Source of the DNA: Candidatus Margulisiibacteriota bacterium
Lineage (GTDB): Bacteria; Margulisbacteria; Termititenacia; Termititenacales; Termititenacaceae
Length of the DNA: 48,596 nt
NCBI GenBank assembly: GCA_031279305.1
Contig: JAITIS010000096.1
Location: 1-48,596, forward strand
Direction of reading: 5' to 3'
The notes below the pieces were generated by a model, which was not told where the DNA came from, did not search any database, and was given only the letters and a program-made list of their open reading frames with translations. How positions within the stretch are numbered: position 1 is the first letter of the stretch; each line of letters opens with the position of its first letter. Of the stretch, positions 1 to 48,596 are shown in pieces. The position numbers and the translations under genes were made by a program.

Positions 1-4
1 TGTT

Positions 5-6160
<6,156 letters not shown>

Positions 6161-6161
<1 letters not shown>

Positions 6162-6640
6162 TATTTTCTGCCGCGCGCCAGAGCTATTTTGCCCGTGCGC
6201 ACCACGGCCAACAGTCCGTATTTTTCCAGCAGGGTTTCCAGACCGTTGAGTTTCTCGGTGTCGCCGGTCACTTCGACAACCATACTCTCCTCGGCAATAT
6301 CGATAACTTTGGCGCGAAAAGTGTGCGCCAAGGTGCATATCTCCTTGCGGGTTTTGGCCGTGGCGTGAATCTTAAACATCGCCATCTCCCGGCTGAGGCA
6401 CTCGCCCTGCGAGAGATCGAGAACTTTTTTCACATCGGGCAGTTTATTGAGCTGTTTGCTGATCTGCTCCACAATGTCATCGTTGCCGTGCACGACCAGC
6501 GTGATGCGGGACACATCTTTGGTTTCGGTCGGCCCCACCGCCAGCGAGTCGATATTGTAGGCGCGCCGGCTGAAAAGCCCGGCCACTCTGGCCAGCACGC
6601 CGGGCTTATTGTCCACAATGACCGCAATAATGTGTTTCAT
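6161..6640 (-). CDS. ilvN: Acetolactate synthase small (regulatory, ACT-domain) subunit
   Basis: MKHIIAVIVDNKPGVLARVAGLFSRRAYNIDSLAV is the classic IlvH/IlvN ACT-domain N-terminus. The gene lies 12 nt downstream of ilvB. Confidence 0.93.
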
Positions 6641-6652
6641 TTTAGGCCTCTC

Positions 6653-8323
6653 TTAAAAAAGCATTTTGTTCAAAACGCCGCCGGCCGGCACCATCGGGTA
6701 CACGTTTTCGTCCCGCTTCACCAGCGCATTGATCAACACCGGCCCCTTAAAGGCCAACGCAGCCTTAAGCTGTTTGGCAAAAAGCTGGGGATCTTTAAGC
6801 TCCACGCCTTTGATGCCGTAAGCCTCCGCCAGTTTTAGAAAATCCGGCTGGCGTCCCCGCAGATCCGTGTGCGAATAATGCCCTTGATAAAACAGCTGCT
6901 GCCACTGGCGCACCAAGCCCAGCCATTGATTATTTAGAATGATAATTTTAACCGGCAGTTTTTCGGAGGCGATAGTGCCCAGTTCTTGAATATTCATCTG
7001 AATGCCGCCGTCGCCAGCCAGACAAATGATGCGTTCTTTAGGCCGCGCCGCCGCCGCGCCCATAGCCGCCGGCAGGGCAAAGCCCATCGTGCCCAAGCCG
7101 CAGGAGGACAGGAAACGCCGGGGCGCGGTGATCCGCAGATACTGCGCCGCAAACATCTGATGCGTGCCGACATCCGCGACGTACACCGCGTCGCCGCCGG
7201 TCAGATCGTTTAGGGCTTCCAAGAGCTGCTGGGGCTTGATGACCCGGCTGTCTTTTTGGTAGCGCAAAGGATATTTCTGCCGCCACGCGGCGATCTGCTG
7301 GAGCCATTCCGTGCGGCGTTCAAAATGTTCTTTTTTTAAGCGCGCCAGCAGTTCTCGCAGTATCTCTTTGGCGTCGCCAATGATTGGCACATCCGCCGGC
7401 ACGCATTTATTGATCTCCGCCGGATCGATATCTGCGTGAATGATTTTAGCCTGTTTGGCGAAATGCTCTGGATCGCCGGTAATGCGGTCGTCAAAACGCA
7501 TACCGACGGCAAAAATCACGTCCGCCGCGCAAATCGCGTAATTCGCCACGGCGGTGCCGTGCATTCCGGGCATACCCAAAAAATACTCGTCCGGCGGAGC
7601 CGCGCCTAAGCCCAGCATAGTGGAAGCCACCGGTATTTTGGTCAGCTTCACCAGTTCCGCCAGCTCTGGACAGGCCCCGGACGTAATTACGCCGCCGCCG
7701 GAAATGATCAGCGGACGCGCGGCATTTTTTAATAACTCCGCCGCCTGCTTGATCTGGCGCGGATTGCCTTTGATGGTCGGCTTGTAATTAGGCAGTTCGA
7801 TTTTCTCCGGATACTTAAACTCCGTGCTTTGCCGGCAGACATCCGAAGGCATATCAACCAGCACTGGACCGGGGCGCCCGGCGCCGGCCAGATAAAAGGC
7901 TTCTTTGATAGTGGGCGCGATATCCTCGGCCCGCCGCACCAGATAATTGTGCTTGGTGATGGGCATCGTAATGCCGGTCATATCCGCTTCTTGAAAAGCG
8001 TCCTTGCCGATCTGGCCGACGCTCACCTGTCCGGTGATTGCCACTAACGGCACGGAATCCATATAAGCCGTGGCAATCGCCGTGACTAGATTAGTCGCGC
8101 CGGGCCCGGAAGTAGTCAGGCACACCCCGGTCTTGCCTGTCGCGCGCGCGTAGCCGTCCGCCGCGTGACCCGCGCCCTGTTCGTGGCGCACCAGAATATG
8201 CCGAAGTCTCTTTTCCGCGTAAAGCGCGTCATAAATCTCCAGCGCCCGGCCGCCGGGATAACCGAAGATAACCTCCACGCCCTCTTTGACCAGCGCCTCG
8301 ATCAGTATTTCCGAACCTTTCAT
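6653..8323 (-). CDS. ilvB: Acetolactate synthase large subunit (ThDP-dependent)
   Basis: The protein is 556 aa. Motifs present include EALVKEGVEVIFGYPGG, HEQGAGHAADGYARATGK and the ThDP-binding GLGTMGFALPAAMGA..GDGG.QMN.QEL. Confidence 0.95.
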   Translation of the reverse strand: MKGSEILIEALVKEGVEVIFGYPGGRALEIYDALYAEKRLRHILVRHEQGAGHAADGYARATGKTGVCLTTSGPGATNLVTAIATAYMDSVPLVAITGQVSVGQIGKDAFQEADMTGITMPITKHNYLVRRAEDIAPTIKEAFYLAGAGRPGPVLVDMPSDVCRQSTEFKYPEKIELPNYKPTIKGNPRQIKQAAELLKNAARPLIISGGGVITSGACPELAELVKLTKIPVASTMLGLGAAPPDEYFLGMPGMHGTAVANYAICAADVIFAVGMRFDDRITGDPEHFAKQAKIIHADIDPAEINKCVPADVPIIGDAKEILRELLARLKKEHFERRTEWLQQIAAWRQKYPLRYQKDSRVIKPQQLLEALNDLTGGDAVYVADVGTHQMFAAQYLRITAPRRFLSSCGLGTMGFALPAAMGAAAARPKERIICLAGDGGIQMNIQELGTIASEKLPVKIIILNNQWLGLVRQWQQLFYQGHYSHTDLRGRQPDFLKLAEAYGIKGVELKDPQLFAKQLKAALAFKGPVLINALVKRDENVYPMVPAGGVLNKMLF

Positions 8324-8480
8324 CCCAATGCCTTTCTAAAATCTTACGGCAATATATCCGCGGAGCAAATTTATTCCGCAAAAAATTATAACTGGAAATT
8401 ATAGCATATTTTTAGCAAAACTGGGTATTTATATGCCACGCCGCCAGAACCGCGGAAATAAAAAATAAGGAGCAAGTTAA

Positions 8481-8801
8481 ATGTCCAAAGCACTGGAGAT
8501 ACTGAATTTTTTGGAAAACACACCGGAGGAGGAAAAAATATATCAGGTCAAAAATAATTACCAGCTGTCCTCGGAGCGCAACGCGCGGGCTATTCTGCAT
8601 ATACTGGAAAACAGCCAAGATGCGGCAAAATACCCGGCCAAGATAGAAAAAACCATTAAGAAGCTGGAGGACAAACTGGACAAAGAGCGCCGCCGCCTGC
8701 AAAAGAAAAGCGAGAGTTTCGCATTCAACGGCTTTATCGACAAAGCCAAAATAAACGAGCTGGCCAGCGACATCCTAGAACTGAAAAAGCTGCTGGGGTA
8801 A
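8481..8801 (+). CDS. Hypothetical 106-aa charged/coiled-coil protein
   Basis: AAGGAG lies 7 nt upstream of the ATG. The gene sits in an AT-rich island and no family was recognised. Its 3' end overlaps the convergent ORF6N-like reading frame by 68 nt, so one of the two may be shorter or non-coding. Confidence 0.4.
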   Translation: MSKALEILNFLENTPEEEKIYQVKNNYQLSSERNARAILHILENSQDAAKYPAKIEKTIKKLEDKLDKERRRLQKKSESFAFNGFIDKAKINELASDILELKKLLG

Positions 8802-9323
8802 GGTTTAAGTTTTTTTTCTGCCGCGCGCTGTGTTTGATTTTCAAGACAGCCAAATTTATTTCTATGCTTGTTTCCGTGCCTGAGACTTGCGGATTGTCGG
8901 ATAAAATATCCGAAATTATCGCGCCGCTTTTTTGCATCAAGGATTTTTGTTTGGCTCTATTCGTTGTTCCCGGCAGAGCGGTCAACGTTCTGGACAATTC
9001 TCGGATTTTAGCAAAAGTTTCCACAATTGCTCTTGTAGTTTGAGTGGCGACTGGACTTTTTAATATCGTGGCCAGCATATATAAACCTTTTTCCGTAAAG
9101 GCTTTGGGGATACGGCGGGATGTTTCAGCTGGTCAAAATTTTTCACAATTCTTTTATTTTTACTCGCGCTGAACCGGTCGAAAATTTCGACCAGTTCCGA
9201 ATTCTCAGCCAAGGTAATTATTTTTCTTTCTATATCCTTTCCCTTAAATATTTGTATATTGGGTCTTGTTTCTCCTTTCATATCCGGTGTTTCTTGCTTA
9301 TGCCATATTCCTGAAAAACGCAT
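8734..9323 (-). pseudogene. ORF6N-like (KilA-N-type DNA-binding) gene split over two reading frames
   Basis: The downstream frame reads SRRIPKAFTEKGLYMLATILKSPVATQTTRAIVETFAKIRE. This matches the conserved ORF6N core (RR.LPYAFTEqGvaMLssVL.S..A..vn..ImraFv.LRe). That frame opens only after a TGA near 9130, while the N-terminal 87 aa (MKGETRPNIQIF...) is in another frame that ends at 9060. Confidence 0.45.
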
Positions 9324-9359
9324 TTTTTATGCCAGTTGGCATTTTCTGGATTTTTATCG

Positions 9360-9368
9360 TGTTATGAT
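9360..9368 (+). promoter_or_regulatory. Extended -10 element immediately upstream of asnB
   Basis: TGtTATGAT ends 6 nt before the ATG, and no SD is present. Confidence 0.35.
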
Positions 9369-9374
9369 TAGCCT

Positions 9375-11243
9375 ATGTGCGGCATAGCGGGAAAAATAAG
9401 CCTCAGGGAAATAACCGCGGAACAGCTCCGGGCAATGACGGACACGCTGATCCATCGCGGCCCGGACGCCGAAGGCCTAAAAATAATCCAACGCAACGGC
9501 CGCTGGATCGGCTTAGGCCACCGCCGCTTGAAAATCATTGACTTGTCCGACGGCGCCAATCAGCCGTTTCAATCGCCGGATGAAAATCTAACTCTAGTTT
9601 TTAACGGCGAAATTTACAATTTCCGGGAACTCCAGCGAAAATATTTTACCGGCGAAAACTTCCGGACGCATTCCGATACAGAAGTGATCCTAAAAATGCA
9701 CGAAAAATTTGGCGCGGACTGCGTCAAACATTTTCGCGGCCAGTTTGCTTTGGCTATTTACGACAAAGAAAAAGATTTGCTGTTCCTCGCGCGCGATCAG
9801 CTGGGCAAAAAACCGCTGTATTATTATTTCAACGGCGCTGTTTTGGTTTTCGCCTCGCGCGTCGACGCCCTGCTCACCCAGCCAGAAGTCCAGACACAAA
9901 TCGACTTTGCCCTGCTCGATGATTTTTTGGCTTTCAATTACATACCGGCGGATGTCTCCGCGTTTAAGAATATTTACAAGCTGCCCGCCGGACACACGCT
10001 TAGTTTCGGCAAAGGACAGGCGCGCCTGCATAAATACTGGGATCTGGATTTCAGACAAAAAATAAATATTTCTTTTCCTGACGCACTCCTAAAAACCGCA
10101 GAAATTTTGCGCGAGGCCGTAAATTTGCGCCTCATCGCCGATGTGCCGCTGGGCGCGCATCTAAGCGGCGGACTGGACAGCTCGCTCATCACGGCTTTGC
10201 TGGCTGAACAGGGAGCGGTTAAGACTTTTTCCATCGGCTTCAGCCAAAAAGATTTCAGTGAATTAAGCCACGCCCGTTTAGTCGCGGACTATCTGGGCAC
10301 GGAGCATCAAGAGTTCATTGTCACGCCGGACGCCATAGCCATAATGCCGGAATTGATCGACAGCTATGACGAACCCAACGCCGATCCCTCGCAAATACCG
10401 ATGTATTATTTGTGCCGGCTCACCAGACAAAAAGTCACGGTCGCGCTGGGCGGCGACGGTGGCGATGAATGTTTCGGCGGCTACGAGCGTTACGCCGGCA
10501 TGCTCTATCAGCACTATTTCCGCCAAATACCCCGCGGCTGGCGGCAGATTTTGTATAGCGCCATAAAAAATCTGCCGGAAACTGAAGCGCGCCGTTCTTT
10601 TCTGCGCCGCTTGAAATGGCTGTGCAAGGTGTCTCTGAGCAGCGAGGCCGAGAGTTACTGGCAAGCCAATTTATCTTTTGACGACACGCTCAAAAACAAA
10701 CTTTATACGGACAAAATGCCGCGCGGCGCCGGCGGCCAAATATTTAGCAAAACTTTTAGCGGGGCTCCGGCGGACAATCTTGTCGATCGGATGCTCTATC
10801 ACGATACCAAGCTGTATCTCAACTACGACCTGCTGGTCAAAGCCGACCGTTCGGCGATGCGGCACTCGCTGGAAGGCCGCGCGCCGTTTCTGGATGTGCG
10901 GCTGATTGAGTTCGCGGCCAGTCTGCCGGCTAAATACAAGATACATAATTTCCAGCTCAAATATCTGCTAAAAAAAATAGCCGCAAAATATCTGCCGCGG
11001 GAAATCATTTACAGGAAAAAGCAGGGTTTCGGCGTGCCGCTCAACAGCTGGTTTAGGAATGAACTAAAACAATACACGGAAGAATTATTCAGCAATTCTC
11101 TGCTGGCCGCCTCCGGTTATTTTCAGAAAAACAGCCTGCTGGATTTATTGTCCGCCCATCAGCGCGGCGTCAATCACGGGCGGAGATTATTCACGCTGGC
11201 GGTTTTAGAAAATTGGCTGAGGAAATACCAAGGCTATATCTAA
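9375..11243 (+). CDS. asnB: Asparagine synthase (glutamine-hydrolysing)
   Basis: The N-terminal nucleophile MCGIAG and GHRRLKIIDLS..NQP identify the class-II amidotransferase domain. The synthetase motif is SGGLDSS. Confidence 0.92.
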   Translation: MCGIAGKISLREITAEQLRAMTDTLIHRGPDAEGLKIIQRNGRWIGLGHRRLKIIDLSDGANQPFQSPDENLTLVFNGEIYNFRELQRKYFTGENFRTHSDTEVILKMHEKFGADCVKHFRGQFALAIYDKEKDLLFLARDQLGKKPLYYYFNGAVLVFASRVDALLTQPEVQTQIDFALLDDFLAFNYIPADVSAFKNIYKLPAGHTLSFGKGQARLHKYWDLDFRQKINISFPDALLKTAEILREAVNLRLIADVPLGAHLSGGLDSSLITALLAEQGAVKTFSIGFSQKDFSELSHARLVADYLGTEHQEFIVTPDAIAIMPELIDSYDEPNADPSQIPMYYLCRLTRQKVTVALGGDGGDECFGGYERYAGMLYQHYFRQIPRGWRQILYSAIKNLPETEARRSFLRRLKWLCKVSLSSEAESYWQANLSFDDTLKNKLYTDKMPRGAGGQIFSKTFSGAPADNLVDRMLYHDTKLYLNYDLLVKADRSAMRHSLEGRAPFLDVRLIEFAASLPAKYKIHNFQLKYLLKKIAAKYLPREIIYRKKQGFGVPLNSWFRNELKQYTEELFSNSLLAASGYFQKNSLLDLLSAHQRGVNHGRRLFTLAVLENWLRKYQGYI

Positions 11244-11446
11244 TATTGGCCGCCGCCACAAAACTTAATCAACTCCAATTTGTCATTTTCCTGAAGCCGG
11301 ATTTTTGCCCAGTCCTCCTGCCGCAGGATAACCCCGTTAAGCTCCGCGACCAGCGCGGTCTTTTCTAAATCCAGTTCCGCGACCAGCGCCTGCACAGTCA
11401 AATTTTCCGCAATTTCTTTTTTTTGTCCATTGAGCGTTATTTGCAC
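11240..11446 (-). CDS. thiS: ThiS/MoaD-family ubiquitin-like sulfur-carrier protein with a 2-aa extension after the Gly-Gly
   Basis: The 68-aa sequence MQITLNGQ...LELIKFCGGGQY resembles ThiS. The GTG start lies 4 nt after AGGAGG and sits inside the last codons of mnmA, giving a 10-nt overlap. Confidence 0.75.
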   Translation of the reverse strand: MQITLNGQKKEIAENLTVQALVAELDLEKTALVAELNGVILRQEDWAKIRLQENDKLELIKFCGGGQY

Positions 11447-12507
11447 AAGGCCTCCTGTATCACGCCGCCGCCGGCCACATAATCATCCTGATACACCACC
11501 ACGGACTGGCCTCTGGCTATGGACTTCTGCGGACTGGCAAAACGCACCTCTATTTTATTTTCCGCCAGAGGAATAATCTCCGCCGGAAATTCTTGCTGCG
11601 CCGAGCGGACTTTGACCAGCGCGGACATTTTCTGCGGCTGCGCGGAAATCAGCCAGTTCAAATCATTGGCCAAAAGCCCAGAGCAGAGCGTTTCTTCCGC
11701 GCAGCCGACAATCACTTCATTGCGGCAGGCATTTAAGTCCAGCACATACAGCGGGCGTTTGGCCGCGACGCCGAGGCCTTTGCGCTGGCCGATAGTGTAA
11801 TGCCAGTAGCCGTTATGCGTTCCCCAAATTTTGCCGCGCGTATCGACGATATTTCCGGTTCTATCCGGAGCGCCGATAAGGTCGCTGTAGTCGCCGCTGT
11901 AAAAATCCTGACTGTCCGGTTTGGCGCTGACCGGCAGATTATTTTTTTTAGCGACGCCGCGCGCCTCTTCTTTGGTCAGGCCGCCCAGCGGAAAAATTAT
12001 CCGCTCCAGCTGCTCCTGCCGCAGTCTGTACAGAAAATAGGTCTGATCTTTACGCTTATCCGCGGCTTTGCGCAAAACATAACGGCCGCCGCGTTTTTCT
12101 ATATTCGCGTAATGCCCCGTGGCAAATTTCTCAAACTCCACACCGCTTTGCCCGGCCAGCTCAAGCAGCGCGCCGAATTTCACCTGACTGTTACAAAACA
12201 CGCAAGGGTTGGGGGTGCGCCCGGCCAGATATTCCTGACGAAAATAATCCAGCACGATTTTTTGATACTGCGCGGAACAGTCCAAAACCCGGTAAGGAAT
12301 TGCCAAGAGTTCCGCCACCGCGCGCGCCTGCTCAATATCCTGTTTTTCACCGGGGCCAAAACAAGCGTCCCCGTTACCAGCCCGATAAGCGGGCTGGTCC
12401 TGCCAAACAGACATTGTGAGGCCGGCCACTTCATGCCCGGCCTGTTTTAGCAGCAAAGCCGCCACCGCCGAATCCACGCCTCCGCTTAAACCCACCGCTA
12501 TTTTCAT
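11437..12507 (-). CDS. mnmA: tRNA-specific 2-thiouridylase (s2U34)
   Basis: The PP-loop MKIAVGLSGGVDSAV, the motif NPCVFCN and the catalytic region ..ATGHYA.. are all present. The start was trimmed from the TTG at 12525 to the ATG at 12507. Confidence 0.92.
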   Translation of the reverse strand: MKIAVGLSGGVDSAVAALLLKQAGHEVAGLTMSVWQDQPAYRAGNGDACFGPGEKQDIEQARAVAELLAIPYRVLDCSAQYQKIVLDYFRQEYLAGRTPNPCVFCNSQVKFGALLELAGQSGVEFEKFATGHYANIEKRGGRYVLRKAADKRKDQTYFLYRLRQEQLERIIFPLGGLTKEEARGVAKKNNLPVSAKPDSQDFYSGDYSDLIGAPDRTGNIVDTRGKIWGTHNGYWHYTIGQRKGLGVAAKRPLYVLDLNACRNEVIVGCAEETLCSGLLANDLNWLISAQPQKMSALVKVRSAQQEFPAEIIPLAENKIEVRFASPQKSIARGQSVVVYQDDYVAGGGVIQEALCK

Positions 12508-12558
12508 ACAAAGAAATTTAAGCAAGATTAGCCCGCTTTGTCTAACCGCGCTTATACG

Positions 12559-12588
12559 GCGGGGAGCAAATACTCCCCGCTTTTCTTT
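12559..12588 (+). terminator. Canonical-looking intrinsic terminator hairpin, oriented on the + strand
   Basis: The stem is GCGGGGAG-caaata-CTCCCCGC, followed by TTTTCTTT. It lies between the minus-strand SDR and mnmA genes. Confidence 0.4.
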
Positions 12589-12595
12589 GTAAGAA

Positions 12596-13390
12596 CTAAG
12601 CCGCGCCGACGCTTACCGTTTCCGGCAGGGTGCTCCCGCCGTCGATGACAAACTGCGCGCCGGTTAAATAGTTTGCGCCCGGCGAGGCCAAAAAAGCCGC
12701 CAGCTGGCCGACTTCCTCAGGATCGGCCAGACGTTTGAGCGGAACCGCGGCGGCTATGCCCTGAATGACCGCGTCAGGATTATCCGGATTGGATTGTTTG
12801 GCAATGCTCTGCGCCATAGGGGTCAACACATAACCCGGACAGATCGCGTTGACATTGATCTTGTGCGGAGCGACTTCCACCGCCAGCGCTTTGGTAAAGC
12901 CGATCAACGCGGCTTTGGTCGTGGCATAGGCCACTTCACCCGGATCGGCCACCAGATCTCCGGTCACGGAAGACATAATAATTATTTTACCATTTTGAGA
13001 TTTTTTCAAATACGGCAGCGCGGCTTTGGTTGCATCCCAGACGCCTTTGACATTCACGGCAAAGTGAAGATCCCGGTCTGCTGCGCTCATATTTTCAAAG
13101 GCGCCCAGCCGGCAGACTCCGGCATTATTGACCAGTATATCCAAGCCGCCGTAAGTTTTGACTGTCCGCTCCACCCCATTTTGAATGCTGGCTGGATCGG
13201 TCACATCCACCGTGAGCGCGAGCGCTTCCGCGCCCGACCGGCGCAGATCCGCGGCCAGCGCGGCGGTCTGTTCCGAACGGGCGGCTAAGGCCAGCCTAGC
13301 GCCTTCCTGCGCAAACACTTTAGCTATGCCGCTGCCGATGCCCATCGAGGCACCCGTAATTAAAGCAACCTTACCAACCAGCATTCCCAT
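12596..13390 (-). CDS. Short-chain dehydrogenase/reductase (SDR) family oxidoreductase
   Basis: The Rossmann motif is GKVALITGASMGIGSG. NNAG and the catalytic Y..TK (YATTKAAL) are also present. GGAGG precedes the ATG. Confidence 0.9.
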   Translation of the reverse strand: MGMLVGKVALITGASMGIGSGIAKVFAQEGARLALAARSEQTAALAADLRRSGAEALALTVDVTDPASIQNGVERTVKTYGGLDILVNNAGVCRLGAFENMSAADRDLHFAVNVKGVWDATKAALPYLKKSQNGKIIIMSSVTGDLVADPGEVAYATTKAALIGFTKALAVEVAPHKINVNAICPGYVLTPMAQSIAKQSNPDNPDAVIQGIAAAVPLKRLADPEEVGQLAAFLASPGANYLTGAQFVIDGGSTLPETVSVGAA

Positions 13391-13399
13391 AAACGCCTC

Positions 13400-14812
13400 C
13401 TAGTATTCTTTATCGCCATCCGGCGTTTTCATCCAGACGCTTTCCGTGCGCCATTTGAAAAGCACCATATAACCCCAGAGCAACAAGCCCACGCCCATAT
13501 AACCGACAAAGCCCACCCAAGTGCGCGGCGTGATGCCGATGGTGCAGAAGAAAGCGATCACCACCGACACAATCAAGGAAATCCAGCGCATCGCCCCGCC
13601 CCAAGGCAGAACAAAAGGCCGCGGCCAGCCCGGATGTTTTTTGGCTAGAATCATCGAAGAAATTGTGCTAATGGCGTAGCACAAAGCGCAGGCAAAAGCC
13701 ATCAGGTCAAAAAAAGCGCGGATATTCTGCATTAAGATAAACAGAATGCTGATCCCTAAAATCAGAATATTCGGCAGTATGGGCTGATCGTGCTTATTGG
13801 TGTACGAAAAAATTTTGGGCAGAAAATTTTGCCGACCCATAGCGTAGATCATCCGCACGCCGGAATACCAGAAACCCAGCACGCTGGTAGCGATGGGCAG
13901 CAGCACGCCAACCACGCCCAAAAGCAGGCCGTACCAGCCCCACGGATAAATCTCCAAAAACGCTTTGATCGAAACAAACGGCGAGCAGTCCCCGTTGTTG
14001 GTCAGCTTCGCCCAGGGCATTACGCCGGCCACCGCAAAATAAAATATAGCGTAAATCACTCCGCAGGTAATAACCGAACCTAGAATAGCTTTTTTCTGAT
14101 CGTGAATCGGGAAAGTTCCTTCCTCGACCAGCGCGGGCACGGTCTCAAAACCAAAGTACGGCGTGATCAAAAAAGCCGCACCAATAGCCCAGCCCACCCA
14201 CTGCGCCTTGCCGGTGCCGGGTCCGCCCAGAGCGGTGGAAAAGAAACCGGAGAAATTCGCCAGCGACCAATGGCCAGAAAAGAATAACAACAGGGCGGTC
14301 AGGCACACACCGCCGATCGCGCAGAATAGCATATAGGTCTGCACTTTGCCGGCGATCACGTTGTGCAGCATCGACAGGACAAACCAGAACAGCAGAGAAA
14401 CCACCCCGACGGCCAGCATTACCGCATCAGACCAGCCCAGATTAAATTGAAAATTGAGCCAGTCGATAATGCCCAGTGTGCCGGCGGCTGGCACTGCGAT
14501 CCAGGCGCACATAATGAGCCAGCTAGACCAAAAACCAAAATGCTTGTTGATCCCGATTGTGTTGAACACCAGAGAGGAGCCCGCGCTGGGCAGCATAGTG
14601 GAGAGCTCCGCGTACACATAAGCGATAGGCAGGCAGGCCAGCGTCATCAGGATGTACGCCAAAAAAGTAGCCGGACCGCAGTAAGATAGAAAAATCCCGT
14701 CCCAGTAGCACATAAACGTAAAAATCGCGCCAGTGGCCAGCGCGTACACATACAATAAACTAAGCGAACGGCGCAGGGCGTTTTTACCTCCCCCTACAAT
14801 AGTCTTTGCCAT
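13400..14812 (-). CDS. APC-superfamily amino acid/amine permease
   Basis: The protein is 470 aa with about 12 hydrophobic segments, and its length and layout are typical of the APC family. GGAGG lies upstream of the ATG. Substrate is unknown. Confidence 0.8.
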   Translation of the reverse strand: MAKTIVGGGKNALRRSLSLLYVYALATGAIFTFMCYWDGIFLSYCGPATFLAYILMTLACLPIAYVYAELSTMLPSAGSSLVFNTIGINKHFGFWSSWLIMCAWIAVPAAGTLGIIDWLNFQFNLGWSDAVMLAVGVVSLLFWFVLSMLHNVIAGKVQTYMLFCAIGGVCLTALLLFFSGHWSLANFSGFFSTALGGPGTGKAQWVGWAIGAAFLITPYFGFETVPALVEEGTFPIHDQKKAILGSVITCGVIYAIFYFAVAGVMPWAKLTNNGDCSPFVSIKAFLEIYPWGWYGLLLGVVGVLLPIATSVLGFWYSGVRMIYAMGRQNFLPKIFSYTNKHDQPILPNILILGISILFILMQNIRAFFDLMAFACALCYAISTISSMILAKKHPGWPRPFVLPWGGAMRWISLIVSVVIAFFCTIGITPRTWVGFVGYMGVGLLLWGYMVLFKWRTESVWMKTPDGDKEY

Positions 14813-14851
14813 TTCTATTTACCTCCTATTAAAAATATTTTGCCCTGCAAC

Positions 14852-15883
14852 TCACAGATGCTTCCGCAAGTACTCCTCGGCCAGTCGCACGCTGCCGTCC
14901 GCATAACCGACACTCAGGAGTTTGACCGGAGTGCTTTCGCTGTGGCTGGTCAGCCACGCCAAAAGCTGCAATCTGCGCTGCATAATAAAAGTGTCTATTT
15001 CCTGCTGGTCGGCTCTGGCCAGAGGCAGCACCCGCCGGTAACCGGCCAGCCAGTTTTCCACCAGTTGTTTGGCAAGCGGCTTGTGCTCGATAAAACTGAC
15101 AGCCGAGGCTAGATCGTGCAGATACCAGCTGTAGCCGCAGTCATCAAAATCAATCACTTTGATCGTCAGGCCATCCACCAGCAGATTGGCCAGGCGCAGG
15201 TCGGCGTGGATCAGGCCAAAATTCTCCTTGTTCTTGCCATATCTTTTCAGCCGTTTGAAGATAACGCCGGAAGCTCTGGCCAGAATATCTATGCCCTCGC
15301 CGGTCAGATCCGGCGCGTCTTGCCAACGCCCCCAGCGCGGACGCGCGCCGAGCATCGTGTCGTAATCCCAGACAAATCTGTCCAGCCGGCGGGCCGGCGG
15401 CCAAGAGCGGGAGTCACGATGCAGATAGGCGGTCACTTCGCCCAGATCGTAAAAGCTGCGCAGCATTTCCTCTTCATTGTTCTCATCGGGCGCGCCGCCC
15501 TCCATAAACTCATACAACACGCTGGCATATGTTTCTTTGGCCAGCGCGCTTTGCAAAAACTGAATATGCTCGCCGTTTACCCCCCTGAGCGGCTCGGCGG
15601 CCACCACCGCGGTGTATTTTTTTAGGCGCTCCACCCAGGCCAGCTCGGCCTTAAGCTCGCCCAGACTGTGATAACCCGGACGGCTGATGCGCAAGACCGA
15701 GCGGTCTAGGCTTAATTTATTGGTCAATAAATAAGTGATGTTTTCCGAAAGCTGCAACAACCGCGCTTCCCAATAAGGTTCGGCATAATATTTAGCCATT
15801 GCGTCTCTGGCCAGCTCATCAAATAGCCTCTGGTTTAGTGCCACGGCCACAGTCTGCTCAGCTTTAGCCATCACTTCCGGCAT
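14852..15883 (-). CDS. Aminoglycoside-phosphotransferase (APH)/choline-kinase-fold small-molecule kinase
   Basis: The catalytic loop and metal-binding motif GLIHADLRLANLLVDG...IKVIDFDDCGYSWYLHDLA are typical of APH, homoserine-kinase-II and amino-alcohol kinases. Confidence 0.85.
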   Translation of the reverse strand: MPEVMAKAEQTVAVALNQRLFDELARDAMAKYYAEPYWEARLLQLSENITYLLTNKLSLDRSVLRISRPGYHSLGELKAELAWVERLKKYTAVVAAEPLRGVNGEHIQFLQSALAKETYASVLYEFMEGGAPDENNEEEMLRSFYDLGEVTAYLHRDSRSWPPARRLDRFVWDYDTMLGARPRWGRWQDAPDLTGEGIDILARASGVIFKRLKRYGKNKENFGLIHADLRLANLLVDGLTIKVIDFDDCGYSWYLHDLASAVSFIEHKPLAKQLVENWLAGYRRVLPLARADQQEIDTFIMQRRLQLLAWLTSHSESTPVKLLSVGYADGSVRLAEEYLRKHL

Positions 15884-15895
15884 ATTTTCCGCCTT

Positions 15896-17158
15896 TCATT
15901 CCGCCCGCGCGAGAATAGCCTTTCCCGCCGCTTTGATGCCCGCGCTCAAATTTTCCAGCAACTCATCGCAGTATTCTCTGGTGACCAGCGCGCCGGGTTT
16001 GAACTGCAAAACACTGTTATCCAGCATAGAGTAAATCGCCCAGACACCGTGGGCGCGGTAGAGCTGCTGCATCACTGGAATCGCGCCTTGGGTTCCGGCA
16101 AAAACCAAACCCATAATCAGCCCGTTTTGCCGGATGTCCAGAAAAGTAGCGGGATTCTCCGCCTTGATCCGCTCCAGCCCCGCGCGCAGATATTCAGCTG
16201 TAAAAACAATATTTTCAACCGTCTCTTTTCTCTGCAGTATCTCCAGCACCTTGAGCGCGACAATACAGCCCAATTCCGTGCCGCCAAAAGTAGACATATG
16301 GGCGCTGCCATCGATGGTCAGCCATTTAGCTGCTTTATCGTTCATCAGCACCGCCGAGATCGGATAAATGCCGCCGCCGAAACCTTTGGATGTGACGATA
16401 ATGTCCGGCGTGACCTCGTAGGTGGAAATACACCACATTTTTCCGCTGCGCATTAAGCCTGTCTGCACCTCGTCGGCGATATACAGCGCGCCGTATTTTT
16501 CACAGAGCCGCTTCACCGCCTGGAGATAACCGGGCGCAGGCAGCGGAAAACCGTAAGTCGCGGGGATTGTTTCCATAATCACGCAGGCCGCGTCATTTTT
16601 GGCCAAAGCATTTTCCATTGCTTCTATATTATTGAAAGATACTTTGATATTTTCGTCCTCGCCGCGGTCGGCTAAAAATATTTTGGCGTAACGTTCCGCG
16701 CCGGCCGCCACGGCCAATCCGGTATGGCCGTGATAACAGTTCTTGACTGAAATTATTTTTTTGCGTCCAGTGGCGCAACGCGCGGTTTTCAGAGCCAGAT
16801 CCACAGCTTCCGCGCCGGCCGCGCCGAATACCGCGCGGGACATGCCCGGCGAGACCTTGATCAATTCTTTGGCCAGCGCGGCCTTCTGCGGCGAGGGAAA
16901 ATGGTGGTTGCCGATGTCATAACATTCCAGACCTTTGACCAGAGCCTCGATAATCTCCGGATTGCGGTGGCCGAGGCTAAAAGTGCCGCCGTTAATATGC
17001 ACATCTTGCAGTTTCCGGCCGTCTAAATCCCAAAAATAATAGCCCTCGCGCCGACCCATCACCAGATCTATGCCCAGATCCAGCCATTCCTGTGTTTTGC
17101 CGGTGTTCCAGTAGCGCAGAGAATCCGCGAATACCCATTCTTTGGCAGCAATAGCCAT
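15896..17158 (-). CDS. Class-III (omega) aminotransferase-fold PLP enzyme; either an aminotransferase or a phospho-lyase
   Basis: Motifs present are GHRNPEI, ADEVQTGLMRSGKMW and the PLP-lysine context IVTSKGFGGG. AGGAGGG lies upstream of the ATG. Confidence 0.88.
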   Translation of the reverse strand: MAIAAKEWVFADSLRYWNTGKTQEWLDLGIDLVMGRREGYYFWDLDGRKLQDVHINGGTFSLGHRNPEIIEALVKGLECYDIGNHHFPSPQKAALAKELIKVSPGMSRAVFGAAGAEAVDLALKTARCATGRKKIISVKNCYHGHTGLAVAAGAERYAKIFLADRGEDENIKVSFNNIEAMENALAKNDAACVIMETIPATYGFPLPAPGYLQAVKRLCEKYGALYIADEVQTGLMRSGKMWCISTYEVTPDIIVTSKGFGGGIYPISAVLMNDKAAKWLTIDGSAHMSTFGGTELGCIVALKVLEILQRKETVENIVFTAEYLRAGLERIKAENPATFLDIRQNGLIMGLVFAGTQGAIPVMQQLYRAHGVWAIYSMLDNSVLQFKPGALVTREYCDELLENLSAGIKAAGKAILARAE

Positions 17159-17173
17159 AAACCCTCCTGTTTT

Positions 17174-17287
17174 TTACAATTTTGTAAGGATTTCCGCAGC
17201 CCTGAATAAGATATTACAATTATGTAATTTCTTATCTATTGGAAACAATATTGTATAAATATTGTGCGTAGTGTACACAAATGTAAT
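17174..17287. promoter_or_regulatory. Cluster of TTACA/TGTAA inverted repeats (operator-like)
   Basis: The repeats are TTACAAttTTGTAA (17174-17187), ATTACAattaTGTAAT (17213-17228), ACAATATTGT (17245-17254), AATATTGT repeated at 17258-17265, and GTGTACAC (17271-17278). Confidence 0.4.
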
Positions 17288-17298
17288 ACGCTTGTCAA
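17270..17298 (-). promoter_or_regulatory. Sigma-70-like promoter for the aminotransferase-kinase-permease-SDR operon
   Basis: On the minus strand the element reads TTGACA-N17-TACACT, about 100 nt upstream of the ATG at 17158. Confidence 0.4.
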
Positions 17299-17310
17299 GT
17301 CCGGCGCGAT

Positions 17311-17339
17311 TTGTTTCAGGGGCTGTTCTTTAGTACAAT
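17311..17339 (+). promoter_or_regulatory. Candidate promoter for the lipoprotein-xthA-metF operon
   Basis: The element reads TTGTTT-N17-TACAAT. The -10 box ends 9 nt before the ATG, and there is no SD. Confidence 0.3.
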
Positions 17340-17348
17340 ATCCGTCTT

Positions 17349-17816
17349 ATGCGTAAATTATTCCTTGCGCTGTTTTGTCTGCTGTTTTTGGCCGGCTGCC
17401 AAGACGGCGAGACGCCGCTGGCTCGCCGGGAAATTCCTAATGCGCTGACTGGCCGGCGCGCGTTGGTGCTCGCGCACAGCTCGGAGTATAACTTAAAATT
17501 TCTGGAGCAGTTGGAAAAAATCGCCGGGAGGCATTATTCTGTAACCATCGATGATCTAAGCCGGATCACCGAATATAATTTTGCCTATTATAACTGCGTG
17601 CTGATTATCGAGCGTCTAAGCGGCGGACGGGCTAGAGAAGTGGATGGCTTTATGGAGATTTACAATGGAGCCAATAATATTGTTTTGCACGCCTTAAACG
17701 GCAGCTATATCTCGCCTTATCCGCTGTCCGTCGTCACCGCCGACGCTAAAAACACCCGCGAGGACGCCCTGCGCGACACCGCGGCGGCCGTGTACGCGCT
17801 GCTCAAGACCAAATAA
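17349..17816 (+). CDS. Lipoprotein of unknown function
   Basis: A signal peptide with a lipobox is present (MRKLFLALFCLLFLAGC). The stop overlaps the xthA start (TAATG). Confidence 0.7.
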   Translation: MRKLFLALFCLLFLAGCQDGETPLARREIPNALTGRRALVLAHSSEYNLKFLEQLEKIAGRHYSVTIDDLSRITEYNFAYYNCVLIIERLSGGRAREVDGFMEIYNGANNIVLHALNGSYISPYPLSVVTADAKNTREDALRDTAAAVYALLKTK

Positions 17817-18583
17817 TGCGGCTAATTTCTTGGAACGTAAACGGCCTGCGCGCCGCGCAAAAAAAAGGGTTTTTAGACTGGTTTGAGCGGGACAGGCCCG
17901 CAATACTCTGCCTGCAGGAAACGAAAGCACAGCCCGCCCAGCTCGACGCCAAGCTGCTGAATGCGCCGGGCTACAGCGCCTATTGGTCTTCCGCGGAAAA
18001 AAAAGGCTACAGCGGCACGGTTATCTACACGCAAAAAAAACCGTTAAGTATCCAGCACGGCTTGGGACTGGAGCGTTTCGACCGCGAGGGGCGCGTGGTC
18101 ATCGCCGAGTATCCAGAGTTTACCCTGCTCAACATTTATTTTCCTAACGGCAAAAAAAATCAGGAAAGGCTGGACTACAAAATGGATTTTTACGCGGCGG
18201 TGCTAGATTACTGCAATGCGCTGCAAAAACAGGGGCGGCAGATAATCATCTGCGGCGATGTGAACACCGCACACCGGGAGATCGATCTCGCCCGTCCCAA
18301 AGAAAATGAACACACGTCCGGTTTCCTGCCCGGCGAACGAGCCTGGCTAGACCATCTTCTGCGCGAGGGATTTGCCGACACGCTGCGAGAAAAATATCCA
18401 GACCAGCCGGGTCTGTACACTTGGTGGGATTACAAAACACTGGCGCGCGGGCGAAACATCGGCTGGCGGATTGATTATTTTTTTATCACGGACGGCTTGA
18501 AAAAAAAGCTAAAAGACGCCTTTATTCTGGCCGGCGTCACAGGCTCCGATCACTGCCCGGTGGGAATAGAATTATGCATCTGA
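17816..18583 (+). CDS. xthA: Exodeoxyribonuclease III (AP endonuclease)
   Basis: Motifs MRLISWNVNGLRA..LCLQETK, GDVNTAH.EIDL and SDHCPV are present. Confidence 0.93.
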   Translation: MRLISWNVNGLRAAQKKGFLDWFERDRPAILCLQETKAQPAQLDAKLLNAPGYSAYWSSAEKKGYSGTVIYTQKKPLSIQHGLGLERFDREGRVVIAEYPEFTLLNIYFPNGKKNQERLDYKMDFYAAVLDYCNALQKQGRQIIICGDVNTAHREIDLARPKENEHTSGFLPGERAWLDHLLREGFADTLREKYPDQPGLYTWWDYKTLARGRNIGWRIDYFFITDGLKKKLKDAFILAGVTGSDHCPVGIELCI

Positions 18584-19428
18584 AAAAAATATACAGCGGA
18601 CGGAGGCCGGTCATTTCTTTTGAGGTATTTCCGCCCCAGACCGACGAGGCCAGCGCGCCGCTTATCGCGGAGCTGCGAAAACTTAAAGAATTTGCGCCGG
18701 GCTTGATCTCCGTCACTTACGGCGCGGGCGGCACGACACAGGGGCGCAGCCTCAAGCTGTTAGAGAAAATTGTCAAAGAATTAAATCTGGAATTGATGGC
18801 TCACCTGACCTGCATCGGCTCCAGCGAAAATTCTATTTTAAGTTTTTTGCAAAAAATTACCGGCTGGGGCGTGCAGAATATTCTGGCCCTGCGCGGAGAT
18901 TATCCGCGGAACAATCCCGGCTATCAGCCGGAAAGCGCCGTGTTTCAGCATGCCGCGGATTTGGTGCGTTTCGCCAGACAAAACACCGAACTGTCCATCG
19001 CCGTGGCCGGTTTCCCGGAAAAACATCCCGAAGCGGCCAGCTTGGCTGAAGACATCAAACAGCTGGCTGCCAAAATCCGCGCCGGGGCAGACGCGGTGTT
19101 TACCCAGCTTTTTTTTGACAATCAATATTATTATGATTATGTAAAATTGGCGCGCGCCGCGGGAGTGGCCGCGCCGATAATACCGGGTGTTTGGACCATT
19201 ACCAATCTCAAACAAATAAAGAAAATCGCCGAATTAAGCCGGGCCAAAATTCCCGGCGAGCTGCGGCAAAAACTAGAAAAAGCCGGCGAACAGGAAGCGC
19301 GCGAGATCGGCATAGATTACGCGGCGGCGCAGCTGCGCGACCTGCTCCAGCACGGCGCGCCCGGCGCGCATCTGTACACGCTCAATAAAGCGGACGCGGT
19401 GATGGAAGTGCTGCGGAAAGCGCTGTGA
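18574..19428 (+). CDS. metF: Methylenetetrahydrofolate reductase
   Basis: Motifs SFEVFPP, ISVTYGAGG, MAHLTC, ILALRGD and FTQLFFD are present. The gene overlaps xthA by 10 nt. Confidence 0.92.
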   Translation: MHLKKIYSGRRPVISFEVFPPQTDEASAPLIAELRKLKEFAPGLISVTYGAGGTTQGRSLKLLEKIVKELNLELMAHLTCIGSSENSILSFLQKITGWGVQNILALRGDYPRNNPGYQPESAVFQHAADLVRFARQNTELSIAVAGFPEKHPEAASLAEDIKQLAAKIRAGADAVFTQLFFDNQYYYDYVKLARAAGVAAPIIPGVWTITNLKQIKKIAELSRAKIPGELRQKLEKAGEQEAREIGIDYAAAQLRDLLQHGAPGAHLYTLNKADAVMEVLRKAL

Positions 19429-19502
19429 CCCAGCGAATATATTGCCGCCGCGAGCCGACGGAGCACCGTAAACTCGCTTGCGGCAACATATTCGCTTCAC
19501 AG
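19423..19502. repeat. 80-bp imperfect palindrome spanning both convergent stop codons (metF / PHP gene)
   Basis: The left arm is CTGTGAcccAGCGAATATATTGCCGCcGCGAG. The right arm is CTCGCttGCGGCAACATATTCGCTTCACAG. Confidence 0.6.
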
Positions 19503-20225
19503 AACTTTTACAGCAACGGATTTCTGTTCTAGCGCGCTGCGCAGGGCGGACAGTGAAAAGTCCTCTAATTCAATTTCATTGTAAACAAGCCCAATGTCGT
19601 TCAGATAATGCGCGTCAGAATTGCTGATGACCGGATAGTCAAAAGTCTCCGGCCTGGCCGCGCCGCACAGATAGACACTCTTGTGCAGCTCCACCGCCGA
19701 ATATTTTTCGTCCGGCAAAAGCAGTCCCAATTGGGAGATGAGGCTGTTGCGCGGACGGTTGATATGCGCCGGCACGAACAGGCCGCCCGCAGCCAGCACC
19801 TTGTCGCGCAACTCTTCCAGGCCGAGATCGGCCGCGCTGCTCAGTATTTTTTCGTGCTGCCCCAGTATGATGTCATTTTCATCCACGATAACCTGATCGC
19901 CGAAAATTTCTGGATCATTTTTTATATCCGGCAGCCGCGGGGCAATGAATTTATCTAATTCCATAGCTTTTTCCAGCTCGTCAAAATAACAGAGCGTATG
20001 CACTTCTTCCCGTGTGTTGATCTCCATACCGTAAAGACAGCGCACTCCGGCGGCGGCGCAGGCGCGCGCGGCGGAGGGATTGTTGAGCGCGGTGTTGTGA
20101 TCGGTGACGCAGATGAGATCAAGACTTAGTTCTTTGGCGCGCGCGGCAATAGCCCGGGGCGACATCTCCAGATCGCCGCAGGGGGATAAGCAGGAATGAA
20201 TATGCAGATCGGCTTTTATTTTCAC
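19497..20225 (-). CDS. PHP-domain metal-dependent phosphoesterase
   Basis: The motif (M)KIKADLHIHSCLSPCGD...ICVTDHNT is present. The GTG start overlaps the DRTGG gene stop (GTGA). Confidence 0.85.
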   Translation of the reverse strand: MKIKADLHIHSCLSPCGDLEMSPRAIAARAKELSLDLICVTDHNTALNNPSAARACAAAGVRCLYGMEINTREEVHTLCYFDELEKAMELDKFIAPRLPDIKNDPEIFGDQVIVDENDIILGQHEKILSSAADLGLEELRDKVLAAGGLFVPAHINRPRNSLISQLGLLLPDEKYSAVELHKSVYLCGAARPETFDYPVISNSDAHYLNDIGLVYNEIELEDFSLSALRSALEQKSVAVKVL

Positions 20226-20560
20226 CGGTTTAGCCGGCCGTAAATCAAATGCGACGCCGCAAACTGATTAAGCCCGGTGTTAAATATGGCGATATTTTCC
20301 TGCGCGGCGCTCTGAAGCATATCCTCCGGTATGGTTTTGCCATTGCAGATGATGATGCCGGCGCAGTCGAGCAGCGAAGCCACGGCTACGGTGTTTTTAT
20401 GCGCCTGGATGGTGATGAGCAGGGCATTCTCGCCGGCGTTGGCCAGCACGTCGCTTAAAAGATCCGAGGTGTAGCCGTTTTTGATTTCTCGATCCTCGTA
20501 TTTTGCCTGCACCAGCTTCAGTTCAGGTAGTTTGGCCAGTTCGCTTGTTTTCATCAGCAT
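20222..20560 (-). CDS. DRTGG-domain protein
   Basis: The 112-aa sequence ..GYTSDLLSDVLANAGENALLITIQAHKNTVAVASLLDCAGIIICNG.. resembles DRTGG-domain proteins. AGGAG precedes the ATG. Confidence 0.7.
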   Translation of the reverse strand: MLMKTSELAKLPELKLVQAKYEDREIKNGYTSDLLSDVLANAGENALLITIQAHKNTVAVASLLDCAGIIICNGKTIPEDMLQSAAQENIAIFNTGLNQFAASHLIYGRLNR

Positions 20561-21482
20561 TCTCCTTTCCGGTGTTTATTATAGCGCGGACTTCCGTGCC
20601 TTTGCCCGGCGCCGACTGGATCTGAAAATCATCGGACACCCGGCGCACATTGGAAAGGCCCATTCCGGCGCCAAACCCCAGACTGCGGATCCAGTCATTG
20701 GCAGTGGAGTAGCCTTCCTGCAGCGCCAGCGCCACGTCTTTGATGCCCGGGCCGCGGTCTTTGGCGGCGATCTCGATACTGGAGCCGTTCACCGCCATAC
20801 TGATTTTACCGCCATCCGAATGAATGACCAAATTCATTTCCAGCTCGTAGGCCGCCACCGCCACGCGGCGGATCAGCTTCGCGTCAAAGCCTTTGCTCTG
20901 CAGGATTTTCTTAAATTCACCGGAAGCCACCCCGGCATCCTCAAAAGAAAATTTCTGGTGAATAAACTCTTTGTACACGCTGTAACTATTGACCTGCGCC
21001 GGAGCAGGCAGGAGTTTTTCCAGTTCGGCGACTTCTTTATTCATCTCGACCAGCAGTTTGTTGATAATATCCCGGCTGGTCACAATGCCGACCAGTTTGT
21101 TGTTTTTATCCAGCACCGGAAAAACCCGGAAATGATAGCGGTCAAAATAAGTGATTCCCAAACTAAGCGGCATATCGTCTTCCAGCACGATGACATTGCG
21201 CGTCATCTGGTCTTCGACTTTATCCTCGATAATTTTATTGTCCAGCGCGTGGATAATATCGCCGACCGTGATGATTCCAAAGAGCCGGCCGTTCTCCAGC
21301 ACCGGCAAAGCGGTCAGACCGTGCTCTTTCATCAGGGCCTGCGCGCGGCGCATAGTTTCGGCGCGGGAGATCGTGCACAGTTCTCTGGTCATCACATCGC
21401 GGATTTTTAGCGTATAGATCAGCTCTTCCAATAAAGAAGGGATTTTCTCGGACTGGCTTAAAGGAACCGTATTTTCCGGCAT
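20523..21482 (-). CDS. CBS-pair domain fused to a histidine-kinase-like ATPase (anti-sigma/Ser-Thr kinase type)
   Basis: The N-terminus has two CBS repeats (IRDVMTREL.., VEDQMTRNVIVL..). The C-terminus has GHKL motifs (ELEMNLVIHSDGG, DRGPGI, GFGAGMGLSNV). Confidence 0.85.
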   Translation of the reverse strand: MPENTVPLSQSEKIPSLLEELIYTLKIRDVMTRELCTISRAETMRRAQALMKEHGLTALPVLENGRLFGIITVGDIIHALDNKIIEDKVEDQMTRNVIVLEDDMPLSLGITYFDRYHFRVFPVLDKNNKLVGIVTSRDIINKLLVEMNKEVAELEKLLPAPAQVNSYSVYKEFIHQKFSFEDAGVASGEFKKILQSKGFDAKLIRRVAVAAYELEMNLVIHSDGGKISMAVNGSSIEIAAKDRGPGIKDVALALQEGYSTANDWIRSLGFGAGMGLSNVRRVSDDFQIQSAPGKGTEVRAIINTGKENADENKRTGQTT

Positions 21483-21489
21483 AGAAACA

Positions 21490-21498
21490 ATTATATCA
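21490..21498 (-). promoter_or_regulatory. Extended -10 element (TGaTATAAT) 7 nt upstream of the CBS-HATPase ATG
   Basis: The minus strand reads ...CTCTGATATAATTGTTTCTATG, and no SD is present. Confidence 0.4.
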
Positions 21499-21501
21499 GA
21501 G

Positions 21502-21525
21502 ACTGCCGCAACTAAACGCGGCAGT
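21502..21525 (-). terminator. Intercistronic hairpin after trpA (weak terminator or processing site)
   Basis: The 8-bp stem is ACTGCCGC/GCGGCAGT with an 8-nt loop. The downstream tract is only moderately U-rich. An alternative pairing AACTAA/TTAGTT overlaps it. Confidence 0.3.
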
Positions 21526-21529
21526 TAGT

Positions 21530-22300
21530 TTAAGACCCGGTCAATTTACCCAGCGCGCTTTTAACCGCGGCATAAATATCTTTTTTTTCGGACGCCGCTT
21601 TTTGCACAGTTCGCGTAAAATACGAGCCGACTACCACCGCGTGCACCAGCGGAGAGAGCGCTTTTATCTGTCCAGCCTTGTTTATTCCAAAACCGCCGTA
21701 TATTTCATAGCCGGCCCCGGACAATCCCCGCAAAAATTTTTTGACCGCCGCGGAAATAACCGTGTCCGCTCCGGTAATGCCGGTGCGCAAAGAAACATAA
21801 ATTTTTTTATAGGGCCTGAGCATTTTCAAACGCGCGGGAAGCATACCGGCAACAGCCACCGGCACCGGAGCAATGCCGTGTCTAAGCGCCAGACGGTAAT
21901 AGCCCTCGGTGTCCTCCAGCGGCAAATCCGGCGTGATAAGACCTTCCACGCCCGCGGCGCGCATATCCTTAATATATTTTTCTACGCCGTAGCGAAAAGG
22001 AATATTGGCGTAAGTCATCACCATAATCCGCTCAAACCCAGCGCCTCGCGCTATGCGTATATAATCAAAAATATCGACCGTGCGGAAACCAGAGCGCAGG
22101 GCGGACTCGCTGGCCAGCGTAATCGCCGGGCCATCCGCGCTGGGGTCAGAAAAAGGTATCTGTATTTCCAGTATTTCCGCGCCGCCGTTTCGCAAAGCGC
22201 CCGCCGCCGCGGCAAAACCCGCTCTGGATGGAAACCCGGCTACCAGATGCACCATCAGCCGCATAAACGCTCTGTCTCCTGCCGCAAAAATTCTAGCCAT
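21530..22300 (-). CDS. trpA: Tryptophan synthase alpha chain
   Basis: Motifs LVAGFP, LEIQIPFSDPSADGPAI and GFGI are present. The start is ambiguous: ATG at 22300, 22264 or 22255, and the last forms an ATGA overlap with the trpB stop. Confidence 0.88.
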   Translation of the reverse strand: MARIFAAGDRAFMRLMVHLVAGFPSRAGFAAAAGALRNGGAEILEIQIPFSDPSADGPAITLASESALRSGFRTVDIFDYIRIARGAGFERIMVMTYANIPFRYGVEKYIKDMRAAGVEGLITPDLPLEDTEGYYRLALRHGIAPVPVAVAGMLPARLKMLRPYKKIYVSLRTGITGADTVISAAVKKFLRGLSGAGYEIYGGFGINKAGQIKALSPLVHAVVVGSYFTRTVQKAASEKKDIYAAVKSALGKLTGS

Positions 22301-23475
22301 TCTTTTTTATACAGAGCCGGAGCCGTGATAAAAATATCTTTGTCGCCGCGGCCGGACATATTGATAACCGCTATTTTATTTTTAGGCAGCTGGGGAATTA
22401 TTTTTAAGGCCGCGGCTGCCGCGTGCGCGGACTCCAGAGCGAAAAGCAGGCCTTCGGTTCTGGCCAGACACCGGTAGGCGCGCAATACTTCGGCATCTTT
22501 GGCCAGCGTGAATTCTATACGTCCGCTGTCTGCCAGAGCCGCCAGCTCCGGTCCTATGCCGATATAGTCCAGACCGGCGGAGATAGAACGCGTGGGCTGC
22601 GCCTGTCCGTCCGCGGTCTGGACAAAACGCGATTTGTAGCCTTCGATAATACCCGCGGGACTATTACGGCAAATCCGCGAAGCGTGCTGGCCGGGTTTAT
22701 TGCCGGCGCCGCCGGCTTCCACGGCGATGAGCCTAGTTTTCTTATTTTTAAGAAAAGGCGCGAACATCCCAATGGCGTTGGAACCGCCGCCGCAGCAGGC
22801 GATAAGCACATCGGGCAGCCTCCGCTCCCTCTGAAATATCTGCTGTTTTAGCTCGCGTCCGATAACGCCTTGAAAAAATTTAACCATATCCGGATACGGG
22901 TAAGGCCCCAGCGCCGAGCCGATCAAATAATGCGCATCCGCATAACAGGCCGACCAGCGTTTGAGACAGGCGTTCACCGCGTCCTTGAGAGTCTTAGTTC
23001 CGTCATTCACTATATTGACCGCCGCGCCGTACTGCTTTATTAAGAAAACATTGGGCTGCTGGCGCGCCGCGTCCACCGCGCCCATAAATATTTCACAGCG
23101 CAGGCCCAGTCTAGCGCAGGCCGCGGCGACCGCCACGCCGTGCTGCCCAGCGCCGGTTTCGGCGATCACGGCAGTCTTGCCCATTTTTTTGGCCAGCAAA
23201 GCCTGACCGAGAGCGTTGTTTATTTTATGCGCGCCGGTATTGGCCAGTCCCTCCAGCTTGATATAGATTTTCGCGCTGCCTAGAGCGCGTGTTAGATTTT
23301 CGGCATAGAGCAGAGGCGTGGGACGCCCGGCATAATGCGTCAAAAGATCTTTATATTCCGCCAGAAATTTTTTATCTTTACGACACTCAGCAAAAGCCGA
23401 GGCCAAATCGACCAGCGCCGGTTTCAAAACCTCGCCGACATACTGGCCGCCGTACCGGCCAAAATATTCAGGCAC
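22255..23475 (-). CDS. trpB: Tryptophan synthase beta chain
   Basis: Motifs YFGRYGGQYV, LKLEGLANTGAHKINN and GGGSNA are present. The start was trimmed to the GTG at 23475, which lies 6 nt after GGAGG and overlaps the trpCF stop by 8 nt. Confidence 0.93.
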   Translation of the reverse strand: MPEYFGRYGGQYVGEVLKPALVDLASAFAECRKDKKFLAEYKDLLTHYAGRPTPLLYAENLTRALGSAKIYIKLEGLANTGAHKINNALGQALLAKKMGKTAVIAETGAGQHGVAVAAACARLGLRCEIFMGAVDAARQQPNVFLIKQYGAAVNIVNDGTKTLKDAVNACLKRWSACYADAHYLIGSALGPYPYPDMVKFFQGVIGRELKQQIFQRERRLPDVLIACCGGGSNAIGMFAPFLKNKKTRLIAVEAGGAGNKPGQHASRICRNSPAGIIEGYKSRFVQTADGQAQPTRSISAGLDYIGIGPELAALADSGRIEFTLAKDAEVLRAYRCLARTEGLLFALESAHAAAAALKIIPQLPKNKIAVINMSGRGDKDIFITAPALYKKEWLEFLRQETERLCG

Positions 23476-24838
23476 GCGCCACCTCCTGCACAAAGTCAAG
23501 CATTTTTTGCCGATCTTTAACCCCAGGACGCTTCTCCACGCCGGAACTGACATCGACCAGCGAGGGACGCATGCTCCGGATCATCCGCCGGATATTTCGG
23601 GGAGTCAATCCGCCGGCCAGCCATTGCCCCCGGATAAGCCTATGCTTCCGCGCAGGTATCCGCCGGCCTTTTACCAGCGCGCTGGTTTTGGGCGCGTCAT
23701 AGAGCGTCACCGGCAAAGCGCGGCGGCGCAGGTCAGCGGCAGCCAAATAGGCGCTGCCAGCCAGAGCATAAATATCCGCTTCATTATAAGTCTGCACGGC
23801 GTCGAGCAGTCCGGCGCGCAGCAGCTTTTTTATTTCCGGCGTCACTTTTTTAACCACAGCAATTTTTAAGATTTTTATATTCTTAACCGCGCGCAATAAT
23901 TCCGCGCTGGTAAAACGCGGCGAATCCGGCACAAAAATAAACCCGGCCGCATCCGCGCCGGCGCGGGCGGCCAGTTTTACATCGGCTTTATTTGTCAGTC
24001 CGCAGATTTTGACATAAATATTTTTTTTAGCGGCATAAAGTCTGGTGAAAAAATTGGGGGGCTGCCCAGCGCCGCGCCGGAGAGCATTTATAAAATTCCT
24101 GATTGTCCGCGCTCTGCCCGCCGCCCTGACCGCCGCTGTGCCGATCAGCGCGGCGCGAAAGCCCGCATTGCCGATGATTTTCAGCAGATAGCCAGTATTC
24201 ACACCGGATTCATATACTACCGGGACATTTGGCGGAAGATAGGCTTTCAGTCGCAACGGCCAGTCGGGCTGGATCTGAAAAGTCTGCAAATCGCGGGAAT
24301 TGAGGCCGATTGCATCAGGCAGATTTTTAAGTTTCAAGATTTTCTGCAGAGCCTGCAGACTGTGCGCTTCACATAGAACCTGCAATTTATACTTATGCGC
24401 TTCAGCAATCAGTGCTTGCAAAAGACCGCCGCTTAAAATCTCCGCGATCAAAAGCACAGCGTCTGCGCCGGCGCGGTAAGCATGCGCGATGTCTTCCGTG
24501 CAGAATAAGAAATCTTTACGTAAGAACCCCCAACGGGGATATTTTTGCTTGAGCCTGTACAAATCCGCCAGAGAACCTTGAAAATATTTATGCTCCGTCA
24601 GCACCGAAAAACGCCGGACGCCGCCGCGCCGGTAATCCCGCGCCAGCTGGTCATAAGAACAACCACCCAAGCGGCCCTCCGCAGGCGAAGCCCTCTTAAA
24701 CTCCGCGATGATAAACGTCCGCGGCCCGTTAAAAAACGGCGTCACGGGAATGGTTCTTTTCGGGAAACCGGCGGCCAGAGCGCGGTCGCGCGCTAAAGAT
24801 TTTCGGCGGTCAGACACTATTTTATCCAGAATATTCAT
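23468..24838 (-). CDS. trpC: Bifunctional indole-3-glycerol-phosphate synthase / phosphoribosylanthranilate isomerase
   Basis: The N-terminal half has IGPS motifs (IIAEFKRASPAEG, LRKDF). The C-terminal half has PRAI motifs (VKICGLT...AGADAAGFIFVPDSPR). Confidence 0.9.
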   Translation of the reverse strand: MNILDKIVSDRRKSLARDRALAAGFPKRTIPVTPFFNGPRTFIIAEFKRASPAEGRLGGCSYDQLARDYRRGGVRRFSVLTEHKYFQGSLADLYRLKQKYPRWGFLRKDFLFCTEDIAHAYRAGADAVLLIAEILSGGLLQALIAEAHKYKLQVLCEAHSLQALQKILKLKNLPDAIGLNSRDLQTFQIQPDWPLRLKAYLPPNVPVVYESGVNTGYLLKIIGNAGFRAALIGTAAVRAAGRARTIRNFINALRRGAGQPPNFFTRLYAAKKNIYVKICGLTNKADVKLAARAGADAAGFIFVPDSPRFTSAELLRAVKNIKILKIAVVKKVTPEIKKLLRAGLLDAVQTYNEADIYALAGSAYLAAADLRRRALPVTLYDAPKTSALVKGRRIPARKHRLIRGQWLAGGLTPRNIRRMIRSMRPSLVDVSSGVEKRPGVKDRQKMLDFVQEVARA

Positions 24839-24841
24839 CGC

Positions 24842-26437
24842 CTATTGCTGAATCAGCGGCTCGATGCAGCCGGATAGATTTTTCTCTGCGAAATCCCGGT
24901 AAATCCGCGCATAGCCGTCCTTGATCGTCCGGGCTTTGCCCAGCAGATACAGAGCCGCGCCGGCGTTCAAAGCCACCGCTGCGGCGACCGCTCTGTTCCT
25001 GCGCGACTTTAATCCGGCGCGCAGTATATGCAGAAAAAGCCCGGCGTTCTGGCGAGCGGTGCCGCCGCGCAAATCCTCTGTCCGAAAACCTTTGATCCCC
25101 AGTTCCAGCGGATCAAGCTTATAGGATTTTATTTGCCCGGCCGCGGTCAGCTCGCGGACACAGGTCTTGCCGCAAACACTGATCTCATCCAAGCCGGACT
25201 CGGAATGCACGACCAGCGCGCGTTTCAAGCCTAGTTTTTTCAGGGTCCGAATAAACAAATCCAGCAAAGATAGATCGTAAACACCGATTATTTGATAACC
25301 GACCTGCAAAGGGTTGATCAGCGGCCCCAGCAGATTAAACACCGTGCGAAATTTAACCTCCTGCCGCACGCGTCCGACATATTTCATCGCGGGGTGATAC
25401 AGCGGCGCAAAGAAAAACGCAAAATTATTTTTGCGCAGGCTTTTCAAATTGGCCGGCAAGTCGCCGTCGGTTTTGACCCGCAAAGCTTGCAAAAAATCAT
25501 AACTGCCCGAAGATGAAGTAAAGGCGCGGTTGCCGTGCTTGGCAACCGGCACGCCGTAATGCGCGCAGACCAGCGCCGCCGCGCTGGAAATATTGAACGT
25601 GTGCTGCTCGTCTCCGCCGGTGCCGACAATATCCAGCGCGTCCGGTCTTTTTTGTCTGCTGGTCATTTTCCGGCGCATCGCCAGCGCAAAACCGGACAGT
25701 TCTGCCGGCGAAATACCTTTGACCGCGCATCCGCCCAAAAAAGCCCCCAGCTGGCTGTCTGTCAATTCGCCGTCCGTTATCTCGTCCATAATCGCCGCCG
25801 CTTCTTGCTGTGTCAGGCTCCTAGCCAAAGACAGCTTGCGCAACAAAACCAGTTTCTGTGTTTCTGTTCTTTTATAATTAAGAAAATTCTCCAGCATTTT
25901 CAAGCCGCTTTCCGCGCTGAAAGATTCGGGGTGGAACTGCAGGCCTTCGATCTGATATTTTTTGTGGCGGACGCCCATTATAGACTGGTCGCGCGCGGCC
26001 ACAGCGGTGGTTTCCAGACAGTCCGGCAGCCTGGCCGGATCAGCGATCAGCGAGTGGTAGCGCACGATCGTCAGACCCTGCCTAAGATTACGGAAAAGGC
26101 CGCGTTCGTCGTGTTCGACAGCATCGGTTTTGCCGTGAATGATCCGCCCGGCCTGCACAACCGCCCCGCCAAAGGCTTCCACGATAGCCTGATGTCCCAA
26201 ACAGACGCCTAGTATCGGGATCTTGCCGGCAAAATATTTAATCGCCGCGACGCTGATGCCGGCCGCGGCGGGAGCGCCGGCGCCCGGAGAAATAACAATA
26301 TGCGACGGCTTTAATTTAGCTATGGCGTCCAGCGTAAGCGCATCATTGCGCGCGACGCGCACGGTGCAGCCTAGAGTTTGCAAATACTGCGCTAAATTGT
26401 AGGTGAACGAATCATAATTATCGAGCAAAAGAATCAC
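24842..26437 (-). CDS. trpD: Bifunctional anthranilate synthase component II (glutamine amidotransferase) / anthranilate phosphoribosyltransferase
   Basis: The N-terminus is ILLLDNYDSFTYNL..GVCLGHQ..HPES. The C-terminus is GTGGDEQHTFNISSAAALV..KHGNRA. The GTG start overlaps the trpE stop (GTGA). Confidence 0.9.
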   Translation of the reverse strand: MILLLDNYDSFTYNLAQYLQTLGCTVRVARNDALTLDAIAKLKPSHIVISPGAGAPAAAGISVAAIKYFAGKIPILGVCLGHQAIVEAFGGAVVQAGRIIHGKTDAVEHDERGLFRNLRQGLTIVRYHSLIADPARLPDCLETTAVAARDQSIMGVRHKKYQIEGLQFHPESFSAESGLKMLENFLNYKRTETQKLVLLRKLSLARSLTQQEAAAIMDEITDGELTDSQLGAFLGGCAVKGISPAELSGFALAMRRKMTSRQKRPDALDIVGTGGDEQHTFNISSAAALVCAHYGVPVAKHGNRAFTSSSGSYDFLQALRVKTDGDLPANLKSLRKNNFAFFFAPLYHPAMKYVGRVRQEVKFRTVFNLLGPLINPLQVGYQIIGVYDLSLLDLFIRTLKKLGLKRALVVHSESGLDEISVCGKTCVRELTAAGQIKSYKLDPLELGIKGFRTEDLRGGTARQNAGLFLHILRAGLKSRRNRAVAAAVALNAGAALYLLGKARTIKDGYARIYRDFAEKNLSGCIEPLIQQ

Positions 26438-27846
26438 AATTCCACCCCCAGCGCGTTAAGCGTCGCCCGCGCTTTATTCAGCGTTTCCAAATATTCTTTT
26501 TCCGGATCGGAATCATAAACGATGCCCGCTCCGGACTGCACCAAAAACCGGCCGTCCCGGTGCAGAATCGCGCGGATCGTGATGCAGGAGTCAAAATTGC
26601 CGTCAACGTCGAAATAGCCGATCAGTCCGGCGTACGGCCCGCGCCGCGCCGGCTCCTGTTCGGACACCAGCTCGATGGCTTTAATTTTCGGCGCGCCGGA
26701 GACTGTGCCGGCGGGGAAAACTCCGCGGATAATCTCCGGCAGACCGATATCCGGCAGTTTTTGCGCCTGCACTTCCGACACCAGATGCATCACGGAGGCG
26801 TAGCGTTCCACAAAAAAAGCTCTGGTCACTTTGACCGAGCCGGGCAGAGCCAGCCGCCCGGCGTCATTGCGCGCCAGATCGATCAACATCAAATGTTCCG
26901 CGCGCTCTTTTTCGTCCGCCAGCAGCTCTTTTTCCCAAAGCAGATCTTCCGCCGGCGTCCCGCCGCGCGGTCTAGTGCCAGCGATCGGCTTGATGGTCAG
27001 CGTCTCGCCGGAGAGCTTCACCATAATCTCCGGCGAAGCGCCGAACAGCTGAAAATCCGCAAAGTCCAGATAAAAAAGATACGGCGAGGGATTGGCGCGG
27101 CGCAGGCGGCAGTAGGCTTCAAAAGCCGGCAGCGCCGAACGCACCAGAAACTGGCGGGAAAGCACGCCTTGAATTAGATCGCCGCGGATAATCGCGCGTT
27201 TGATGTCTGCCACGCCGGCCAGATAAGCGGATTTCGGCGCATCCAGAACTATTTCCGCCGGATATTTTTGCCTATCCTGAGCGTAAGCCCGAAAATCGCT
27301 GTCTTCCAGCCTGCTGATATATCCGGCGATCTGCGTCTCCAAAAGAGCGGCGTCCTCGCCCAAAGCCACAATATGCAGGTCGTTGCGGTAATGATCAAAA
27401 ACAACAAAAGCCGAACCGAAAATAAACTCGGCTTCCGGCGTGTCAATAACCGCCGGTTTTACGGCTAGTTTGATCGTGTCGCAAAAACGGCAGAACTCAT
27501 AGCTCAAATAACCGATGCCGCGCGCCGGCAGAGGAAAAGGCAGTTTGGCAGCGGTGATTTTTTGCCCCCGGTCAGCCAGCGCGTCCAGAAATTTCCGCGG
27601 ATCACGGCTGACTACTCTGCTCTGTCCGCCGGATGTCTCCACAATGCCATTTCCGGTCAAGGCAATTCTAGTCTCTGCCGCCAGCACAATAAAAGAATAG
27701 CGCCCGGCGCCTAAATCAAGCGCCGCGGATTCCAAAAGAGCCAAGCCATTTAGTTTTTTGCAGACTACCACCGGCGTCACCCGGTCCGCGCTGATAGTTT
27801 TATAAATACACTGCACGCCGCACCTTGTTTCTATATATAGAAACAC
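26434..27846 (-). CDS. trpE: Anthranilate synthase component I
   Basis: Motifs LLESA, the chorismate-binding core GTVSGAPK and GAGIVYDSDPEKEY are present. The start is uncertain: GTG at 27846 (no SD) or GTG at 27816 (AAGG 6 nt upstream). Confidence 0.9.
   Translation of the reverse strand: MFLYIETRCGVQCIYKTISADRVTPVVVCKKLNGLALLESAALDLGAGRYSFIVLAAETRIALTGNGIVETSGGQSRVVSRDPRKFLDALADRGQKITAAKLPFPLPARGIGYLSYEFCRFCDTIKLAVKPAVIDTPEAEFIFGSAFVVFDHYRNDLHIVALGEDAALLETQIAGYISRLEDSDFRAYAQDRQKYPAEIVLDAPKSAYLAGVADIKRAIIRGDLIQGVLSRQFLVRSALPAFEAYCRLRRANPSPYLFYLDFADFQLFGASPEIMVKLSGETLTIKPIAGTRPRGGTPAEDLLWEKELLADEKERAEHLMLIDLARNDAGRLALPGSVKVTRAFFVERYASVMHLVSEVQAQKLPDIGLPEIIRGVFPAGTVSGAPKIKAIELVSEQEPARRGPYAGLIGYFDVDGNFDSCITIRAILHRDGRFLVQSGAGIVYDSDPEKEYLETLNKARATLNALGVEL
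27826..27845. promoter_or_regulatory. Perfect 20-bp palindrome at the 5' edge of trpE (candidate operator overlapping a -10-like TATATA)
   Basis: The palindrome is TGTTTCTATATATAGAAACA. On the minus strand, TTGGCC-N17-TATATA can be read across it. Confidence 0.45.
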
Positions 27847-27870
27847 TCTATCACGGCCAAGTTGGTTTCG

Positions 27871-30800
27871 TCAACCGTGGAAACCCCTGGGCTTTCCTGC
27901 CGCATCCGGAGACTGCGGCGCGGCGGCGGGCTGTCTGCTGAGAAAAATATGCGCCTGCGCTATCTTAACCAGAGACAAATAAGGCTGGCCGGCACTATCT
28001 TCCTCATAAAAAAAGCTGGCCGGAACGCGCTGAGACATTTTTGCCAATAATAGGGCCAGCTGAGCTTTGAATTCGGCGCTGACCAACAAAGCGCAGGATT
28101 GATAATTGCTCTCGATATGGCTGTCGTGGCCATAACCTTGTTCAGAATGTTTCACAATTGCCTCCGCATACTCCGGCGCAGACAGGCCGAATAAAGTCTG
28201 GAAATAATACGCTGTGTTTCGGTAATGCATTTTAGCCAGCGTAAACACCAGCTGTTTATAAACAAAATCCGCGGCTTCGTGGCGCTCATCGTGCGCGCCG
28301 TAGCCATTGATTATGGTATGGGTCAGCAATTCTTGATCCTGCCAGACCTCGCCGCCATAAACTTTAGAGCTCTCCAGGCATTGATTCGCAAGTTTTTGCT
28401 GCCAGTCCGCCGCGCTGAGCGGTTCATTGCCGTCTGGCATAACAATTTCCGGAATTAAGGCACTGTACAAAACCAGCAAATTTTCCGGCGTGAAATGCAA
28501 AACATTTTCCGCCAGACATTTGTAAATATACAGCCCTAAATTATCCAGATTTACCGCCTGCAAGTCTTCATTATTGTCCAAAACCAGCACGTCTCTATCC
28601 AGACAGACATTGTTTTTCTGCAGCAGATATAGGGTGTCTGCCAGTCTGGACTGTAGCACGGGACTGGCGGAAAAACGGGTTTCGCTGAAAACTTTTGTCC
28701 AGCCTTCTCCCAACTCCGGAAAATCAACAGTTTGCTCAGAGCGGACAATAGTCAGTTCATTTGGAAAAAACAAATCGATCAATTTGAACAAAGAGAGCGT
28801 TCGCCAATCATAGATTTTTTCATCGGAAATATTCTGTATGGTATTGAGTGTGCCATCGGCATTTTGGCCGCCTAGCTCCAAACGCTGAAAATGCCAATTT
28901 TTACAAGCCTCCGCAATAAGTTTGGCCAATTCTTCCCTAGAATAATAAAAAGGGCTGCCGCCGGACGCTGGCTGCACTTCATTCAAGAGCTCTTGAATAT
29001 ACTCGCCCTGTTTGGTCTGCCAGCGGTTATCATTAGCCAGCAGCAATTCATAAAATCCTTGATTTGATTTGGGCGCCTGGGCAATAATCAGTCGCTCATC
29101 TAATTCAGCGGTTTTGAGCCAGACCTGTCCGCCGCCAGCCTCCAGATAAAAAGAACTCTGCAAATACCGAAAAGGTTTTGGCAGCTCCACCGTCGCCGAA
29201 ACGCGCATTTTATGCGGATCCATTTTATCTTGTTCCAGAGTGAATTTGGTCACCGGCAGGTCGCTATTTGGCCTGCCGTGCTCGGACACAGACCAATCTT
29301 CTGCTGTTGGTTCATAACGCCGGCCGTTTAGCCATTCTTCATCGTAGCCCACATAGTGAAAATAAAGCTTAAGTTCCTGTACAAAAGCCAGCAGATCAAA
29401 ATTGATGCCGGATAAATCCGGATTTCCGGCAAAAAGCACCGAGAAACTCAGAGGCAACTCCCTATCGTAAGCCACGAAATTGATATGTCCGCCTTTAGAT
29501 AAAAGATAATCACAATAATCCAGTTCAACCACATTCAAGCCGCCGTACCGCGCATATACCTGCGCCAGCATTTCTGAAGTGCCAGCCAGCCACTCATCAA
29601 CGCTTTGGGGTATGGCAAAGCCGGTTTGTTGATTGGCAAAACCGCGGTAGAGTTTGTACAGCAGCAAATTCAGCTGCTCGGCGGATTTTTCTTGTTCTTT
29701 AAGCAACCCGTGCAGGGCATTTAGCGCTATATCCAATTCTATCGTTTGATCCGGACGCTTTTTCCGGTTCTGCAGATCTTCGACCATAGCGCGCATAATA
29801 CTGTGCAGAATTACCATCTCCTTGACCGGAGTCCGGGCAAAATATTCCCTGACTTTGGCGGTGATCTCCGCCACGTTTATTTTCTGCGCGGCGGTTTCGA
29901 GCGTGCCAAAAGGCTTGCGGTAAGCGGAATAATCTCCAGCCAATAACCGCCCCCGGTCTAGAACATCCGCCCAGCCGTCCAGCGTGCAAAAAGATCCTTC
30001 CGCAAATCTTTGTTCCCGCAAATAACCGCTGTTTAAGTAAAGCAGATTGCCTTTTAATTCTCTGCCGCCGAGCACTGCCACGCCCGGAATGCCTCTTTCA
30101 CGGGCAATACGCGCGTCGTGCATATTGCGGTTGCCATAAAAAGTCAACAATCCGTCAAAGTCCCCGTCATTTAAGGCCTGCAAATATTCTTGGGTGCGTT
30201 CCGGCACAACTAAAATCACCTTGTCTCCCTTGCGGCGGTATTCTCCGGCTTTTGCCAAGGAAAAAGCCAAGCGGCCGGCCACCACGCCAGGCGACAGACT
30301 TTCAGCTTTGACAACTCCAAGGGGCACATTATCCTGACGCAGCTGTTCCTCGTTTAGTTTGTAAATCGTCTGCTGCTTATCTTCCAGATAAGCCTCGGTT
30401 ACTTCCTGCACGGTAATCAGGCCTTGAGCAAACATATCGGCCATAATCTTCTGCCGGGCAAAATCGGGAATTTCCGCGTCACGGGTCTGCAGAATATACA
30501 GTTTACCGCGCTCAACTGTGAATTCCACTTCCTGAGGCCGGCGAAAATTTTTTTCTAATTTATTTTTTATCTCCGTGAACTGCGCAAAAAAATCCACCCC
30601 AACTGCTTCCGGGCCAAAATCCATTTCCACATTCATAAAATTCAAAATACGATATTCTTTGGCCGACCCGGTCATTGTTTCATCGCCGCGGGCATTGAGA
30701 TGGTATGTGCCGGAAATTTTATTCTCGCCAGTCTGCATATCTCTGGTATAGAATGCTCCGCTGCCGCTCATTTCTCCGGCATCACCGTACACCATTTCTT

Positions 30801-31257
30801 GAACAATAAGCGCTAGACCGCTTTCCGGCGCAATACCGTGTCTGGCGCGGTAATCAACCGCCACCGGATTGTCCCAGGAAGCATAGGCTTTTTGCAGCGC
30901 GGCTTTTAGGTCATCTCTGCTGCGGATAGCCAGCCGGGTTTCATATATCCCCGGCATAGTTTCTATGCCGGACGAACGCGCCGCCAGAGAGATTTGTCCC
31001 GGAAAATCCGGGAAACTAAGCATTACTTGTTCTAACAGCGCTTCCAGATCAATATTGCTCAGGCCGACCTTGTTAAAAAGTTCAGTTGTGAATATTAAAA
31101 ACTTCGGCGTAGCAATGCCTAGATTAAGCAATTCCAATAGATTGGCGCCTTTCTTGCCCTGCAATCCGGCGTTAGGTACCGGGCGCACAATAGAATCAGA
31201 ACGCAGGCAATAAGCGCCGTGGAGTGTTTTTTTCTGATCGCTAAAAGCATTAAGCAT
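27871..31257 (-). CDS. PEP-synthase/PPDK-like ATP-grasp and phosphohistidine swivel domains fused to a ~690-aa uncharacterised C-terminal region
   Basis: aa 30-260 carry the PPDK_N-type motifs GKKGANLLEL, AARSSG.E.MPG, IVQEMVYGD..SGSGAFYTRD and EVEFTVERGKLYILQTRD. aa 310-400 form the swivel domain GNRNMHDARIARERGIPGVAV, with the His380 codon at 30118-30120. No PEP/pyruvate TIM-barrel motifs follow. Confidence 0.8.
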   Translation of the reverse strand: MLNAFSDQKKTLHGAYCLRSDSIVRPVPNAGLQGKKGANLLELLNLGIATPKFLIFTTELFNKVGLSNIDLEALLEQVMLSFPDFPGQISLAARSSGIETMPGIYETRLAIRSRDDLKAALQKAYASWDNPVAVDYRARHGIAPESGLALIVQEMVYGDAGEMSGSGAFYTRDMQTGENKISGTYHLNARGDETMTGSAKEYRILNFMNVEMDFGPEAVGVDFFAQFTEIKNKLEKNFRRPQEVEFTVERGKLYILQTRDAEIPDFARQKIMADMFAQGLITVQEVTEAYLEDKQQTIYKLNEEQLRQDNVPLGVVKAESLSPGVVAGRLAFSLAKAGEYRRKGDKVILVVPERTQEYLQALNDGDFDGLLTFYGNRNMHDARIARERGIPGVAVLGGRELKGNLLYLNSGYLREQRFAEGSFCTLDGWADVLDRGRLLAGDYSAYRKPFGTLETAAQKINVAEITAKVREYFARTPVKEMVILHSIMRAMVEDLQNRKKRPDQTIELDIALNALHGLLKEQEKSAEQLNLLLYKLYRGFANQQTGFAIPQSVDEWLAGTSEMLAQVYARYGGLNVVELDYCDYLLSKGGHINFVAYDRELPLSFSVLFAGNPDLSGINFDLLAFVQELKLYFHYVGYDEEWLNGRRYEPTAEDWSVSEHGRPNSDLPVTKFTLEQDKMDPHKMRVSATVELPKPFRYLQSSFYLEAGGGQVWLKTAELDERLIIAQAPKSNQGFYELLLANDNRWQTKQGEYIQELLNEVQPASGGSPFYYSREELAKLIAEACKNWHFQRLELGGQNADGTLNTIQNISDEKIYDWRTLSLFKLIDLFFPNELTIVRSEQTVDFPELGEGWTKVFSETRFSASPVLQSRLADTLYLLQKNNVCLDRDVLVLDNNEDLQAVNLDNLGLYIYKCLAENVLHFTPENLLVLYSALIPEIVMPDGNEPLSAADWQQKLANQCLESSKVYGGEVWQDQELLTHTIINGYGAHDERHEAADFVYKQLVFTLAKMHYRNTAYYFQTLFGLSAPEYAEAIVKHSEQGYGHDSHIESNYQSCALLVSAEFKAQLALLLAKMSQRVPASFFYEEDSAGQPYLSLVKIAQAHIFLSRQPAAAPQSPDAAGKPRGFHG

Positions 31258-31362
31258 ATATAAATAATATACCCCGCCTAAAGATGAATATACAAATAAT
31301 CCCTGGCTGGATATCGTAAATTTAACCTGTAAATTGCGCGGCTTTTAAGCCAAATTTTCAAT

Positions 31363-31391
31363 TTGCCTACCGGCTTATTTCTTGGCATAAT
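31363..31391 (+). promoter_or_regulatory. Sigma-70-like promoter for yebC-ycdX-uvrA
   Basis: The element reads TTGCCT-N17-CATAAT, about 28 nt upstream of the ATG. GGAGG lies between it and the start. Confidence 0.4.
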
Positions 31392-31419
31392 AAACTCTCT
31401 CAAAGAAGCTGGAGGCTTT

Positions 31420-32175
31420 ATGTCCGGACACAATAAGTGGAGCAAAATCAAGTATACCAAAGGCAAAGCTGATGCGGTCAAAGGCAAGGCTTTTTCTAAA
31501 GCGGCGATGGACATCATCACCGCGATCAAAGAAGGCGGCAACAGCGATCCGGCGTTAAATTCCCGTCTGCGTATGGCCATCGAGCAGGCCAAAAAAGTGA
31601 ATATGCCCAATGACAATATCAAGCGCGCCATCGAGCGCGGCGCCGGTAAAGAAGGCGGCATCGAAAGCGCCACCTACGAAGGCTACGCGCCGGGCGGCGT
31701 GGCTATGCTCATCGAGTGCCAAACCGACAACCGCAACCGCACCGCTTCAGCCGTGCGCTCCACGCTGGAAAAAAACGGCGGTAATCTCGGCACGCCGGGT
31801 TCGGTCAGCTTTATGTTCCACAAAAAAGGCCTGCTGGCTTTCGCCGCCGGTCAGGCAACTGAAGACAGATTGATGGAAACCCTGTTAGACGCCGGCGCGG
31901 AGGACATCAAGGATTACGGCGCGGACGGGCTGGAGGTCATCTGCGACCCGGCTGATTTTGACAAATGCGTCAAGGCCGCGGAAGGCGCCGCGCTGCCGAT
32001 CGAAACGGCGGAGATCACGCTCATTGCCGATAACACTATCGCCGTCGACGAGTCCACCGCCGGCAAAGTTTTAAATCTGGTAGAAAAAATTGAGGACTGC
32101 GACGATGTCCAGAAAGTCAGCCACAACGCCGCCATTTCAGATGAAATAATGGAGAAGCTCGCCGCCGCTCAATGA
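31420..32175 (+). CDS. yebC: YebC/PmpR-family transcriptional regulator
   Basis: The N-terminus is MSGHNKWSKIKYTKGKADAVKGK. The start was trimmed to the ATG at 31420, 4 nt after GGAGG. Confidence 0.92.
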   Translation: MSGHNKWSKIKYTKGKADAVKGKAFSKAAMDIITAIKEGGNSDPALNSRLRMAIEQAKKVNMPNDNIKRAIERGAGKEGGIESATYEGYAPGGVAMLIECQTDNRNRTASAVRSTLEKNGGNLGTPGSVSFMFHKKGLLAFAAGQATEDRLMETLLDAGAEDIKDYGADGLEVICDPADFDKCVKAAEGAALPIETAEITLIADNTIAVDESTAGKVLNLVEKIEDCDDVQKVSHNAAISDEIMEKLAAAQ

Positions 32176-32924
32176 AAATACGGGCTGATTTACATACCCA
32201 CAGCGTGGCGAGCGGCCACGCCTATTCCACCATCGATGAGCTGACCAAGGCCGCGCGCCGCCGTGGCTTAAAAATGCTGGCGGTCACCGACCACGCGCCC
32301 GGCATGCCGGACGGTCCGCACGAATATTATTTTTACAACACCCGCGTCTGGCCGGAATACCTGAATGGAGTGCGCCTGCTCAAAGGCGCAGAAGTGGATA
32401 TTATTGCGCCGAACGGGGGATTGGATCTGCCGACGGCGCTGTTAGCCTCGCTGGACGTGGTCATCGCCTCGGCGCACGCGGCGGTCAGCCCGGAAAACTT
32501 GAGCATAGAAAAAAACACCGCGATGTATCTCAAAGTCATTCAGAATCCGCACGTGGATATACTCGGCCATATTGAAAATCCGCTGTTAAAGTTGAACTAT
32601 CCTGTCGTGATAAAAGCCGCCCAAGCGCGCGGCAAGCTGGTGGAGATCAATAACGCATCCTTCACTGTGGCGCGCCACGGCTCGTACAGCAACTGTCTGG
32701 AAATTATGCGCATATTGCGCGAGGAAAACATGCCGTGCGTCATCAATTCCGACGCGCATATCGCCGGGCTGGTTGGCGAAGTCGGCAAGGCGCTTCAGAT
32801 CGCGCTGGAACAGGGCATCAAAAAAGAAAATATCTTAAATCTCGACGCCGGGAGAACCGCTAAACATTTAAAAATAAACACGCAAAAAACGGCGGACAAA
32901 CTGCACAGGATGGTGCCGCTATGA
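32172..32924 (+). CDS. ycdX: YcdX-like PHP-family phosphatase
   Basis: The N-terminal sequence [24 protein letters not shown]...[15 protein letters not shown] closely parallels the E. coli YcdX N-terminus. An ATGA overlap links it to yebC. Confidence 0.8.
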
Positions 32925-35746
32925 TCACCGAAGACCTGCATATCAAAGGCGCGCGGGTGCACAACCTGCAAAATATCGAGGTTATTATTCCGCGCCACAC
33001 GCTGACGGTCATCACCGGATTGTCCGGCTCCGGCAAATCCTCGCTGGCTTTTGACACAATCTATGCCGAGGGACAGCGCCGCTATGTCGAATCGCTGTCG
33101 GCTTATGCCCGGCAGTTTCTGGGACAGATGGAAAAACCGGACGTGGATTTCATCGACGGCCTGTCGCCGGCTATCTCCATCGACCAGAAAAGCCGCTCCA
33201 AAAATCCGCGTTCGACAGTCGGCACAGTCACGGAAATTTACGATTATTTCCGCCTGCTTTTCGCGCACATCGGTCTGCCGCATTGTCCGCAGTGCGGCCA
33301 GCCGGTGTACCGGCAATCCGCGCAGGAGATTGCCGACCGCATCGCCGCGAAACCCGCCGGCGCTAAAATAATGATCCTCGCGCCGCTCATCCGCGGACGC
33401 AAAGGCGAGCATCACAAACTATTCGAGACTCTGAGCAAAAAAGGCTACACGCGGGTGCGCGTCAACGGCAGTATTTTTGAGCTGGCGGAAAAAATACACT
33501 TAAATAAAAATCAAAAACACACTATCTCCGCGGTTGTTGACCGGCTGACAGTCAGTCCAGAAAACTATAAGAGGATTTTTGAGTCTGTGGAAACCGCGCT
33601 CAAGGACGGCGAGCATTTGGTCGAGGTCATCACATTAAACGGCGAAAAAGAGACTGTCGATCTTTTCTCGGAACTTTTTACCTGCCTTCACTGCGGCGTT
33701 TCTCTGCCGGAAATCCTGCCGCGGACTTTTTCTTTTAACACGCCGTACGGCGCCTGCCCGGAATGCAAAGGTTTGGGCGTCAAATATATTTTTGCGGCGG
33801 AAAAAATCGTCAATCCAGAGCTTACGCTGGCGGACGGCGCGCTGCTGCCCTGGGCCGGACAGATGCGCGGTTTTATGGGACAGATGATCCAATCGCTGGC
33901 GCGTAAATATAAATTTCGGCTGGATGTGCCTTTTCGTAAACTGTCGGCCAAAGTGCAGGCAATACTGCTTTACGGCACCGATGACAACATCGATTTTCAT
34001 CTGCAGGCGCGCAGCAACGCGGACAAATATTATGACTGGTCAGGGCGTTTCGAAGGCGTGGTGTCCAATCTGGAGCGGCTCTACCGCCAGACCGAATCCG
34101 AGTGGCGCAAAGCGGATATGGAAAAATATATGTCCATCCAGTCCTGCGCGTCCTGCCGAGGCAGGAAATTAAATCCGATCGCGCTGGCCGTAAAAATATG
34201 CGAAAAAAATATCAGCGAGCTGATGGAGCTGCCGGTCAAGAATCTGCGCGGCTGGCTAAACGAGTTAAAACTCAGCCAAACTGCAGAACTGATCGCCAGT
34301 CAGGTTTTGAAAGAGATCAATGCTCGCCTGAAATTTCTGGCGGATGTGGGGCTGGATTATCTCTCTCTAGGCCGGACTTCCGCCACGCTGTCCGGCGGGG
34401 AATCCCAGCGCATCCGGCTGGCCACCCAGATCGGCTCCGGCCTAGTCGGCGTGCTGTACGTGCTGGACGAGCCCTCCATCGGCCTGCACCAGAAAGACAA
34501 CAGTAAACTGCTGGCCAGCCTCAAGAGCCTGCGCGATCTGGGCAACACGCTGATCGTGGTGGAGCACGATGACGAAACAATGCTAGCCGCCGACCACATC
34601 ATCGATATGGGGCCGGGCGCCGGCAAACACGGCGGACAGATCATCGCCGCCGGCACGCCGGCGGAAATAAAGAAAAATCCGGACTCGCTAACCGGAGCGT
34701 TCCTCTCCGGACGCCAAAAAATAGAAGTGCCCCGGCAAAGGCGGGTGGGCAGCCCCAAAAAGCTCACGCTAAACGGCGTGTCCGAGCACAATCTCAAAAA
34801 ACTGACCGTGGATTTTCCGCTGGGCAAATTCATCTGTGTTACGGGTGTGTCCGGTTCCGGCAAATCTTCATTGATCACCGACACGCTGTATCCGGTGCTC
34901 AGGCACAAACTGCACGGCAGCTCCCTGCCGCCGCTCAAATATTCCAGCATCAAAGGCGTGGAAAATATCGACAATATTATTGTCATAGATCAAGACCCTA
35001 TCGGACGCACGCCACGCTCCAACCCCGCCACCTACACCGGCGTGTTCACGCCTATCCGCGAGCTTTTTGCGCTGACGCCGGAAGCCAGACAGCGCGGCTA
35101 CAATCCTGGGCGGTTTTCTTTCAATATCCGGGGCGGGCGCTGCGAAGCCTGCGAAGGCGACGGCATCAAGCAGATCGAGATGCATTTTCTGCCGGATGTT
35201 TACGTGCCCTGCGCAGTCTGCGGCGGCAAACGCTACAATAAAGAAACGCTGGAGGTGCGCTACAAAGGCCGCAATATCAGCGACGTGCTGAATATGACCA
35301 TCGACGAAGCCTATGAAATATTTAAAAATATTCCCCGCATAGAAAATAAATTAAAAACTCTGCGGGACGTGGGCTTGAACTATATCCAGCTCGGCCAGTC
35401 AGCCACCACGCTGTCCGGCGGCGAAGCCCAGCGCATCAAGCTGGCCGCCGAACTGTCCCGGCGCTCCACCGGCCAGACAATGTATATACTCGACGAGCCG
35501 ACGACCGGACTGCATTTTGCCGACGTGTCCAAACTCATCCAAATGCTCAATCGTCTGGTCGACAGCGGCAATACGATCATCGTCATCGAGCATAACCTCG
35601 ATGTCATCAAATCCGCCGATCATATTTTCGATCTGGGCCCGGACGGCGGGGACGGCGGCGGCGAGATTGTGGCCAGCGGCACACCGGAAGAGGTCGCCCA
35701 GAATCCGCGGTCGTATACGGGACAGTATCTGCGGAAAATCTTATAA
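32921..35746 (+). CDS. uvrA: Excinuclease ABC subunit A
   Basis: The protein is 941 aa with two ABC ATPase modules ([14 protein letters not shown]; [10 protein letters not shown]) and zinc-finger Cys clusters. An ATGA overlap links it to ycdX. Confidence 0.97.
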
Positions 35747-36661
35747 ACAATTCAACAAGAGTTTATTTGTAATCACTTTCTGTTTGCCCAGATACGCCTC
35801 GGTCAGCGCATTGAAACAGAGATTATTCACCTCGCGGGCTAGGCCGGCCGTGGCGGTGTAAATGACCTGATAGGTGTCCGGCTCAAACATTTTATCCGGA
35901 TCTCCTCCGGCGGTGCGGATGCGGAAGCGGATATATTCTTTCATTTCCGCAAAATCGAATGGCAGTAATTCTTCCTGCACATACATTCGGTTGCGCAGAG
36001 AATTGTAACTCTCGTGCTTGATGCGGCGCAGGAATATCTCCTCGGTAAAAAGCAGAATAGAGACCAGCTTCATCTCCGGCAGTTCGATATTGGAGATCGT
36101 GCGCAGGATATGCAGAGACGAAGCTTCCAAAAAATGCGCCTCGTCAATCATAATCACCAGACGCTTGCCTTTTTGGTAAAGGCCGATGACATAGTCCTGC
36201 AGAATGCGGATCATATCGTAAGTCTGAGTCACGTTTTTGAGCAGCTGTCCCAGCTCCAGCTCCAGCAGTATTTCTTTGAGCAGCGCCGACTTAGTCATGC
36301 CGGGCGAGACCAGCACCACGATGGTTTGGTATTTTTCTTGATCCAGCGTCATCAAAAGCAGCTGGGTGATCAGCGTTTTGCCGCTGCCGGACTGGCCGCA
36401 GACCAAGGCCAGTGAAATATTCTGCTCCACGCTCATTTTCATTTTTTGATAAATCGCATAGTGCGCCTTTGCCTTAAAAAAATATTTGGTGTTCACCGCA
36501 TCGCCAAAAGGATTTTCGGTCAGGCCGAAAAAAGACAACAAGTCCAGCGTGCTCAAGGCTTCTTTATCCAGCGTGGCCACCGCAGATTTACCCTGGGCTT
36601 CCTGCCGCCTCTCACTGGATAAAAATAGATGGGAAAAATCCTCGATCGACGAATTGCTCAT
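35741..36661 (-). CDS. ExeA/GspA/MshM-like AAA ATPase
   Basis: The sequence [20 protein letters not shown].. and Walker [13 protein letters not shown] follow the ExeA pattern. GGAGG lies upstream of the ATG. Confidence 0.8.
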
Positions 36662-36679
36662 AACATACCTCCAAAATTC

Positions 36680-36703
36680 CGCGCTGGCGTTTTTACCAGC
36701 GCG
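36680..36703 (-). promoter_or_regulatory. 8-bp-stem hairpin in the 5' leader of the ExeA-like gene
   Basis: The hairpin is CGCGCTGG-N8-CCAGCGCG. On the minus strand it ends 7 nt before the GGAGG RBS. Confidence 0.3.
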
Positions 36704-36853
36704 GGCACCATAGACTAACGTTTATCAATAAGGGCTGTCAAGCCGTGTTAAATAAAAATTAACTGGCTTTTTAAGCCTGCGCGTATAAATCGGCTCAAAC
36801 TGGGTAATAATCTGGCGTCAGACAATTTGAGTTTTTTAAGAGAGGGGTTTGTT

Positions 36854-37162
36854 ATGGAAAACTGCAATGATTATGTGAAATTTTTGCGGGCGTTAGCCAG
36901 TGAGGAGCGCTTGGGCATTCTGGAAGAGTTGGAAACGCACGGCGAGATCAATGCCACCGAGGTGGAGAAAAAATTTTTTATGGAGCAGTCCACCGCGTCC
37001 CATCACCTCAATATACTGTACAAAGCCGGCATTATCGAGCCGCGCAAAACCGGCCGGAACATTTTTTATCATATCAAAGAAAATTCTTTGCAGGATTTTT
37101 ACGGCCGTTTCCTAAAAGCGCTGGAAGAAAAACAGCAGGCGAAAGTCGCCGAAAACTGCTGA
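36854..37162 (+). CDS. ArsR/SmtB-family winged-helix transcriptional regulator
   Basis: The motif LRALASEERLGILEEL...ATEVEKKFFMEQSTASHHLNILYKAGIIEPRKTGRNIFY is present. The start was trimmed from the TTG to the ATG at 36854, downstream of GAGAGGGG. Confidence 0.85.
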   Translation: MENCNDYVKFLRALASEERLGILEELETHGEINATEVEKKFFMEQSTASHHLNILYKAGIIEPRKTGRNIFYHIKENSLQDFYGRFLKALEEKQQAKVAENC

Positions 37163-37180
37163 CCCGCGGCGGCGTTTTTT
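37147..37180 (+). terminator. Possible intrinsic terminator after arsR
   Basis: A short GC stem (CGCCG...CGGCG) is followed by GCG and a T6 run at 37175-37180. The stem is weak. Confidence 0.3.
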
Positions 37181-37434
37181 ACTAAACCTTGCGAACCATA
37201 ATCCACAAGGTGGGTCGCCGCCTTAAAGACGGTGTTAGCACTTCGGGAACAGCAACTAAAAAGTGAGCCGCCCACCAGAAGTCCCCGGTTTTTACACAGG
37301 TTCCAGGTCTAAAAAATAAACACGCGCGCCGCAGGCAAAATCGTTATAACATATTTCCGAAAATAACTTCAACCGGTAAATTTAAGGTGCTTATGTGTCT
37401 GACACGCCAAAATAAAACAACTTTTTATTCGTAT

Positions 37435-38417
37435 TTATATTTTCTGTATCAACACTCTTGCAAATCCCAATTTGCCATTTATGCAGGACTCATATCTTTT
37501 CTCTTGCGCTATTTTATATCCCTTTTCCAATAAACCGTTTAATATCGGGCGAGCAGATACGGCAAAAGGTTTTTTATAGTCATTCGGAATAAAACAATTA
37601 TCAACTAGCAATGTTCTTAAATCATCATATTTTTTATACTTTTCGGGGATATCTTTTAACGGCATTATTTTTAATTGCTTATATTTTGGTCTGTTTTTTA
37701 TAGGAATATTTGTAAACCAATAACCTGCCGCTCTGGCAAGTTCTTTTTTAGGAGTTAAAAACCAATCTACTTCATTAAATCCCGCCCATACTTTATTGTG
37801 CTGAAAATACGGGATATATGCCGTATTTATAGCATTTGATATGTTAGATATAATTAAAAACTTTTTCCGCTTTTAATAGTGGTGTTCCAATAGTCTATTG
37901 CTCTTGAAAACGGCGGGTTCGTGCATACGATGTCCGTCTCTTCATTAAGAATTTTCAATGAAAGAGGGTGGTCAAAACCGCCGGTATATCCATCCGGATA
38001 TTCTTTAAATTCCCTGAAACCATCTTTTGTAAATATATAACCTTTTGCTCCCTGATTGAACAAATCCACCACGCCGCTATAATGGGTACATATTATTTTT
38101 TTTAAGCCAATTTCATTGAAATGATGTATAAAATATAAAGCAAACGCCGAAGTATTTCTTTCATTATCTTCATCAACAGGGTCATCGCAGTTGCAAAACA
38201 CGGTCTTATTTTTCCAGATTCTTTTATCATACATTGACAGTTCTTTTTCAACATCTTCATATCTGGTATAAAATTCATCATTATCCACTCTCTTTGCCTT
38301 TTGCATTACATCTTTAGGCGACAATCCTCTTGCCTCAAGAGATGGAGTCGTTTTCTTTACTATCTTAACCATTTGATTTTTCTCGTCTGTTTTAATAAAT
38401 ATTTCCTTTACAAACAT
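37435..38417 (-). pseudogene. EcoRI-methylase-family N6-adenine DNA methyltransferase interrupted by a frameshift in a homopolymer
   Basis: The N-terminal frame ends ...DIVCTNPPFSRAIDYWNTTIKSGKSF* at 37854. The family continuation (K)KFLIISNISNAINTAY...YWFTNIP...IPNDYKKPFAVSARP runs in another frame that is open from 37872 to 37435. The two frames are joined by adding one base to the A5 run (T5 on the + strand, 37862-37866). Confidence 0.75.
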
Positions 38418-38448
38418 TTTGTGAGACTTAATAAATTGAACATAATTC

Positions 38449-38724
38449 TTAAACAAAACGGAATTGAAAAAATAAATTTCCTTGCTTTTTTTCCTCGCGA
38501 AGAACAGGAAAACTCTCTTTAACGGCATTTTCCAGCTGAGTCATATTCTTTACTTCGCAAGCGAATAGATACCTGTAAATATTTTCTTTGGACTTGCCAG
38601 TCATATTATTATATTCTTTTAATCGCCGCTCCAAGTCATTAGTCTTGCCAATCTTGCATTTTGAAGGTTCTAACAATGCTTGAACAATATAAATGTATTC
38701 TCCCGCCTCTTGATTACTTTTCAT
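38449..38724 (-). CDS. Small GIY-YIG (T5orf172-like) domain protein
   Basis: The sequence MKSNQEAGEYIYIVQALLEPSKCKIGKTNDLERRLKEYN...LENAVKESF carries GIY-YIG-type motifs. AGAGGT lies 6 nt upstream of the ATG at 38724. The longer ORF-track version (to 38892) was rejected. Confidence 0.6.
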   Translation of the reverse strand: MKSNQEAGEYIYIVQALLEPSKCKIGKTNDLERRLKEYNNMTGKSKENIYRYLFACEVKNMTQLENAVKESFPVLREEKKQGNLFFQFRFV

Positions 38725-38902
38725 TATTTTACCTCTAATTCCAATACACGCTGTTTTAATAATCCGGCGGAATTGTAAAATTGTAAATTCGTTAATTATA
38801 ATGCCTGCATTTTTAGTTGTTGACCACTGCTTGTTATGAGAAAGTTTTATGCAGGTTACCAGAGATATAAGCGCCAGATTTAAGGTTGACAAAAGACACT
38901 GT

Positions 38903-39604
38903 TTATCTGATCGGCTTAAAATTTTTGCTGGCTTTGCCGGTCAAGGTGATTTTCAAGAAATTCAAAATATTATGACCGATAAAACGCAGCGGGCCTTCCG
39001 CCAGCAGGCGGCGCGCGGAAGTGTGCGCGGCCATTTTTTTGTCATAAACCACCCGTCCCAGCTTGCGCACGCGCAGTCCCAGATCCACATCCTCCGCGGT
39101 GACCAGCTCAGCGCGGAAACCGCCGGCGGCGTCATAGGCGGTTTTGCGTATGGCAAAATTCTGGCCGGAGACATTGTCCCGGCGGATCAGCCGGCTCAAG
39201 CGCAAAAAAACCGTGTTGTAAAAAAAAGCGGCCAGGATTTTTAGCGGCGGAGAGCAGTCGCGCAGATAGACCGGGCCGTAAACGCAGACCACTTTGTCGT
39301 CCTCAAAATTTTTGGCGACGCGTTCCACCCAGATTGGATCTGGGGCGGTGTCCGCATCGGTGCAGGCGATGACCTCGCCGGTCGTCGCGGCAAAACCTTC
39401 GGCGCGGGCCAGAGCGATGCCTTTGCTTGCCTGCTTCACAACTTTCCAGCCAGCCTCCGCGCAGAGCCGCGGGGTCGAGTCTGTACTGGCGTCGATCGCC
39501 ACGATCTCAAAATCTTTGTAAGTTTGATTTTTCAGGGAATTAAGGCAGGGCGCTAGATATTTTTCTTCATTCATAGTGGGCACCACCACGGAAACTTTTA
39601 CCAT
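38903..39604 (-). CDS. Family-2 glycosyltransferase
   Basis: The motif MVKVSVVVPTMNEEKYL...NQTYKDFEIVAIDASTD...CTDADT is present. The start was trimmed to the ATG at 39604, 4 nt after GGAGG. Confidence 0.88.
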   Translation of the reverse strand: MVKVSVVVPTMNEEKYLAPCLNSLKNQTYKDFEIVAIDASTDSTPRLCAEAGWKVVKQASKGIALARAEGFAATTGEVIACTDADTAPDPIWVERVAKNFEDDKVVCVYGPVYLRDCSPPLKILAAFFYNTVFLRLSRLIRRDNVSGQNFAIRKTAYDAAGGFRAELVTAEDVDLGLRVRKLGRVVYDKKMAAHTSARRLLAEGPLRFIGHNILNFLKITLTGKASKNFKPIR

Positions 39605-39682
39605 AAACTCCTCCCTGACAAATAACCCCGCGGTTTTGGGCGCCGCGGGGTTATTATACACTATTCATCGCTGACCCGCGCT

Positions 39683-39970
39683 TTAACGCAGGGCTTTTTC
39701 GATCACATCCGCCATATTGCTGCGGTTTTTAGCTTTGGATATTTTTACCGAAAGATCGCCTTTCAGAAAAACATCGCTGACCCAAGCTGAAATATCGTTT
39801 TTGGCGGAATTAACGTGATAGCCATAAGTGCCGTCATCCAAGCCGCGCAGAATACCCGGCAGATCATTTAGATTGGAAACGACCTGTCCGTTGCAAAAAT
39901 AAAAGCGCTTGTCACCCTGCGCTTCATAACTGGTCTGTCTTGGTTTGCTTAATGTTTTGGTCTTAGCCAT
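39683..39970 (-). CDS. Small (95 aa) protein with a basic N-terminal peptide; possibly a DUF5752-like domain
   Basis: GGGGGAG lies 5 nt upstream of the ATG at 39970. The sequence begins MAKTKTLSKPRQ, followed by FYFCNGQVVSNLNDLPGILRGLDDGTYGYHVNSAKNDISAWVSDVF. The family assignment is from memory only. Confidence 0.6.
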   Translation of the reverse strand: MAKTKTLSKPRQTSYEAQGDKRFYFCNGQVVSNLNDLPGILRGLDDGTYGYHVNSAKNDISAWVSDVFLKGDLSVKISKAKNRSNMADVIEKALR

Positions 39971-40039
39971 TTTTCTCCCCCTCAATTGCTTTAGGGCCGC
40001 CCGCCAAACTTGTGACAGGCGGCTCAATTTCTCAAAAAA

Positions 40040-41353
40040 CTATTTTCTTTTTTTCGCTTTTTTCTTCGCCGGTTTTTTCGCGGCCTTTTTCGTTTTTTTC
40101 TTCGCCACCATTTTTTTCACCCCTTTCTTTGTTTTTTTCACAACGACCCTTTTGTCTTCCCGCCCCGCGGCGTTCGCCAAAAGTTTCAGTCGTTTGCGCA
40201 CATTTTCCAGCACGTTCATATAATTGATGAACGCGTCGTACGGCGATTTGTACGGCGAAAAATAACCGTGCACTTCGCCGTCGCCTAAATACTTAGTACT
40301 AATGTAGTACAAATGGTCGGCGGAAGTCAACCTTTTCCAGTCGTTTAATAAAATTTTGTTCTTGGTTTTTTTTATTTCTTTTTCCAGAGCGTAGAGATTT
40401 TGCGCGGCGTCTTTTTGCATATTGTTGCCGAGCCACGCGGATAAATCCTTTTGCGTGTCCGCCCAAGAGGTCGCGGCGGGAATATCGATTTCGCCGGCAG
40501 GCTTAAACCGCGCGGCTTCCACGGGAGTGATGAATTCTATCTTTTCGCTCTGCGCGGCTTCTTTGATAAAGCCGTGCAAAAATTCAAAAATATTTTCCGC
40601 CCTCTTGATATGCTCGCCAAAAGTTTCGTAGTCCACAAAAATATTCACCGCCGCGTCGCCGAGCTGTTCGATCCAGCGCAGATATTTAGCCGGCGTGAGC
40701 GGATAATCCGGCCAGAGCCGGTTGTTGTAACGAAAAGCCAGATCATCCGAGAGTTTGCAGTTGCGCAAAAGCAGTTTTATTTTGCCCGCGCCCGCCGGCT
40801 GGTAAACATAATTCGGCGAGCGCCAGCCTAGGATATGCTCCACGCCTTCCGCCAGGATGACCTCGTAGCCCAGCGCCTCCGCCATCCGCGCGATCTCATT
40901 GTCATAGATCAGTTCTGTGTTGCGAAAAGTTTTTGGCTCGTAATCAAACTGCTCCAAAAGCATTTCGCGGTGTTTTTCGACCTGTTCGATGAACTCTGTT
41001 TTGGAATACAGCGCGGATAGTGAATGATAATAAGTCTCCGACAAAAATTCCACGCAGCCGGTCAGCGCCAGCGCGCGAAAAGAAGCCAGCACTTCCGGCG
41101 CGTATTTTTGGAATTGCTCAACCGCCGTGCCGGTAATGGAATACGCCACTTTGAAGCGGCCTTTGTATTTTTTGATCAGCTCTAACAGCAGCTTATTGGC
41201 CGGCAGGTAGCAGTCCGCCGCGATGGATTGAATAATCTGGCGGTTTTTTTCGTCGTCAAAATAATATTGATCGCGCTCCGCGCTGAAAATCGTGTATTTT
41301 TTTAAGCGGAAAGGCTGATGCACCTGAAAATACAGGCAGAGTTTAGCGGGCAT
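40040..41353 (-). CDS. Glycoside hydrolase family 57 enzyme with a C-terminal lysine-rich (AKKPAKK) tail
   Basis: The GH57 N-terminal signature is LYFQVHQPFRL. The last ~40 aa are KRVVVKKTKKGVKKMVAKKKTKKAAKKPAKKKAKKRK. The gene overlaps the GT4 gene by 11 nt. Confidence 0.85.
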   Translation of the reverse strand: MPAKLCLYFQVHQPFRLKKYTIFSAERDQYYFDDEKNRQIIQSIAADCYLPANKLLLELIKKYKGRFKVAYSITGTAVEQFQKYAPEVLASFRALALTGCVEFLSETYYHSLSALYSKTEFIEQVEKHREMLLEQFDYEPKTFRNTELIYDNEIARMAEALGYEVILAEGVEHILGWRSPNYVYQPAGAGKIKLLLRNCKLSDDLAFRYNNRLWPDYPLTPAKYLRWIEQLGDAAVNIFVDYETFGEHIKRAENIFEFLHGFIKEAAQSEKIEFITPVEAARFKPAGEIDIPAATSWADTQKDLSAWLGNNMQKDAAQNLYALEKEIKKTKNKILLNDWKRLTSADHLYYISTKYLGDGEVHGYFSPYKSPYDAFINYMNVLENVRKRLKLLANAAGREDKRVVVKKTKKGVKKMVAKKKTKKAAKKPAKKKAKKRK

Positions 41354-42755
41354 AAGCGCGCTCCTTTTTGCCGCAGCCTAGCAGCCGTTCATACACCTGC
41401 GCCGTGCGTTTGGCCGTCCAGCTCCAGGTGTAGGCTTCCGCCTCGCGCGCGGCGTTTTCGCGCATAGTCTGTGCCAGCGACGGGTAGCGCATTATAGCGA
41501 CCATCTGATTGGCGATCTCGCTGGTGTCCCAGAAATCCACCTTGAACACGTGGTTGAGTATCTCAGACACGCCGGAAGTTTTGGAAACAATGCAGGGCAC
41601 ATTGGCTTTGATCGCCTCCAGCGTCACGAGGCCGAAAGGCTCGGTCACGGAGCTCATCACAAAAAGATCGGCCTTTTGCAGCACGCGGCGGATATCCTCG
41701 CCCTGCAAAAAGCCGGTAAAAAACACTTTGTCGGCGATTTTCAGGGCGGAAGCCAGCTCGACCAGCGCGGAAAATTTTTCGCCGTGGCCGGCGACGATAA
41801 AACGCAGGTCTGGATAAAATTTCACGGCCTTGGCCGCCGAGCGCAGGAAATACTCCGGGCCTTTTTGCATAGTGAGCCGGCCTAAGAAAAGCACAAATTT
41901 TTCATTGCCGGATTTGGCCACATCAAAATCGCTGTGTTCGCCCGCGACCTCGTCTTTGTCGATGGCCAGATGGATGGGCGCAATCTTGCGCGGATCAATA
42001 TTAAAATACCTGATGCATTCGTCTTTGGTAAAATGACTGTTGGCAATGATCATCTCGGCTTCTGCCAGCCCTAGTTTTTCCAGCTCGTAAATCAATTGAT
42101 TAACGTTGCCGCCGGTGCGGTCAAACTCCGTGGCGTGAATATGCGCGCAGAAAGGCCTGCCGGTCAGATGTTTGATACGCACCGCCGCCTCAAAAGTCAT
42201 CCAGTCGTGCGCCACAATCAGGTCAAAATCATACTGCAAGGCGATCCGTTCCGCCTTGATCGCGTACTCGTACACTTCCTGCAAAAGATTTTCGCCGTAG
42301 ATCTGCTTGGTTTCCCAAGAGCGGTCGTGTTCATTGTACTCTATTTCGTAATTGTCGATCGTCCGAAAAATTTTGCTAAAATTTTTCCGCGCGCGCAAAA
42401 TTCTCCCCAACTCCAAAAGCTCCTGCGAATATTTCTGCCGGTAGGTCTCCTCGCTTAGATAAGGATTTAACAGCGAGGTGATAAACTCATAAGTGACGTG
42501 CTTTTTCATCTCCGCGGTGAGCTTGAACTGGCTCAAGATGCGGTCTTTGAGGCTGATGGAATCCTGCTTGATCCGGTACTGGCTTAGGTTGAGCAGATTT
42601 AAGTGTTTGGATTTTTCCGAAGTGACAGCAAAAGGCGCGATGAAAATAATATCGTGCCCCAGAGCCGCCAGCTCTTTAGTCAGGCCGTAACACGCGGTGC
42701 CTAGGCCGCCGCTTTTCACTGGAGGGTATTCCCAGCCCAGCATTAAAATTTTCAC
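41343..42755 (-). CDS. GT4-type glycosyltransferase, glycogen/starch-synthase-like
   Basis: The N-terminus is (M)KILMLGWEYPPVKSGGLGTACYGLTKELAALGH. The C-terminal GT-B motif is SVTEPFGLVTLEA. The start is a GTG at 42755. Confidence 0.85.
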   Translation of the reverse strand: MKILMLGWEYPPVKSGGLGTACYGLTKELAALGHDIIFIAPFAVTSEKSKHLNLLNLSQYRIKQDSISLKDRILSQFKLTAEMKKHVTYEFITSLLNPYLSEETYRQKYSQELLELGRILRARKNFSKIFRTIDNYEIEYNEHDRSWETKQIYGENLLQEVYEYAIKAERIALQYDFDLIVAHDWMTFEAAVRIKHLTGRPFCAHIHATEFDRTGGNVNQLIYELEKLGLAEAEMIIANSHFTKDECIRYFNIDPRKIAPIHLAIDKDEVAGEHSDFDVAKSGNEKFVLFLGRLTMQKGPEYFLRSAAKAVKFYPDLRFIVAGHGEKFSALVELASALKIADKVFFTGFLQGEDIRRVLQKADLFVMSSVTEPFGLVTLEAIKANVPCIVSKTSGVSEILNHVFKVDFWDTSEIANQMVAIMRYPSLAQTMRENAAREAEAYTWSWTAKRTAQVYERLLGCGKKERAYAR

Positions 42756-42802
42756 GTCGTCGCTTACCTTTCATTGGCGCATAACCCCGTAACAGCCAGA
42801 AT

Positions 42803-43885
42803 TTATTTTACGACCAACACCGAATTGATGATATTATTTTTCACTTCCACTCTCTCATTGTCCGGATCGGTAATCCAGTTGCCGTCCACCACAAATTTGT
42901 ATTCGTACTGCCCCGGATCCAGCTCCATCGCCGACACCCAGCTGCCGTCCTGATTTTTATTCATCGGCGCCGGCTGCCAGTTATTGAACACGCCGGCCAG
43001 ACGCACATCCCGGCCGTAGCCTTTGTAGGAAAGATTGATCGAGCGCACCATACGGCTGCGCACCGCGGTTTTGTTGCCCGCGCGCAAGAAGCTGATCCGA
43101 AAATTTTGCACGGACTTTGTCCAGTCAATGACTTCCTGCGTAAGGCCACAGTAATCGCGGAAAGCCACGCCACAGCGTTTACTCCCCAGCTCGATGACCG
43201 ACTTGCCCAGCCGCTGCGAACTGTTAAATTTAATCGAGCGCCGGATTTTAGTCCTAAAAAAATTATTCTGGCCGCTAAATTTTTTCAGATCGTTCATAAA
43301 ATCTTTGTTAAACGAAGATTTATGGTCATAAAAAGTAATGACGTGCTTGATGTCCAGATCGTGATGCACTTTGGCTTTAAGCATTTCGACGGTTTCTCGG
43401 AGTTTTTTCACGCCGGACAGCGAGTAAAAACCGGAGTCGACCGGCACAATCACGTGCGTCGAGGCCAAAAGCGCGTTGACAGTCAAAAGCCCCAGGCTCG
43501 GCGGGCAGTCTATGATGATGTGATCGTATTGGTTTTTGACCTTGAAAAGCGCTTTGGCCAGCCGCGACTCGCGCCAAGCTTTGCCGGACATCGACTGTTC
43601 AAAAGCCGAAAGAAAAACGTTGGCCGGCAAAAGCGTTAAGCGGCTGGCGACTTCTAGGGTGACCGTGGAGAGCGGCACATCCTGCTCCCTAGCGTCGATT
43701 ACATCAAATACCGTCTGGCGCAGGGAATCGGGATTGAAGCCCAGCCCCAGCGTCGAATGCCCCTGCGGGTCCATATCCGCCAACAGCACCCGGTAACCGC
43801 GCTTGACCATCCCCGCCGCCAGATTGACGGAGGTGGTGGTTTTACCGCAGCCGCCTTTTTGATTGATAACAGAAATTACCGCCAT
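42803..43885 (-). CDS. ParA/MinD-family ATPase fused to a C-terminal CBM48/AMPK-beta glycogen-binding module
   Basis: aa 1-255 carry the deviant Walker A VINQKGGCGKTTT, plus LLADMDPQGHST and IIIDCPPSLG. aa 275-360 read VRLAGVFNNWQPAPMNKNQDGSWVSAMELDPGQYEYKFVVDGNWITDPDNE. Confidence 0.85.
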   Translation of the reverse strand: MAVISVINQKGGCGKTTTSVNLAAGMVKRGYRVLLADMDPQGHSTLGLGFNPDSLRQTVFDVIDAREQDVPLSTVTLEVASRLTLLPANVFLSAFEQSMSGKAWRESRLAKALFKVKNQYDHIIIDCPPSLGLLTVNALLASTHVIVPVDSGFYSLSGVKKLRETVEMLKAKVHHDLDIKHVITFYDHKSSFNKDFMNDLKKFSGQNNFFRTKIRRSIKFNSSQRLGKSVIELGSKRCGVAFRDYCGLTQEVIDWTKSVQNFRISFLRAGNKTAVRSRMVRSINLSYKGYGRDVRLAGVFNNWQPAPMNKNQDGSWVSAMELDPGQYEYKFVVDGNWITDPDNERVEVKNNIINSVLVVK

Positions 43886-44074
43886 AATTTTAACCCCCCA
43901 GTTTTTATTATGACTTGTCCTTTATTTAATATATTTCCCGCAGTATAACAAAGCGCAAGAACAATGACAAGAGTTTTTTTGAAAATTTGCGGCGAATATA
44001 ATTTTTTTTGGCCGAAAATCCATTCAACGGCGGCGCCGGTGAATTCTTCCGCCGTGCTCTAAGCCGGGACTTTA

Positions 44075-44083
44075 TGCTAAAAT
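44075..44083 (+). promoter_or_regulatory. Extended -10 element (TGcTAAAAT) upstream of cysE
   Basis: The element ends 9 nt before the ATG, and the intervening sequence atcccccct has no SD. Confidence 0.35.
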
Positions 44084-44092
44084 ATCCCCCCT

Positions 44093-44713
44093 ATGTTATT
44101 CATCGACGAGCTGCGGGCGGCTTACCGCTACGATCCGGCGGCCAGACATATCGAAGTACTGCTCTATCAGGGACTCTGGGCGGTGTGGCTGCACAAATTT
44201 GCCCATCTGCTCTGGACGCTGCGCCTGCCTTTTATCCCGCGGCTCATTTCGCAGATCAGCCGTTTTTTGACCGGCATCGAGATACATCCCGGCGCGCAGA
44301 TCGGCCGCGGCGTTTTCATCGATCACGGTTTTGGCGTGGTCATCGGCGAAACAGCCGAGGTCGGCGACAACTGCCTTATTTATCACGGTGTCACGCTCGG
44401 CGGCACCAGCACACAGCGCGTCAAGCGGCATCCGACTATCGGCCCTAACACGATTATCGGCGCCGGCGCCAAAATACTCGGCAATATCAAAGTCGGCGCC
44501 AACTGCAAGATCGGCGCCAACACCGTGCTGCTCAAGGATGTGCCGGACAATTCCACCGTGGTGGGCATACCCGGCCGCGTTATTATTCAGGACGGCAGGC
44601 AGGCCGCGAACGACTGGAACGATCTGCCCGATCCGGTAGAGGAAACCGTGGTGCATTTGATCCGTCGCATCGTGACGCTGGAAGAGCGCCTCGCCAAACC
44701 GTCCCCAAAATAA
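44093..44713 (+). CDS. cysE: Serine O-acetyltransferase
   Basis: The hexapeptide-repeat core is [50 protein letters not shown]. Confidence 0.9.
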
Positions 44714-46059
44714 TGCAGGTTTACAACACGCTCAAACGCCGCAAGGAAGAGTTTATCCCGCTAAAACCGGGAAAGGTCGATATGTATGTCTGCGGCGTGA
44801 CAGTGTATGATTACTGTCATCTCGGCCACGCCAGAGCCTATATCGTGTTTGATATGATCCGCCGCTACCTGCTGCACAAAGGCTACCGGGTTAATTATGT
44901 CCAAAATTTCACGGACATCGACGACAAGATCATCCGCAAAGCCGCCGAATCCGGACAGTCCTATCAGGAAATTTCCGAAAAATTTATCCAAGAATATTTT
45001 GCGGATTTCAACCGGCTGGGCATTATGCCCGCCACGAGTTACCCCCGAGCCACCGAGCATATAGCGGACATTATCCGGCTCATCGAGAAACTGCTGGCCA
45101 AAAAACACGCTTACGCCGCGGGTGGCGATATATATTATGATGTGCGGTCTTTTCCGGCTTACGGCAAACTGTCCGGACGCCGTTTGGGGGACAATGAAGC
45201 TGGCGCGCGCGCGGCGGCCAATGCGGACAAAAAAGACCCGTTAGATTTCGCCCTCTGGAAAGCCGCCAAACCCGGCGAGCCGTCCTGGCCGTCTCCGTGG
45301 GGGCAAGGACGCCCCGGCTGGCATATCGAATGCTCCTGTATGTCGATGCAGCAATTCGGCGCGTCTTTTGACATACACGGCGGCGGGCAGGATTTGATTT
45401 TCCCGCATCACGAAAACGAGATCGCCCAGTCCGAGGGCGCGACCGGCCAGCCTTATGTAAAATACTGGCTGCACAATGGTTTTGTGAATATCAACGATGA
45501 AAAAATGTCCAAATCGCTGGGCAATTTTTTTGCCATCCGCGACATTCTGCAAAAATACGACGCGGAAGTTCTGCGTTTTTTCATCCTAAGCACGCATTAC
45601 CGCTCGCCGATCAATTTCTCCGAGGAACAGCTCGATGAGGCACAAAAAGGATTGGACAAGCTGTACAAAACCGCCGGCGCCGTAGCAGCCACTCCTCACG
45701 AGTTAAAGCCGGATTACAGTGAATATGAAAAAGAATTTACCCAGTTTATGGATGATGATTTTAATTCCGCCGGCGCGATTGGCGTGCTATTTAAGCTGGC
45801 CAAATTTTGCAGCGGAGAAATCTTGGGGAGAAAAACGCTCAGAGACTTAGGCGGAGTGTTGGGCTTGCTGCAAAACAAGGAGAGGAACCGCCCGGCAGCA
45901 AATAATATACCGCCGGAAATCAGCGAGCTGGCTGAACAAAGAGCGGCGGCCAAGAAAAATAAGGACTTCGCGCTGGCCGACCGGCTCCGCGCGGAAATAC
46001 TCGCCGGAGGCTACAATATCAAGGATACACCGCAGGGGTTTGTAATAAACAAAATATAA
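44713..46059 (+). CDS. cysS: Cysteine--tRNA ligase
   Basis: The HIGH variant HLGHARAY, the KMSKS motif and the Zn-site context WHIECS are present. A TAATG overlap links it to cysE. Confidence 0.95.
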   Translation: MQVYNTLKRRKEEFIPLKPGKVDMYVCGVTVYDYCHLGHARAYIVFDMIRRYLLHKGYRVNYVQNFTDIDDKIIRKAAESGQSYQEISEKFIQEYFADFNRLGIMPATSYPRATEHIADIIRLIEKLLAKKHAYAAGGDIYYDVRSFPAYGKLSGRRLGDNEAGARAAANADKKDPLDFALWKAAKPGEPSWPSPWGQGRPGWHIECSCMSMQQFGASFDIHGGGQDLIFPHHENEIAQSEGATGQPYVKYWLHNGFVNINDEKMSKSLGNFFAIRDILQKYDAEVLRFFILSTHYRSPINFSEEQLDEAQKGLDKLYKTAGAVAATPHELKPDYSEYEKEFTQFMDDDFNSAGAIGVLFKLAKFCSGEILGRKTLRDLGGVLGLLQNKERNRPAANNIPPEISELAEQRAAAKKNKDFALADRLRAEILAGGYNIKDTPQGFVINKI

Positions 46060-46062
46060 AGT

Positions 46063-47133
46063 TTACCCTAAATTGTTTTCGTTAGCATACAAACAATAAG
46101 AATTCTCAAAAGCATGTCCGCTGATAGAATGAGCGATATCTACACAGCCGCCTTTACATACCACGCCATACCGGCATTTTGCGCAGCAGCCCTTTAACCG
46201 GCTCTTGTCAAAATTTCTGGTATAAGCAAAAGATTTTGGGTCAGTCCAAATATCATACAAACTGCGCTCGCGCACATTGCCTTCAATATACTCATCAGGC
46301 AGAGAATCACACCCTTTGATATTGCCGTTGCTCTGAATACCAAGATTGCTGCGGCCAGCTTTGCAACCGTCCCAACAATTATAATTTATCGTACAAAACG
46401 GATACTTTTCGGAAAAATAGCCTAAATCATCAGCGCCTGCTATAGGCAATTCATCGGTTGTATATTCTTTAACGGACTGATGAATAAACTTGGCAACATA
46501 CAAATATTCGTCTTTACTCAAAAAATAATTTTTATCAAACCGTTTTCCATTATTGCTGCATATTTGTATTTGCCAAGCTATCCCTTTACCTAAAATCAAA
46601 TCACGGATCAATGGTAATTCTTTAACATTAAATTTATTAACCGCTGTAATAACAGACAAACTTAGGCCTTCATCATCAAATAACGCCAGTGATTGCCATA
46701 ATTTAGCAAAAGCACCTTTATATCCTCTGATATAGTCATGCGTTTCTGCTTTGCCGCCGTCTAAACTAAAACCAATAACGCTCGGTTTTGTATCAATTAC
46801 TTGTTTAACTAATTTTTCATTATTAGGGAATAAAGAGCCATTTGTAACATAAGTAATGCCCAGTCCTGTGTCGACAATCATTTTGGCAATCTCATACCAA
46901 TCTTTGCGCAAAAATGTCTCTCCGCCAATTAGAGAAACTCTTTGAAATTCTATTTTTTTCAAATCTTCCGCCACTTTAGTCATTTCGGCAAAAGTTAATT
47001 CATTCTTACGACTCAATCCTGCCGAACCACCGCAGTGCAGACACTTAAAATTACACAATAATGTAAGTTCCCACACCGCACAATCTGGCTGGTGCTTCTC
47101 AATGATTGGCTTTTCTGCGATAACAATACCCAT
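46063..47133 (-). CDS. Radical SAM enzyme with a C-terminal SPASM domain
   Basis: The CX3CX2C motif is CNFKCLHC. The Cys-rich C-terminus is CWDGCKAG...GCDS...CCAKCRYGVVCKGGC. The gene lies in an AT-rich segment. Confidence 0.85.
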   Translation of the reverse strand: MGIVIAEKPIIEKHQPDCAVWELTLLCNFKCLHCGGSAGLSRKNELTFAEMTKVAEDLKKIEFQRVSLIGGETFLRKDWYEIAKMIVDTGLGITYVTNGSLFPNNEKLVKQVIDTKPSVIGFSLDGGKAETHDYIRGYKGAFAKLWQSLALFDDEGLSLSVITAVNKFNVKELPLIRDLILGKGIAWQIQICSNNGKRFDKNYFLSKDEYLYVAKFIHQSVKEYTTDELPIAGADDLGYFSEKYPFCTINYNCWDGCKAGRSNLGIQSNGNIKGCDSLPDEYIEGNVRERSLYDIWTDPKSFAYTRNFDKSRLKGCCAKCRYGVVCKGGCVDIAHSISGHAFENSYCLYANENNLG

Positions 47134-47147
47134 AATAAGTTGCTCCT

Positions 47148-48023
47148 TTAACGAATTATTTTAGTGTTTTTATTCCTCAAGGCTTCTGTATATCTGAAAA
47201 CTTTATAATCCGCTTCTTTAGTGGAAAAATCCGAGAAATATCTTCTATCAAACTTTTTTATCAGTTTTTGTAATTCTTTTATGATTTTTTTAACGGTCGA
47301 TTTATCAACCATTAGTTGATTGGTTTTCAATAAAAATAAAAGCAACCTTGGCGATATATGACCATATTGTTTCACAAAATCTCGCAAGTTATTCAAGTTT
47401 GTTACCTTCAAAAAACTATCCACGATAGTCTCAAAATAAGAGAAATCTGCATAAGAAATTCTTATTTCCTTATTTTTTAATATTGTTGTAATTAGCATAT
47501 TTCTTTTCTCAAAAAAATCATCATCTATTTTTTTAGCCAGAACCGTCATCGTTGGCCTAAATACTATATTTTCAAAAAACTCCCGCTTGGTCACCGTAAA
47601 TCCACTTTTGGCAAGCAGGTTTTCTAAGAACGGCAAAGGGAAACAAAACTTATGCGTCATACCAGCATCTTCTATGCCGTATACATGACACAAAATATTT
47701 TCTTTATCCTCAAGGCTAGCCGCTGAATTATATTGCCGAAACGCTTTTTCTATATCTGGAGTAGTAATAACCAACACTCCGCCTGGCTTTAACAAAAGAT
47801 AACATTTGGCCAAAATAACCAAAGAATCACAATAACCAAAATGCTCGATGATATCTTTTAATAAAATTTCTGCAAAATAATTATGCGGCAGGTTGAGAGC
47901 GGTCGCAGACATTTTTACATCTGCGACCGCCGTATTGAAAAAATCGACATTCAAATAACCCTGCAAGTAATCATAACCACACCCCAAATTTATTTTACGC
48001 GGATAATGTGTAATTAATCTCAT
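47148..48023 (-). CDS. Class I SAM-dependent methyltransferase with a ~130-aa C-terminal extension
   Basis: Motif I is KINLGCGYDYLQGYLNVD, followed by LKPGGVLVITTPD. Confidence 0.8.
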   Translation of the reverse strand: MRLITHYPRKINLGCGYDYLQGYLNVDFFNTAVADVKMSATALNLPHNYFAEILLKDIIEHFGYCDSLVILAKCYLLLKPGGVLVITTPDIEKAFRQYNSAASLEDKENILCHVYGIEDAGMTHKFCFPLPFLENLLAKSGFTVTKREFFENIVFRPTMTVLAKKIDDDFFEKRNMLITTILKNKEIRISYADFSYFETIVDSFLKVTNLNNLRDFVKQYGHISPRLLLFLLKTNQLMVDKSTVKKIIKELQKLIKKFDRRYFSDFSTKEADYKVFRYTEALRNKNTKIIR

Positions 48024-48596
48024 TTTTACTCACCACAGCGTATCTGGATCCGGGGGTATAGCTTGAATTATAAACAGGGCTAGTCAAATAATAACCCTCT
48101 TTCTTCCCATCCTTGTTATTAACACATAGCATAAACGAACCTTCAGCTAGTTCAAAAATTTCAATCCCTTGTGTATTTTTATCAAAAACCAATGTCTTTC
48201 CATCTAAACTTTCGTTGTCCATTTTTATCCCATCAGCAAATACGAGAGTTAGTTCTCCAGAAGAAATATTGAATTTCATTCCTAGTTTCGCTAGGTTTTC
48301 TGGTGATTTTACAGAAACAAAATAATCATACTTCTCTGCCACCTTGCTACCGCCATCAATTTTGCTCATAACATCTATGGCTGGCTGGAGATAAGAATCT
48401 TTAAACTGATTAAACGCATCCGCTGGCAGTTCATCCTGTAAAACCGTAAGCACTGCCTTTAACTTTTGGCCAGTGGGATCTTCCAACCATAAATCCATAA
48501 GTTTAGAAGTAGCATCCTGCAACCCTTGACTTGTTCCTCTCAAAATATCTAATTTTACAGATTGCGCAATATTTGTTACTTTTTCATCTTTAGCAA
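47995..48596 (-). CDS. Hypothetical protein, 5'-truncated by the window end
   Basis: The frame stays open from 48543 up to nt 48596 with no stop, so the TTG start in the ORF track is probably internal. No family was recognised. The gene overlaps the methyltransferase start by 29 nt. Confidence 0.6.
   Translation of the reverse strand, partial: AKDEKVTNIAQSVKLDILRGTSQGLQDATSKLMDLWLEDPTGQKLKAVLTVLQDELPADAFNQFKDSYLQPAIDVMSKIDGGSKVAEKYDYFVSVKSPENLAKLGMKFNISSGELTLVFADGIKMDNESLDGKTLVFDKNTQGIEIFELAEGSFMLCVNNKDGKKEGYYLTSPVYNSSYTPGSRYAVVSKNEINYTLSA

Follow-up and report, generated by a model that had tools for sequence, protein, structure and literature searches.

A PPDK-type phospho-relay joined to an orphan C-terminal region in a protein encoded beside a trp operon

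A gene at 27871..31257 on the reverse strand of the window (the whole stretch of Candidatus Margulisiibacteriota DNA that was analysed, 48,596 nucleotides) encodes a protein of 1128 aa, in which an N-terminal phospho-relay of the PPDK type is followed by about 650 residues that found no match in searches covering about 15 billion known proteins. We read this protein, with about even confidence, as a lineage-specific enzyme descended from PPDK, whose relay would phosphorylate an acceptor that the C-terminal region binds. The initial annotation had proposed an ATP-dependent dikinase, and the evidence is consistent with such an activity. Substrate binding is a putative role of the C-terminal region, and the product may be a phosphorylated small molecule, but equally a protein or a regulatory state.

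The gene starts with ATG and ends with a TGA stop codon at 27871-27873, as shown by the ORF list and the translation. The motifs read from it earlier were all found in place: GKKGANLLEL at aa 34-43, AARSSGIETMPG at aa 92-103, VQEMVYGDAGEMSGSGAFYTRD at aa 152-173, EVEFTVERGKLYILQTRD at aa 243-260 and the swivel His motif GNRNMHDARIARERGIPGV at aa 375-393, with the codon of His380 at 30118-30120 (31257 − 3 × 379). The codon log-odds of frame 1 ranged from +0.16 to +0.33 in each 120-codon window and were positive over the entire ORF, while those of frames 2 and 3 were negative throughout. A run of 1128 stop-free codons in DNA of about 49% GC is not expected by chance, and therefore this is not a chance ORF. 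The GC contents at the three codon positions were 0.59/0.38/0.51 in the N-terminal half and 0.57/0.35/0.52 in the C-terminal half. The shared GC3 and codon bias, together with the continuous frame-1 signal, indicate one gene and not a chimera. The gene is a genuine and intact coding sequence. By codon usage, clearly foreign genes are located at 37.8 kb and 46-48 kb of the window, and the present gene is intermediate between these and the native genes.

The divergent intergenic region on the yebC side (31258..31418; yebC ATG at 31419) is AT-rich, with a GC content of 0.41. A −10-like TATATT was read from the sequence at 31266-31271, 8 nt 5' of the ATG of the gene, although it was not picked up by the scan for promoters. 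Direct reading of 31258..31418 showed no visible Shine-Dalgarno sequence before this ATG. From these features a leaderless start may be inferred, and the translation signals look weak.

The relay module (aa ~17-437) consists of a PPDK-type ATP-grasp domain and a swivel domain, assigned by Pfam PF01326 and PF00391, respectively, and all of its parts are encoded on the reverse strand. The nucleotide-binding ATP-grasp domain (aa ~17-262; 30472..31209) was delimited by PF01326 and by alignment with short and long PPDKs. It is connected to the swivel by a helical linker (aa ~263-312; 30322..30471), in which AlphaFold2 placed helices at 265-277 and 283-304 and which aligned to the PPDK linker. The phospho-histidine swivel, or central, domain (aa ~313-437; 29947..30321) matched PF00391 and PDB 2fm4, the PPDK phosphoryl carrier domain, with an E-value of 6.6e-8 by sequence and a TMt of 0.85 by fold. 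The scores for PF01326 (PPDK_N; 85.8 bits) and PF00391 (PEP-utilizers mobile domain; 25.5 bits) passed the gathering cut-offs of 27 and 23.1, and His380, the predicted phospho-accepting residue corresponding to PPDK His455, occupies an invariant column of the alignments. The earlier identification of both domains and of the retained histidine was thus borne out. Solved PPDKs aligned to aa 113-438 with E-values of about 1e-43 to 1e-45, the latter to 1dik/2r82. The AlphaFold2 model of the relay had a pLDDT of 75, with most of the ATP-grasp domain at 80-95, and a Foldseek search with this model ranked 1kbl first (E 1.4e-29, TMq 0.67), while RPH and PEPS reached just 1e-12. The domain order, ATP-grasp, swivel and third domain, is that of PPDK. 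Judged by sequence and modelled fold, the relay module is specifically PPDK-derived.

The residues K36, R94, G103, E245, Q257 and R259 correspond to K22, R92, G101, E323, Q335 and R337 of PPDK, and M101-P-G103 is also kept. That these ligand residues and H380 have been retained at an overall identity of only 32-34% speaks for a selection that still acts on catalysis. With the ATP-, Mg- and phosphate-binding residues of PPDK and the phospho-His in place, a working phospho-relay is plausible. Near-invariant PPDK positions were kept in 60 of 104 cases and changed in the other 44. The changes include the loop that orients the histidine, T372-F-Y-G-N-R-N-M-H380, in which the GGxTSH of PPDK (T-x-x-G-G-x-T-S-H) has degenerated to GNRNMH by G376N, T378N and S379M. 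In terms of the swivel motif T/SxxGGxxxH (PMC12167813), the protein retains the Thr, the first Gly and the His but has Asn in place of the second Gly. The domain-docking residues R219 and E271 of PPDK are replaced by V132 and T184, and the helical insert of PPDK (C. symbiosum PPDK residues ~110-199) is absent from the ATP-grasp domain.

The swivel is followed by a helical segment (aa ~438-494; 29776..29946, reverse strand; pLDDT 37-64), which still weakly resembles the PPDK linker and a metagenomic protein, P0058, described below. The orphan region proper (aa 495-1128; 27874..29775, reverse strand) matched only itself. Using aa 440-1128 (27874-29940) as the query, no relative other than the protein itself was found by a word-indexed search of 5.8e9 clusters, and none by an exhaustive HMMER phmmer search of 1.84e9 representatives, in PDB sequences at E≤10, or in GTDB genomes, JGI metagenomes, viral contigs, plasmids and phages. 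Searches against NCBIfam and PHROGs at E≤10 gave no match, and a Pfam search at E≤10, with the whole region and with three pieces, gave only HisK-N-like at E 0.28, which is noise. A look-up by exact sequence gave no record. The region contains neither internal repeats nor transmembrane segments, and it is not similar to the window's other large orphan. The alignments with PPDKs in tblastn ran on through the helical linker and ended at aa 465-494. This leaves about 635-690 aa without any match; the ~690 aa given originally is the upper end of this range, and the absence of a recognisable motif stands.

The PEP/pyruvate barrel had been described as replaced, and this agrees with our results. No Pfam match to PF02896 was found in the protein, and tblastn with PPDKs detected no barrel remnant in any reading frame of the gene. 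A divergent PEP-utilising barrel was considered as a candidate for the C-terminal region and rejected, as hhalign gave it a probability of 0.1% against 100% for the positive control. Neither an ordinary divergent barrel nor a characterised substrate domain was found in any sequence library. Sensitive profile and structure searches had been suggested for this region; the profile searches found no relative, and the structure was not informative. The single-sequence AlphaFold2 model had a pLDDT of 35 and no confident fold; it was mostly helical with a beta-rich stretch near aa 669-724, and Foldseek found nothing below E=1, a result without meaning at such model quality.

Among the matches listed, the only other PPDK-type module without both the barrel and the helical insert was that of P0058, an unannotated metagenomic protein of 1929 aa (ENA ERZ24794666), with 28% identity over 529 aa (E 8e-46). 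The alignment reached aa 519 in the full comparison, while the post-swivel segment by itself was marginal (E 0.04). The two proteins have in common many derived substitutions at PPDK positions that are invariant elsewhere (D159, S166, E243, A261, I263 and A361), and P0058 also lacks the second Gly before the His (TQYGHEALH). Unlike in the present protein, the module of P0058 lies towards the C-terminus and is preceded by DUF2200, HEAT-like repeats and a start that looks, by eye, like a signal peptide; the regions outside the module are unrelated. A family around the two proteins was not found; a profile built from both sequences gave only ordinary PPDKs among its best 120 matches. The contigs of P0058 carry only large genes without annotation. 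This protein hints that barrel-less, insert-less PPDK relays may recur as a module that is combined with various partners.

In the preferred reading, the protein would have arisen from a short-form PPDK, keeping the relay and carrying a unique region of ~650 residues in the place of the barrel. The ATP-grasp domain would bind Mg-ATP, and the beta-phosphoryl group would be transferred to His380 on the swivel via pyrophosphoryl-His, as in PPDK, with release of AMP and Pi or PPi. The swivel domain would then rotate on its two linkers and deliver the phosphoryl group to the acceptor bound at the C-terminal region. A further proposal, which we put forward only tentatively and consider rather doubtful, is that the C-terminal ~650 residues form a new fold, an acceptor-binding or catalytic domain not seen before, and that the protein founds a new class of PPDK-derived dikinases acting on a metabolite or a protein. 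The singleton status of the protein, the 44 changed PPDK positions, the weak translation signals and the low codon adaptation count against the preferred reading.

An ATP-grasp domain combined with a swivel histidine is one of the few known routes by which unreactive acceptors can be phosphorylated, and it costs two phosphoanhydride bonds. To our knowledge, each new acceptor domain of such a relay has so far brought biochemistry not seen before, with pyruvate, rifampin, phenols, starch and prodigiosin precursors and, most recently, with the regulation by VadK. The present relay looks catalytically competent. If it is active, the protein would represent a new substrate class, probably with a new fold, and a second, independent repurposing of PPDK after barrel loss. 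For now its value is limited. The protein is a singleton and its lineage has been sampled a single time, which leaves no basis for comparison or for judging how conserved the C-terminal region is.

A serious rival, although unlikely on the whole, is that the protein is a regulatory phospho-His protein like VadK. Its relay would autophosphorylate, with regulation of partner proteins or a sensed state as the output, and the C-terminal region would serve for scaffolding, sensing or partner binding and would not be a small-molecule active site. In Mycobacterium tuberculosis, VadK (Rv1127c) is a PPDK derivative that lost the barrel, autophosphorylates His422 of its swivel and controls methylcitrate-cycle enzymes through interaction (PMC13400623). 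A relay of the PPDK type can thus work in the absence of the barrel, which is also in favour of the preferred reading. The second-best NCBIfam match of our protein was the Rv1127c-type NF004531 (E 9e-36), but the score of 123.5 bits is far below the cut-off of 456, so that the protein is no orthologue of VadK. In favour of this rival, the prediction for the C-terminal region is largely helical with no recognisable catalytic motif, and the module of P0058 is embedded among HEAT/Arm-like repeats; however, the helical prediction comes from the pLDDT-35 model, and VadK itself has no appended domain, whereas ~690 residues follow the swivel here.

It is decidedly unlikely that the protein is a relic or pseudo-enzyme, a drifting duplicate of PPDK that lost the barrel and whose idle relay is non-functional or has a non-catalytic role. 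The limited retention of near-invariant positions and the degenerate GGxTSH loop are in line with drift, as are the lack of a visible Shine-Dalgarno sequence and of a family. The codon adaptation is also below that of the neighbouring genes, with a GC3 of 0.51 against 0.58-0.68 in the native genes of the window, and a synonymous-codon log-likelihood of +0.08 against +0.10 to +0.23. On the other hand, an uninterrupted frame of this length with continuous frame-1 bias is unexpected in a decaying gene, and all the known ATP, Mg and phosphate ligand residues survive at 33% overall identity. In addition, many of the same derived substitutions are present in P0058, which suggests a tolerated functional variant and not random decay.

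The position of the gene was examined in relation to the trp operon, which lies downstream on the same strand and comprises trpE, trpGD, trpCF, trpB and trpA (21530..27846; Pfam, NCBIfam). The stop codon had been placed 24 bp before the start of trpE. This holds for the first possible GTG (27846), but the GTG at 27816 is favoured because of TrpE homology and an AAGG Shine-Dalgarno sequence, and this probable start gives a gap of 54 nt. A consensus scan found a promoter-like TTGACG-18 nt-TAGAGT with an upstream TG (27845..27874, reverse strand), a sequence match and not evidence of function, which overlaps the stop codon of the gene and faces trpE. The nearest TrpE is only 46-47% identical. The same trp gene order occurs in four nearest relatives. 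The genes upstream of the nearest trp operons are different, and these operons have neither a counterpart of the gene nor yebC beside trpE. Conservation of the neighbourhood, proposed earlier as a check, was not found: no homologue was located near trpE in 160 related loci. No trp leader, riboswitch or any Rfam family was detected within the whole window. The adjacency noted previously is real, but functional coupling is unsupported. A promoter-like site of its own precedes trpE, and this arrangement was seen in no relative. The link to trp is positional only, and it is no evidence for an aromatic or tryptophan-related substrate.

The absence of a counterpart and of yebC beside trpE in the nearest trp operons may also point to horizontal acquisition of an accessory gene, for example one of defence or conflict, inserted between yebC and trp, whose C-terminal region would be an effector or sensor that evolves fast. 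Conflict systems typically include large orphan proteins with several domains. At 0.45-0.48, the GC content of the gene lies below the 0.54-0.61 of its flanks, and the codon usage is the intermediate one described above. This explanation is nevertheless improbable. Neither the whole protein nor its C-terminal region matched PADLOC-DB defence families at E≤1, PHROGs, viral contigs, phages and plasmids gave nothing, and no tRNA, integrase, partner genes or flanking insertion repeats were found around the gene. Measured against the host, its codon bias remains positive, in contrast to that of the foreign genes. Finally, an assembly or gene-calling artefact joining a PPDK fragment to unrelated sequence is very improbable. 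It would fit a contig known from one metagenome-style record only and a C-terminal region with no match, but there is no frame break, the coding signal and composition are continuous over the junction, PPDK-like linker similarity runs beyond the swivel, and the flanking genes are syntenic and intact.

Among the closest known systems is PPDK (EC 2.7.9.1), especially in the short form (~750-765 aa) of Chloroflexota/Dehalococcoidia MAGs. The relays of these short PPDKs are 32-34% identical, have the same order, agree with ours in the catalytic Lys, Arg, Glu, Gln and His, and also lack the helical insert. The present protein differs from PPDK in the missing TIM barrel PF02896, the change of GGxTSH to GNRNMH and the ~650 unrelated residues after the swivel, and it is not a PPDK by TIGR01828 (175.7 bits against a cut-off of 843.45). 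VadK is likewise PPDK-derived and keeps the relay without the PEP/pyruvate domain, but it ends after the swivel, at about 490 aa, whereas our protein bears a large extra region. From the low NF004531 score, the two either lost the barrel independently or are very distant from each other.

PPDK-type relays serve many acceptors in RPH, HpeHI, CreHI and PpsAB (PMC12167813, PMC4844700), in which ATP and the acceptor are converted to AMP, Pi and the phospho-acceptor (PMC4844700, PMC12167813). Like our protein, these enzymes, of which HpeHI, CreHI and PpsAB are small-molecule dikinases, have an ATP-grasp domain, a phospho-His swivel and a separate third part, which in their case binds the acceptor. 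However, they are of the PEP-synthase/RPH type, whereas our relay is of the PPDK type (Foldseek 1e-12 against 1e-29). Their order is ATP-grasp, substrate domain and swivel instead of ATP-grasp, swivel and C-terminal region, and their substrate domain has no similarity to our C-terminal region. By family models, the protein is neither a rifampin phosphotransferase (NF041857, 32 bits against a cut-off of 999, with a match confined to aa 101-181) nor a PEP synthase (TIGR01418 and NF005057, 40-47 bits against cut-offs of 598-740; Foldseek 2ols 8e-12). Another comparison is with glucan, water dikinase and the prodigiosin ligases PigC/RedH/HapC, which differ from it in domain order and in their appended domains; here the only matches were weak ones to the N-terminus, by NF052631 and NF052632 (24-28 bits; cut-offs 1300-1350). 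The analogy drawn in the initial annotation with rifampin phosphotransferase and glucan dikinase holds for the mechanism only, and the module is specifically derived from PPDK.

The open reading frame at 27871-31257 on the minus strand is initiated by ATG and contains 1128 codons. All motifs quoted for it in the initial annotation were found at their residues, with the codon of His380 at 30118-30120. With codon log-odds derived from 19 of the window's native genes, frame 1 scored +0.16 to +0.33 across all 120-codon windows (+0.26 to +0.33 for the native genes), and frames 2 and 3 were negative throughout. The ORF is a genuine coding sequence and a single gene. GC1, GC2 and GC3 were nearly identical in its N- and C-terminal halves, and the synonymous-codon score was equal, which counts against a chimeric assembly. 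The composition is a little atypical: GC across the gene drops to 0.45-0.48, and GC3 is 0.51-0.52 versus 0.56-0.68 in reference housekeeping genes, far from the GC3 of about 0.33 in the genes at 37.8 kb and 46-48 kb, which are clearly foreign. Repeats, tRNA and mobility genes were sought in the flanks, and none was found. No Shine-Dalgarno sequence was visible at 31258-31418, where a -10-like TATATT, not called by a consensus promoter scan, ends 8 nt upstream of the ATG; the transcript may be leaderless or near-leaderless.

The N-terminal part of the protein is a phosphohistidine relay. Pfam assigned PPDK_N at 85.8 bits and the PEP-utilisers mobile domain at 25.5 bits, narrowly over the 23.1 cut-off. 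Residues 113-438 aligned with solved PPDKs (E about 1e-45), and a weaker stretch, residues 31-111, corresponded to PPDK 17-109; from these two blocks, the protein lacks PPDK residues of about 110-199, the helical insert subdomain. The best database matches were PPDKs of 750-765 aa from Chloroflexota and Dehalococcoidia MAGs, which also lack the insert, with the same boundaries. An AlphaFold2 model of residues 1-520, built on a 45-sequence alignment (mean pLDDT 75), retrieved PPDK structures first in Foldseek (1kbl, E 1.4e-29, TMq 0.67), and rifampin phosphotransferase (RPH) and PEP synthase only at about 1e-12. The alignments, the shared loss of the insert and the Foldseek ranking indicate that the relay is specifically derived from PPDK, and is not PEP-synthase- or RPH-like. 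The protein lies far under every curated NCBIfam cut-off (PPDK, 176 against 843; Rv1127c type, 123 against 456; RPH, 32 against 999).

Conservation was compared with 118 PPDKs, in which 104 columns of the N-terminal and central domains are at least 97% conserved; 60 of these are retained. The kept positions include K36 (K22 in PPDK), R94 (R92), M-P-G103 (G101), E245 (E323), Q257 (Q335) and R259 (R337), which are ATP, Mg and phosphate ligands in C. symbiosum PPDK. D321 of PPDK is conservatively changed to Glu243, and the phospho-accepting H455 is retained as H380. The loop preceding this histidine reads TFYGNRNMH, versus TxxGGxTSH in PPDKs; the family-wide swivel motif is T/SxxGGxxxH (PMC12167813). 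R219 and E271 of PPDK, here V132 and T184, are both altered, together with a third residue, in the R219E/E271R/S262D mutant; the title of 2r82 describes this mutant as one that "adapts a second conformational state". From this pattern we infer that the relay may be under selection for its chemistry, with its domain docking remodelled. A change of the third docking partner would lead one to expect such remodelling.

Beyond about residue 440, Pfam gave no match. PPDK similarity fades at residues 465-494 in tblastn, leaving about 635-690 residues unmatched. The C-terminal 689 residues, searched against 5.8 billion clusters, returned the query alone (the full protein was searched likewise), and exhaustive phmmer against 1.84 billion representatives found only the sequence itself. 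No match was obtained in PDB sequences, Pfam, NCBIfam and PHROGs (E<=10) or PADLOC, in pattern scans of GTDB genomes, JGI metagenomes and IMG/VR, or by tblastn on plasmids and phages. A diverged PEP/pyruvate barrel was rejected: hhalign with a barrel profile made from 20 PPDKs gave a probability of 0.1%, versus 100% for the N-terminal control, and whole-PPDK tblastn over all frames of the window detected no trace of a barrel. These results bear out the initial annotation, which had described the barrel as absent and the C-terminus as unrecognisable. The region has an ordinary globular composition, and neither internal repeats nor transmembrane segments were detected. AlphaFold2 without an alignment gave an unusable model (pLDDT 35), with which Foldseek found no match under E=1.

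A similar module was found in P0058, a 1929-aa metagenomic protein (L161 2499-8288). Its insert-less, barrel-less PPDK-type module is 28% identical to the present protein over 529 residues, and it has in common with that protein many of the departures from invariant PPDK residues: D159, S166, E243, A261, I263, A361, loss of the second Gly, and an acidic residue that follows the histidine. The swivel loop of P0058 is likewise degenerate (TQYGHEALH). The best 120 matches to a profile of both modules were all ordinary PPDKs. The shared residues suggest that the two may form a distinct family. The remainder of P0058 is unrelated: a signal-peptide-like start, as read by eye, is followed by DUF2200 and HEAT/Arm-like repeats, in which the relay is embedded. 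Its contig has 40% GC, and the flanking genes are large and unannotated.

This lineage is all but unsampled. Clustering of about 15 billion proteins at 90% identity left UvrA, AsnB and the GH57 protein of the window as singletons and placed TrpGD with one further sequence; these clusters are seen on this 48,596-bp contig only. This single sampling explains why close orthologues are missing, but not why the C-terminal region is entirely without distant relatives.

On its own strand, the relay gene is followed by trpE, a trpG-trpD fusion, a trpC-trpF fusion, trpB and trpA; the divergent genes upstream of it are yebC, a PHP-domain gene and uvrA. Directly downstream of trpA, also on the minus strand, 20523-21482 encodes a tandem CBS and HATPase_c (histidine-kinase-like ATPase) protein. 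The 24-nt gap to trpE given in the initial annotation holds for the first possible GTG. TrpE homology begins about 10-20 residues later, and AAGG lies 6-7 nt upstream of GTG 27816, so this is the probable start and the gap is probably 54 nt. A promoter-like TTGACG-18-TAGAGT with an upstream TG, a consensus match, overlaps the stop codon, and the scan reported no terminator-like site in the interval; trpE may be transcribed from its own start, by read-through, or both. No Rfam family was detected in the window, and thus no T-box or other trp leader. Identity to the closest TrpE proteins in GTDB and JGI, from a Spirochaetia MAG and metagenome contigs, reaches only 46-47%. Their loci keep the trpE-GD-CF-B-A order, with neither a homologue of the gene nor yebC nearby, so the neighbourhood is not conserved there. 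Adjacency is the sole support for the implied link to tryptophan biosynthesis.

Elsewhere in the window, 5-4864 (plus strand) is a second very large orphan ORF of 1619 aa, to which Pfam assigned no family at E<=1e-5. The protein is rich in Leu, Ala, Glu and Gln and coiled-coil-like, has a hydrophobic stretch near residues 170-200, and is unrelated to the relay gene or the P0058 contig. At 42803-43885 (minus strand), a ParA/MinD-type ATPase (AAA_31, CbiA) carries an AMPK1_CBM glycogen-binding module fused at its C-terminus. Its immediate neighbours are a gene for a glycogen-synthase-like GT4/GT5 protein and one for a GH57 protein (41343-42755, 40040-41353), and the ATPase could serve to position glycogen granules. 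The stretches 36000-40000, which includes an EcoRI-methylase-like fragment (37854-38528), and 46000-48596 have a GC of 0.36-0.43; the genes in them show a GC3 near 0.33 and score negatively for codon adaptation, and this is probably foreign or mobile DNA.

The most likely reading, to which we give an even chance, is a functional, lineage-specific dikinase-type enzyme: ATP would charge His380, and the swivel domain would pass the phosphoryl group on to an acceptor that the orphan C-terminal region specifies. The dikinase proposed in the initial annotation is reasonable, if unproven. A regulatory role like that of VadK (Rv1127c), the M. tuberculosis protein that controls the methylcitrate cycle via protein contacts (PMC13400623), is rather unlikely. 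Less likely still is a drifting or non-catalytic relic, with the altered swivel loop on one side and the kept ligand positions on the other. An acquired accessory or conflict gene is improbable, the slightly atypical composition standing beside flanks free of mobility genes. An artefact is most improbable, as both halves share their composition. What stands out is the unusual combination and the great size of the orphan region; against this, the protein is a single sequence.

The closest functional precedent in the literature for the present protein is VadK, a PPDK that has lost its barrel and autophosphorylates His422 using Mg-ATP (PMC13400623). For a relay joined to a foreign acceptor domain, the mechanistic precedents are rifampin phosphotransferase and the HpeHI/CreHI/PpsAB phenol kinases (PMC4844700, PMC12167813).
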